A stretch of 64,000 nucleotides of DNA. It comes from an uncultured Planctomycetota bacterium (GTDB taxonomy: Bacteria > Planctomycetota > Planctomycetia > Isosphaerales > Isosphaeraceae). Location: the NCBI GenBank assembly GCA_963823665.1, contig CAWGMQ010000004.1:2400001-2464000 (forward strand), in the 5' to 3' direction. This document shows, one piece after another, positions 1 through 64,000 of the stretch (its first letter is position 1; every line of letters starts with the position of its first letter). The position numbers and the translations under genes are program-made. The notes under the pieces were generated by a model that saw only the letters and a program-made list of their open reading frames with translations, did not search any database and was not told where the DNA came from.

Positions 1-164
1 CTCAAAAGCGCGCGAAGCTCAAGCTGTTCCAGGTTCGGGCGACGTCGACCGCTGACGCCATGGCGCACGCGAGACCCTGGAGGAAGCAAGTCCTGATCCC
101 GGTTCGAGCAGAAGCTACGTTCGGCGAAATGAAGCCGCTTGAAAGTACAAATTCGCTTGAGCAT
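1..164 (-). CDS. 5' end of a planctomycete extracellular (LExRxLL-leader) protein, running off the window edge; not in the ORF track
   Basis: ATG at 164 after a G-rich tract reads MLKRICTFKRLHFAERSFCSNRDQDLLPPGSRVRHGVSGRRRPNLEQLELRALL.., ending in the RRRxxLExLExRxLL motif. Confidence 0.75.
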   Translation of the reverse strand, partial: MLKRICTFKRLHFAERSFCSNRDQDLLPPGSRVRHGVSGRRRPNLEQLELRALL

Positions 165-293
165 AAGGTGCAAACCCCCTGGCGATGCTGCGGTTCCATC
201 CAGACGTTCACGCTTCTGCCATCTCTTCTAGCCTAGCTCGGCGACTTCGCCCGGAGCCCAGCGTGATGACGAAACGAATCACGAAGATGTGAA

Positions 294-1768
294 TCAGAGC
301 AGCGAGTTCAGGTCATCGATTGACTGATCGACCGCCTGCAGCACCGTGGATACCGCCCCGGTACCGCTTGACGCACTCGATACCGACGTACTGCCATTGC
401 TTGTTTGAGCAGTGTCTGAATTGGATGTTGACGCTGTTGTTCCGGCGATGGAAATGGCGACAGCTTGGAGAGCGGTTACCGTGCTGCTTGTTTGAGTGAG
501 CAGACCTGCCGCGACGCTTCCGACCACATCAGGCACTATTGACATGGTCTCCACCCACCCGGTCAAGGTGCCTATGACGTTCTGCAGACCAAGATCCTCT
601 AAAAGTCCAGTGAGTGGGTCGGTGGGGGGGGCGTTATCGTTGGATGTACCACCCGCCTGAGATGGCTGCGCAGCGACTACAGTAGAAGGCGGCGCTATGG
701 CGCTTGTGGCTGCGAACCGAAGTTGACCTCCAAGCCGTAGGCGCCGATCGGGCCGGGCCCGCTGGCGGAGAGCACCTTGATGTAATACTCCTGGCCGGGC
801 TGCACGCTCGCGCTTACGCTGAATGTTGCACCGAGCGAACCAATTGTGCCTGCCTCGCCAATCAAGCTGAGCGACGAGTTGTATACCTGCAGCTTGGGCG
901 AAAGTGAGCTCAATGCGCTCGACTGCGCGGAGACGCTCATGGTTCCATTCGAGGTTGACGGCACGTTGACGGAAAACCATTCACTGTCACCGTCCGTCGT
1001 GATGTCGAGCCCGGACAGACTGATCTGATTGTTGCTCAGGAATGAGTTGATGGCCGTCGCCGTCGAATACGAATTGTTGCGTTTGGCGCCGGTATTGAAC
1101 TGATCGAACTGCGGTGTGCCGTAGATCGACTGGATGCCGCTGATGTCGTCGCTCGTGAGAGCCTGTTTGATTCCATTATATGTGCCGTACATCACGGCCG
1201 TGGAAACGGTCGATTCTCCCAGCCCCAGCGCATGTCCAAACTCGTGAGCGACGACCGTCAACAGGTCGTAGTTCGAGTTGATTTGCCAGTTGACACTTGA
1301 GTTAAGCAGGATGTCGCCCGCATCGGTGCCGCCATTGGCAGGGGGTGGCACGAAGGTGATTGCAAGGACGGACGAGCCCAATGGCACTGCACCAATGCGA
1401 ATATCTCCAAAACGTGGGTCATCTTGCTGATCTCCGGAGGTCCCCACCGGCTCGCCGCCGTCCGGCACCATTGCCAGATTGACGTTCGTGACATTCTCCC
1501 ACAACGACGCGGCTGTTTCGATTTGCTGCTCCCAAGTTGAAGTGGGGAACTTTGCATCGAGCATTTGAAAAAGCGTGCTTGGGACTCCGCCCACATTGGT
1601 CCCGTCGGGCATGAAGCTGTAAGTGATGCGGCTTGAGTAGGTCCACTGGTCACCCAGGGCGGAGTACAGCAAGAGTCGCGTTTCCAGGCCTTCCAGTTCC
1701 AGGCGCATGCCACGAAGATGCTTCTTTTGATTGCGTGTTCGACGAAAGGGCACACGAAGACCAAGCAT
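294..1768 (-). CDS. Secreted matrixin-like (M10/metzincin) metalloprotease with a PPC-like domain and Ser/Thr-rich tail; one frameshift near 698
   Basis: LEGLETRLLL leader, GDIRIG, GDILLN, HEFGHALGLGE and a Met-turn (AVMY). ORF 695-1768 joins the 294-980 frame (QPQAP|IAPPSTVV) with one added base. RBS GGAG. Confidence 0.85.
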
Positions 1769-2050
1769 TTTTCCAACTCCGGTTGCTTTTCAAGAGAGAA
1801 TTAAACGTGTGAGATTTGATGGCATCCATCGAATGCAACAGGCCGACACGACAAAACCTTGCACACAACCACGGCTGATGCCCGCGCACGGTCGTGCTGA
1901 TTCAAGCGTAGTCCGGCACTTTAATCAGAAGTTGAACCACGTTGTTTTCGGCCATCATTGCTGCGATCAGGCATCGAAGCCCGAGCCAAGGTGCGTTGCA
2001 GCGCAAACCCGCGGGGAGGCCGATTGATCTGTTACATCTCGATGCGGGTT

Positions 2051-2095
2051 AAAACGACAACGGCGGCGCTTCTCGGGAAGAGAAGCGTCGCCGTT
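2051..2095 (-). terminator. Probable intrinsic terminator downstream of the repeat-protein gene
   Basis: 16-bp stem AACGGCGGCGCTTCTC/GAGAAGCGTCGCCGTT (one imperfect pair) with a T tract a few nt further on the minus strand. Confidence 0.65.
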
Positions 2096-2182
2096 TGGCC
2101 GTCTTCAATCGCGGGGAACTTAAGTGGATTGCACCGATATCGAGTGTTTGCGCACCGAATCCGCCAAACGCCTCGACAAGCG

Positions 2183-3145
2183 TTACTGGCCAGACGCCTT
2201 GACTGGCGCCTGTGGAGCACCCATCGGACCACTGTAGCCGCCCTTACCAGGTGCTTGTGGTGCCGGAGAGACCTTCGCCGGTGCCTGGGCAGCCGGCAGA
2301 ATCTTGGCGGGGGCCTGAGCGGTTGGCGCTACTTTGCTCGGAGCCTGAGCGGCTGGCATGATCTTGGCCGGAGCCTGGGCGGCCGGTGAGACCTTGCTCG
2401 GAGCCTGAGCGGCTGGCATGATCTTGGCCGGAGCCTGGGCGGCCGGTGAGACCTTGCTCGGGGCCTGAGCAGCCGGCATGACTTTGCCCGGAGCTTGACC
2501 CGCGGGCATGACCTTGCTGGGAGCAGCGGCAGCCGCCGGCCAGCTCTTGGCGGGCGCTTGGGGTGCCGGAGAAACCTTGCTCGGAGCCTGGCCAGCGGGC
2601 ATGGCTTTGCCCGGGGCTTGCCCCGCGGGCATGACCTTGCCCGGAGCCTGGCCGGCGGGCATGACCTTGCTGGGAGCAGCGGCAGCAGCCGGCCAGCCTT
2701 TCCCAGGAGCTTGGGGAGCTGGTGAGATCTTGCTCGGGGCTTGCGCAGCCGGCATGACCTTACCCGGAGCTTGGCCCGCGGGCATAATCTTGCCAGGAGC
2801 TTGAGCAGCCGGCATCACCTTGCCCGGCGCCTGCGCAGCCGGAGAAACTTTACTCGGCGCCGCAGCCGCGGGCCAGCCTTTCCCCGGCGCTTGAGGCGCG
2901 GGAGAAACTTTGGTAGGGGCGACGGCCGCCGGCAACGATTTACCGGGAGCCTGGGCCGTCGGCGACACTTTACTGGGGGCAACAGCCGCGGGCAAACCCT
3001 TGGCCGGTGCCTGAGCAGCCGGGGCAACCTTACCTGGGGCCTGTGCCGCCGGCAACACTTTGCCTGGTCCCTGAGCTGCCGCCATGGGCCCTTGCGGGCT
3101 CTGGCCGGTCAGACCCAAGGCAAGTACCAATACCGCACTGGTCAT
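2183..3145 (-). CDS. Secreted Pro/Ala-rich protein of about 27 decapeptide repeats (xKVxPAAQAP)
   Basis: Likely start ATG 3145 (RBS GAGGA), short hydrophobic leader MTSAVLVLALGLTG-Q, then 30-bp/10-aa repeats; downstream terminator. Confidence 0.85.
   Translation of the reverse strand: MTSAVLVLALGLTGQSPQGPMAAAQGPGKVLPAAQAPGKVAPAAQAPAKGLPAAVAPSKVSPTAQAPGKSLPAAVAPTKVSPAPQAPGKGWPAAAAPSKVSPAAQAPGKVMPAAQAPGKIMPAGQAPGKVMPAAQAPSKISPAPQAPGKGWPAAAAAPSKVMPAGQAPGKVMPAGQAPGKAMPAGQAPSKVSPAPQAPAKSWPAAAAAPSKVMPAGQAPGKVMPAAQAPSKVSPAAQAPAKIMPAAQAPSKVSPAAQAPAKIMPAAQAPSKVAPTAQAPAKILPAAQAPAKVSPAPQAPGKGGYSGPMGAPQAPVKASGQ
2245..3064 (-). repeat. Coding tandem repeat, about 27 x 30 bp (two units of 33 bp)
   Basis: For example GGAGCCTGAGCGGCTGGCATGATCTTGGCC recurs at 2341 and 2401; the translation has a 10-aa period. 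Confidence 0.9.
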
Positions 3146-3729
3146 CGCGATGTCCTCTTGTGAAGAGTGAGTTTGACGGTCCCCGTCTCGATCGAGTCGG
3201 TGTTCTGAGAATCCCCTGATGGTCTGGTGCGGTCGCTGGTTGTTGAGCGTCCTTTTCGCCAGATCCACCGTCACAGTTCGGATCATCTGCCGAACGCATA
3301 AAAGCGTTCTCCAGTGAACCTGTTCCCCAACCCGCGCTCGGGAACCGATCACGCAGGCCTCGGCACGGTGGCGGAAGCCTCAAGCCGGTCGTCTTGGCCG
3401 ACTCTCGCTCTCCACCCCCAGGGGTGGCCATTGTGGTTATCGGCAGACCTGTTGTCCTCATTCACAGAACTTGAGAAAATCGAGGAACTGCCAGGTTGAC
3501 GAACTCTAGGGGCTTTGACGAGTTTCAAGAGAGTAGGTGGTGTATCTTGGAGAATTGACATCCACCAACGGTTGCTTCGAAGCCGAACGTTGAGTGTGTC
3601 TAGGAGGTCCGCGTCGGTCAGGATGAGTCGTTGCGGTTGTCGTGAAGAGGGATACTTCTGCGACTTCCGGGACTCGAGGGCCGGTGCTCTTCGGTTCAGC
3701 ATAATTCTACACCGGTATTGGGAGGCAGC

Positions 3730-5301
3730 ATGCGTATTGGCAACTGGCTCGGGGGTTCGGTGATCATGATGCTGGCTGTCGTCCATGGTATGGCGGCAAC
3801 CGCGCGCACTGCCGAGCAAGTCACGACTGTCCCGACGGCCGTCCCGCTCGGAGGATCACTCGACGGCCAGTCCGGCGATCATTATTTCGGTATCTATGTT
3901 CCGACGCGATTCGGAGGCGAGCTCCAGGTCAAATCAACGTCGGGCAAGGTCGCCGAGCTCAAGCGCCCCAATGGCACAGCGCTTGAGAACGGTCAGGACA
4001 TCGGGTTTGACCAGCATGGCTGGTATACCTTCAAAGTGGAAGGCGCTACGAAACCCTACTCGGTGGAGAACGCGTTCGTTCAACACGCACAGAGCACGAA
4101 GAAGCCCTGGAACTTCTACTACTGGCCGACCAAGGGTGACTCGATTCACGAGCCGTGGGCTGGCGGCAACGCGCGAGTTGACACAATGAGCAGAAACGGC
4201 GATGACATGTTCGTCGCTTCGCCAGGCGGCTATATCGCCCCGGGAAATGACATCATCCTCCCGGGTGCCAATGGATTACTGGAAACTCTCCCACAGGCCG
4301 GTGACGACGCCACCTGGTTCCCGAACCTGTACGACGACTTGACCTGGGTTGGCCCGGACAAGAACAACGGCGGTCAAATCACACGGTTCATGACCCCGTC
4401 ACCCATGCTGAAATACGACCAGCTCTTCGGAACCTCGGGCCGTCAATGGGAAGCGGCGTTCAGCCAGAACAGGGATATCTCGCGCTGGCCCGGCCATTGC
4501 CTCGGAGGCGCTGTTGCGTCGATCCTCTTGAATGAGCCGACTCCGGCGCCCTGGACCGGGATGACTCGTGATGAACTCAAGGCCCTCTGGGCGGAGCTGG
4601 GCGAAAATCACTACAACCACCGGATTGGCGACTATGCCAACGAAATTCCTCCTGGCCCCCCCCGCCCTGGTTATGATGTGTGCGACTGGAAAGCCCCCAG
4701 GGTGCACGCGATGCTCGAGACCCACATTCGGGGTGAGAAGAAGGCCCTCCTCGCCAATCTCCGGGCGTTTCCACCGCGCGGAACGATCAATGAGGTATGG
4801 AACCACGGCGTTTACATGTACACCGCCAAGTACAATTCCATCGCTGGCCGCGGTCCCCGTGCCGTCAAGATCTCGCTCGAGCTTCACGCCAACTCGGGTT
4901 CTTGCATCAACGGTCAAGACGACAAAGATCGGGTGATCTACTACGAGTACAACCTGGTTTACGGCCTGGACGGCAAGATCGACGAATCCAATCCGGCCGC
5001 CGCCGACTGGATCTCGGTTCGTGGCGAAGCCCTTTTCGCCCCGCTGAATGTTCTCGAGCTGGTCGAATCACGCTGGGCCGGCCACAACCAGCAGATCACC
5101 GAAGGGAACGTCCGGTCGCTCGACCTGGCGAACGGCGGCACCAATCGTCAGCGGGTCGCGCAAGCACCGCAGTTTCGACCTGTGCTGGAGTATGAAGCCG
5201 GTCGTCCCAGAATGATCGCCGCCGATACGACGACGGAAGAAGATCGACCCCGATCGGGTGGAGGAGGCGGGTTCTTCAGAAGGATCTTCGGTGGCCGTTA
5301 A
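3730..5301 (+). CDS. Secreted GP42/transglutaminase-elicitor-family protein (papain-like Cys enzyme)
   Basis: RBS GGAGG, ATG 3730 and a signal peptide. Ordered motifs PWNFYYWPTKGDSI, SPMLKYD, WPGHCLGGAVASILLNEP, ELKAL, EVWNH and YEYNL..DGKI..W match the recalled family pattern (PW..YWP..DSI, S..EKY, WxGxCHxW..AI..EP, DLKAL, EVWNQP). Confidence 0.75.
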   Translation: MRIGNWLGGSVIMMLAVVHGMAATARTAEQVTTVPTAVPLGGSLDGQSGDHYFGIYVPTRFGGELQVKSTSGKVAELKRPNGTALENGQDIGFDQHGWYTFKVEGATKPYSVENAFVQHAQSTKKPWNFYYWPTKGDSIHEPWAGGNARVDTMSRNGDDMFVASPGGYIAPGNDIILPGANGLLETLPQAGDDATWFPNLYDDLTWVGPDKNNGGQITRFMTPSPMLKYDQLFGTSGRQWEAAFSQNRDISRWPGHCLGGAVASILLNEPTPAPWTGMTRDELKALWAELGENHYNHRIGDYANEIPPGPPRPGYDVCDWKAPRVHAMLETHIRGEKKALLANLRAFPPRGTINEVWNHGVYMYTAKYNSIAGRGPRAVKISLELHANSGSCINGQDDKDRVIYYEYNLVYGLDGKIDESNPAAADWISVRGEALFAPLNVLELVESRWAGHNQQITEGNVRSLDLANGGTNRQRVAQAPQFRPVLEYEAGRPRMIAADTTTEEDRPRSGGGGGFFRRIFGGR

Positions 5302-5303
5302 TT

Positions 5304-5389
5304 GTCAGTGGTCAGTGGTCAGTTGCTTGTCGTGCCCCTGGGTGCAATGCACGATTCAAGAGGTGCCGCATTCAAGCAACTGACCACTG
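5304..5389. repeat. Heptamer (GTCAGTG) tandem with a 17-bp perfect inverted repeat
   Basis: CAGTGGTCAGTTGCTTG (5313-5329) and CAAGCAACTGACCACTG (5373-5389), 43-nt spacer. Confidence 0.8.
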
Positions 5390-5633
5390 CAAATTACAAC
5401 TAACAATTGTATCGATTCTTCCGACCGCTCAATCAAATCGATCGGGTCTCCTTTCGATTTCGTCATTTTCGTCACGGCTGTTCAAGTTTGACGGCGACGG
5501 CAGACGATTAATCAGTTCGACTCAGTCGAGCCGCCGTGCGTTGAAAGCTCCACTCCAGCGCACCAGGTGGCCGACTACTGGAAGCCGCTGCCGCGAGTTG
5601 TGACGGGTCTTCTCTGAGCGTTAGGGTGCTGCC

Positions 5634-6176
5634 ATGAGCCACGGCGATCTCGATCTCGTGATAAACGACCCGACGGTGGATGATTCCCAACGGATGCTTT
5701 TGCATTCGCTGGCCGTCATGATCGAGGTACCCGCGGTCAAGCCAAGCCCGATCGAGCGGGTCCCGCGGACGAACTCGCGGACCGCGCGAACAGTGAAACG
5801 AGCGTCTCGCCGTTCCAGGCGACGTGTTCGCCGGAAGGTATACCTGGCTGGTTGTACCCTGCTGGCTTTGGTACCGATCGTCTCGGCGTGCACACTCGGT
5901 TGGTCAAATCGGCCGGACCGCATCATCGCCTGTTCGATCCCAGAACCGCTGCAAGCGGCGAGCACGATGGATCGCGACAGTTTCTCCCAGATGGCGCCCT
6001 CCGACGGAACAGAAACTGCGACGGGGCAGGCGATGATCGCCTCGCGTAGGACCGCCATCGTCTCCGGTGAGGCAGCGGCCGTGGCACCCGTGAGTGCCGT
6101 CGAGCCTCCCGTGATTTTGCCCGGCTATTTGCTACCGGATGACAGCCGCGAGGATGTGTTGCATGAGGGAAGTTGA
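5634..6176 (+). CDS. Hypothetical single-pass membrane protein
   Basis: Arg-rich stretch followed by a hydrophobic segment (VYLAGCTLLALVPIVSACTLGW); overlaps the start of the next gene. Confidence 0.6.
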   Translation: MSHGDLDLVINDPTVDDSQRMLLHSLAVMIEVPAVKPSPIERVPRTNSRTARTVKRASRRSRRRVRRKVYLAGCTLLALVPIVSACTLGWSNRPDRIIACSIPEPLQAASTMDRDSFSQMAPSDGTETATGQAMIASRRTAIVSGEAAAVAPVSAVEPPVILPGYLLPDDSREDVLHEGS

Positions 6177-6932
6177 CGAGGCACTGGCACGGGCTTACGC
6201 CAAGCGCGACGTGGCCGATCAACCCCAGGGAGTACCTCCAGCACCCATCTGCCGGCTCGCGTACTCCACCCGGAACGCAATGAGCAACCCGAATTAGAAA
6301 AGTCGGTCGAATTGCAGTGGCCTGCACTCGTCCTGGCACTCGAACGGAATTGGGGCGCACGGTTCGAGCGAATGGCGCAGCTTCTCCTCGCTGCGCAAAA
6401 ACAGCAGAGCTTGAAGGCCATTCTTTTCACGAGCTGTCATCGCGCTGAAGGGCGCACGACCCTTGTTCTAACCCTGGCGCGGGCCCTTTCTCGCCATCCG
6501 CTTCGTACGCTCATCGTGGACAGCGATTTGACCGGCCCGATGGTTGCAAGGCTGGTGGGCCTGCGACCGCATGTGGGGCTTGAAGATGTGGTTGAGGATG
6601 GCAAGGCCCTCGCGGATGCGCTGATCGACGCATCCGACGATCATCTCACAATCTTGCCCATGCGCACGGCGGTCTCGCGACCGCGCGACTTCCTTGCGAG
6701 CCCTGCCTGGACTTGCACGCTTGCCCGGCTCCGGCGTGAATTCGATCTCATTCTGCTAGACGGCGGCCCCCTCTTCACCGGATTGAGCGCAGCCCTGTTG
6801 CACCGGTCGGTCGATGCAGCGGTTCTGGTGCACCACAAAGGGATGACCGGTGAGCGTGCCGTGCTCCGCGCCCGCGAGGTCCTCGAGGCGGGAGGAATCC
6901 CCCTTCTGGGATTAGCGGAGACCTTCGTGTAA
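6163..6932 (+). CDS. CpsD/CapB (Wzc-like) P-loop protein; frameshift near 6246
   Basis: ATG 6163 (MREVDEALARAY..) joins the 6312 frame with one added base. Motifs FTSCHRAEGRTT, LIVDSDL, FDLILLDGGP and VDAAVLV. Confidence 0.8.
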
Positions 6933-6945
6933 GGCGGGAGGCCCT

Positions 6946-7743
6946 GTGTACGAAGCACACTACGGCCTGAACGAGCGCCCGTTCGGTGAGACCACAAGCA
7001 CTGCGGCGTACGTTGCCGTGCCAAGCCGTGATGCGATTGTACGACGGTTGCACTACGCACTTATGCACGACGCCGGGCCAGCGATGCTTGTTGGCCCTCC
7101 CGGCTCGGGCAAAACCATCGTTGCCCGTCGAATGGCGGCTGAACTGAGCGCACTTCCGGTGCATGTCGTGTTTCCCGCGCTCTCGCCGGCGGAGCTACTC
7201 GCATACCTGGCCCATGAATTCGGCCACACAGCTCACGTGGACCCCTCTCCGCACCTGGCTCTACGTTACCTCCGTGACCGTTTTGCCGCGATGGCGAAGA
7301 ACGGAGAACGACCGCTGGTCATCGTCGATGACGCACACTTGATCCGAGACCTCGCGACCTTTGATGTCTTGCGGCTCCTGCTCAATTTCAACTCAACCGA
7401 ACGGCCTGACCTTGCGCTCCTTCTTGTCGGCGCCCCGGAACTGGTCCTTGACCTGCCGGCTGGACTGGCCGACCGCCTCGCGACGCGAACCGTAGTAGGC
7501 CCTTTTTCCGACGAAGAGTCTGCCACTTATATTGTCGGCCGACTGGGCAATATCGATGCTCGAGAGCACCTCTTCACCCGAGGTGCCCTGGCCTCGCTTC
7601 ATCAGGCTGCCGATGGTCTGCCTCGTCGTCTCAACCGTTTGGCTGACTTGGCTTTGCTGATTGCATACGCACAAGATCGCACTGGCGTCGATGATTCGGT
7701 CGTGCAGATTGCAGCCCGAGAGCTCAATCGCGAGGCGGCCTGA
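6946..7743 (+). CDS. ExeA/GspA-family AAA ATPase
   Basis: MYEAHYGLNERPF N-terminus, Walker A GPPGSGKT, Walker B IVDDAH, LLLVGAPEL, GLPRRLNRL; RBS GGAGG. Confidence 0.9.
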   Translation: MYEAHYGLNERPFGETTSTAAYVAVPSRDAIVRRLHYALMHDAGPAMLVGPPGSGKTIVARRMAAELSALPVHVVFPALSPAELLAYLAHEFGHTAHVDPSPHLALRYLRDRFAAMAKNGERPLVIVDDAHLIRDLATFDVLRLLLNFNSTERPDLALLLVGAPELVLDLPAGLADRLATRTVVGPFSDEESATYIVGRLGNIDAREHLFTRGALASLHQAADGLPRRLNRLADLALLIAYAQDRTGVDDSVVQIAARELNREAA

Positions 7744-7967
7744 ATCAAGCCAAGTTGTCCAGCCTCGAACCCCCCCTACCCCATCTGCCTTTCCAAATCT
7801 CCCTATCCTCTTTCGTCGCTTGCCCGCGTCGAAATCTCGGGTGAGTCCGGCAGACGAAATGGAGACCTCGCGATAGAATCCCGGCCCCGTGGATACTCAG
7901 GGCTGCCGACCGCTCTTCAATGTGCGACGGGCAGAGATGGATTGACGCCGAATCAGGGAGGACCAAA

Positions 7968-9689
7968 GTGGCGACTCCGCGAGATGATAGAAGGACGTGT
8001 CTCCGCAACATCATCCTTTCGATCGTTGCACTCGCTTCAACCGGCATACTCCGGCCTGCGCCTTTGCATGGGCAGGATCCGCCCGCTGCTCCGACTCCCA
8101 TTCCTGATGCACCCGCGGCGCAAGGGGGAGCAGCAGAACCGGCGGCGGATCAAACCGACGCCCAGGGCGGGCAAGTCATGACGCGCGGCCCGATTCACGA
8201 GGCGTTCGCCGCGCCGGTCGTCCATGATCCCAAAGCCTCGCCGCCAATCGAGAAGCAACCGCCGGCACCGATCCAGGAAGAACCACCCGACCAGAAGCCA
8301 GCCGGTCAGAATGTCCAATGGATACCCGGTTACTGGAGCTGGGACGTCTCTCGCAGTGATTTCATCTGGGTGAGCGGAATCTGGCGCGAGCCGCCGCCGA
8401 ACAGCCAATGGGTGCCCGGCTACTGGCACGATGTCGAAGGGGGCCACCAATGGGTCGCGGGAACCTGGATTCCTGCGAGCACGGCACAGTCGCAAAGCCA
8501 GCAATCGTACCTACCGCCACCACCGGCGAGCCTCGAGGCCGGAGCTAACTCGCCACCGCCGGCGGCCAACGTGAACTGGACTCCTGGTTACTGGTCCTGG
8601 CAGGCGTCGGGCTATGTCTGGCGGCCTGGATTCTGGGCCGCCGTTCAGCCGAACTGGATCTGGATGCCGGCGCACTACGTTTATACCCCGAGCGGCTATC
8701 TTTTTGTGCCGGGCTACTGGGATCTACCGGTTGCAAATCGTGGCCTGATGTTCGCACCGGTTTATTATCCTCAGCCGGTTTACGCGCAGCCGGGATTCTC
8801 ATTCACGCCGTCGATCAGCATCGTCGGATCGGCCGTGACGGCCAACCTGTTCGTGCAGGCAAGCACTAACCAGTACCTCTTCGGTAATTTTTACGCTCAG
8901 AACTTTGTGAGCGTCGGAATCACACCCTGGTTCTCTTTCTCGTTTGCAGCGGGCCGGCCCGCGTATTACGACCCGCTATTCTCGTACTACGCCGTGATCA
9001 ACGTGCGGCAGAACCCGGGCTGGGTGGCGGCTGTGCGCGAACAGTATGCCCTTCGTCTGGCGCGACCAGAGCTGAGGCCACCAAACACTTTCATCGAGCA
9101 GACGCGCATCATCGAGCGAAACGTGACCATCAACCGTAATATCACGGTTGTCGATCACCGTGAGCTGGCGATGCCGCTGAGCAAACTGGCGGCCGAACCC
9201 GGCCGGGGAATGCGACTGGTCAAGGTGGAAGAAGCCGAGCGCCAGCAAATCCGGCGACAGACGGCCGAGTTGCATCAGTTTCGCAAGCAGCGTTTGCAGC
9301 AAGAACGACAGGGAGCGAGAGAACGCGCCGCCGACGGTGGCAACCGACCCCGTCCGATGAATCTGCCGCACTCGCCGGTTGCTGCTCACCCTGCGCACGC
9401 GGATGTTGCTCATCATGTGGGAGAAGCTCATCCCGGCGGTGCACAGCAGGGTGCCGCCCGGCGATCGGATATGTTGCAGCATTCGTCGCGAGAGCCGGCA
9501 GCAGGACGAGCCGCGCATTCAGGCGAGGCCGCGGCTGAAGCACGGCGGCCGGCTCAAGGAGCAGGAAACGCCCGCAATCAGGCACGGCCGGGAACGGGTC
9601 GTCCCGCGGCTCGTGAACCAGCGCGTTCTGCTGCGGGCGAGCGAAATCGCCAGCGCGGGCGCGAGAACGAGGAAGAAAAGCCTCGTTAA
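7968..9689 (+). CDS. Secreted WXXGXW/YXWGXW-repeat protein with a disordered Arg/Ala-rich tail
   Basis: GTG 7968 after GGAGG, signal peptide, RGPIHEAFA, then repeated WIPGYWSW, WVSGIW, WVPGYW, WTPGYW and WRPGFW. Confidence 0.85.
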   Translation: MATPRDDRRTCLRNIILSIVALASTGILRPAPLHGQDPPAAPTPIPDAPAAQGGAAEPAADQTDAQGGQVMTRGPIHEAFAAPVVHDPKASPPIEKQPPAPIQEEPPDQKPAGQNVQWIPGYWSWDVSRSDFIWVSGIWREPPPNSQWVPGYWHDVEGGHQWVAGTWIPASTAQSQSQQSYLPPPPASLEAGANSPPPAANVNWTPGYWSWQASGYVWRPGFWAAVQPNWIWMPAHYVYTPSGYLFVPGYWDLPVANRGLMFAPVYYPQPVYAQPGFSFTPSISIVGSAVTANLFVQASTNQYLFGNFYAQNFVSVGITPWFSFSFAAGRPAYYDPLFSYYAVINVRQNPGWVAAVREQYALRLARPELRPPNTFIEQTRIIERNVTINRNITVVDHRELAMPLSKLAAEPGRGMRLVKVEEAERQQIRRQTAELHQFRKQRLQQERQGARERAADGGNRPRPMNLPHSPVAAHPAHADVAHHVGEAHPGGAQQGAARRSDMLQHSSREPAAGRAAHSGEAAAEARRPAQGAGNARNQARPGTGRPAAREPARSAAGERNRQRGRENEEEKPR

Positions 9690-9714
9690 CTGCGGTCTCT
9701 CGGCATACCTTGGT

Positions 9715-11115
9715 CTACGCCGGCCCGGGCAGCGCTAACGCCGGGTCGCCGTAGACCATGTACTTCATACCCTGGAAGAAAATGCTCGCGGGGTACCAAT
9801 CCTTGTTCGGCGCAATGGTTTCCAGGTGCTCAGCATTGTAGTAATAGTTGATGGCGCCAGCCCAGCAGTCACCGACCGTTGGCTCAGGCAGGTCGTGTAA
9901 TGTCTGGACAAACCCCTCAAGCAATGTCAGGCCACACGGCTGGCCTCCCGTGTTGCATCCGATGTAGGCAACGGCTCCGGTCATGCCGTGACGCACCAGG
10001 ACTTTACCTAGCCCTGTGTAATTATAGGCTCCCCGGGCATAAGGCGACGGAGGCGGTGGCGGGGACGTGAAAACCTCGCCAGCATCTGTTCCTGCGTGCT
10101 TCGCGCCGTGGACATCCTCGTAAGGCTCATAAGGCGGTAATGTGGCAAACCTCGCCGTCGAACAGCCGGCCGAGAGCATGACAGGCAGCCGATCACCGTT
10201 TTGCAGGTGCGACAGCGTACGAGCTCGAATGCTGTGAACCCAGCCGTTGTCTTCGCCATGCCCCACGTGGAAGACGAGTGAAGCACCCTTGTTCAAAAGC
10301 GCGGCGACATGACCTTCGTCGGACGAATTTGCCTTTGCCCCGCTACCGTAGAGCTTCAAGCTTTTCCATCCGGCCGGAAGTTCTTGGGTCCACCGGTCCA
10401 TCTGTCTGCGGGCATCGACCCAGCCAGGCACGTAGATAAACGCCGCAGTTCGAGCGGCCTCTTTCTTCATCATCAGATTGGCTCGGTCCTGCGCGATCGT
10501 CTTGTCAGCTAATAGCTCGACCTGGGCAGCGGAATCAACAGGCCAGCGACCAACGGCGAGCTCTGCCCGGTAATCGATCTGATCGAAGTTGATCGGATCG
10601 CTCTTGTTCTTCTCGCCGCGCACTTCGCCAAAGTACGACGCGTGAAACCCGTCCTTGCGTGCATTCCAGTCGTCAAAGCTGCCGTCGCGCCGGGCAACAT
10701 CTGCGTAATAGAGATCGGAAGGGTAGAAGGCGTAGTCGAAAGCCGTGGGCGTCACGCGGTCCAGGACCATATACCGCACCGGCACGATGTCGGCGTCTCC
10801 TACCAAGAGCACGTAGCGCAGACGCCGCTGCTTGTACTCGTCGTAGAGCCAGCGCTTCAGGCGCTCCGGGTCATCTGCCCCCGTGGTTTCCTTGAGGATC
10901 GCCTCGAGCGATGCCAGTTTGGTCGGGCGCTGTTCCGATCGGTAGGCGATGAATCTCGCCAGAGCCTGGTGGAACCGTTCCGGGGCAACGACGACCATTT
11001 CCCGCCGCCCGTCGGCTGGAAGGTGTGACCCTTCCACTCCGCCTGACGTGAAAGCTGCGAAAATGAGACTAAATGCGACGATACGAGGGTAAGGTCGCGG
11101 CAGTAGCCTTTGCAT
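9715..11115 (-). CDS. C25 (gingipain-like) cysteine peptidase
   Basis: Signal peptide, YVLLVGDADIVP, SDLYY, ELAVGRWP, His motif HVGHG, Cys motif SAGCSTA, GAVAYIG and YGDPAL. Confidence 0.88.
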   Translation of the reverse strand: MQRLLPRPYPRIVAFSLIFAAFTSGGVEGSHLPADGRREMVVVAPERFHQALARFIAYRSEQRPTKLASLEAILKETTGADDPERLKRWLYDEYKQRRLRYVLLVGDADIVPVRYMVLDRVTPTAFDYAFYPSDLYYADVARRDGSFDDWNARKDGFHASYFGEVRGEKNKSDPINFDQIDYRAELAVGRWPVDSAAQVELLADKTIAQDRANLMMKKEAARTAAFIYVPGWVDARRQMDRWTQELPAGWKSLKLYGSGAKANSSDEGHVAALLNKGASLVFHVGHGEDNGWVHSIRARTLSHLQNGDRLPVMLSAGCSTARFATLPPYEPYEDVHGAKHAGTDAGEVFTSPPPPPSPYARGAYNYTGLGKVLVRHGMTGAVAYIGCNTGGQPCGLTLLEGFVQTLHDLPEPTVGDCWAGAINYYYNAEHLETIAPNKDWYPASIFFQGMKYMVYGDPALALPGPA

Positions 11116-11198
11116 GAACGTCTCCGGCAGAGTCCGCGATGATCAGAGCGCGATTCGCGCCGTTTACTTTGAGCGAGGCTTGCCGATTCTGCTGAGCA

Positions 11199-14096
11199 CT
11201 AGTTGCACTGCAGGCATGCCGCGCCGGTGGTCTTGAGAGAGATCGTCGCCCGGCGAGCCGCGTTTGCCGTCGGCGTAGTACCTTGCTCGTAATCCTCGAT
11301 TGCAAAGATCGCGCCCAGGTAAACGTTCTTCAGTTGGTACTTCGTGGGATCGCTTTCATAAAGGGCCCGCTGCTCTTTGTAATAAGTTGTGTCGGGCAGG
11401 AGATCCGATCCGGCGGGAGGCGTCTCCAACTTGAAGAGTGCCCCGAGAATCGGTTGTTGCTGGTCGAACTCCTGCGGATTCTTCGTGTAAAGCTCGCGAT
11501 CGAGAGGCGCATCGAAATGCGCATTCCTGGGCACGAGCGTTGTCGGCGTCGTCGGAATTCCTGAGATTTCCATGCCGATCAGAGTGCCGATTTGAGGATG
11601 CCAGTAGTCAAACCGCGTCGGATCGTGGCTCCGTCGCCTGCGCACGTAGTTATAGTAAGGTGTGTCGGGCAATAGCTTCAGCGGGCCTGTCGAGGTAACG
11701 CTCGACTTGATCGTGATATAAACAGTCGCCACGTTACTCAGCGTCGTGCCCAGTTGCGCCTGGTAGGTGAATGAATCGGAGCCCACGTAATTGAACGAAG
11801 GCGTGTACGCGAACGAGCCATTGGAGTTGAACGACAGCGCACCGTGCTGTGGGCCGGCCGTGAGCACAGCCGTGAGGGCGGCGCCTCTCGGTAAGTCATT
11901 GGTCAATACTCCGGGTGCTCCGACATTTAGCTGGACGTTCACCGTCGTTGTGTAATAGTCGTTCACTGCGACCGGCGTCTGCGTCGTCAAAACTGGCGTA
12001 ACCGTAATTGAAACGGTCGCCGCGCTGCTCGCCAGCACGCCGTTGGTACCTGTGAACTGGAAGCTGTCCGTGCCAGAATAACCGCTATTGGGAGTGTAGA
12101 CGAAGGTTGGCGCACTTCCTGAAAGTTTCCCGTGAGCAGGCTGTGCAGTGACTGTGAACGTAAGTGGCAGCGGCGGCGAATTTGGATCAGAGCCTTGCAG
12201 TGCGATCGGCGTGCTGGTGTTCTCGGCTGTAGTCACCGATTGCGCATTGGCTGCCGGCTGGCCAATCACCGTTATTGAAACCGTCGCAGCTTCACTCGAG
12301 CTCGTGCTATTGCTATCCGTGAACTGAAGCTCGTCATCGCCGAAGTATCCGGGGTCGGGTGTGTATGTCAGTTTCGGAGCCGTCCCTGAAAGCGTTCCAT
12401 GTAATGGTTGTGCAGTTACAGCAAATGAAAGCGCAAGCGGTGGTGAGTCAGGATCCGTGCCGGTCAGTGTGAACGTGACGGCGCTGTTCTCACCAGTCGT
12501 GATCGAAGTGGGCCCGGTTGCGCTTGGTTGGCCCACAACAGCAATCGATACAGTCGCTGCGCTGCTGGTTTGAACTCCATTGCTGTCGGTGAACTGAAAG
12601 CTGTCCGGCCCGATATAACTGCTGCTGGGCGTGTAAGTCAGATCGGGCGCCGTTCCGGATAGGGTGCCATGGGTGGGCTGTGCGGTGATCGTGAATCCCA
12701 GCGGAAGCGGCGGTATGTTGGGATCGGACCCCGTGACTGTAATGGCCGTTGCCGTGTCCTCCGGCACCGACACCGACTGATTATTCGCCGTGGGTGCTTG
12801 AACGACGATTGGCTGAAACGTGAACGATTGGCTTCCTTGAGCATTCACATTTCCCGCGAGATCCGCAACCTGACCGGCCACCTCCGTAACGGTGATCGGT
12901 CCAGCCAGTAGGATCCCACCGTTCTGACTGTAGGAATAGCGTTCCAGGTCGTTGCCAAGATCCTGCACCGAGTCGATCGTTACACCCGTGACCGTGATGT
13001 TTCCAATGCCAAAAGTGTTCGCATTGATCGGCGCCGTCCCGGCGTCGGTCCACTGTACGTCCACGTATCCAGGATCCTGTGTGATCGTTGAGTCAGGTGC
13101 TGGAGTCACGAGCGTCCCGACAGGCACTTGTTGATCGATCGTGATCATCTGCGTGGCAACGGAGCTTCCCGCTGCGTTTGTAGCCTGCACGCTCACCGAG
13201 TTCGGTCCCTGCGCCAACTCGACACCGGTGAACGTGAAATTTCCGTTGGCGTCAGAGGTCGTGGTGCCATTGATAAAACCGTTGCCGGTCGTTTCCAGCG
13301 ATACCGTCACATCCGGATCGGTCACGCCGATCAAGTTCACAGGATCGAAGTTGGTGATGTTCTCACCAACCGGGCCTGAGTTGGTCGCTGGGTCCAGCGT
13401 GAACGAAACCGGCGGCGGTGCTGCTCCCTGGTTCACCGTCACAGCCGTGATCCGCACCGAGCTGCTCGCCGGGGCAAACCCAATCAAGTCGAAGTACAGC
13501 GTGGCCTGCGTATTGGCCGGCACGCTCGATACGTCGACGCTGATTTCCTCGGGAAACGCGAGCGAGCTCACGGACCCTGACACCCCTGCCCCGGGCACAG
13601 TCACCTGCGGCGCATAATACACCTGGCCTGTCTGCTGGATGTTCAAGAACGCGTCCGTGTTTGCCAGTCCCGTCGCTGGTCCAACGAGCGGTTGATTGTT
13701 CGTGGAATTCAAAAGCGCTGCCTCAAAGGCATCCGGCGGGTTCCCAGGTCCATTGGCAACCAGATCGGAAGTCACGATCGCGAACTGAAGCGTCGTGGTC
13801 CCCGGCGCGATCGTGAAGCTCTGAGAAAGCTGGGTCTCGACTGTCGTACCCTCATTCAGAATTCCTTCTCCATTTGCAATCGAGGCGTTTCCCTGCGTCG
13901 TCCAACCATAATTCGGATCAGACGGGTCGCTGATCGAAAAGTTACCATTAAGCAGGCCAGAGAGTACAACGCGCTCTTCTAACTGCTCGAGCAACATTCG
14001 ACGCTTTGACCGAGCGCACAGCCTGTTGCATTTCCACGCCCATCCATGCGACGCAATCTCCACAAATATCCGACGCTCGCGCCTCTCATCATTCAC
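11199..14096 (-). CDS. Extracellular Ig-like/tandem-95 (Big_9-type) repeat protein
   Basis: LEQLEERVVL leader; about 4 repeats of PxHGTLSGTAPxLTYTP..YxGxDSFQF; RBS GGGAGA before GTG. Confidence 0.88.
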   Translation of the reverse strand: MNDERRERRIFVEIASHGWAWKCNRLCARSKRRMLLEQLEERVVLSGLLNGNFSISDPSDPNYGWTTQGNASIANGEGILNEGTTVETQLSQSFTIAPGTTTLQFAIVTSDLVANGPGNPPDAFEAALLNSTNNQPLVGPATGLANTDAFLNIQQTGQVYYAPQVTVPGAGVSGSVSSLAFPEEISVDVSSVPANTQATLYFDLIGFAPASSSVRITAVTVNQGAAPPPVSFTLDPATNSGPVGENITNFDPVNLIGVTDPDVTVSLETTGNGFINGTTTSDANGNFTFTGVELAQGPNSVSVQATNAAGSSVATQMITIDQQVPVGTLVTPAPDSTITQDPGYVDVQWTDAGTAPINANTFGIGNITVTGVTIDSVQDLGNDLERYSYSQNGGILLAGPITVTEVAGQVADLAGNVNAQGSQSFTFQPIVVQAPTANNQSVSVPEDTATAITVTGSDPNIPPLPLGFTITAQPTHGTLSGTAPDLTYTPSSSYIGPDSFQFTDSNGVQTSSAATVSIAVVGQPSATGPTSITTGENSAVTFTLTGTDPDSPPLALSFAVTAQPLHGTLSGTAPKLTYTPDPGYFGDDELQFTDSNSTSSSEAATVSITVIGQPAANAQSVTTAENTSTPIALQGSDPNSPPLPLTFTVTAQPAHGKLSGSAPTFVYTPNSGYSGTDSFQFTGTNGVLASSAATVSITVTPVLTTQTPVAVNDYYTTTVNVQLNVGAPGVLTNDLPRGAALTAVLTAGPQHGALSFNSNGSFAYTPSFNYVGSDSFTYQAQLGTTLSNVATVYITIKSSVTSTGPLKLLPDTPYYNYVRRRRSHDPTRFDYWHPQIGTLIGMEISGIPTTPTTLVPRNAHFDAPLDRELYTKNPQEFDQQQPILGALFKLETPPAGSDLLPDTTYYKEQRALYESDPTKYQLKNVYLGAIFAIEDYEQGTTPTANAARRATISLKTTGAACLQCN

Positions 14097-14396
14097 TCTC
14101 CCTGGGCGTGCTGCACTCGCCTCTGTACTCGGATGCCCAGATTCCTTCGTCTGTCAGTCTGGGATAACTGCGTAATTCTAACAGTTTGAATATGCCCGTG
14201 CGGCCGATTGACAATTTCGCATACCACATCAACGAGCCGGAAATGGACAATTTTCATGATAGCATCGATGCATTTCCGTAAGCGATACGGGGTCGATTCG
14301 ATTTTGGGCCGGGAGCGTGGTTTTGAATTCCAATGGTTCAACGACTTGGTTTGTGGTGCTGTGGCGGTCAGACGCACATGCCGTGTTTGCGACGCT

Positions 14397-17300
14397 TCAG
14401 GGCTTTTGCTTCATGACCGAACCGCGTTTCGCAAGGTGCACAGCCAGGTCGCCGTCAGGCCTGTTTGTAGCTTTCTTGCCGGCTGCCTTGCCGGGCGATT
14501 TGACAACAACGCGGCGCTTCGAGCCGTTGTGCTCAGAGCTCGCTCCTGCGTGGTTCACCTTCACCGTGACCGAGCGCTTATTCGCGTGCTCCGGCTTCTT
14601 GTCTTTCTTTTCCTTGGTGACGACGCTGCCGAGCGAATGAACTGCTTGATCCACCACGGTCGCCGGTGAAACGGGCGAGCTCGTGCTGGTCGCAGCTCCT
14701 GCACCTGACGAGCCCGTTGCTGGGGTAGACGGTGCCACCCCGTTGATGACGTTGATGATCTGGACATCAAGAGCCGATGGCAGCTCTTGAACGCTGGGAG
14801 CCAACGTCGCGCTCATGAGATCGTTGGCATAGATGCTCGAATTGAGCTCCTGGTCAGAATCAACCAGGGCGGCGGAAATCCCCGGCCCAACAAACGTTTG
14901 CGAGCCGTTGATCGTCTCCACATGCTGCTCGAAGCTGGGATTGTTCGGCAGGAAGCCTTCGAGATGGCCGAGTTCGTGCAGGAGCACTGTGAGCAGGTCG
15001 TAATGACCATAAGCGGCTGAGCCAGGCTGCGCTGCGTAGGCATTGTTAGCTAGCGTCTGGGAAAAGTCACTCTTGTTACCTGGCGCATCAGGATCGTCGT
15101 ACCAGCCAGCTCCGTTGGCGTTGGGCGAGAGCAGAATTACCCCGTTTGTAGCCTGCCCGGCGCTGTTCCAGTCGGTGACGTAAGTCTCACCCAGAACGCC
15201 TGAGGGGAGGGTAGCGACGACAATAGTCGGCATGAACGGCAGGGGCCTCCCCAGGGAGGTTTGCCACAATGTTAGCGCTTCTGGCAGGAGTGCGGTCAGC
15301 GCAGGGTCATCGCTCGAGATGAGCCCGCTTGGAGCGACCGGGATCACCCCGGCGGCGGGAAGACTCGCCAGGAGCTGACCGGAACGAATCGTATGCCCAT
15401 TCTGAGCAACGGTGATCGAGTTGGCGAGCGGGGGTCCCTGAAGGAAATTCGCTGTCAAACTGGCCCGGGCGCCCATGAAATTAGCCACGATGTTGTTGGC
15501 GAGAACTTTCGCGTTTCCTTGCGTTGAGCCAAATAGTGTGGCCGAGTCGCCGATCACCTGCGCCGCTTCGCCCAAGATACCCGCAGGGCTGCCGCTGAAG
15601 CCGTAGAACGTCTCCGCGAGGATAAGCGGACCGTTGAGATCGCCGACCAACGTCGAGTCGACGGAATAACTTGGAGTGCCAGGCCGCAATGGTCCTTGGG
15701 TGTCGTTCGTGTCGTAATAGAAGGTCAGTACCTCCATCGCATCCAAGCCCAACAACCCGTTGTAATAGGCATTCACACCGATCTGGACAACAAACAGGGC
15801 GAGGGCGAACAAGGGATTGGTCAGAAACACGAACGCCTTGCTGATAAACGGAGGAACTTTAGGAAGCGCGGCGCCAAGGTCTCCCGTATGGAGATACGTA
15901 TAGCCGCCACCCAAGACTCCGATCGCGCCGACTAGCAATGAAATCGCATCGAAGACGACGACGACCACGGCGTCCACGAAAAGATCATTAATGGCAGGCA
16001 GCGCGCTGGGGTTCACTGCCCCGAGGGTGTGTCGCAGTATGTTGATGGTCGGAATCTCGTCATTGATGGAGACAATGTCCATTTCCGCCTGAGCGGCCGT
16101 GGCCACAAGACCGATAGCGGTGGCGCCAAAAGCAAGTAGGGGCGATTCAAAGAGAAAAAGCCCGAAGATCCCCAGCGCAATGCTGCCCAATGCTATATCG
16201 CTTATGATGGCCGTAGGAGACGTGGGAGTGATCGACTGGCCGGAGGGATCGATCAGATTCACGGGGTTGTTTTGCGCGTACACGTAGCGGTGCAGCGACA
16301 GAGCATCACCCGTCAGGGCGGGGAGTGGGTCGGATTGAGTGAAGCGCCCCGTTGTCGGGTCATACAGCCGCGCCCGCATATAGTACTGTCCGGAGAACTG
16401 GTCGAACTGCTGTCCGGAATAGAGGAACTGCGTTGCCGCGGTGTATGGGTTGAAACCGATCGGATTGCCGAAGGCTGTGTAGGCGAAGCGATCGGTAATT
16501 GCTCCCTGCATGTTGGTCAGCAGGCGCGTCGAGCCGTGTCCATCGTAGAGGAAGAACCGTAGGCTGGAGAGGCTGGTGCCGACCTGGCCAACGATGTCAT
16601 CGCCCAGGATATAGGTCATAGTCACGGCGTGCGTTGTTCCGTCGCGCTCCTCCAGCACCTGTGCATACCCGCTGGGATTCTCTTCATCGACAACATAATC
16701 CGTGCTCGTGACGGTGGCTGGGCCACCGTTGATGATGACCGACGTGACGGTCCGCACTTTATTTCCACTGGTATCGTAGTAGTACGTCGTCGTGGTGACC
16801 TGCGTCTGCCCGGCGGCTGGCGAGCTTATCATCGTCGCCGTGAGCATCTGATTCTGGAGGTTATAGGTGTACTGTTCGACCATTTGCCCGTTGACCGACT
16901 CGGTCAGCAGGGAACCGTTTGCGTCATAGGTGTACGTGGTCACCGTGCCGTTGCTGGAGGTCTGCGCCAGTAACTCGTAATCATTGTTGTAGGTGTAGTT
17001 GACCGTGACGGTGCCGCTCGGGGTTGTGGTGACCATCGAGAGGCGGTTGCCAGCCAGGTCATAGGTGTAATCGATGGTGTAATCAAACTGTGGCTGGCCT
17101 CCCGTCAGGTCTTGCGACTTCTCCTGCGTCAACCGCCCCAGCGCATCGTAGGTATAGGTGATCTCTGTCTTGGCAAGGGTCCCATCCGCCTGCAGCGTGG
17201 TTTCAGTCGCCTGCAGCCTGTTGCCATTGGCATCATTGACGTAGTCATATTCGCTGAGCAGATCCCCGGCCGCATCCTTGGTGACTTGCTGAGTCAGGTT

Positions 17301-20300
17301 GCCGTTTGCGTCATATGAATAAGTGACTGTGTCGCCGTTCGGCAGTGTCTCACTCTGTCGCAAACCGGTGGCTGTATAGGTGTAGGTCGTCGTCAGTGGG
17401 GTCGCCAGGGTCTCTCCGTTGAGTTCGTCAGCCGTCGTTGAAGTGAGGTCTCCCATCACATCGTAGGTGTACTGGATGTCGGTAGAATCCGTGTACATTC
17501 CGAGGAGGTTGCCGGTCGCCGGGTCGTAGACGTAATGGAGCTCGGCTTCAGGGGAATCGATCTCGGTGACCTGCCCGTCGGTGTTGTAGGAATACGTGGT
17601 CAGTCCAATGCGTGGATCATTCACCGTTTGAAGCTGGCCCATGGCGGTATAGGTGAAAGTGATGCTATATGACGGCACCCCCGAATTGGCCTGCGCCACG
17701 TTCTGGTAATAGTCTGCCTCGACTTGCTCGCCCTGGCTGTTGTAGATGTACTGCGTGACCTGGCCATCGAAGTCGATGGCGCGGGTAACCTGGTTGTTAT
17801 TGTTGTAGATGTACTGATTGGTCTCCCCGTCGGGGAGGGTTTCGGAAAGTTGGTCCCCGTAAGGGTCGTAGGTGTACTTGGTCACATTACCCAGCGGGTC
17901 GGTAACCTGAAGTAAATCGCCAAGCGAGTCGTAGACGTAGGTGTAAGTGGGGCTGGTAAGAGCTCCGCCGTTGTTTGGATCGGTCACGGCGGGGAGAATT
18001 TCCTCGGTTAGCTCTCCTAGAGAGTTGTAGACGTACTGGGTCGTGTTCCCCAGAGCGTCTGTTTCTGAGACCACGTCCCCCTGTGAGTTGTAGGACTCCT
18101 TGATGGTAGAACCATCCGGGAGAATCGTTTCGGTGAGGTTTCCCAGGCTGTCGTACTGAAACCGTGTTTGCTGTCCCAGGGCGTCCGTCTGGAGAATTTC
18201 CCTGCCGTACTGGTCGTAGGCAAAAGTGGTGCGGCCGCCCAACGCGTCGATGCTGGCCGTCTCTTCGCCGAGACTGTTGTACTCGTAAGTGGTTGTACCC
18301 TCACCCGTGGTCGTTGTGGACTGCACGTGGCCTTCGGAAGTGTAGACCGTGGTTGTGGTCGAGATGACGCCGGTGTCCGAAACGACGGAACTGGAGCTGT
18401 TTCCCGCCGGAGTCGTCGTGATGTCGATCAGGAGGCCGGAAACGCGTTCGGTTTCCGCCACACGTCCCAGGGCATCGTACTCGGTGTATGTCCCATCCGG
18501 CAGGACGCCGCTCTGAGGGTTAAATGCATCTGTCCGATAGATCACACGGCCGAGCAGGTCGTAAACGGTCAGAACGACGAGGTTACCCTGTTCCGTGGTC
18601 TCGATGGGGTTGCCGTTCAAGTCATACTTGATACCTAGCGTGATCCCGTTTTGATTCACGCCGCCCGTGACTTGCCCGTCCGCATTGTACTCTGTCTGCG
18701 ATGTGACACCGTCAGGATACGTTACGCCGGTGAGCTTACCGCCCGCGTTGTAAGTATAGGTGGCGTTCAGGACTTCCTGGTTACTGGGGTTGCTCGGGTC
18801 AACCCAGAGCGTGGATGAGGAAGTCGGATTACCATCCGCGTTTACGGTTCGCGTCTGGGGCAACCCGGCGTCACCGTCCGAAGCAGTTAACACCCCCTGG
18901 GAGTTATACTGGAATACCATCGCATCGCCAGGACCCTGGACCTCCGAGGTGATCTGGCCGGTCGTGTTATAGTTAATGGTCGTGGTGGCACCGGCGAAAT
19001 CCGTCACCTGCGTTGCATTCCCCTGGGCATCGTACTCCGTTGTAGCCGTGTTACCTTCAGGATCCGTGCTGGAAGTAGCCTGTCCAGCGGCGTTGTAGGT
19101 GTACGACGTCGTGTTACCGGCCAGGTCGGTCGTCGAGAGGAGATCGCCGTTGGAATCGTAGGTATTCGTGGTGGTCTGTGACGTGCCATCGGTGTATGTG
19201 ACCGTTTGCGCCAACACCTTGTTCAGCGAGTTGTATGTATACGTCGTGATTGTGCCGACGGGATTGATCTGCTCCACGATGTTCCCGTTCGTGTCGTATG
19301 CTGTTGTTGTGGTGTCGCCCAGTGCGTCTTCGGTCGTCTCGACACGATCGGGCAAGTCGTTATTGAAGGTCACGGCGTTACCCATTGCGTTCACGATCTC
19401 GGTGATGTGGCCACTCGAGTCGTAGTCGGTCCGGACGCCTTCCCGGCCCAGAGGGTCGTACACCGACAGCAGCAGGTGATCACTGTTGTAGGTGAACCGT
19501 GTGACATTGCCTTCCTGGTCGGTGACCGATACCAGATCTCCATAGGAGTCGTACTGGTACGTGATCGATTCCCCCATCGGGTCCGTAATTGACGTGATCC
19601 GGTTCTGAGAATCCCGTGTAAACGTCAGGCTGGCGCCGTCGGAGTTGATCTCACCATTCGTAGTGAACGCCGTCGTGTTGCCGTTAGCGTCAGTAACACT
19701 CTGAAGACCATTTGCCTCGGAGATGATATACACCGTACCGTTGGCTGCGGTGTACTTCCAGCTCGTCGGATTGTAGACCTGACCGGTTGACTGATCGATG
19801 AAAGTCACCGGCCCCACCTGGGCAGGAGACACGATGACGTTGTTATTGGTCAGCGCGACTAGCGACCCGGTGGTACCCGAATTGGGAACCGGCACGAAAA
19901 AGATACTGGTGGTTGCCAGCGGTGGAGCTGCAATGGTGTAAGTCTCACCCGTGAAGCCCATCAAGAACTGTTCCGTTGTCCCATCGGGCAGGTAGATGGT
20001 CACATAATCGTTCTGTGTATTCTGGAAGCTGTACTGAATCCTCGCGGGCTCACTCCCCAGGCCCGGTGGCAACCCGATGCCCGGCAGGCCGCCGAACCCT
20101 CCAAGACCTCCGAGCCCCGCGAGGCTGCCGAGCCCTCCGAGCGGATTGACCTGGGTAGCAGGTAGCTGCGTCTCGGTCTGGATGAAACCCGCGCCCAGCA
20201 CAGACGACGTTTCCACACTCATCTGCGTCGTGGTCAGCGTCCACCCGTATCCAAAGTCGCCGCTCACGTCTTTCGTGAGACTGCTGTAAGTGCGAGTGGC

Positions 20301-23300
20301 AGTGAGATCAATACCCGGCTCGGCGACGTTCTCATCCTGGAAGCTCAAGGTGAAATTCCCGACCTTTGCCTCGCCGCTGACTTCGTACACCTCGTCCGCG
20401 GTTGTCACCTGCCCGCTCGTATCCTCGACCGTCAGCCGCACGTCGTAAAACCCGTTCTCCATGGTCGTCGGGTCGATCGTTCCCAGCGTGCCGTTGATCA
20501 CCGACTGGGTGCCGCCGCCAAACGTCGTCCACTGGTTCTGGCCTTCGACCGAGTATTGCAGGGTGTACTGCAAGAAGTCCGGCGAATTCGCGGTCCCCAT
20601 GATCGGTGTCGGCAGCGTCACCACCGGCGTGACCTGCGTTTCGTTGAAGCCTGCAACTGGGGCGGGCAGACCATTCGGCGGTGTCAGGAACACAACCGTC
20701 TGCGTGGCAGTGCCCTCGTTTCCTTCTGCGTCAAACGCGTTTGCCACGATCGTGAACACACCGGGTGCCACCGACGAAAGCGTGGTCGTCCCGGACGCGC
20801 TGAGCGCAACCTGGTTGCCGTTGATCAGGAGCACTTCGCTCGCCAGCGGCTTGCTATCGTGCGTCGAGGTCACCACCGAGATGTTCACCGTATCGCCGAT
20901 ACGTGCTGTCGTCTCGGAAACATTGAGCGTCACATCCGGTGGAATCAGGTTCGACGGAAGCGTGTTGTCAACGCGGGTGAAGGTTTCCGCGAGAGTGCTC
21001 ACGTTGCCGGCGACATCCGTCACCTGCGCTGTGAAGGTGTAAGCTGCGATCGTGGGCATGTTCACCGGATAGAACGAGAAATTGCCCGAGGAATCTGCTG
21101 TCGTCGTTGCCCCTGATTGGACCAACTCGACTGTCGCGCCCGGTACCGTCTGCCCGTCGAGACGTACGGTCGGCATCACGGTCGTGTTCGGGCCGAACGC
21201 CGGTGCTTCGAAGGCGGAATCCAGAGTGAACGACGAGATCTTTGGTAGCGTGTTGTCAACCGTGATGGTGAGCGGTGTCGAGAACGGACTGATGAGCCCC
21301 GAGACTGTTTCCGCGGTCGCCGTGAAGATGTACTGCCCGTCAGCAAGCTCCCCGGGTATGGCGAAGTTAAACGGCGCCATGCTGGTGGAAGTTTGCTGCC
21401 CGACCTGCGAGCCATTCATGTAGAGCGTCACGATTGTGCCGACGGGCGCGGACATCTGGATCGTCAGCGAGCGATCCTTAGTGATCGTGCCGCTCGTGCC
21501 GGTCAGGTCACTCGCGAGCAGTTGCACACCGGTTGGCGGCAGCGGCCGCGTGCTCTCGAGATCAAAGAACACGTGGTAGACAGTTGACTGATTCCCCAGG
21601 TTGTCCGTGGCCTCTAGCGCAATGGTGTGCGAGCCATCCGGAAGCGCCGTTCCGCCGTTTAATGTTGCCAGATCCGCCGCCGTGAGTGTGAAGCCCTCTC
21701 CGGTCAGGAAAGAGGTTGCATCCGTCATCGCACCGCCGTCGATGGAAACCTCGAAGCTCTTCACTCCGCTGGGGTCATTCACGAGTCCTGTGATCGTCGG
21801 GTCGTACGTGATGTCGTCTGTACTCGAGATACCTGTGTCATTGGCCAGCGCCGCCGTGATCACTGGCGCACTCGTGTCAGCCGCCGTTGTCGTGATGGTC
21901 TGCGTCAACTCGCTGCTGTTGCCCGCGACATCGCTCGCTACCACGATGAAAGCTTGCGAACCGGTCGCCAGCGCGATGTTGTCAAAGGTGAAACTACCGC
22001 CTGGGCTGGCCTGCGTCTGCGCAATCGCCGTGTTCGGGTCCCACTGGCGATACAGCGAGACGAAGGCGCTCGGGCTTGTTGTGCCGGTCAGGTTCACAAC
22101 CTGCAAGTTTGTCTCTGTTGTCTGGCCTGCTGGGCTCTGAGAGGCGGTATCTAGCCCCAGCGTCGGCGTTGTCGGAGGGGTGGTGCTGATGACAAGCGTT
22201 ACCGGCGCAGCCGGCGTGCTGACGTTGCCAGCGACGTCTTCCGCAGTCGCCGTCATCGCATAGGTACCGTTCGCCAGCGTCGTCGTCGCGATGAATACTG
22301 GACCGTTGTTTGCTGTCGCCTGGCCAACCTGCACGCCGTTCGCGTAGAGCGTGACAATGTCGTTTGCCGGCGCGGCTACCTCGAATGTCGGCGTCGCGTC
22401 CCGTGTGATACCATCGCTCGAGCTGATACCAGTGTCGCTCGAGGCCAGTAGCTGCGGCGTCACCTGCGCGGGCGGTGTCGTCAAGAGGATGAAGCTCACG
22501 CTCACGGGCTGAGACAGATTGCCGTTGGAATCCTTAGCCACGAGCGTGAGCGTGTGCTTGCCGTCGGCTACCGGACCGCCGTTGATCGTCGCCAGCAGCG
22601 CGGGCGTGATCGTGAATGTCGTGCCGGAAAGCGAACTCAGAACGCTGACCGCACTCGATTGATCGAGCTGTGCCTCGAACGACGTGATCGGATTCACTGC
22701 CGTGATCGTTCCCGTCACGGTGTCGTCAGATGTGATGTTGTCGAGCGCCGAAACACCGGTGTCGTCGGCCAGTTGAGCCGTGATTACCGGCGGCACCAGG
22801 CTCTGCCCCGGCAAGTTGCGCGTGATGATGTCCGTGTACTGGCTGCTCACGTCGTTCGCATTGGTTGCGACCGCGGTGAACGAATTCGGCCCGTTGGCCA
22901 GCGATACGTTGAAGAAGACGAACAGGCCGTTGGGATTAGACGTGGTGCTGACACCGGTCGGCTCGAGTGTGACCGTTACATTGGGATTGGTCTGGCCGAC
23001 CAGGGTCACCGTCGCGTCGGTTGTCGTACCGCTGCCGGGCGGCGTCTGGGAGTTGACGTCCAGATTGAAGACCGGCTGCGCCGGAGGCGTCGTGGGAACT
23101 GTCGCCGTCGTCGCATGGAACCCGTAGTCACTCGCCAGGATCACCTCGTCTGCCAGATTGACCGTGCCGTCACCGTTGATATCGGCCGCCAGGCTATAAT
23201 TCGCGCTGCTGGTACTGCTCCCCATCGCTTCCTCGAGCAGCGCGCTATCATTGCCGTCGACATTGCCGTCACCATTGATATCGCCGGCGACCGTGAGGTT

Positions 23301-26300
23301 GAGCGAATACTTGCCGGTGCTCGACGCGGTCGCGCCGGAGACGGAAACCACGTAAAGCCCGGGCTGATTGATCGGGAACAGGGCGACGAGTGTGCTCCCC
23401 TGCGTGTTCACGGAAAGCGGCTGGACGCCGGCGTATCGTGGGCATCGCTGGAACAAGGCCGTCGCTCCCCTGCGACGATCACGCGCAAAAGCACGCTGCC
23501 GGTTGCCGTTGAGTTGAGCTCGGCCTGGTCGAAGTGGAAGCCGAAGAGATCTGTCTCGCCGGCGGCCAGCGTATTGTCGATCGTCGTGCCTGAAAATTGT
23601 GCGGCGCCTCCCAGATCACGCTGAATATAAGACGTCGTCGTGGTGCCGGGCGTATACTGCACGCTGTTGCCGTTGCTGCGCAGGGCCGCGATCAGCAGAT
23701 GAGGATCGGAGAGCGAATACCCGTACTGCTGTGAGCCTCCCGTGCTCTGATTCTGCATCAAGACGAGGTTGCCGTTTGAGTCGTACTGATAATTCAACAC
23801 CTCGCCGCCAGGTGCGACGATGCTCGTGATCAGCCCCTGGCTGTTGCGCAGAAACTGGATTGTTTGCCCGTTGGCTGCCGTGATGCCGCTGTCGCTGATG
23901 TAAAGCTGAGCACCCGAAGAGGTGATCTCGCCGATGATATTCCCGTCTTCGTCGAGCTGATATTGCGTGTTGCCGGGCGCAACCAGCGTGTAGCTCGGGC
24001 CGCTGAAAAACGGATTTCCCGGGTTGTACGGCTGACCGCTCGTCAGGTCGTAATAGTTGCTACCGGACTTTGTGAGTACGGCCTCGGTCGACTCGAGCGT
24101 GTAGCTCACACCGCTCTCAGACTGCCAGGCCGGATGGTAGAACGTCTGGCCCGCAACCTCGAAGCTCGTCGGTGCAAACGTAAATGGCACACGCTGGCCC
24201 GTCGGCAGTGTCAGGAAAATCACCGTGCCGTCGCCGAACGGATTGAAGACGCCGTAATCCTCCTGTCCCGTCGTCGCCACGTTGGTCTGGAGATTCGTCT
24301 GCCGATTTACCAGCATCCAGCCGGCGCCAAAGTCGCCGCTACCGTCACGATTGAGCGGATCGTAACTGCGCTCGAGCAGCACCGTCGTTCCGTCCAGGTC
24401 AATGCTCAAGTCGGAGTCGGTCACCACCAGGTCGCCGGGTTTGGCGGGTGTGTTGATCTCGATCTGAGCCGTGGTTGTCGAGGTCCGTCCGGTCAAGTCA
24501 GTCGCGGTGAGCTCAAGCTGATAAAAACCGTTGGCCAGCTCGGCTGGATCGAGCTGTGCCAGCGGGCCGTCGTTCACTGGCGTGGTGCCGGTGGCCAGCA
24601 CCGTGAAATCGGGATTGTTGGGCGTGGCGATCTCGAGCGTCCAGGAATCAAGGTTTGTGTCGGCAACCGTTCCCAGAATTGCGGTCGGGCTCGACAGCAC
24701 GGCATCAGGCACGGAGCTGTCGAAGGAAACTGATGGCGGGGTCGTGTCGTTCGGGTCGCGCACCTGGACGTAGGCCGTCGCCGTTCCGACCAGACCGTCC
24801 GCGTCTGTCGCCGTCGCCGTGATCAGCGACTGACCCGGGTTGCCGGCGGTGACGGTTACTTCCCCATTCGAGTTGAGCGCAAGCGGCTGGCCGTCGAGCA
24901 TGACGACCAGGTTCGTAATTGGTGCCACACTGGTGGCGATCGCATTGATGATCACCTGCTGCCCCGGGATCGCCGGGAAGCTGGGCGTGAGCACAATTTG
25001 CACGCTGGGGAGCTGAGGCTTGACCGCGGCCTCGATCAGGATGTTCTGAGTCGAGCTTGCCTCACCGTCAGAGACTTGGAGCGTGACGACGAAGGCACCC
25101 GCCTGCGAGGGCCCAGGCGTCCACCGGAACTCGCCCGTCTGTGCGTTGATTGTCGCACCACTCGGTAGGTTGATTGCCGAGTAAGTGAGAGTGGTACCGG
25201 CATCGAGGTCGGTTGCCTGGATCTGGAATGAAAGCGGCACGCCGAGCGCCGCCTGATGATCGGGGGTATCGAGCGTCGGCGGCCGGACGACGTGAGCAAT
25301 ATTGAGCGTCACGGTCATCGAAGCACTGCCACCGGTGGGGTCTGTCGCCGTGAACTGCAGGTTGTAAACGCCCGCCTGCCCGTACGCTGGCGTCCAACTG
25401 AACATTCCGGTCGACGCGTTGAACGTCGAGCCAGTGGGTGCATTGAGCAAGTCATACAGAAGCGGCGCACCGTCTACATCGGCGGCCACAACCGTGAACT
25501 GGACCTGGAATCCTTCACGGCCGTACTGCGGGATGAGCGGAATGAACTGAGGCGGGAAATCCGTGTGCGTGACCGTGATGTTCACCGTCTCCGTGCTGCT
25601 TGTGCTGCCGTCGCTGGCCGTCACCGGTACGGAATAACTGCCTGCCTGGCCCGACTCAGGCGTCCAGGTGAGCAATCCAGTGGCGGGATTGATGCTCGCA
25701 CCACTTGGTAAATCTGCGGCTGTGTACGTGAGCGGATCGCCCTCCTGCTTGGTTGCAGTCACTGAAAGGCTTAACGTTTGCCCTTCGGCAACGGTGGCAG
25801 TTGTTGTCGCAGCCGGGAAAACCGGCGCTGTATCGCTCGAGCGCACGACGATACGGATGGTGGTTGAAACCGAAGACGGCTGGGTAATCGTACCGTTACC
25901 TGCATCGGTCACTGTGAAGGTGACCTGGTGCGCACCGGTGTCGGCGGCAGTCGGCGTCCACTCAAGCGTGGCCGATCCGTAGGAAGTTCCCGACGTCAGA
26001 ACAGCCGCGGCTGGAAGCCCGCTCACCGCGTAAGTCAAGAGGTCCTGGTCGGGCTCGCTCGCAGTCAGGCTGAGTATGAAGGGTTGACCGATCACGGCGA
26101 CCTGGTCGCCAACGTAATCAAGCACCGGCACCTGCGTCGGCGAGTTGACCGTCACCTCGAACGTGTAAGTGCCGCTCAGCACCCCGGCTGGCCCCAGCCC
26201 ATCGCCGTTATCTGTCGCTACCAACCTGAGCGTGTACGTGCCGCGATTCCCCGCCGGTGGGTTGAAGTGCAGGATGCCGTTGCCGTTCCCGTTGTCCGTG

Positions 26301-29300
26301 AGCGTCACGAAGCTCGGCAGCGGGTAGCCGGGAACGCCGTTCTCGACGGATAGCGTCATCGGGTTGCCGTCGGGATCAACCGCCTGCACTGCCTGGTCAA
26401 AAGGCTGCCCGGCCGTGAGCGTGATGTCGGCAATCGGAGTCACCGCCGGAGCGTGGTTCACGATCAAGACGGTGATGGGCACTGTGATGCTAGTCGAGAG
26501 CGGGCCGCCGTTATCGTCGTTTGTCGCCGTGAACACGACGTTGTATGTGCCGTTCTGGTGGTCGGCCGGTGTCCAGCTAAAGAGTGCGCTGTTCGGGTTG
26601 AACGTCGCGCCGGGAGGCAGGCCGCTTACAGTGTAGGTCACTGTCGGCTGAGTCGTCGGATATGGTGAAAGTGTTCCATCGGGCAGTGTTATCGGCAACT
26701 CGAACGTCGGGTTGTGTGGATCGACTGCGAAGGCCGTGAACGAGATCGGCTGGCCTTCGTCCACCTGCCAGCTCTGCTAGCGGGCTGAACACGGGCGCAG
26801 CGGGTGCAGGCAGAACCGTGTAGGTTGCCGTCACCGTCGTCGAAATCCCCTGATCGCTAGTCGCCGTGAACGGTACGGTGTACGTTCCCACCTGGTCGTA
26901 GCCGATCGGCCAGTCGAATACGCCTGTGTTGGGACCGAGCGTGGCATTTCCTGGCAGGCTCGCGCTGGAATAGGTCACCGTCCCGCCGTCCGCGTCGCTC
27001 CCCTGCAAGGTAAATTGCAGATAATCACCCTCGCGCACGGTCTGGTCCGGCACGGCGGCAAGCTGCGGCGGAGGTGGCGCCGGTGCGATCAAAAGCGTGA
27101 CCGTGGCACTCACAGTATTCACGCCGTCGCTGACGTAAAATGTCACATTGTCGTATGTGCCAGCCTGGCTAAAATTTGGCTCCCAGAGCAGCGTATGCGT
27201 GGTCGGGTCGAATGACGCGCCGCCCGGAAGATTCGCGGCCCAGTAGAAGAGCGAGCGGCCGTCCGAGTCCGTTGCAGTTACCGGAAGTACAAGCGGCTGA
27301 CCTTCTTTCCCGGAAACCTCCGAAGGCAGCGGCCCGATCACGGGCGGAACGCTCCCACCCGCAACCTGAATCGAGAAGTGCTGGATGGTGTAGCTGCCGC
27401 TGGGATCATACGCGAAGAGATCGACGTTCACGGTCGCAGGAGTTGTGGGAAGGGTGTTCCAGGTGATGAGCCCCGTGACCGGATTCACGGTCATCCCGGT
27501 GGGACCATCGCCGAGCACAAAACCGGGCGTCGAGCCGTCGGGATCGTGGGCTGCTGCCTGGTACGTATACGTGTTCCCGGCCGTTACACCGGTCACCGGC
27601 GTGCTGGTGAAGACCGGCGCACTGACCGCCGGCAGTATGCCCGAGACTTCCGTGGTGTAGTCGATCGTCTGCCCGTTCGTATCGTTGATCGTCACCGTTT
27701 GACCGGTTGTGCTCTGCCCCGGCGCAAGCTGCACGCCGCCGGGCACCGAGCTATTCGAGACTGATGAGCCAGCTCCCATTCGAGCTCTGCGACGCATTCT
27801 GTGGAGTGCCTGTGAAGTTCGCCCCCGGAGTGAGGATCAGCAGCAAGGGCGCCAGCAAATTGAACTGGCTGGTGTTCGTGATCGTCACGTCGAACGACAC
27901 CGTGCCCGTATTCCGATCTGACCGCGTGCTCGTGAACGTGAGCGAGACATAGGGGGAGAGGTTGCTGACGGTCGAGAAGTGAGTCACATAGGGCGTAAGC
28001 AGTGTCAGTCCGTTCGTGCTCTGGATCGACTCGGCCGACGGTAAGCGTGTACGTGTCGGCGGTGAGTCCCGAAACGACCAGAAGCGCGGTCTTCGAGTTC
28101 GGGTTGTACTGGACTGCGTCGATGATCGCCGGGCCGGAGGTTTGGCCGACCAAGCTGTAATCGGCCGGATCGGTGACCGACGCACTGTTGGTCGAGGAGC
28201 CGGTGAACATCTCCTGATCAAAGGTCACGCCGATGAAGGCCAGCGGCAGCGCCGCGATACTGCCGCTCGGCGGATTCGTGGCCACCACGACCGGCGGCAC
28301 CACCGGCTCGAGCACGTCCACTTCGTGCGACTGGCTGATCAATAGCCGGCCGTCAGAAGTGGCCAGGACGTCAAAGCCGCGCGTGCCTCCCTGCGCCACC
28401 GCCACCTGCTGGAGCGTTGTCAGGTCGACCATCGTCAGATCGGTTGGCGTCGGCGCAACCATGCCGCCGGGTGTATTCGGTGCGTCGTCGTGGGACACGA
28501 AGAGCAGGTTCGCCAGGTCAGTCCCCTCCTGGCCGAAGGAAATCGACTGGATGTCGGAATCAAATGTGAGCATAACCTGTGCACGAGCCAGGTCGTTGAA
28601 CTCGACGACCTGCGTCGAGTTGGGCCAGGTGACAGCCCAGAGATTGCCCTGGTTGGTCAAACGCCAGGCTCGAGACGCGCAGGTTCTGGTCACGGCTAAA
28701 CTGCGTGAAGGTATCCGTCGTCGGGTCGAAGATCGAGACGCCGTTACTGGTCGCGACGTAGATCTGGTCGGACAGGGGATCAACGGCCAGTGCGAGCGTG
28801 ATGCCCTGGCCGAACTGATTGATGATCGACCCCGTAGCAGGGTCAAGCTGCAAGAGCGGCCCGCCTCCGGTCGCCGCCCAGAGATCGCCCTGGTTGTCAA
28901 ACGCCAGTGCAAAGATCTGGTAGGGCAGCGTGGCCAGGGGTGCGCCGATTTGGCCACCGTTTGCGTTGACATGGAACAGCTCGTTGCGGGACGGTCCCCC
29001 GCTGATCAGAAAGCTTCCGTCCGGCTCCTCGGCGATCGCCATCGGGCCCAAGATGCCGTCGCTCTGCTCAAATCCCGTGGCGAATGACTGGGCCTCGAAT
29101 GGCTGGAGCACCGTCATGAATTCGGAGGGATTGCTCGCCGGGGGCGCGGCCGGTACGCCTTGCTGCGCTTGCTTGAACAGGGGGTTGGTCGAGGGCTGTA
29201 CCGTGGGTGCCGGCGGAACGCCGAAGTTGGGCGGGGTCGTGTTGGGAACAGTCGGTAGTGCGCCCAGATTCACCGTGGTCGTGTTCTGCGGCACATTGGC

Positions 29301-32300
29301 GTTGGCCGGCGGCAGCTCGTGATTACCGGCTACGTCGGTCGCCAGCGCCAGGAACGTATAGGTATTCCCGGCCTGGCCCTGATAGATCATCGTTCCCGAT
29401 GCCATGGTCACCTGGCTCTGCCAGATCTGGTATGCACCGCCGTTCGCCGATACGTACAGGTCGACGTATGCGACGCCGGAGCCGCCGGCGTTGTCCGTGC
29501 TGTTCCAGGTGACCTGATAGTTGGAGCTCGAGCCGATCTGGGTGACGTTCAGCGCGGTCGTCGGTGCCACCGAGTCGAGAGTGTACGTAAGCGGCGCAGT
29601 CGTCTGCGGCGCCTCAGTGTTAAAGGTGACTGTCGCCTGTCGCGCTGATCTGTGCTCCCGTCGGGCGCTGATGCATAAGGCTCGACCGTGTACGTCACAT
29701 AGCCTGCTCCCGCTCCCTCAGCGTTGTTGGGAGGCAGCAGTCCATCCGAGGGATTGGTGACCACCAACCCGGTAACCGGGTTGATCGCCTCGATCAGCCA
29801 GGTCGCGACGCCCGTCTGCACGTCGACCCCAGCGTTCACGTACACGAGATAACCGTTGCTCGAGGTGAAGTCGAAACTCCCCTGGAACAAGCCCAGGTTG
29901 CTCGGCATCTGGATGTCGATGTCGCCAATCTGGATGTCTCCCAGCCGGAATGAGCTCGGATCGAGGTTCGGGTCGAGCTGGGTCGTGATGCGAATCTCAC
30001 CCGGTTCGGTGGTGGCCTCAGGGTCGTTCTGGAAATTGATCGTGAATGGCAGTGCCTGCCCGCTGGGGATGTACCCGTTGTCTTCCGAGGTGAACGGCCC
30101 GGTCATCGACGCCAGGCCGGCATCCTGAGCTTGATTGTCGATGTACTGGCTCAAGTCCAGTGGAATGACCGGCGTCTCTCCCTGGATTTCCTGCACCCCG
30201 TTGATCTGGAATGACGGCGGTAGATCCGACCGCTCGTCATACGGCACCCACGGCACATAGACGTTGAAGTCTTCGAATGTGGTCGGCAGTGTGGCATTCA
30301 GGTTGTATTGAGATGCGGTCGGCAAGGTTGCAATCTCATTGCCGTTGATGTTGAAACCGGCCGCCGGCGCAATCTGATCGGTGTTATTGCCGTACCAAGA
30401 GAGAAGCTCGCTGAAGAACTGCGAGACGTTGCCGCTCGAGATGATTCCGCTGCCGGCGGGCCCTGCCAGCACGCCGGTGGCCATGCGTGGCCATCAAGCT
30501 CATGATCAGCGGGTTCTGGTCCACCGGCGGCGTCGTGCCTTCGGGCAAGAGCTCGCCGGCCTCTTCGAGCCCCGCCAGGTACAGGTTTTCAAACGTCGTT
30601 TGGTTGGCGGCGAGGTTCTGGAGTGCCAGCGGGGCCGTGCTGTCGGAGAGGATCGCTGCTCGCAGCTCATCGGCAAGCTGTGTCTGCTGCGCGACGAACT
30701 CCGCCTGTGTGAGCGTCGTCGCCGATGCGTTGATGTCGAATTGGAATGGAACGAATGGAACTCTGCAAGAGCGACGGGATGCCGCCGAACTCTTCATACG
30801 CTTCGTACAGATCCGGCGAGATCTGGGTGAGCCCGCGGGCCCGTTGTTCAGAATTCCCTCTTGCGCATACGCTGGGAACGCAGCATAGATCTCGGCCTTG
30901 AGCGCGTTGAAGTCCTGGTCGTTCGCCGCTTCCATACCGGGATAAGTCGTGACGTCAAACGTGAACTGCGCAAAGCCGCCAGCGGCCTCGTTGAAAAGGT
31001 TGCCCGACATCTCGATATGGCCGTTGCTCGAAGCGGTGTCTGCCTGAGACTGGAGCGTGGCGTACGGCACCTCCGAGTCCAGGCTCGATCGGGCGGCTCA
31101 CCACCTAAATCGGTGTCGACCTCGACATACGGCAGGTCGTCGAGATTGACGTTAACCGGGTCTGCGATGTTCGGATCGCTCGGGTTTGTTGGCTCCGCGT
31201 TGCTCAACTGCGGGATGCCTACGTTGAACTCGACATAGGGCGCATTGATGTTGCCCAGATTCTGCAGCGACACGCTGTAGGTGCCGGTATCGCCCGCCAG
31301 GATAAACCGCGGCCCTCCCACGCCGATCGTCACCTCGGGCGGGAGAACGTCTGCTCGATCTCAAAGCGATAAGGCGCGATCGCCTCCTGGCCGTCGGGGT
31401 TGATGACTTGAACGTCATAGAGGCCATAAGGCGCACCGGTCAGGTCGAACTCGGCCAAGATCTCCGTGGCGTTCACGAAAGTTCGTAAGCGAGCGGCTGG
31501 TACTCGGCAAACCCCGGCATCACCAGCTTGACGATCGAATTGGGTTGGAACTGGGCACCGGTGATCGTGGTCGTCACGTAGGCGCTCGAGCCCCCCTGGT
31601 CGATGGAGACGTTCGTGATCGATAGGGGCAGTAGCTCGCGCCAGCACGGACACCGGCGTGTCGTCCGCTGGCTCCGAATTCCCTTCGATCAAGACGTAAT
31701 AGATCCCAGGGGTCGTCGACGGAATGACAGCCGTCTGGTTCGGCGACAGCCCTCCCTGGTAGGCCGCGTCGTAGTCCGACTGCGTGGGCGCTGCCCCCTG
31801 TTTCAAATAAATCTCGTTGGATGCGCCCGAGGCATTCGAGCTGATCGAGACCTGAAGCGTCGCTCCTGCGGGCACGGTCACTTGCAAAAGCCGCTGTTGC
31901 CCGTCCGACAATGTGGTCGCATAGGGCACGCCCAGAGTCAGGCTGTCGACGGCTACTGTCAGGAGGGACGCCGACGCCGTTGTCTTGCTCGACTCGGGGA
32001 CCCCCGGTGGCAGCGAGAGCTGATCGTAGATATCCGCCCGCACGAAGATGTGATATTGCCCGGGTGTCAGCGAGGGCGTCACGGTCGACAACGAGTTGGT
32101 ATAGCTTCCGCCTGGCGCCAGTGGTCCGTTCTCCTGAACCGCGCCTAGATATGTGTCGGCAATGCTCCAAGTCGTCCCTGTTCCGATGTAGACGGCATCC
32201 GACCAGCTTCCCATTGCGGGGTATGTCGTGCTCTCGTCCGTAACCGACCAGCTCACGGTGAATGGGTCGCCCGATTTCACCGTTGCGGGGTCGGGCAGCG

Positions 32301-35300
32301 TGATGCTGGTCACGACAAGCTGCGATGGCGGCGGCGGATCGATGATGAGTGGCGGAGCAAGGTAATTGCTGTCATCGTTCTGGTTCGCACCCTCGAACAC
32401 CGAACCGATCGGGCTGTCGACCGGGGGATTGGTGATCACGAAGAGATAGTACGCACCGAGCAGATTCGTCGGCACCTGGATCGGAACGGTAACGGTGTAG
32501 CTGCGCCGGAGGCCAGGCCGTCCCTGGTGCTGCGACATTCCCAGGTACGGGTCGGCCTCCAAATCGAGCGTTGTACCCAGCGAGAAGTAGATCAGGTCGT
32601 TCCAGGTGGATTCATCCGCCGGCGTGGAGGCACCCTCGTTCGTGACCGTATATGTGACGTCAAGCGTCTGGCCCTGGAAGACATGCCCCGCGTTCGCGTT
32701 GGTGCTGATCGACGTTACTTGGAGGTCAGGGGCCGGCGCCAGCGTGACCGGGAGCGGCACTGACGCGATCTTGTCGGCCTCGTTCTCGTACTGCGGCACC
32801 TGGCCTCGCCCCAGGCTGCGGATCGCTTCGGAAGCCAGGTCATACGGGTTGAGCTCGTTGGCCGCGCCGATCGAGATGCCATAGTTAAAGTAGCCGATGT
32901 CACTCTGCACCTCGTAATTAGTCATCGCGTCCGAGTCGGTGTAGACGATGATGTCAAAGTTCCCCTGGATGCCGTCGGGAACGTGCACGTCCGCTGTTTC
33001 GGTGTATGAAGCACCCGGGGCCAGCACCTGCCCGTAGGTCGCCTGCCCTAGCTCGGTGTCGTAGGTGTCGAGCGAAGGGTCCTGCGATAGGAAGATGCGA
33101 TCAGTCCAGTTGTCTGTGCGCGTAGCCCGCGTGCCTCGGTTTGTTACTGTGTACGTGACCGGAATCGTTGAGCCCGACTCCGCGCTCGCGGGCACGGTGA
33201 TGTTTGTGACGGTCAGGTCGGGCTCGCTGTAGATGATGTTGAACGGCGTGGCGATCCGGTTGTTGTCGGGGTTTTCGAAAGCCCACTCAGTGAACTCGCC
33301 GAGCCAATATGAGTTATCCCCTGTATCAGCCGGCCACCAGTCGGTGGTTTCCAGCCGTGCCTGATACGTATAGAGACCCGGCGGCAGGTCGTTGTGCGCA
33401 TCGAGGTCGATGTAAAGGTAGTACTGGCCGCTCGTGCCCGGCGGGAGGGTGACGGTGTAGTTGACGGTATAGCTCTGGCCGACCTGCAATGGCGTCGTCT
33501 GGGCGTGCGTTGTCTGGCCCAGGAAAGATGCGTCATACCGATTGAATGTCGGCTCGGGGGAAACCCAGATGAAGTCGGTCCAGTAGTCCGTTCCCTCCCA
33601 CACCGGGTTCGGTCCCTGATTTTCGACGGTGTAGCTGAACGTCATGCTCTCGCCGGAGTAGTTCACCGTCGGGATCGAAACGTTCGTGACCACGAGATCG
33701 GCTGGGACCGGCGTCACCGACGTGGACTGTGCCAGCAGATTGTTGGCGTAGGTGATCTCACTGACCCAATACTGGCCTGGCGCTTCACCCGGCTGAGGCG
33801 CATCGGTTTGGACCACGAAGTACTGACCCACCGCCGAGGGGGACAACTCGACGGTAAGGCTCGCGTTGTAGCTCCCATCCGGGTTGAGCGCTGTGTTGTG
33901 GGTGACTGATCCCAGCGTCATCGTGATCGCATTTGGGTCAAGCGGATTGGTCGGCTCATTGGTCAGATAGACGGTGTCGATCCAGCCCACCGGCTGCGCA
34001 ACGCCGTTACCGACGTTCTCGACGGTCCAGTTGATCTTGACGTTGTCTCCTCCCTTGGCCACGCCCGGCGCGGTCATGGACGTGACGGTCAGGTCTGGCA
34101 GCGGCGCCAGCACCTGGACCTGGAACGCCTTGTAGTTGTCGTTATCAAGATTGTTGGGGTCATCCGGATTGACGTTTGTCGCCAGCTCGTTCTGGAGCAC
34201 CATCGAGTACAGGTCGGTCCACGGAGTGATGTAATACGTGCCCGGCGCCAGATCGATCGGCAGCGTCACCGACACCTTCTGGTCATAGCCCGCGTCGAGT
34301 GCCAGCCCCCCGGAATGCGGGAATTCCGTGAGTAGAACGTCTCCTGCAGCCGGGATCGGCCGCGTCTTGTCACGCGTCAGCCAGACCGAATCAGTCCAGT
34401 CGTCCACCAAGGTTGGGCCGGAGCCCAGGTTCGTCACGGTGTAGCTCACGTTGAAGGTACTGCCGGCGATCACCTGCGTCGGCGCGACCACATTGCTCAC
34501 CACCAGGTCGGGAAATGGAATCGGATTGATCTGGATCGGCTGATACTCGAGGTTGTTCTGACCGTTGGGCCACTGGTCGACGACCTGGTTGGCATCGATG
34601 GACACAATCACGTAGACCTGGCCGGCATAGCGGTCCGGCACCGTCACCGGAACCGTTGTCGCTTGATACTCGTCGCCAGGTGCCAGGGCAGACTGATTGG
34701 GAAGCTGCTCGATCAGGATCGAGGCGTCGGTGACGTACGGCGTCAGCGACAGATAGACGTCGTCGTCCCAGTTAACTGTCGTGGCCGCGGTCCCGTTGTT
34801 GACCACGGTGTAGGTCACCGAGAACGTCCCTCCGGCGTTCACCGACTCAGGCGCCTGGATATTGGCTACCTCGAGATTCGGCCGCGGCATCACCGTTACA
34901 GTCAGTGGTTGTGGCGCCAGGCCGGTATTATTGGTTGCCCCGTTCTCAAACAGCGAGCCGTTGAAATCCGTGATCACCTCGACGTTGTACAGCCCGCTGA
35001 TATGAACCGGCAGGCTCACCGACTGGACGCGGGAGTACGAGTTGCCCGGGCCCAGCGTGTTGTAGTTGGTGAACGTGCCCAACACCGAGTACTGGGCCGT
35101 GGGCTGGCCGGTCGGCTGGATCACGACTTCATCCTGCCAGGGCCCGACGGCGGCGCCAGTCCCCGAGTTTTGCACGGTCCAACCCACTTGAATCGTGCTG
35201 CCCTCCTGTGCGGTGGTCGGGGCGCTCACGCTTGCCACAGTCAGATCGGGCGGCGGCGTGAAATTGATCGTGAACGGCGCGGATACTGCTGATGTTGTCC

Positions 35301-38300
35301 GTACCATTGCCGTAGATGAACTCAAATGGCGTGCTCGGGCCGGTGTCCGTCGTCACGACGAAGTAGTAGGTACCGCTCAACCCCTCCGGCAACGTCACCT
35401 GGGCTGTCCGCACGTAGCTGCCGCCGGGCCCCACCGGCCCGAGGTGGTCGAACAGTCCGAAGTCCTGAACGATGTCTTTGCCCGCCGGATCACTCGCCAG
35501 TGCCAGGTCGTCGTCCCAGCTCGGCACGCTCGTCAGCCCGATCCCCTGGTTAGTCACGGTCCACGTCACGTTGACCGGCAAGCCGCTGCCCGCGTTTTGC
35601 GGATCCACGATCGACGAGACCACCAGATCGGCGTACGGGATGGGCATCACGTCGAAAAGATTGGGTGCTTCGCCGATATTGCCCCCTCTCATGCCATTCT
35701 CGAAGACTGCGTCGCCTGCGTCCGCCTCGACGAAGAGATGATATTGGCCGGTGAAGCCGGCCGGCATCTGGACGGTCTGCGTCTGTGTGTAGCTTGCACC
35801 TGGGGCGAGGCTGGTCGTATGAGGATACTCAGCAAGAACGATCGCATTGGGGTCGGCATAGTTATCAGTCGGCGAGGCGATGATCGCATCGGTCCAGGTA
35901 CTGGTTTGCCCCGCGCCCGTGCCGATATTCGTCACCGTCCACGAAATCACAGGGTAGGCCGGGTCGCCGATGGTCTGCATCGGTGCAGTGACATTGGTGA
36001 CCGAAAGAACGGCATACGGCGCAATCGAGATGTTGATGGCTTGTGAAGTCGTGCTCGATACACCACCTGGCTCGATGAGCTGGCTGGTCGCGTCGGCCAC
36101 GATGATGATCTGATACGTTCCGTTGTCACCGAGCGGAATTGTTGCAGTTGCCGAGCCGGTGGCGCTCTGGCCTGGGCCGAGTGGTCCGGTTTGAGATACT
36201 GTGCCCAGCAGCAACGAGCTGGCCGTCACCTGGCTGGTCGTCGAGAGGTAGGCGTCATCGACCCAGCCGCTCAAAGTCGGCGCGGTACCTTTGTTGGTCG
36301 TGGACCAATTAACCGTGATCGATGTACCCGAGGTTGCCGAAGTTGGGGCGAGGGTGATCGACGGAACCAGGTCGACGTGGCCGAAAACAAGCGGTTGTGG
36401 TGCACTGGCGAGGTTGTTGGCTCGGTCGGGGTCGGTGGTGACGGCGTCGCCCGAGTCACTGTCAACGATGACCTGGTAACTGCCATCGGCAAGATCTGCT
36501 CGGCAGCGTGTCCGTAAGCGTGCCGTTATACGAGCTTCCCGCCGCCAATCCACCGGTTCTCGTTTACCGAGCCAAGCAGTGTGGCGTCGCTCAGCTTGCC
36601 ATCCGGGCGAAAGATACACGGAGTCAGTCCATGATCCGGTCGCCGGCGAGCCGCCCACGTTCGTGACAGTCCAGGTCACCGACTCCGACTGCCCCGGCTG
36701 CCCGGCGGTAAGTGACGACGTCACCGCAGAGGCAGCCAGATCCGGCGGCGGCGGCGCCGACAGGTTGATCTGCGGCGCTGCTCTGCTGGGTTGTCAGGTC
36801 TGACTCGTTCACCACCCCGCCCGCATCGGCAACGACCACCAGGTAATAAGTACCGGCCTGCAGCGACGAGTCGATCGGAATCTGCACTGTCGACTGCCCG
36901 GTGTAGCTGCTACTGGGGGCAAGCGCCCTGAATTCTGCGCACTATAGGAATTGAGATAGATCGCCCCTGCTCCGAGCGTGGGCGTGGCAGAGAGATAAAC
37001 GTCATCGACCCATGGTCCGGTCGCACTGGCCGTGCCGTTATTGGTAACGGTCCACCCCAGGCTAAGTGTTGCGCCGAGTGTCGCCGAGGTCACCGATGGC
37101 TGGACCGAGCTGACGACCAGGTCCGGCAGCGATATCGTGAACGAAGCCTGAAACGCAGCTGCCCAGCAGCGTTCCCTCTTCGGCCTGCACGCCCGGTGCC
37201 GATCGTGAGCTCGTACGAGCCGTTGGCCCGCTGGGGCGTGATCGGGATGCTGTAGGTGTCGCCGCTTACCAACTACCCCTGCCCAACCGTCACTGCGCCG
37301 CCAGGCCCCGTCAGGGTGATGTTGGATCCGTTCAAGGTCGAGATGTTCATGACCTTGTTGAACGTCACTGCAATCGAATTCACGACGTCGTTCAGCGTGC
37401 CCGACGGGCTCACCGAAACCACCGCCAGCACCGAGTGGTCGATCGTGAAGCTCGTCTGGTAGGCCGCGGCCATCGCGTTGCCGGAAATGTCGAGCACACC
37501 CGGGCCGCCGATGCTGACGTTGTAGGTTCCTTCTTCTGTTTGCGTCGGGAAGGTGACGGTGTAGTCTGCCGCGTCGACTTCGGTGATGGTGATCGAGCTG
37601 GTCGCGATCGCACCGGCGGGGCCGCTAATAGTCACTTCACTGCTGGTGAACGTGCTCGGGTTGATGGCTTTGTCAAAGCTGACGCGCAAGGCTCGACACG
37701 TTGGCGCTGGTTACCCCTGACGGGCTCACGTCGAGACGACTGGCGGCGTTGTGTCGGGCGTGAGCTGGAATTGATCGGTAACGCCCGAGCCGAGCGAGTT
37801 GCCCGCAATATCGGCGATCGACGGCGAAAGCGCGAGCGTATATGTGCCACCTTTGGTCAGTGGTGCGGCGAAAGTCACTACGTAGGTGGTTCCTGATCCG
37901 ATCACTGAAGCCGGCTGGATCGAACCGGTGATTCCCGGGCCGCTGATCGCGATCGAGGAGGCGCCGATCGTCGCGGCATTGATGTTTTCGCTGAAGGTGA
38001 GTGTGCGCGAATAGAGCGGGTCCCTGCGCGGAGGGTGAGCCCGGCACCAGCGTCGGGGGGATGGTGTCGATCGTGTAGCTGACGCTCGCGTTAGCCGCGG
38101 CTGCCGCAAGGTCGGCGTGAAGGTCACCTTGGCCGTGTGGCTGCCGTTCACCAAGGCTGGGGAAGTGAATGAATAAGTCCCGGCGGCCGTGACCGACTGC
38201 GACGTGGTGCTCGTGCCATCGCCCTTGAAATCGACTTGAATCAAACCTCCTTCGTTCACCGTCACGTCGAAAGTGGGTGTGGTGTCGTTCGTGATGTCGT

Positions 38301-41300
38301 CACCCTTCACACCCGAATCGCTGCCGGGGTCAAGGATGACCGAAGCTTGACCTGGAAGGGCGGATCCGGAAGTTACGGTCGTGGTTGCGCTGTTTGCAAC
38401 GTCCGGCGCCACGCCGCTGCCGAGTAACACGAGTTGTGACAGGCCCGACGCGGTCGTGACCGTAGCCGCCGCCAGGAACGGGTTGCCTTCTGGTGTGCCG
38501 CCGCTGCTCGTGAGAATGATATCCGTGATTCGGGCAGTGGCGAAGGAACTCGGCAGCACGAACGTCTGCATGTCGAGCCGAACCTGGCCGTTGCCGAACG
38601 ATGCTGAAGGTGTGCCGGGCGCAATCGTATCGTTGTAGCCGTCGTTATTGAAGTCGCGGATATTGGTACCTTCAACCAGACTGAAAAACCGCGTCGGCAC
38701 CTCCCGTTCCTTTCACCTCGACGGTGCCGACCGTGTCGCCAGCCACTCCGTAGGTGGAGTTGATCAGCGTATTGAGTACGGTGCCGCCGCTGATGTTCAC
38801 GGGGATGTCAAATGATGTGCCGCTTCCTGTCGTTTGCAGAATGCCCAGACTGGAGGAATTCGCTCCATCGGGAATCAGCGCAAAGTCGACGCCGCCAACA
38901 GTAAGAGTTGTGGGTGCGATCGGGTAATCGGTGCCATTAGAATAGGTCCGCAGGTCGGCATTGGTCAGACTCGATTCAGATTCATAAGCCGTGTGGTTGA
39001 CGTTCGCGGTGATGGTAATCTGAATGTTGCCTATGCCGTCCGCCCCGCTTGGCAGTGTGAAGGAATACTGGTCCGGCTGCGACGCTCCTGGATCGAGGTC
39101 GCCGTTTAAACCCGGATCGGCAAGCACCAGCGCGGAGACCAACGTATCACCTGTGGTCGTGTCGGTAACCACGACCTGATCGTCCCATGCAGTTGTCGCG
39201 GGCAGACTCCCTGTGTTCGAATCGTCCCAGGTGATCGTCAAGTTCGATCCCTGCGTTAATCCGGTCGACGGACTGACCGCAAGATTGGTGACCTTGATAT
39301 TCTGCACTTCGCTCGGCAGGTTGGTAACGGAGACGGACGCGGGTGTGAGCCCGCTGTAGCTTGAATCCGAGCTCACCGCCGGCGAAAAAACAACCTGATA
39401 CGGAACACTTCCTGATTGATTATCGTTGACACCGGTTACTGTTACCGTCTGGGGTACATTCCAGTCAGCGGTCGTGAAAGTGAGCGTCGCTGGAGAAACG
39501 GTCCCTACAGACGTGCTGCTGGAGGTCAGGTTGAGTGTCACGTTGGCCGTCGGCGCAACAGCCAGCTCGACTGTGAATGCTGCAAAATCGCCCGCCTCGC
39601 TGGTGAACAAGCCAGTGGCCGGGAAAACCCGTATGTCAGCGGTCGCGGCAACGAGGTTAAAGCTGCTCGTACCGTAAACCGTCTGGAAAGTGGCCCCGGT
39701 CGCGTAGCTCAGACCGGTATACGTCGAATACTCACCCGATTGGGAGGCATAAGTGACGACCGAGAACTGGTTGCCGATCTGAGGCGTGAATCCATTAATC
39801 AAGGAAACGGCGATCGTGCCGTTCGCGTCAAACGGCGCCGGTGACGGCAAGCTGATCGTACTGAGTACCAGCCGTGGTTCCCGCGAGCTGGACGTTGAGC
39901 GTTCCGTCAGCGTACTGGCTCAAACTGCCGTCGATTGTCAACACGCCGATACCATTGTCTCCCGGCGTGATCACACCAGCATTCTCCACATCGGCCTGGA
40001 TCGTGCTGTCTCCGGAGAGATTACTGCCGGGGAGAAGGTGCACCGTGCCGCCGGTCACCGTTCCACTGCTGTTGGCGCTCAAGTTAACGTTCGTCAGGTT
40101 GATCGTGCCGGTTGTCAACTCGATCTGTCCGCTGTTAGTCGCGCTGAGCGTCGAGTTGTATTCGGCATTGGAGGCGAGGCTCGTCAGATCCGCGAGGTCG
40201 ATCACGCTGCTTGCGGCATCCGCGCTGAAGGATGTGCATCCGCTGGGGTCGCTGGCCAGCTTGCTGAGATTGACCTCGCCGCCGGCCTGTGCATCGATGT
40301 AGAGCGACGCGTATCCCGTTGCGCCGTCGAGTGAGGTCAGGCTGGTGAGGTCAAGTATGGTGCCTGCACCATTGGCAAGGAGCGTCGCGCCGCTTGGCTC
40401 TGAGAATTGCGCAAGCGCCGGAAACGCGAGATCGCCACCGCCGTAGGCATAAAGATTGGACGAGGTGATCGAGGTGATCTGGCTGGTGGTGATCGAGGAC
40501 ATGCCGTCGTCAAGCTGAATGTCACCGCGGTTGAGCGTGGTGAGGTCGCCTGCGAGGATCTTGCCGCCGTTGCTGGCCTCAAAACCTGAATCGGATTCGG
40601 CGTCGGAATAGAGTTCGGGTAGCTTCGAGAAGTCGATGACGCTGCTCGTGCCATCGGCGTGGGCGTAGATCCGTCCGGTGGACTGACTGGTGACGTTGCT
40701 GAGATTGACCTCGCCGCCGGCCTGTGCATTGAAATAGAGCGTGGAGTAGCCCGTTGCGCCGTCGATCGACATCAAGCTGGTGAGGTCGAGCACGCTGCCT
40801 GCGCCATTGGCCAGGATCGTTTCGCCGTTGGGCTCGGAGAATTGAGCGAGCGCTGGAAAGGCGAGATCGCCACCGCCGTAGACAGACAGGTTGGACGAAG
40901 TGATCGAGGTGATCTGGCTGGTGGTGATCGAGGACATGCCGTCGTCAAGCTGAATGTCACCGCGGTTGAGCGTGGTGAGGTCGCCTGCGAGGATCTTGCC
41001 GCCGTTGCTGGCCTCAAAACCTGAATCGGATTCGGCGTCGGAATAGAGTTCGGGTAGCTTCGAGAAGTTGATGACGCTGCTCGTGCCGTCGGCGTGGGCG
41101 TAGATCCGTCCGGTGGACTGACTGGTGACGTTGCTGAGATTGACCTCGCCGCCGGCCTGGGCGTCGATGTAGAGCGTCGAATAACCGGTCGCGCCCGTTA
41201 AAGACGTCAAGCTGGTGAGGTCAAGGACACTTCCTACGCCGTTGGCCAGGAGCGTGGCGCCGTTGGGCTCGGAGATTTGAGTCAGGGCCGGAAAGGCGAG

Positions 41301-43517
41301 ATCGCCACCGCCGTAGACAGACAGGTTGGACGAGGTGATCGAGGTGATCTGGCTGGTGGTGATCGAGGACATGCCGTCGTCAAGCTGAATGTCACCGCGG
41401 TTGAGCGTGGTGAGGTCGCCTGCGAGGATCTTGCCGCCGTTGCTGGCTTCAAAACCTGAATCGGATTCGGCGTCGGAATAGAGTTCGGGTAGCTTCGAGA
41501 AGTTGATGACGCTGCTCGTGCCGTCGGCGTGGGCGTAGATCCGTCCGGTGGACTGACTGGTGACGTTGCTGAGATTGACCTCGCCGCCGGCCTGGGCGTC
41601 GATGTAGAGCGTCGAATAACCGGTCGCGCCCGTTAAAGACGTCAAGCTGGTGAGGTCAAGGACACTTCCTACGCCGTTGGCCAGGAGCGTGGCGCCGTTG
41701 GGCTCGGAGATTTGAGTCAGGGCCGGAAAGGCGAGATCGCCACCGCCGTAGACAGACAGGTTGGACGAGGTGATCGAGGTAATCTGGCTGGTGGTGATCG
41801 AGGACATGCCGTCGTCAAGCTGAATGTCACCGCGGTTGAGCGTGGTGAGGTCGCCTGCGAGGATCTTGCCGCCGTTGCTGGCCTCAAAACCTGAATCGGA
41901 TTCGGCGTCGGAATAGAGTTCGGGTAGCTTCGAGAAGTCGATGACGCTGCTCGTGCCGTCGGCGTGGGCGTAGATCCGTCCGGTGGACTGACTGGTGACG
42001 TTGCTGAGATTGACCTCGCCGCCGGCCTGGGCGTCGATGTAGAGCGTCGAATAACCGGTCGCGCCCGTTAAAGACGTCAAGCTGGTGAGGTCAAGGACAC
42101 TTCCTACGCCGTTGGCCAGGAGCGTGGCGCCGTTGGGCTCGGAGATTTGAGTCAGGGCCGGAAAGGCGAGATCACCACCGCCGTAGGCAGACAGGTTGGA
42201 CGAAGTGATCGAGGTGATCTGGCTGGTGGTGATCGAGGACATGCCGTCGTCAAGCTGAATGTCACCGCGGTTGAGCGTGGTGAGGTCGCCTGCGAGGATC
42301 TTGCCGCCGTTGCTGGCCTCAAAACCTGAATCGGATTCGGCGTCGGAATAGAGTTCGGGTAGCTTCGAGAAGTTGATGACGCTGCTCGTGCCGTCGGCGT
42401 GGGCGTAGATCCGTCCGGTGGACTGACTGGTGACGTTGCTGAGATTGACCTCGCCGCCGGCCTGGGCGTCGATGTAGAGCGTCGAATAACCGGTCGCGCC
42501 CGTTAAAGACGTCAAGCTGGTGAGGTCAAGGACACTTCCTACGCCGCTGGCCTGGATTGTGGCGCCATTGGGCTCGGAGATCTGAGTCAGGGCCGGAAAG
42601 ACGAGATCGCCACCGCCGAAGGCAAAGAGATTGGAAGACGTGATCGAGGTGATCTGGCTGGTGGTGATCGACGACAAGTTGTCGTCAAGATGAATGTCGC
42701 CGCGATTGAGGGAGGTGAGGTCACCGGCGAGAATCTTGCCGCCATTGCTGGCTTCGAAACCGGAGTTGTTCTCGGCGTCGGACAACAGCTCGGGAAGTTT
42801 CGAGAAGTCGATGACGCTGCTGGCACCGTCGGCGTGGGCGTAGATGTCGCCGGTGGGCTGGCTGGTGACGTTGCTGAGATTGACCTCACCGCCGGCCTGG
42901 GCATTGATGTTAAGCGCGGAGTAACCCGTTGCTCCCGAAAGCGTCGTAAGGTGAGACAAGTCGACGAGGCTTCCCGTGCCGTTTGCCTGGATCGTGGCGC
43001 TATTTGAGCCGGTATAGCTTGTGGCCCCTGGCAGGGCCAAGGACGCACCCGAAGCTGCATAGAGGTTTGCACCGTCGATCGTTGTCGCTCCGGTTGCGGT
43101 GAACGTCACCCCGCTTCCAGAAGCCTCCAGCGTCGCGCCGGCGGCTACAGTCAGCGCGCCGCTGATCTGGGACGTCCCCGAAGTGACCTCGAATGAGCCT
43201 CCGGTGATATCGATTGCGGCATTGTCCGTGATGCTCAGAAAAGACGAGTTGCCGTTATAGAGGATTGTCAGACTGCTTCCGACATTGATGAGCGCGCTGT
43301 CATTACTTCCCGGCGCCGCGCTCAGACTCCAGTTGCTGCCGTCCTGCCAGCTCTTGCCGTCACCGGCGCCGGTCCAGACATCCTGAGCCAGGAGCAGGCG
43401 CTGTTCGAGAAACTCCATGAACAACTGCCGCGGACGCGCCGTCTTGCCGCGGAGCAAGTTGAAGCTTGCTCTCTTTGCGCGCGCGTTCGAATCCCGTTGC
43501 GATCGCGATGATGCCAT
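14397..43517 (-). CDS. Giant (about 9,700 aa) multidomain extracellular RHS/YD protein, split by many indels into same-strand ORFs
   Basis: A single start (ATG 43517, FLEQRLLL leader). Consecutive overlapping minus-strand ORFs continue domains across junctions (39828-43517, 38672-39850, 37726-38700 ... 31330-35325 ... 23408-26764, 14397-23456). Order: solenoid repeats, Calx-beta-like, Ig/SbsA-like, many CARDB, propeller-like region, He_PIG array, dockerin-like, Big_13-like, YD repeats, RHS core (YYMRARLYDPTTGRFTQSDP..NNPVNLIDPSG), hydrophobic region, HELGH zincin. Confidence 0.8.
16239..19700 (-). other. YD/RHS repeat shell and RHS-associated core of the giant protein
   Basis: Dozens of TxYxYDxxGxL repeats ending in PVNLIDPSG (DPSG at 16250-16239). 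Confidence 0.92.
40180..43020 (-). repeat. Coding tandem repeat, 435 bp (145 aa), about 6.5 copies
   Basis: The anchor GCTGAGATTGACCTC recurs at 40263, 40698, 41133, 41568, 42003, 42438 and 42873 (exact 435 spacing); the central copies are nearly identical. Confidence 0.95.
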
Positions 43518-44163
43518 TTTTACTGTCCCTTGACAGATGTCTCGCTCGTGGTGACGGTCCGCTATGGCAATGCGAAAAGGTCGGCATGGTCTCCGGGATA
43601 TGACACCCGGTACGGCGGCTGAGCCGGATCCCTAGTTTACCAGTCTCGGTTCGCGTGTTGAATTGGGCAGTCTGGCCAATATGGAGGAGACGATCGCCAG
43701 CGAGTCTCAAGCACCCTTGCCAGCAGGGCTTTCCGAACAGCATCGCTCATTTAAGACGTCTCGCCAATCGAATCGTTCTGCTCATCATGAGCGAAACTCC
43801 ACGATTCGCCTCATTGGCACTCAAAAATCGTCTAAAGGCTGCGCATTCTCACACGAACCTGCTTGCTGAACAATCCTCCGGTCCTTAAGGGCGGCCTTCG
43901 CCTATCGTCGCTAATGACCCATCTCAACAGCATTCTGCCGATTGGCAGGGCAATTATCTTAACCAACTCTAAAAGCTTATGGAAGTACCATCATGGATTA
44001 AATCATGCATGATGATGATTGCTGTGGATTCAAAGCATGGCGGGTTGTGGTGGATTCGCTGGCGTTTGCTGGCTTTGGAACGTCCCGGGAGGGAGGCAAG
44101 ACAGAACGCGATTGCCTGGGTATGATGCGACTGGCCTGGCAGTGAGGTCGGGCAGGGATCGAG

Positions 44164-46795
44164 ATGGGATGCATGGACCGACAGGGATTGGAAATCCGAT
44201 CGAGCATGGCGCCGACGGTCTTCTCGGCACCGGTTTGGACATGGTTCGAGCAGACGTTTCCGCAGGGTGCGACCCCAGCGCAAGAACTGGCGTGGCCGGC
44301 AATCGCCTCGGCTGAAAATGTGCTCCTGATCGCACCGACGGGAACCGGCAAGACGCTTGCTGCTTTCCTGGCCATACTCGACCGGCTATTCCGGTTTGAG
44401 CTGGAGCAAGCGCTTGCGAGCGGCGTTCGGTGCGTCTACGTGTCGCCGCTGCGCAGCCTCAACTATGACATCGAAAGAAACCTGAGATGGCCGCTGGACG
44501 GGATTTGCCAGCAACTTGGACGCCAAGACTGTCCGGTGCACGTCGGTGTGCGAACGGGTGACACATCGGCCTACACGAGGCGTTTGATGCGCGAGCATCC
44601 GCCTCACATCCTGATCACCACGCCCGAGAGTCTCTCGCTGCTACTCAGCCAGGAAACATGGCGGCCGATGTGGCGCGGCCTCGACCACATCATCATCGAC
44701 GAAATCCACGCACTGGCGCCGACAAAACGAGGTGCGGATCTTGCGGTTTCGCTCGAGCGGCTGGCGTCGTACTGTGCGAGTGATCCGATTCGCATCGGGC
44801 TGTCGGCAACGTGCGCCGCAAGCTGAGAATGTCGCTCGATTTCTGGCTGGCCAATCACGTTCTTGCCGGGTGATCACAGCACCGCCGCCGCCGGGAACAC
44901 CGCCGATCCAGATCGATGTGGAGAGCTTGATCTCAGCCGGCGAGGAACCACACCGCGGTCTGAGCTATCGGCGTTTGCTCAAGTGTCTGCGGCGGTCGAT
45001 CAAGAATAACCGCACGACAGTGATCTTCGCCAACACCCGTGCATTTGCGGAAAAGCTGACGCACGACCTGCGGCAGGAGCCATCGCTCTCATCCTCGCCG
45101 GAACCGGTTGTCGTTGCGCACCACTCGGCGCTGGACGCAAACCGCCGGAGAGAGACTGAATCGGCTCTTCGCGAGGGGAAGATCCGAGCTGTTGTCACGA
45201 GTACAAGCCTCGAGCTCGGCGTCGACATCGGCACCGCGGACCTGACGATTCAGATTGGCTCGCCAGGAGGTGTTGGGCGTTGCGTGCAACGTGTGGGACG
45301 GGCGGGCCATCGCCGGGGCGCTCAATCACGCGGGCTGCTAGTGGCGGCAACGCCTGCGGAGCTAGCCGGCGCAGCGGTCACGGCGCAGGCGGCCCGGGCC
45401 GGGCATGTCGAACCGCTGGGGATGGTCAGGGCGCCCCTCGACGTGCTCTGCCAGCAGTTGATCGGAATGGCGTGCAATGGCGACCAGTGCGCGAACGAGG
45501 CGTTTGACCTGATCCGCAATGCGTTGCCGATGGCCGAGCTCCGTCGAGCCGATTTTGACGATTGCATCGATTTCCTGGCGGGTAAGCTTGACACGCCGGC
45601 CGGAGCCGTCGAAGGGGAGAGTGACGCTCTGCCGCGCTGGACTTCGCCGCGGCTGTGGAGCCGCGATGGGTACTTCGGTCTATGCAGCCAACGCGTTGCG
45701 CAGTGGTTCCGGAACAACGTGGGCACAATCCTTTCTGAAGAGACGGTTCGAGTGATCGAACAGGGTGTCGCGATCGGCACACTCGAGGCCGCGTATGCCG
45801 AGCGTCTGGTTCCAGGCGATCGATTTGTGCTTGACGGCCGCGCTCTGGAATTCCGCCGCCTGGAGCGATCGATACTTTTCGCCCGTTCCACAGCGGGCGA
45901 GCCCGCGCTGCCACGCTGGACGAGCACGCGACAATCCCTCTCGTTCGAGCTGGCCCAAGAGCTTGCTCGCTTTCGGAGCGAAGCTGGGCATTGTCTCCTC
46001 AACGACGGGCCATCTGTCCTTCGTTCGTGGCTTGCCCGGGTCATGCAGCTCGATGAGCATGCGTCGGAGGTGCTCGTCGAGTTGTTCGAGGCGCAAGTGC
46101 AGTGGAGTGAGATTCCTTCGGAAGCGGAACTATTCGTCGAACGCTCACCATTGCCCTCCGGACGGGGTTTGATTTACACGTTTCATGCTCCGTTGCACGG
46201 GGCGGCCTGTGAAGCACTTGGACGTGCTGTGGCTGCACGTCTAGGCCAGCAGATCGGCCGCGACTTGACACTGTGCGTCGCCGACCTGGGCTGGTCAATT
46301 CGGACGGGCGAGGACGATGAGTCTTTGCTCTCGGCCGAGTCGATCCGGTCGCTGCTCTCGATTGAAGGCTTTGCTGATGCTGTGCTGCAAGGGGTCGACC
46401 GTGGCGAGCTGCCGGCGCGTCGGTTTCGGCACGTCGCTTCGACGGCGCTCATGGTCCTGCGAAACCCTGAACCTGGGCGCCGCGTGCGGGTGGGCGGGCT
46501 CAACTGGGTGAGTACGCGGCTCTACCCCATGGTCAAGTCAGCCTGCCCCGACCATCCTCTGCTCCGCGAGACACGCCGCGAGGTGCTCGAAGACGTTCTG
46601 GATGTTCCGGCCGCAACGCGCTGGCTGGCAGAACGACGGGAGATTCGAGTTCGGCACTTGCCGGCGCTCTCGCCGTTTGCCGCGGCGTGGATCGAGCAGG
46701 GTGAAGCTGACATCCTTCGCTTTGAATCACCCGAGGCAGCACTCCGCCGGTTACATGCAAGATTGGTCCACAGCGGTCACGAGGCAATCCGATGA
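44164..46795 (+). CDS. lhr: Lhr-like DEXH helicase (Lhr-core); frameshift near 44815; start could be 44173 or 44206
   Basis: APTGTGKT, YVSPLRSL, RTGDT, ITTPESL, DEIH, GLSAT, HHSAL, TSLELGVDIG, QRVGRAGHR, PLDVLCQQ. Confidence 0.9.
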
Positions 46796-47517
46796 TTGAG
46801 TGCGCGGCTTCGATGGAAACGAAGCTCCCCACCTTCGAAGGCTGGCAATTCACACCCGAAGGAGCTGTTGTTCACCTTGCTGAGCAAACCGCCGTTGTTG
46901 CCGACTTTCACCTGGGATATGAGTGGGCTCGAGGCGCTGCGGGCGACTGTGTCCTTGCCCATTCACTTGGGGAAACACTCGCTCGGCTTTCCACGTTGCT
47001 TGACCGGTGTGGGATGTCGCGATTAATTGTCGCGGGGGACCTGCTCGAATCGGCTCGCCCGTGCCCTCGCACGGCTCGCGACCTGGAATGCCTGAAACGC
47101 TGGCTTGCCGAGCGCGATGTGAGTTTTTTGGTTCTGGAAGGGAACCACGATTTGAGCTTCTCGTCGTCCGCAAGACGGGCACAAACCGCCCCGGACTGCT
47201 TGCCCAGAACGTGTGTGGTTGGAGGCTGGACGATCGGCCATGGCCACCGGCCAATTGTGGGCCGGGCCCGCATCTCCGGTCATCATCATCCTGTACTTCG
47301 CTGGCGGGGGATCACGGCCCCGTGCTTCCTGGCGGGGCCGGGTCAAATCGTGCTGCCTGCGTTTTCAAGAGACGCGGCAGGCTGCAACGTGCTTTCCGCC
47401 GCGCTACCGGAGGAGTGGCTTGCTGGTTCCCTGCGTTGCCTGGTCGTCACCGGTAATGCAGTCCTTGATTTTGGACCGCTCGTGGAACTCCGGCGCAGGC
47501 TGAAGCGGGGGAGTTGA
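46792..47517 (+). CDS. Calcineurin-like metallophosphoesterase (Lhr-associated MPE type)
   Basis: ADFHLG, AGDL, GNHD, GHGH, GHHHP, LPAFS; ATGA overlap with lhr. Confidence 0.88.
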   Translation: MIECAASMETKLPTFEGWQFTPEGAVVHLAEQTAVVADFHLGYEWARGAAGDCVLAHSLGETLARLSTLLDRCGMSRLIVAGDLLESARPCPRTARDLECLKRWLAERDVSFLVLEGNHDLSFSSSARRAQTAPDCLPRTCVVGGWTIGHGHRPIVGRARISGHHHPVLRWRGITAPCFLAGPGQIVLPAFSRDAAGCNVLSAALPEEWLAGSLRCLVVTGNAVLDFGPLVELRRRLKRGS

Positions 47518-47538
47518 ACTTTCGGTGTCAGAGTTCGC

Positions 47539-48858
47539 TTACTGGCTTCCGCTGCGGGACGTGTCCTGGGCACTCAAGCGATGAAAGTTGGCCAGCCCGG
47601 GCTCTGCGTGCTTGCTGTAGTAGTCAGCGAGCACGCCATGGGTTGGCGCATGGCGTGGATTTGCACGCAGGATCTCCTTGGTCCACTTGAGCCCTTCGTC
47701 CTCGTGCCCGTGTTGCATCATCCATTTCGCGATCTGGAACCGTGTATCAAGGTCGCTCGGGTTTTTGAGGACGGAGTACCGGAGCTGGACGATCTGGTCG
47801 TGCTCTTTGCGCAAACGTGTTGCCTGGGCAAGTTCTGTTTTCGCCTGGTCGGCATTGCCGGCGAGCTTGAGAGCCTGGGCGTACGAGTAGCGAACTTCGT
47901 GGTCGTAAGGCTCGATCGCAGTCAAGAGTTTGAGGCATTCGCACGCTTCCCGAACCCGACCCAGGCGTAGATCGAGCTGCCCGACCTCTTTGAGTGTCTC
48001 GGCGTCGCGTGGATTTGTGTGGAACGCGGTTTCAAAGTACTGGCCGGCGTCTTCGATATTGCCTTGCTGAAAGGCATTACGCCCCAGTCCAAGGAAGCGC
48101 CGTGGTGTCTTTCGGCCGGCACTTGAGATACGCTTCGAATTCTTCCCTGGCTTCGTCGAACGGCGGTCCTTGCTGAGTGCCTGCGCCAGGCCCAAACGGG
48201 CCTTATCAAGATTCGGATCGCGATCGAGTGCGGCCCGATAGTTCTGGATCAAGACCGCGGTTTCGGCGCTCGACCGCGAGGCGATCTCATTGCTCCAGAG
48301 GCAGGGCTCCGGATCCTGCGGCGCGAGTGCTCGCCAACGCTCGATCGCCCTGGCGGCTCGATCCATCCGGTACGACATCAGGTAGATCTTCGCCAGCTCC
48401 TTGGCAACCATCTCGCGCGGATCGGTCTGCTCGAGAAATGCGCGTTCGAGAACGGGCTCGGCCTGGCTGAACCGGTCTGCCCGAGCATGATAGATGGCGG
48501 TCAGGCAATCGAGGCGGCCCTGGTCAAAGCCCATTTTTCGGGCCCGATCGATGGCCTCGACGGCCTCTTTGGGCTTGTTCTGCGCGAGTGCATCCCACGC
48601 CTGGTAATATTGAGCTTCGCCCGAACCGGGCTGCTCTTTCAGCCAGTGCTTAAGCTCCAGCCGCGAGGTCTCGTACCGACCGGCGGCGAAGGAGTCCCTC
48701 ACCTGGCTACCGAGGCGGAATGTTCGATATTGACCGATGGCAACAAAAGTGCCGGCCGCCGCAGCCAGGATCGTGATGATGATCGCGATCCAGAATCGGA
48801 CGGTCTTGCGGCTCTGCCGCGCTTGCCCAGACTTCGGATGTGTTGACAAGGATTCCAT
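47539..48858 (-). CDS. Membrane-anchored TPR protein
   Basis: N-terminal TM helix and helical TPR-like repeats. A short off-frame patch at about 48095-48165 is bounded by compensating indels. Confidence 0.85.
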   Translation of the reverse strand: MESLSTHPKSGQARQSRKTVRFWIAIIITILAAAAGTFVAIGQYRTFRLGSQVRDSFAAGRYETSRLELKHWLKEQPGSGEAQYYQAWDALAQNKPKEAVEAIDRARKMGFDQGRLDCLTAIYHARADRFSQAEPVLERAFLEQTDPREMVAKELAKIYLMSYRMDRAARAIERWRALAPQDPEPCLWSNEIASRSSAETAVLIQNYRAALDRDPNLDKARLGLAQALSKDRRSTKPGKNSKRISSAGRKTPRRFLGLGRNAFQQGNIEDAGQYFETAFHTNPRDAETLKEVGQLDLRLGRVREACECLKLLTAIEPYDHEVRYSYAQALKLAGNADQAKTELAQATRLRKEHDQIVQLRYSVLKNPSDLDTRFQIAKWMMQHGHEDEGLKWTKEILRANPRHAPTHGVLADYYSKHAEPGLANFHRLSAQDTSRSGSQ

Positions 48859-48864
48859 GGCATC

Positions 48865-50743
48865 TCACTCAGGAGCGCGGTGCACGCGGATGTGATGGTC
48901 GGTGAAGTGCGACTTGCGCAACGGTTCCTCAACCTGGGGCATGTGGCAGGCAATACACTTCTCCTTTGCATTGACTGGACAGACCCGTTCGTGGCCAGAT
49001 GCTTCTTGCACGGGGTTGCTCGCCGGCTTGCGGCTGTGGCAGCTCAGGCATTTTGCTTCGTAATGTGAGATCGTTGTGTCCAGGGCGCGGTGTGGGTCGT
49101 GGCAGGTGGTACAGCCAATTCGGTCTTTGCCAGCGATGAAACAGCGGCTGAAGAGGAAGGTCGTTCCCTGAGCACGGGTGAACTCCGGGTCGCTCGGCTC
49201 GATCGACCCGTCAGCGGCATGGCACTCGACACACGACTTGAGCCGCTGCTGCGAAGGGGTTTTTGCCGAAAGTACGATGGCCAGCTCCGCGAAGCCGGAT
49301 TCGGCTGATTTCACATGGTTTTTCCCTGGTCCATGACATCGCTCGCAGCCAATGCCGTGGTCATCACGCTTCCGGACCGCGGGCCTGCGAGCGAGTCAGG
49401 CGCCACGGAACGAAACCAGGTGGTATGACAGGAAAGACAACGGTCGAGCGTTTTTCGACCCAGCCCCATGCCGATGTGGTCACCGGCGTCACGGGGGGCG
49501 AAGTCGATGCCCTTGGTTGGCCCCCAGCTCTGGTCCAGGCCGAAGTACGACACGCGTAGCTCGCGATCGATGCCCGCTGTCGTCCCGGGCGAGCATGGTG
49601 ATCCCGTGCCGGCCGGACCCGACGGCATACAGCACAACGGCGCGGAAGAGGCGGTCTGCGTCGCGAGTCTCGAGCTCGATGCGGTCATCGCTCTTTCTGG
49701 AGAACGCGTGCGTGATGCTCGGGATTACCGGGTCAGGGACGGGCTTTTCCGGCAGGGGAACTTGCTTGAGGCCCGCACCGAATCGCAACGTCTGCGCGTG
49801 GCGGCTTTCCTGCTGTTGCTCGCGTGCGATCCGCGGATGGCACTAGCCGCAGCGACGCGAGCCCACGAACGGCGCCGGTTCAGGAAGGGCGGCTTCGGTC
49901 ATGCCAAAATCGCCGGCAAGTGCAAGCAGCTCGTCGGCACGCTCGTGCAGATCGAGCTGGAGCGCGGCCCGGCTCAAGAGCCACGCGGCCTCGCGATCAA
50001 TCGGCGCCGTTTGCGAAGCCGAGTGCTCGGTGCCAGCCGGTTCGATCAAAGGGTCAAGAAGCTGCACGGCCTCGGGCGTTCGACCAGTTTCCATCAAAAG
50101 ACGGGCAGTCAGCTTGATGGCGCCGGCGGTCGTCTTCACCCTGCGGAGCCCGGAGCGATCACGACTCCCTAGCCGGTCGAAGAACTCATCCTCCTGGGTA
50201 GTGTCGCTGGAATAACGAGCGAGGCCCAAGGCAAAAAGACCCAGGGATGCGCCGCTGCCGATTGATCGCAGCAGCTCGCATCGGCCAGCGGCCTCGTGCA
50301 GTGCGGAACGCTCGCTGCCGGTGGCCAATGTGATCCTGCGCCTCGAGCGAATCAAGAGCTGGAGCCGCGAGCGCGTGCTTGGGGTCGATTCGCCGCGCGG
50401 CCTCGAGCGCCGCCCATGCCAGAACCAGACGCTTGCGCTCGAGGAGTGCCGAACCTAGCTTGTAACAATCATCGGCGTGCCACTGGGCCTCGGGGATTAA
50501 ACGATAAAACGCAAACGCGCGGTCGAAACGGCCGGTCTCGATGGCCTCGAGTGCGAGGCTCCGTCTGCCGGCAAGCCGGTCCGTAGGCCGACTTCCGGCA
50601 CGCTGGCCAGTGCGGGAACCGTGGCCAAACCACGCTCTACTGACCCATGCCAACGCGGCAGCCCAGGCGAGCAAAACGACGAGGCAGACGATCAAACGGA
50701 TTCGCACGCTCAAACCAGCCAGGTGGTTCATCATGACGAACAT
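48865..50743 (-). CDS. Multiheme c-type cytochrome (c554-like) with N-terminal TM and TPR region; interrupted by about 3 frameshifts and one in-frame TAG
   Basis: Joined frames give CG*CH, CLSCH, IGCERCHGPG, CVECH, CTTCHDPH, CLSCH, CIACHMP and FTDHHIR. Confidence 0.82.
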
Positions 50744-51030
50744 TGTAGTGCAAATTCACCCGAACCAGCCAGAACGGCCAAGGGCTTGCACTCGGTGATC
50801 AAGAATTCCGCGCACTAAAAAAGCGAGACCTCCACCACAACACAGGAACGCGTTCTACGGTTGGACTAATTGGTGAAGCCCGCACTCGTGCTGCGCGGTC
50901 ATCGGGGGGCGCAGCGCGCATTTCAGGAAAAGGCTGCCATCTCGCCCAACAAGGGTTTTTTGCTCAGGCGGCGCGTGCTGGTTGCGACCTACACGTGACG
51001 TTGCGGGGCGAAGCCACTCCAAGGATACGC

Positions 51031-51147
51031 ATGAGACGCTGGTCGATTCGAGGATACATGCTCGCCGTGGGTTACACCGCCGCAGTGTTGCGGATCGGCG
51101 AGATCCTGCTCACTTTCTTCACGTCGCACAGTTTCGGAGGACACTAA
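51031..51147 (+). CDS. Putative 38-aa small membrane protein (not in the ORF track)
   Basis: AAGGA RBS; MRRWSIRGYMLAVGYTAAVLRIGEILLTFFTSHSFGGH*; the stop lies 1 nt before the next ATG. Confidence 0.45.
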   Translation: MRRWSIRGYMLAVGYTAAVLRIGEILLTFFTSHSFGGH

Positions 51148-51148
51148 A

Positions 51149-52696
51149 ATGCGCCGCAAGGGCGGAGGGCGGAGGGCAAAGGGCGGACGAAGGGTGTGGA
51201 AATGGGCGGGGAAGTGGTTTTACTTCGGTCCTGAGTCCTCCGTCGTCCGTCCCCGGCTTGGATTCACTCTGATCGAACTGCTTGTCGTGATCACGATCAT
51301 TGTGCTTGTGAGCGCCGTGGCGTTGCCCGTCGTCTTGCCAGCACTTGCCCACCGCTCAGTCAGCGAGGCCGCACGCCTCGTTCAAGCCAGCCTGGCCGGC
51401 GCCCGCGACTCTGCCCTGGACGCGAGCGCTCCAAGCGGGATCCGCCTGCTACCCGACCCAGCTTTTCCGCTGGTTTATCTCGCGAATGGTCAGATCGATC
51501 CGACCCAGCCGCTGGCTGCAAACCGCATCATCCCCATCGAATCGGCGCCCGAATACACCGAGGGCCAGGTGTCGGTTGTGATGCCGAATGCTCTCGACAC
51601 GACAACGAACGCGTACAGTCTGAGCATTCCGTATCCGCAATCAAACGGAGGTGGGTATTACCCCTCAGGTGCCTATAGTGGCGCGGCCGGGTCGAACGCG
51701 ACGGCGGGCAATGTGCTCATGATCAAGGAAGTCGTGGTCGCGAACAACTCGCTCAACGAGCCAACCTCCTGGTTCTGGAACATCCGTCTGGGCGACAAGC
51801 TTCAGTTGAACGGCTCCGGGATCTGGTACACGGTTGTCGGGCCGATGGTGATGACGCCGCAGCAGGGGAATACCGAGCTGTTCGTGAACGTGGGGCCGGC
51901 GGGAAGCCAGTCGCCGCTTTCCGACACCCAATTGGGCACCATCGTCTACCCCGAGTTCCTGTTCCTGGTGAACGGACTCGACGACAACAAGAACGGCTGG
52001 ATCGACGAGGGCTTTGACGGAGTCGACAACAACCTCAACTTCGAGGTCGCAGCGGGTGTGACACAACTGGCCGATGAGCTGGCCGAATGGGAGGCCGAGG
52101 CCTGGCCGGCCGCTTATCTGACTAATCCGCCCACCAACGTCTCCTACACAATCGCGCGACGCCCGGCGCCTGCCGCCAATTCTCGTGAGGTTTCTTTGCC
52201 TACCAACGTTGTAATCGACATGACAACCTGGGCCAACGCATACCAGGAGCGTTCGCAGCTCCCGCCCGGGGTAATCAATCCGTTCACGGGATACGTCGAC
52301 ATCCTGCTCTACCCGAACGGGACGGTCGTTCCCACCACGATCTATTCCACCCCATCGTCGTTCGCGATGACGGGTGCATTCTTTCATCTCTGGCTGGCGG
52401 AGCGCAGCGACGTCGCCGCGATCAGGGTCGACCAAAACGGCAACGCAGTACCCCAGGTTCCCGGCCAGCCGGTGTTCCTGCCGGTCGGGACCATCAAGCA
52501 GCAGCTCATTCAGCCGGCGAGCCCGTACACCGGGCAATCCCTGAAGGGCGAGTACCGGATCGTGACGCTCTTCACTCGCAGCGGCCAGATCACCACGAGC
52601 GATGACGTTTCGTTCGACAATCCGGTGAACCCCGCCAACGGGTCGACCTACAATCCGGGACTTCCATTCCTGGGGGTCGAACAGGGCGGTCGGTGA
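51149..52696 (+). CDS. Prepilin-type N-terminal cleavage/methylation domain protein (large minor pilin/pseudopilin, FimT/GspH-like)
   Basis: G|FTLIELLVVITIIVLV, then SVSEAARLVQASLAGAR; a GLDDNKNGWIDE putative Ca-binding loop; RBS GGAGG. Confidence 0.88.
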   Translation: MRRKGGGRRAKGGRRVWKWAGKWFYFGPESSVVRPRLGFTLIELLVVITIIVLVSAVALPVVLPALAHRSVSEAARLVQASLAGARDSALDASAPSGIRLLPDPAFPLVYLANGQIDPTQPLAANRIIPIESAPEYTEGQVSVVMPNALDTTTNAYSLSIPYPQSNGGGYYPSGAYSGAAGSNATAGNVLMIKEVVVANNSLNEPTSWFWNIRLGDKLQLNGSGIWYTVVGPMVMTPQQGNTELFVNVGPAGSQSPLSDTQLGTIVYPEFLFLVNGLDDNKNGWIDEGFDGVDNNLNFEVAAGVTQLADELAEWEAEAWPAAYLTNPPTNVSYTIARRPAPAANSREVSLPTNVVIDMTTWANAYQERSQLPPGVINPFTGYVDILLYPNGTVVPTTIYSTPSSFAMTGAFFHLWLAERSDVAAIRVDQNGNAVPQVPGQPVFLPVGTIKQQLIQPASPYTGQSLKGEYRIVTLFTRSGQITTSDDVSFDNPVNPANGSTYNPGLPFLGVEQGGR

Positions 52697-52724
52697 GCGG
52701 GAACGCCGAGCGGCGGGAGTGACG

Positions 52725-52771
52725 AAAAAAGGCGGCGTCTCTCTGGTTGAGGGAGACGCCGCCGGGTTTTT
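52725..52771. terminator. Bidirectional intrinsic terminator between convergent genes
   Basis: A6, then stem GGCGGCGTCTC/GAGACGCCGCC, then T5. Confidence 0.8.
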
Positions 52772-52802
52772 GGGCGGTTACGGATGACGATTGTCGATCC
52801 CG

Positions 52803-54372
52803 TCAATTGCAGGAGAAGCGGGTGGGAACGACAACGGGAACCAGCGTCGTGCGCTGAACGGCGATCTGGCGAGGCACGAGCCGGGCGACGGACCGGTTGA
52901 AAGTGACCGGAACCTGCTCGGGAACGGAGACAGCGACCTGACGGGAAGCGGTCTCGGCAACCATGCGGCATGTCGTCACGGGAACGCGCTCGACGTGCTG
53001 TTCGGAGACGTACTGGCAGGTCGTGACTGGAATGGTCTCGACCCGTTCCTCGGCGACATATCGGCAGGTGCGCACCTCATATGGTTCAACGTGCTCTTCG
53101 GCGACGTACTGGCAGGTGGTCACCGGCACGGTCTCAACTCGCTCCTCGGCAACCATCTCGCACTTGCGCACTTCGATGGGCTCGACGTGCTCTTCGGCGA
53201 CGTACTGGCAGGTTGTCACGGGGATCGATTCGACTCGTTCCTCGGGCACGTACCGGCAGGTGCGCACCTCGTAGGGCTCGGCACGCACTTCGGCGACGTA
53301 CTGGCAGGTTGTCACGGGGATCGATTCGACGCGTTCTTCGGCGACGTAGCGGCACGTGGTGACGGGGACCTGGCGGACCATTGTTTCGCGCACGTACCGG
53401 GTTTCCGTCACGTCTCGGACCACCGGTCGAGAGACGAAGACCCGCTCCCGTACCATTCGAGGCGGGCATTGAACGGCGATCGTCTCCGTTACCTTGCGCT
53501 TGTGGAAGCAACTAAAAAGCCCGCATGAATTGCAAGACGTCTCGACCACTGGAACGCGCACCCGGCGTTCGACAACCGGTCCGGGAGCCATTGTATATTG
53601 GCGCGTGTAATAGCCGCACTCCCGCACTTCCTGGCGGACCGTGGTCACCGGCCGGCAGACCGAGTAACGTCTGATCCACCATGGAGGTCTCGTAGACCGG
53701 CTTCATCACGCGATAGCGGCGTTCCTGGTTGACCGTTTGATAGACAGGCTTCATCACCGTGTAGCGCCGCTCGCGGGCTTCGGTTTGATAAACGGCCTTC
53801 ATGACAGTGTAGCGGCGTTCCTGGTTGACGGTTTGATAGACGGGCCGGCGCACGGTGTAGCGCCGCTCCTGGTGCTCGGTGCGAATCACCGGCCGGTAGA
53901 CTTGATACCGCCGCTCGTGATTCACGGTCTGATAGACCGGTTTGGTCACGGTATAGCGGCGCTCGCGGCGCTCGGTCTCATAAACCGGCTTCGAAACCGT
54001 GTAGCGCCGTTCCTGATTCACGGTCTGGTAGACCGGCTTGGTGACGGTGTAAGGCCGCTCGACGTATGAGGTCTCACTGACCGGGCGCATGACGGTGTAT
54101 TCTTCATTCCGATACTCCAGGCGAAAGCGGGTCTCCATGACGGTGACCGGCTCGCTCATATAGACCGTCTCGTAAACGGTCTGGTAGACCGTCTCGACGC
54201 GCGGCGCCAGGCATGCGACTTCAAACTGGGTCGCGATCACGGGAGCGGGAGTGCAGCTATGGCACGCACCCCCGCCATAAGTAGCCCAGGCCGGCGCGGT
54301 AAGACCGCCCCAGAGAAAGAGCGCAACGATCGCCGTGGCGATCGTTCGCTCGACTTTCTTGGCTTTTGACAT
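52803..54372 (-). CDS. Secreted 16-aa-repeat Val/Thr/Tyr/Cys-rich protein; frameshift near 53670
   Basis: ATG 54372 with RBS GAGGAG and a signal peptide ending AWA. About 11 x RRYTVxKPVYQTVNQE, then about 11 x VPVTTCQYVAEERVES; 48-bp DNA period. Confidence 0.85.
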
Positions 54373-54862
54373 TCGTAACTCCTCGGCGGATTCTCTCTTC
54401 GTCCCTGTCGTGATTCGCCAATCGTTGATCAACACGCCCCGGAGGAGTGCGCTGTCTCGTCCTTGAGGTCGCCTCCTGTCGAACAGGGTTTGAAAAGCTC
54501 AGCTAGAAATTCAAGAAACACCGGCCCGACAGCCGAAAACAACAAGTTGCGGGCTCAACCGATGAAGCGTCATCGTGAGTATATCACCGGCAAACTTGCA
54601 ATTTCGGGGCACAAAGAAGATTTACTGATCCCCGAGTTCGTCTTGTGCCGATAACGACGAGTTAACCGTCACGGACCGGCCACAGAATGGCAGAGCAAGC
54701 CGCGCGCCGTGCCTGAATGCGCATTTCGATGCGCTGGCAAGTGCCAGGATACTGGTGGCCAGATTCAGCCGACTGCCGTGGAGGCGCTTCAGGTTAGGCG
54801 CTTCGCGCACACCTTGAAGGCCCGGACCCAGGCGAAGGTGCCCAGACGAGAGGCCCTGTAAT

Positions 54863-55895
54863 TCAGGGCTTGGTTTGTAAACTTTGCAAAAGCTCGAGTG
54901 CCTGGCTTCGAACACCGACCAATCCAGATCTGGAAAGCTCTGTGATCGGTGCCACGAGCGACCTGGTGAGCTCAGGTGAGCCGTTCGAGATCGAGGTTCG
55001 CAGGGCGGACATCGCTTCGAGCTCGATCGCCTCGATCTTGTTCTGCTTCTCGGAGTCGCTGGGAATGTCGATGACTTTTGCGAGATCGGCAGAGGAGAGC
55101 ATTTCACGCAGTGTGGCCGCCGCCGCGGGATCGCCGCGCCGGCCGAGTGCGACAGCCGCATTGAATCGAACGTATCGGTCTTCATCGTGTGCGATTCGAT
55201 CGCGCAGATGTTCGACCGCGGCGCTGCCTCCGAAAAACCCCAGGGCGTAGACAGCCATCTGGCGCGCTTCAGGCTCACCGGAGGCCGCTGCCTCACCCAA
55301 GGCCTTCACGGCACCCGGGTCTTCAAGCTTGCCGTCGGAACCGCGCTGCTTGCTTTGCCAGACTGGCCGCTGCCGCAATCCGGATCGGCGTTGGATATCT
55401 GGTCGATAAAGCGCGCGACAGCGGCACGAGCGGATCGATTGCCTGGCCGGTGCTAGTCTTCGCTTCCAGAGTGCGGAACGCTCCCAGCGTGAGAGTAAGA
55501 TACTGGGTCAGCTTGGGATCGGCGTCCGGCTGGTCGAGATCGTGAGCAAGCAGATCTGAGAGCTCGCCGAGCAAGACCGGGTCGCTGGCGATTTGCGCGT
55601 CGTGCTGGATCAGGCTGGCCAGCTCGAAAGCGAGACGCCAATTCGCAGTCGGCGAACGAAGCTGGCGGACGTACTCGACGGCGTCTCGTTCGCCCCCAGC
55701 CAGCTTGCCGAACAGGAGCCAAACGATGATCACCACCACGACGACCGCCGCCGGTATCACGAACAACTGAACGACAAAGCCAGCCGAAGGCGGCTCGACC
55801 GGCGGTAGATCAGTAAGCGCTCTGGCCTTGTCGCGGTCGTCACTCGAAAGGCGGAAAGGATCGGCTGGCTGATCGTGCAAATCTGGCGAGCTCAT
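54863..55895 (-). CDS. Membrane-anchored HEAT-repeat protein; frameshift near 55337
   Basis: LPPVEPPSAGFVVQLFVIP plus a TM helix; HEAT-like RQMAVYALG and VRFNAAVALG; two ORFs join on removing one base. Confidence 0.82.
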
Positions 55896-55952
55896 CGTTG
55901 GGAATCAATCGTCTCAAGAGGAATGACGGAATGGAGATCGGACAATTCGAAC

Positions 55953-57425
55953 TCACACGGCATCTTCAGCGTTGCCCTGATTCAGTTTAGAGCCTGGGCA
56001 CGGCACGTCAAGGAAACGGCTCGTGCCGTGCCACAGGTAATAGACCGGTATTCCGGCGAGTATGCTGACGACAACCCAGGAAAAAACGATGGGATGCTCG
56101 CGGGCCGTCGCAACGGTCAAGAGAACGGTCACGACGAGGAAAACCGCGGGTGTTACTGGATACCCGGGTGTCCGAAACGGGCGGTCCAGGGCCGGCTGCT
56201 TGAATCTCAGAACGTAGATCGAGCTCACGGCGAGGGATGCAAAGATAGAGAGCCCAGCGCCCGCGTAGATGATCAGGTTCTCGAACGAACCGGTCCAGAG
56301 CAGGAGCAAAGCCACGCTCGTTTGGAGAACGGTGGCGACCACGGGCGTGCCGGCACGCGAGCTAAGCCGGGCCGCGATTGCGGGAAACTGACCGGCTTTG
56401 GCCATTGCGTAAATAACGCGCGGCCCTATCAGCACATAGGCGCTCAAAGTCGAGAGGAGCATCGTCCCGAAAATCATCGAGAGGGCCGTCGACCATTCTG
56501 GCCCGAACAGCCGAGCCGCAGCGATCTGGGCGATAGGTGCGACCGCTTCGCGTCCGATGTCGTTTGACGGATCATTCACGATCGCGCGAACGTCTGCGGC
56601 ACTGAGCGCCAGCCCGTAAACGACGTTGAGCAGCAGATACAGCACCGTAACGCCTGCCGTTCCGATCAGGATTGCCCATGGCAAGGTGCGCTTCGCGTCG
56701 CGGATCTCCCCCGCCAGATACGCGGCCGAGTTCCACCCGGTATAGGCGTAATAGATGTAGACCATCGATGACATCAAGGTCGTGGCAAGGCTTGCGTCCG
56801 CGGGGACGGCTCTGGAATCCCAAAGATTGGACGTATTCTGCCAACCGAAAAAGAGCCCCGCACACGCAAACGCAACCAGGCCGCAGATTTTGAAAGAGGT
56901 GATGAATCCCTGCACGCGCGCCGTGTGGGCTCGACTTGACACGTGAACAGCTGCAAAAACCACCAAAGCCGCGGTTCCGAGCGCCTGCTCAAGATAAATG
57001 CTCTCCCGGTTGGAAAACTTAAGCGGCGCGATCGTGTACTTGGCGAACGCGAACGCTGAAGCCGCGCTCGGCACTGCAAACCCGATCAGGAACGAGACCC
57101 AGCCTGACAAGAATGCCGGCAAGGGACCGTAGGCTTCGTAGAGATAAATGTAATCTCCGCCGGCTCTTGGAAGTGAAGCCGCCAGCTCGGCCAAGGTCAG
57201 TGCACCACTGAGCGCAGTGATTCCTCCGAGAACCCACAGCCATAACATCCACTGGTTGCTCCGCACGTCGAGAACCGTGAATCCGGACGTGGTGAGAACA
57301 CCAGTACCAACCATCCCTGCAATCACGATGAATGTGGCTGTCGGCAACCCAAAATCGACAGGCATATCGCGGCCGGCGTTGGCCCTACTATCGATAGAAT
57401 CCTTGTTTTCGTTGATTTTATTCAT
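55953..57425 (-). CDS. APC-family amino acid permease
   Basis: GMVGTGVL, AELAASLPRAGGDYIYL, YAYTGWN, AGEIRD, RPFRTPGYP and many TM segments; start probably 57425 rather than 57674. Confidence 0.92.
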   Translation of the reverse strand: MNKINENKDSIDSRANAGRDMPVDFGLPTATFIVIAGMVGTGVLTTSGFTVLDVRSNQWMLWLWVLGGITALSGALTLAELAASLPRAGGDYIYLYEAYGPLPAFLSGWVSFLIGFAVPSAASAFAFAKYTIAPLKFSNRESIYLEQALGTAALVVFAAVHVSSRAHTARVQGFITSFKICGLVAFACAGLFFGWQNTSNLWDSRAVPADASLATTLMSSMVYIYYAYTGWNSAAYLAGEIRDAKRTLPWAILIGTAGVTVLYLLLNVVYGLALSAADVRAIVNDPSNDIGREAVAPIAQIAAARLFGPEWSTALSMIFGTMLLSTLSAYVLIGPRVIYAMAKAGQFPAIAARLSSRAGTPVVATVLQTSVALLLLWTGSFENLIIYAGAGLSIFASLAVSSIYVLRFKQPALDRPFRTPGYPVTPAVFLVVTVLLTVATAREHPIVFSWVVVSILAGIPVYYLWHGTSRFLDVPCPGSKLNQGNAEDAV

Positions 57426-57686
57426 CAAAGAAGCCAGCGCAAGATGGCCAAAGACCGTATAATGGGTAACGTAATAGAGAAATCGATGAATTTTGAGTGA
57501 ACATCTGGAAAGTGGCGGTCGCAAAGCGAACAATAGTTGCATGAGGATGCTATCTATTACAAGGGATGGATTTTGGATACGAGGTGAGCCAGGGGAGTAG
57601 CTGAGGGTTTTGCCGTGAGTGAACTTCGGACCCGGAGAAGAGACCGTGGGTGGTCTCGTGCTCAGTGTGTCCAAGGACGGCTCTCG

Positions 57687-58013
57687 ATGCTTTATGAAGA
57701 CGAGGACGAAACCGGCACCGATCCGGCCGAGGCTTCGTCACCTCCCCCATCGGAAACGCCAATCAGCGCGGAGCGTGATCTCGCGCCTCCGCCCATCTTT
57801 CATCCACTGGCGTATCGCGGCGTGGTCGCGAACTGGCCAGTCGAATGGCGCGAGCGGTGGGGCCGGCGTGCCAATTCGCTGGAAGAAGGCGGCCTCTCCT
57901 GGAGAGATGCGGAGACACAGGCGTTCGTCGAGGTGTGGAATCAGCTCCGCCATCAGACCAACGGCCAGCCTGTCGCCGAAGCGCGGGGCGGGGCGGAAGC
58001 CGAACGGAATTGA
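57687..58013 (+). CDS. Small hypothetical protein
   Basis: Acidic N-terminus, then WRERWGRRANSLEEGGLSWRDAETQAF; start uncertain (57615 or 57687). Confidence 0.55.
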   Translation: MLYEDEDETGTDPAEASSPPPSETPISAERDLAPPPIFHPLAYRGVVANWPVEWRERWGRRANSLEEGGLSWRDAETQAFVEVWNQLRHQTNGQPVAEARGGAEAERN

Positions 58014-58093
58014 TCCGGATCACGGCGTGTTTGGTCGGGCTGTGAGGATCATCGCCGTTTCGGGGTGTGCTCCGCGCTTGCGTCGAGTTCATT

Positions 58094-58172
58094 ATTAGTT
58101 GGCGAGGGGGAAGTCCCTTCGCAGAGCGAAGGGCGACAATAATTAGTTGGCGAGTGGAAGTCCCTTCGCGGA
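58094..58172. repeat. Tandem REP-like palindromic repeat (about 48 bp); the second copy is interrupted by the IS
   Basis: ATTAGTTGGCGAG(G/T)GG..AAGTCCCTTCGC occurs twice. Copy 1 has the hairpin CCCTTCGC-AGA-GCGAAGGG; copy 2 resumes at about 59825 (GGAGCGAACGGCGACA). Confidence 0.8.
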
Positions 58173-59824
58173 GAGGCTGTCATCTTTTGGCCGCGTTGCG
58201 GTAACTCGGCCGTTGGGCCTAGTCGGCTGTGATTCACCGCTTGGTCGCTCGGTTAGTGCCGCCGATTCACGCCAGTTCTCCAATAGCCCAGCCGTTGACG
58301 CAAACGCGCTTTCCTATTTTGTCCCTTTTTTGCAAAGTACCGCTCATTCCGCCAGTTTGCCCATCGCTGGGCGCAGTCTCCCTGCGACAACCAGGTTGTG
58401 AGCAATTGCAAACAACAATGCGACGGCGCGGCAACGCGGTTGGCCACGCACGGGCATAAACCAGAATCCTCGATTGCGAGCCTGGGCGTTGACCCACTCG
58501 GCTGTTTGGCCTCGCAGCCGGTAGATCAGCTTCGCGGCCTCGGTCCCCATTCGGATCCGCCAAGCGGCAACCGCTTCGCTGTCGCCCTTCTTTGCGGTGT
58601 AGGGATCTTCTCCATTTGCCTGTTTCTTTTTCTCGTCTCTGATCGGCCCGTATACGATGCAGCCGCGTTGGGCCGCCTGATCGATCGAGTCCTTGGTCGT
58701 GAAGCCACCGTCAACCAATGCCTCATCCGGAATTCGTTCGTAACGCTCCTCCAACTGGTCGAGCATGGGCGGAAGTTCTTCGCCATCGTTCCCTGCGTTG
58801 GTCACCTCCACACCCACAATCACACCGCTTTCGGTGTCTGTTGTGAATTGAACGTTATATCCCGGCCGGAATCCTCCGTCTGGAAACTTCATGATCCTCG
58901 CGTCGGGGTCGGTGGTCGAAGCACGCGCTTCCCGCCCCTTGCGGCCGTAGGACTCGTCACGTTCGCGTTGCAGCTCCTCGCACTGCCGCATCGCTTCTTC
59001 GATCCGTTGCTGTCGCTTGTTGGCGGCACGCTCCCGCGCCGCTCGCTGCCGTCGAGTCAGCTCTGCTGTGTCCTCCTCGGCCAGTTTCTTCAGCGCCTCA
59101 ACCTGCTCCTTCGCCGCTTTCAGGCACTCCTCCAGGCTACCGCGACGACGAAACGAGCTCTTGCCCGCGCTGGCACGCACTCTCATTCCGTCCTGAGCGA
59201 CCCGGTCCATTTTCACCAACCCGGCATGGAGCAGGGTGCCCACGATCTGCGTGAGCAGTTCGTTCAACTTCTCGCCCCCACAAGCGAGGAAGTGGGACAA
59301 CATGCTGTGGTTGACGGTTACGCCGCCGCACAGCCACTGGTACGGCAGACTCCCTTGGTTCTTTTCGCACAGCCGTTCGATTTCACGGGCGCTGCCGACT
59401 CCCTTCAATGTGGCGAAAACCCGCAATCCGACCAGCAAGCGCGGGTCGGTGGCATCTCGGCCGACATGTCGCTCGACGGCCTTGATCTCGCCGAGCCAGG
59501 CTTTCAGATCGAGCTTGCAGACCGCCGCCCAGACGACCCGGGCCGGATGGTCGGCCTCGAGCAATTCATCGAGCGATGCCCAGCGCATCTCGATCTGGTC
59601 GCGTACGGGACACCGCAGCCGCGGCTTGCCAGTTGGCATCGACTGGGCAGCCTGGGCGGGAGAGGGCTGATCGGGCAAGTCTTCTGGGCTAAAGAGAGGA
59701 AGTGTCATGACGCTCGTCCTGCAACACCGGGGCTGCGTGGGGCTCATGCGGCGGACTACATGCATGGTATTAGAACGTGAACACTATACAAAATCAACCC
59801 CAACGCCGAAAAAATCACAGCCTC
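58173..59824 (-). mobile_element. IS1182-family insertion sequence
   Basis: Imperfect terminal IRs GAGGCTGTCATCTTTT and (reverse complement) GAGGCTGTGATTTTTT; GGA direct repeat on both flanks; a single transposase. Confidence 0.85.
58344..59708 (-). CDS. IS1182-family DDE transposase
   Basis: HPARVV..LDL, DPRLL, SAREIERLC, YQWLCGG, QDGMRVRASA, TDPDARIMK, GYNVQ, LVDGGF, YRLRGQTAEWVNA. Confidence 0.92.
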   Translation of the reverse strand: MTLPLFSPEDLPDQPSPAQAAQSMPTGKPRLRCPVRDQIEMRWASLDELLEADHPARVVWAAVCKLDLKAWLGEIKAVERHVGRDATDPRLLVGLRVFATLKGVGSAREIERLCEKNQGSLPYQWLCGGVTVNHSMLSHFLACGGEKLNELLTQIVGTLLHAGLVKMDRVAQDGMRVRASAGKSSFRRRGSLEECLKAAKEQVEALKKLAEEDTAELTRRQRAARERAANKRQQRIEEAMRQCEELQRERDESYGRKGREARASTTDPDARIMKFPDGGFRPGYNVQFTTDTESGVIVGVEVTNAGNDGEELPPMLDQLEERYERIPDEALVDGGFTTKDSIDQAAQRGCIVYGPIRDEKKKQANGEDPYTAKKGDSEAVAAWRIRMGTEAAKLIYRLRGQTAEWVNAQARNRGFWFMPVRGQPRCRAVALLFAIAHNLVVAGRLRPAMGKLAE

Positions 59825-59864
59825 GGAGCGAACGGCGACACTGGCTTTTGCGTCAATCATTTCG

Positions 59865-60644
59865 TTAGCGCACACGCGGGCGCGGGGCTTCTTCTGATGC
59901 GTCGGTGGATCCAATTCTCTCGAATGCTGTGAAGAAGTTCTCTTTGAGCACGGGTGCCTTGGGCGATGCGATTCGTTTGAAACCTGCCGCCTCGATTTCC
60001 TTGATGAAGACGTTCCGGCCTGCTCGGACGTGTTTCAAGACGAACGCGGTGCTCTTTCCTTCCACCCGATCAAACTCGACCACAACGAGTCTGCCCCCGG
60101 GTTTGATCGCCTCCCGAAGCGATGCGAGAACGCTTTCGGGACGCTCGAGGTGATGATACACATCGCAAATAAAAGCCACATCCACTGCGCCCCTGGGGAG
60201 ATTGGTCGTTTGCTGAGATCCCCGCACCGTGACGACCTGCGGCCGCTTGTTCTTCTTGGCATCGGCAGCGATGTGTGCGAGGAACTCCGGCGCGATGTCG
60301 ACGGCATAGACCTTTCCGCTCGTCTGGACCTTTTCCGCCATGAGCCGGGTGAACAAGCCGGTGCCTGCGCCAATGTCGGCCACGACCATCCCCGGCTTCA
60401 GCTCAAGGGCTGCGACGATCTCGTGCCGTCGTGCGTATGGCTCTCGTTCCTCAGACTCGAACTTCTTGATGTAAGCCTTCACGTCGGGCTTCTTGAACGC
60501 GTCGTTGATCTTGGGATCGGTCTTGCTCTGCTGTGAAACCGATTGCCCTGTGGTTTGAGCCGACGAAATCGCCGCAGCGAGTGCAACCAGACTTGCCGCG
60601 GTCACAAGCGCCGTTCCGGTTCGACCAATCGCCCGAAGTTTCAT
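59865..60644 (-). CDS. Class I SAM-dependent methyltransferase with a signal-peptide-like N-terminus
   Basis: VADIGAGTG, YAVDI, DVYHH, IKPGGRL; start ATG 60644 with AGGAG. Confidence 0.9.
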   Translation of the reverse strand: MKLRAIGRTGTALVTAASLVALAAAISSAQTTGQSVSQQSKTDPKINDAFKKPDVKAYIKKFESEEREPYARRHEIVAALELKPGMVVADIGAGTGLFTRLMAEKVQTSGKVYAVDIAPEFLAHIAADAKKNKRPQVVTVRGSQQTTNLPRGAVDVAFICDVYHHLERPESVLASLREAIKPGGRLVVVEFDRVEGKSTAFVLKHVRAGRNVFIKEIEAAGFKRIASPKAPVLKENFFTAFERIGSTDASEEAPRPRVR

Positions 60645-60706
60645 TTGAAGAAAGCTCCTGAGAGCCACTGACGATGGATAAAGAGCAACTGAGAAAGGAC
60701 AAAGAT

Positions 60707-61951
60707 CTAGCGATTCCAGTAAATCTTGACGTTGTGAGTCGCCCGGCCGCCGGCAATGATGTCCATGCGACCATCGCCGTCGAGGTCAGCCGCCACGGCA
60801 TCTTCACAGGCCATACCGCCGTCGTCGAGTGTGTGGCGGTCGAAGGCGAGCGGAATCGTACCGGGTTTGGCGTCGAAAACGAACAGGCCCGGGCCTTTGG
60901 GACCTACTGATCCAGGTTTGTTCGGGTCGCGCTGGCCTATGATCAACTCGTCGTCGCCGTCGGCGTCCAGATCGGCGCACCAGACGGCGTGGCCCCATTG
61001 CAGCGGCTCGGCGATCACCTGGCGGCTCCAGAGAGACGATCTCGCCGTGTCTGACTTAGCAGCGGTGGTGGACAACTCACCTGGAGAGTAGACGACGACC
61101 TGAAAGCCATGCCAGGGCTCGATCGTCGCGACGAACGGCGACTTCGTGCGCAAGTGGCCGACCTTCACTTCGCTTGCTCCTTTGGACGGACTTGCTTCCT
61201 GGTTACCGGTGCCGATTCTCGTCTTGGTCCAGTGTCCTCTCGGATCGCGGTCGAGCGTGAAAACACCTTCCCATGCCGCGACAACGATCTCGTCGCGGCC
61301 GTCGTGGTCGATGTCAATGAGCTGAAGGTTGTGAATGGTGTGCAGGGTCGCGTCAGCGATCTCGACTGGCCAGGCGCGGTCACCGGGCTCTTTGGGAATG
61401 TCGTGCACCAGGATACGGACCCCCTGCCCTTGCCCCCAGTTTGGTCCCTTTGTCTGGCGACCCTGGAGCGGAGCGACCACGAGCTGCCTGCTGCTGGTTC
61501 CCTTCACGTCGCCGAAGCGCAGACGGTGCAACGTCGGCTCTTCGAATGCAATTGGGTGAAGCTGCCAGCGGCCTTCTTTGTCTCGGCCGAGCCACTGGAG
61601 GGTGCTCGGAGTTTTTGTATCCGTCGCGCGCCAGCCAGCACCGAGTGCGAAATCGATGTGGCCGTCGCCGTCGATATCATGAGGCTGAATGCAGACGTTG
61701 TCGCGGGCGGTCTTGCCGCGAACGATCTCGTGTTTTCCCCAGGCCGGGTTTTCGTACCAGATGACGGCGTCTTCGGTAACGACCACGACGTCGGGTTTTC
61801 CATCGCCATTCACATCGGCGGCCGTGACCGCGTAGCAGACCTCGCCGGCGTGCGGGTCGATCTCTTGCGGTTGAAAGTGCGGGAAGTCGGCCGCAACGGC
61901 CGAAAGCGAGCTCAAGAGAAAGAGAGCACTTGTGACGACGGTGAGACGCAT
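60707..61951 (-). CDS. Secreted FG-GAP/VCBS beta-propeller protein (aldos-2-ulose dehydratase propeller-like)
   Basis: Start ATG 61951 (GGGAG), signal peptide, DVNGDGKPD, DIDGDGHID, DLDGDGRMD, EPWHG, GHAVW. Confidence 0.85.
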   Translation of the reverse strand: MRLTVVTSALFLLSSLSAVAADFPHFQPQEIDPHAGEVCYAVTAADVNGDGKPDVVVVTEDAVIWYENPAWGKHEIVRGKTARDNVCIQPHDIDGDGHIDFALGAGWRATDTKTPSTLQWLGRDKEGRWQLHPIAFEEPTLHRLRFGDVKGTSSRQLVVAPLQGRQTKGPNWGQGQGVRILVHDIPKEPGDRAWPVEIADATLHTIHNLQLIDIDHDGRDEIVVAAWEGVFTLDRDPRGHWTKTRIGTGNQEASPSKGASEVKVGHLRTKSPFVATIEPWHGFQVVVYSPGELSTTAAKSDTARSSLWSRQVIAEPLQWGHAVWCADLDADGDDELIIGQRDPNKPGSVGPKGPGLFVFDAKPGTIPLAFDRHTLDDGGMACEDAVAADLDGDGRMDIIAGGRATHNVKIYWNR

Positions 61952-62003
61952 GATCGACTCCCTAAATGGCTTTGGAGCGGGTGTTAGCCGGCGCGACTCT
62001 CTG

Positions 62004-62031
62004 CGGACGGCACACGGAGTGTGCCTGCTAC
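62004..62031 (-). repeat. GTAG-type REP-like palindrome
   Basis: The minus strand reads GTAGCA-GGCACAC-TCC-GTGTGCC-GTCCG; intergenic. Confidence 0.7.
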
Positions 62032-62054
62032 ACCGGAGTCTCGGCGCCTCAGAG

Positions 62055-63647
62055 TCATAGCTCCGCAAGCGCTCCTGGTTTTTTGCTTCGGTCAAGGAAT
62101 GACGTTGCGGCGTGCATGATGGCTTCCTCGGTGGCTAGAGCGCGGGGGATTTCTGCGGCGAGCCGGCCTTCGCACAGGACGATGATCCGATCAGCGACTG
62201 CGAGCAGCTCGGGCAGCTCGCTCGAGGTCATGACGATGGCCCGGCCTTCGGATGCGAGGCGGCGGATTAACTGGTAGATTTCTGCCTTGGCCCCGACGTC
62301 GATGCCGCGAGTCGGCTCATCGAGCAACAGTACTTTGGGCTCGATCAGCAGCCATCGCGCGAGGATGCATTTCTGCTGGTTGCCTCCGGAGAGCGTGGTC
62401 ACCGGAACAGCGCCGCTCGCGGTCTTGATCGCCAGCTCTTTCACGGAGTGGGCCACGGCGCGTTTTTCAGCGCGCGGGTTGACGAGCGGGCCGGTTGTCA
62501 GCTCTGGAAGACGTCTGAGCGTGATGTTTTCAGCCACGGTCATTCCCTCGAAAAGGCCGAGGGTCTTGCGGTCCTCAGTGGTCATGGCGATTCCGGCCTT
62601 GATCGCCTGGTCGGGGTGTGTGAACCGCACCGGCTTGCCCTCGAGCCGAATGGTGCCCGATGGATGGAAAGGACTCGCGCCGAAGATTGCTTCGAGCAGC
62701 TCGGTTCGACCGGCGCCTAAAAGCCCGGCGACTCCGAGCACCTCGCCCGCGTGGACTGAAAAGCTGATGTCAGACAAATTCGGCCGGCCGCTTCCGGGTG
62801 GGCTCTTAAGCGACAGGTTCTCGACATCGAGGACAGCGTGTTTGCCGATCGGGTGCTGGACGTAGTCGAGGGCCGCGATGTCCCTGCCAACCATCCAGCG
62901 GACAACCTGTGCGGGCGAGGTGTCTGCGCGGGGGGCAGTGGCCACGAACTGGCCGTCGCGGAGCACGACAACATGGTCTGCCAGCTCGAAGATCTCGTTC
63001 ATCTTGTGGCTGATGTACAGTACGGTCGCTCCGGCTTTTCGCAGGTCGGCGATCACGCGGAAGAGACGTGCAACCTCCGAATCGGCCAGCGCCGATGTCG
63101 GCTCGTCCATGATGAAGATCTCGGCGTCGAACGCCAGTGCGCGGGCAATCTCGACCAATTGCTGGTCGCCGATTCGCAAGTCACCGAGCCTGGCTCGCGA
63201 AGAAACGGCTGTGCCCAGGCGGTCGAATAGCCGCGCGGTTTCGCGCTCCATCGCTCGATTGTCGAGCCACCCCAACCAACCGCCGCGTGTCTTTTCCCGG
63301 CCAAGGAAGATGTTGTCAGCGACAGAGAGGTGGGGAACCAGGTTGAGCTCCTGGTAGATGATCCGGATCGCGGCGTCCTCAGCCTGCCTGGGCCCGGAGA
63401 ACCGGACATGCCGGCCGTCAAGCACGATCTCGCCTTCGTAGTCAACGATCGCGCCGGCAAGGATCTTCATGAGCGTGCTCTTGCCTGCTCCGTTCTCCCC
63501 GCAGAGCGCGACCACTTCGCCTGCGCCGGCCCGAAAGGAGACATCTCGCAGCGCGCGAACGCCTCCGAAGCTTTTCGAGATGTGATGCATCTGGAGCCGG
63601 ATCGGCTTTGCGCTGCCTGCGTCAGGAAGATTCGAGTCGGGTCCCAT
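62055..63647 (-). CDS. Sugar ABC transporter ATP-binding protein (CUT2, RbsA/MglA-like)
   Basis: Two ABC domains: GENGAGKST, IYQELNL, MDEPT, LSGGNQQK, DEPTRGIDVGAK, SSELPEL. Confidence 0.95.
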   Translation of the reverse strand: MGPDSNLPDAGSAKPIRLQMHHISKSFGGVRALRDVSFRAGAGEVVALCGENGAGKSTLMKILAGAIVDYEGEIVLDGRHVRFSGPRQAEDAAIRIIYQELNLVPHLSVADNIFLGREKTRGGWLGWLDNRAMERETARLFDRLGTAVSSRARLGDLRIGDQQLVEIARALAFDAEIFIMDEPTSALADSEVARLFRVIADLRKAGATVLYISHKMNEIFELADHVVVLRDGQFVATAPRADTSPAQVVRWMVGRDIAALDYVQHPIGKHAVLDVENLSLKSPPGSGRPNLSDISFSVHAGEVLGVAGLLGAGRTELLEAIFGASPFHPSGTIRLEGKPVRFTHPDQAIKAGIAMTTEDRKTLGLFEGMTVAENITLRRLPELTTGPLVNPRAEKRAVAHSVKELAIKTASGAVPVTTLSGGNQQKCILARWLLIEPKVLLLDEPTRGIDVGAKAEIYQLIRRLASEGRAIVMTSSELPELLAVADRIIVLCEGRLAAEIPRALATEEAIMHAATSFLDRSKKPGALAEL

Positions 63648-63654
63648 GGGCCAG

Positions 63655-64000
63655 TCAATCCGAGAGCGCGATCGCGTAATGAATTTGCCGGGCAACCTCG
63701 ACAAAACCTACCGAAGGATAGAGGTGGCGGCCGACCGCGTTCTGCTCGAGGGTCTCGATCTTGGCGATTGTCATGCCGGCCGAGCGGAAGTGGGCAAGCG
63801 CGTGCTCGATCAGCCGCCGGCCCAATCCCTGGCCACGTGCCTGCTGGGCAACGGCCAGGTTGTGAATCCAGCCGATGCGCGTGTCGAGGTCGCTTTGCAT
63901 CGTGACGTAGCCCACCAGTTCACCTTTTTCATCGTCCCGGGCAACGGCAACCTCGGCACCGAGCTCATCAATGTCGCGGTCGATGTCTCGTGACTTCCTA
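63655..64000 (-). CDS. GNAT acetyltransferase, 5'-truncated by the window edge
   Basis: The frame is open to the edge; IHNLAV..ARGQGLGRRL, N..GRHLYPSVGF. Confidence 0.85.
   Translation of the reverse strand, partial: RKSRDIDRDIDELGAEVAVARDDEKGELVGYVTMQSDLDTRIGWIHNLAVAQQARGQGLGRRLIEHALAHFRSAGMTIAKIETLEQNAVGRHLYPSVGFVEVARQIHYAIALSD

Follow-up and report, generated by a model that had tools for sequence, protein, structure and literature searches.

Within a 64,000-nucleotide stretch of genomic DNA (the window) from an uncultured member of the Isosphaeraceae, a family of soil and peat bacteria, we found two head-to-head genes, one encoding a Lys/Gln repeat protein and the other a putative cysteine enzyme (Table 1). 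The repeat ORF begins with an ATG at 3145 on the minus strand, has GAGGAC at 3152-3157 as its ribosome site, and its stop codon ends at 2183. A sequence-only reading of this DNA had counted about 27 repeats with a Lys in each and a Gln in about 22, and a mature chain free of Asp, Glu and Arg; the counts came out at exactly 27, 27 and 22, in 25 units of 10 residues and two of 11, and the three missing residues are absent from the entire 320-residue protein. Lys2, Pro5, Ala9 and Pro10 are invariant across the 25 ten-residue units, in which both Lys codons and both Gln codons are used, while variability per codon position was 0.45 for the third position, 0.15 for the first and 0.12 for the second. 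This third-position variation with fixed residues indicates that the repeat frame is under selection as protein. Although the GC content is 60%, none of the 25 ten-residue units has Arg in place of Lys. The same reading had given both proteins export leaders, and each has an N-terminal hydrophobic stretch (9-residue Kyte-Doolittle maximum 2.98 in the repeat protein and 2.86 in the enzyme), although the repeat protein leader has no basic n-region; we infer that both proteins are exported. The repeat protein matched no Pfam family, and in NCBIfam gave only a weak compositional match to Rv3852 (20.8 of 100 bits).

Table 1. Features of the divergent gene pair, in window coordinates
Feature	Position	Strand	Evidence
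Inverted repeat 3' of the repeat gene, possible terminator	2060..2094	-	By eye; absent from terminator scan output
Repeat gene (candidate substrate); putative exported Lys/Gln/Pro/Ala repeat protein, 320 aa	2183..3145	-	ORF, orthologues
Array of 27 units, x-K-x-x-P-x-x-Q-A-P	2249..3064	-	Repeat scan, translation
Leader of the repeat gene, ~290 nt, sequence conserved	3146..3430	-	Alignment
Sigma-28 (FliA/WhiG)-like promoter, TGAA-N16-GCCGATAA, toward the repeat gene	3437..3464	-	Motif conservation
Conserved boxes lying between both promoter-like motifs; may be regulator sites	3466..3531	.	Alignment
Promoter-like element ending GCCGAAC(C/G), ~148 nt before the enzyme gene	3560..3589	+	Motif conservation
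Gene for putative exported GP42-fold cysteine enzyme, 523 aa	3730..5301	+	ORF, predicted fold, profile
N-terminal beta-sandwich, about aa 30-120, PPC/collagen-binding- and PliG-like fold	3817..4089	+	Predicted model, pLDDT 90
His256-Cys257 codons, predicted active site	4495..4500	+	Alignment, site pattern

To compare the composition of repeat orthologues, we used 30 of 60, namely the complete sequences with <2% Arg; the Arg limit was set to exclude frameshifted tails and biases the Arg count of this set. Median contents were 9% Lys and 8% Gln, near 1:1; 22 of the 30 were without Asp/Glu, and Gln occurred within the last three residues in 22. Among unfiltered orthologues the Ala filler shifts to Cys, His, Ser or Pro between genera, with Lys and Gln retained. 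The L204 orthologue has almost no Ala, in a Cys/Pro form that resembles a small proline-rich protein, and the Cys-rich orthologues L040, L065 and L204 look SPRR-like in their repeat pattern. Because the array interrupts contigs built from short reads and carries frameshifts in several assemblies, this gene will often be missed in annotation. Elsewhere in the same genome there is a second putative exported Lys/Gln/Pro/Ala repeat gene (L182:1432-2199, contig C8), which adjoins a TPR gene. It has counterparts in many Isosphaeraceae genomes and a conserved sigma-70-like TAT(A/T)(C/A)T element, and does not share the sigma-28 motif; this second family-wide repeat protein is likely a further candidate substrate.

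The sequence-only reading had assigned the partner to the GP42-like transglutaminases. A direct match to Pfam TGase_elicitor (PF16683) was not obtained: the protein did not reach the gathering cut-off, with no Pfam family at E<=1; PF16683 had no match in this genome, and searches of NCBIfam and of PDB sequences, whether with the enzyme itself or with profiles of it, returned nothing relevant and did not recover the GP42 structure, 3TW5. The structural and profile comparisons, on the other hand, bore the assignment out. With an AlphaFold2 model of the enzyme (mean pLDDT 64), Foldseek gave Phytophthora sojae GP42 as its sole match at E<=0.001 (E 3.3e-4), and in a VIA fold search of 48,161 chains GP42 was the only one with Z>=8 (Z 16.6, rmsd 3.9, 257 aligned; next 6.7), the nearest folds after it being mostly cysteine proteases. 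By hhalign, a 50-row enzyme profile and one built from 12 PF16683-positive planctomycete ORFs matched at 99.4% (a further hhalign comparison gave 97.5%). Of 150 distant homologues listed, 50 were scanned; seven of these matched PF16683 at E<0.01, two of the 50 over the cut-off, and the top matches of an Atlas search were PF16683 clusters at 0.95. Homology to GP42/PF16683 is thus well supported by fold, profile and PF16683-positive distant homologues; we do not file the enzyme as a PF16683 member, since it falls short of the score cut-off and lacks the Cys-His motif. Fold matches to the N-terminal domain were tied at Z 7.3-8.3 across unrelated functions, with PPC/collagen-binding domains and PliG at Z 7.9-8.3. 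The C-terminus has a G-F-F-R-x-x-F-G-R-like tail (window 5270-5298, plus strand), a pattern found in 209 of 235 homologues, and the repeat proteins of one divergent group (L142, L144, L148) end in a similar G-L-F-H tail; the two tails may possibly be a shared sorting or anchoring signal.

The enzyme keeps the ordered motifs of the TGase-elicitor family, as read earlier, but lacks the catalytic Cys-His pair of GP42: its predicted site reads W-P-G-H-C-L. In GP42 a His directly follows the catalytic Cys (PMC10318531), whereas all 235 close homologues of the window enzyme read H-C-L, with Leu at that place. Cys257, His256 and Asn358 (the last in the V-W-N motif) are invariant in a 35-row alignment, and the predicted model places the W-x-G-x-C motif with Cys257 at a helix (256-266), at low confidence beside the active site (pLDDT <50 for 246-254). 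Among 74 representatives with the motif, His precedes Cys in 71 and follows it in none. His-before-Cys also occurs in most PF16683-positive planctomycete ORFs, including those over the cut-off, and therefore looks like a broad bacterial form; we found no publication showing activity of a His-Cys family member. His359 is Gln in 41 of the 235 homologues, and the invariant Glu289/Glu292 fall at the GP42 Y-D position by counting along the alignment.

By profile, the enzyme gene was present in 47 of 48 sampled Isosphaeraceae genomes versus 3 of 152 others. A single query found it in 34 of 36 genomes of the family and in none of 24 from outside it. Named homologues are from Isosphaeraceae, and since the cultured genera Aquisphaera, Paludisphaera, Tautonia and Singulisphaera carry the enzyme, the pair is directly testable. 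The head-to-head arrangement seen in the window proved to be conserved: a divergent repeat gene lies upstream of the enzyme in 33/33 relatives having upstream DNA (of 34), some of these repeat genes being cut by a contig end or frameshifted, and 20 more loci from 17 genomes gave one linked copy in 17/17 and three second copies without a repeat gene. A contig scan of 80 enzyme loci found the repeat gene at 64 and a repeat start at the contig end at 2, the rest being one without upstream DNA, three distant Phycisphaerae-labelled homologues and 10 close copies lacking the repeat (8 of them second copies by record title); these linkage sets overlap, and related genomes are not independent. Control flanks were looser than the pair (downstream kinase-like gene, 26/32 informative genomes; upstream matrixin, 15/25), and at L204, L208 and L219 the pair is present with none of the tested neighbours. 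The matrixin (M10) metalloprotease gene of the window (695-1768, minus strand) lies downstream of the repeat gene and is syntenic in those 15 genomes. Second enzyme copies without a repeat neighbour were noted at L034, L053, L054, L060, L206, L213 and L217; the last three have the same H-C-L site, and several second copies keep the GCCGAACC element. A fused or adjacent Lys/Gln repeat, sought in 150 representatives and at 40 loci (distant homologues or second copies), was seen only at L218, a linked primary copy, which indicates that the GP42-like fold does not need such a neighbour. Records L144, L148 and L167 are labelled Candidatus Kuenenia or Pirellulales, yet have an Isosphaeraceae-type locus with a linked repeat gene, and are probably mislabelled.

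The intergenic gap is 584 bp in the window, in agreement with the roughly 580 bp read earlier, and 550-610 bp in 56 of 61 loci. Over the 400 bp nearest the repeat gene identity is 70%, against 38% for four-fold sites within the enzyme gene, and the intergenic DNA is under strong selection. The ribosome site of the repeat gene is conserved along with its leader. A riboswitch or structured RNA in the leader was unsupported: there was no Rfam match near the gathering score, RNAalifold gave a covariation term of +0.62 with two-sided change in 6 of 30 pairs, and the single-sequence z was -1.7. The promoter-like motif toward the repeat gene differs by one mismatch from T(A/C)AA-N16-GCCGATAA, which is described for WhiG2 together with a WhiG1 -10 of GCCGAACT (PMC12871210). 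Of 61 intergenic regions, 48 have the exact -10 GCCGATAA at 268-306 nt upstream of the repeat start, and 44 have TNAA-N15-17-GCCGATA; on the other side, GCCGAAC is found at most 260 nt from the enzyme start in 46 of 61 loci versus 2% in shuffles. The repeat-gene and enzyme-gene -10 motifs match the WhiG2 and WhiG1 -10 elements, respectively. The transcript 5' ends predicted from them lie near 3430 (minus strand) and at about 3597 (plus strand). FliA/WhiG scored over the cut-off in 39 of 41 Isosphaeraceae genomes and flagellin was found in 0 of the 41; the family's FliA/WhiG is by this reckoning a predicted orphan sigma-28. Its gene adjoins one for a MinD/ParA-type ATPase (L184:1477-3615). Genome-wide, the promoter pattern had 11 matches versus 3 for a reversed control, several within ORFs, so no regulon is definable. 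RNA contigs from four studies are available for the relative L119; they span the enzyme gene as well as the leader and 5' end of the repeat gene, and cover further downstream is sparse. These runs were found using the same stretch, the array lay outside the coverage check, and the contigs give neither level nor strand. An RNA contig end at L119:5664 (two runs) was ruled out as the predicted start, the prediction being about 5698.

A putatively exported enzyme beside a Lys/Gln repeat protein suggests the welding of a surface protein coat, and we give somewhat better than an even chance to a candidate enzyme-substrate pair that would cross-link a surface protein mesh, its chemistry, location and role being our interpretation. 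In such a scheme both proteins would be exported, the enzyme acting as a GP42-fold transglutaminase and the repeat protein as its dedicated substrate. Cys257, aided by the adjacent His256 (and/or His359), would form a thioester with a repeat Gln and transfer it to a repeat Lys, and extended Pro/Ala chains with about 20-27 donor and acceptor sites each would be joined at the cell surface into an insoluble mesh of isopeptide links, with the orphan sigma-28 turning both genes on together. The results themselves extend to the predicted fold, a Cys site that is conserved, head-to-head linkage throughout the family, selection that holds Lys and Gln in the units, conserved promoter-like motifs and RNA cover of both genes in a relative. 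The enzyme-substrate reading made from the sequence is supported in part, by fold, profile and linkage; the score below the Pfam cut-off and the Leu in place of the His after Cys speak against it, and transglutaminase activity, the substrate relation and the product (coat, holdfast or cement) are what the scheme would predict. The modest model confidence around the active site also weighs on the other side, as do the cysteine proteases that make up most of the next-nearest folds and the distant homologues and second copies beside which no Lys/Gln repeat was found.

Three other explanations bear on the same evidence. It is hardly credible that the repeat ORF is artefactual or a low-complexity tract free of selection: the array is frameshifted in several assemblies, but the codon-position pattern already contradicts this idea, as do the conserved ribosome site and leader, intact copies in most of the 17 further genomes and RNA contigs over the 5' end in four studies. 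A second alternative, which we consider unlikely, makes the enzyme a papain-like protease or a Gln deamidase, with the repeat protein (or some other surface protein) being trimmed, released or recharged instead of cross-linked. Papain-like proteases fill the list of folds below GP42 (IdeS Z 6.2, SpeB 5.4), the N-terminal domain is like PPC/collagen-binding modules found in secreted proteases, the pair is often flanked on its other side by a matrixin protease gene, and W-N-H-G/A at 357-360 resembles the papain N-H-A-V motif. GP42, however, scored 10 Z units above any protease, the Gln found at 359 in some homologues means that a canonical protease His is not needed there, and a fixed Lys and Gln per unit are less simply explained by a protease.

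It is likewise improbable that these are co-regulated envelope genes rather than enzyme and substrate, with a cationic repeat protein binding anionic exopolysaccharide or membrane and the enzyme acting elsewhere. A shared control region alone can keep divergent genes together, and the strongly selected intergenic DNA could do so here; downstream lie genes similar, at scores below cut-off, to those for a polysaccharide tyrosine autokinase and an XrtA-associated ATPase, and the second enzyme copies lack the repeat neighbour. If charge alone mattered, though, Arg should replace Lys, and it does not; Gln is kept too, and the pair outlasts the loss of all tested neighbours. We keep to the enzyme-substrate pair as the preferred reading.

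Elsewhere in the window, a YTV-repeat protein (PF07639, E 4e-46) is encoded at 52803-54435 (minus strand) by a gene that seems to be divided between two frames; proteins of the YTV type are known as planctomycete wall proteins. Three large ORFs at 11199-26764 (minus strand) with Ig, cadherin, dockerin and RHS repeats are possibly pieces of one or two giant adhesins, and six 435-nt repeats with 94% identity (40261-42910) lie inside an ORF at 39828-43517 that had no Pfam family over cut-off. As to the wall itself, Cys, Met, Pro and Trp are often lost or unmeasured after acid hydrolysis. The Isosphaera pallida wall is reported, second-hand, as proteinaceous and without Cys, Met, Pro or Trp (PMC3072084), which counts against the pair and makes a Pro-rich protein a poor fit as main wall component. 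Planctomycetes are described in a 2025 review as having protein-dominated walls, with peptidoglycan later detected in several species and ldt lost in Isosphaerales (PMC12673574). A wider picture, which we hold to be doubtful, is an isopeptide-welded layer in Isosphaeraceae, made of the two Lys/Gln repeat proteins and the His-Cys GP42-fold enzyme under the orphan sigma-28, a bacterial counterpart of the cornified envelope; in this lineage, which has lost many peptidoglycan genes, it would be a coat that carries load or belongs to the resting state. If the pair is what we propose, a physiological substrate could be named for the GP42-fold family in bacteria, and the His-Cys form would be shown to cross-link proteins. 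The two genes would also offer a handle on the composition of the protein-dominated planctomycete wall (PMC12673574), a target for the sigma-28 retained by non-flagellated Isosphaeraceae, and a new microbial transglutaminase that comes with its own tag sequence.

The closest known enzyme is GP42 of P. sojae, described as a cell-wall enzyme (PMC4915311), with which the window enzyme has in common the core fold and the motif order PW..YWP, KY, W-x-G-x-C, EP, D/E-L-K-A-L, V-W-N. The window enzyme differs in its His before Cys, its score below the Pfam cut-off, its N-terminal beta-sandwich, its bacterial host and its linked candidate substrate; GP42 homologues are given by the review as known only from oomycetes and Vibrio (PMC4915311). 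In full-text searches of largely open-access literature we found no description of the pair or of a planctomycete GP42-like enzyme. For its control, the nearest parallel is in WhiG/FliA regulons repurposed in non-motile bacteria, whose reported promoter motifs are matched here; the host in our case is a planctomycete ("planctomyc" occurs nowhere in PMC12871210), the -35 of the enzyme gene differs, and the promoters are predicted from sequence. Bacillus subtilis Tgl cross-links Gln to Lys in the spore coat (PMC6490927), a bacterial surface layer treated in the way proposed here, and can form a dyad with the residue that immediately precedes its Cys (PMC10318531), but it belongs to another enzyme family, acts on an endospore coat and has no homology that we could see to the window enzyme. 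Trappin-2 cementoin and SPRR/cornifin have short Gln/Lys/Pro repeats like those of the repeat protein; these are animal proteins, and the likeness is compositional, with no Pfam match. The GQDPVK repeat sites of cementoin were not found cross-linked in epidermis (PMC3110255), so Lys/Gln motifs are not always reactive, a further point against the pair. Coats welded by transglutaminases are already known from Bacillus Tgl and trappin-2; the planctomycete enzyme would, should an assay agree, work as a cross-linker of the GP42 type.
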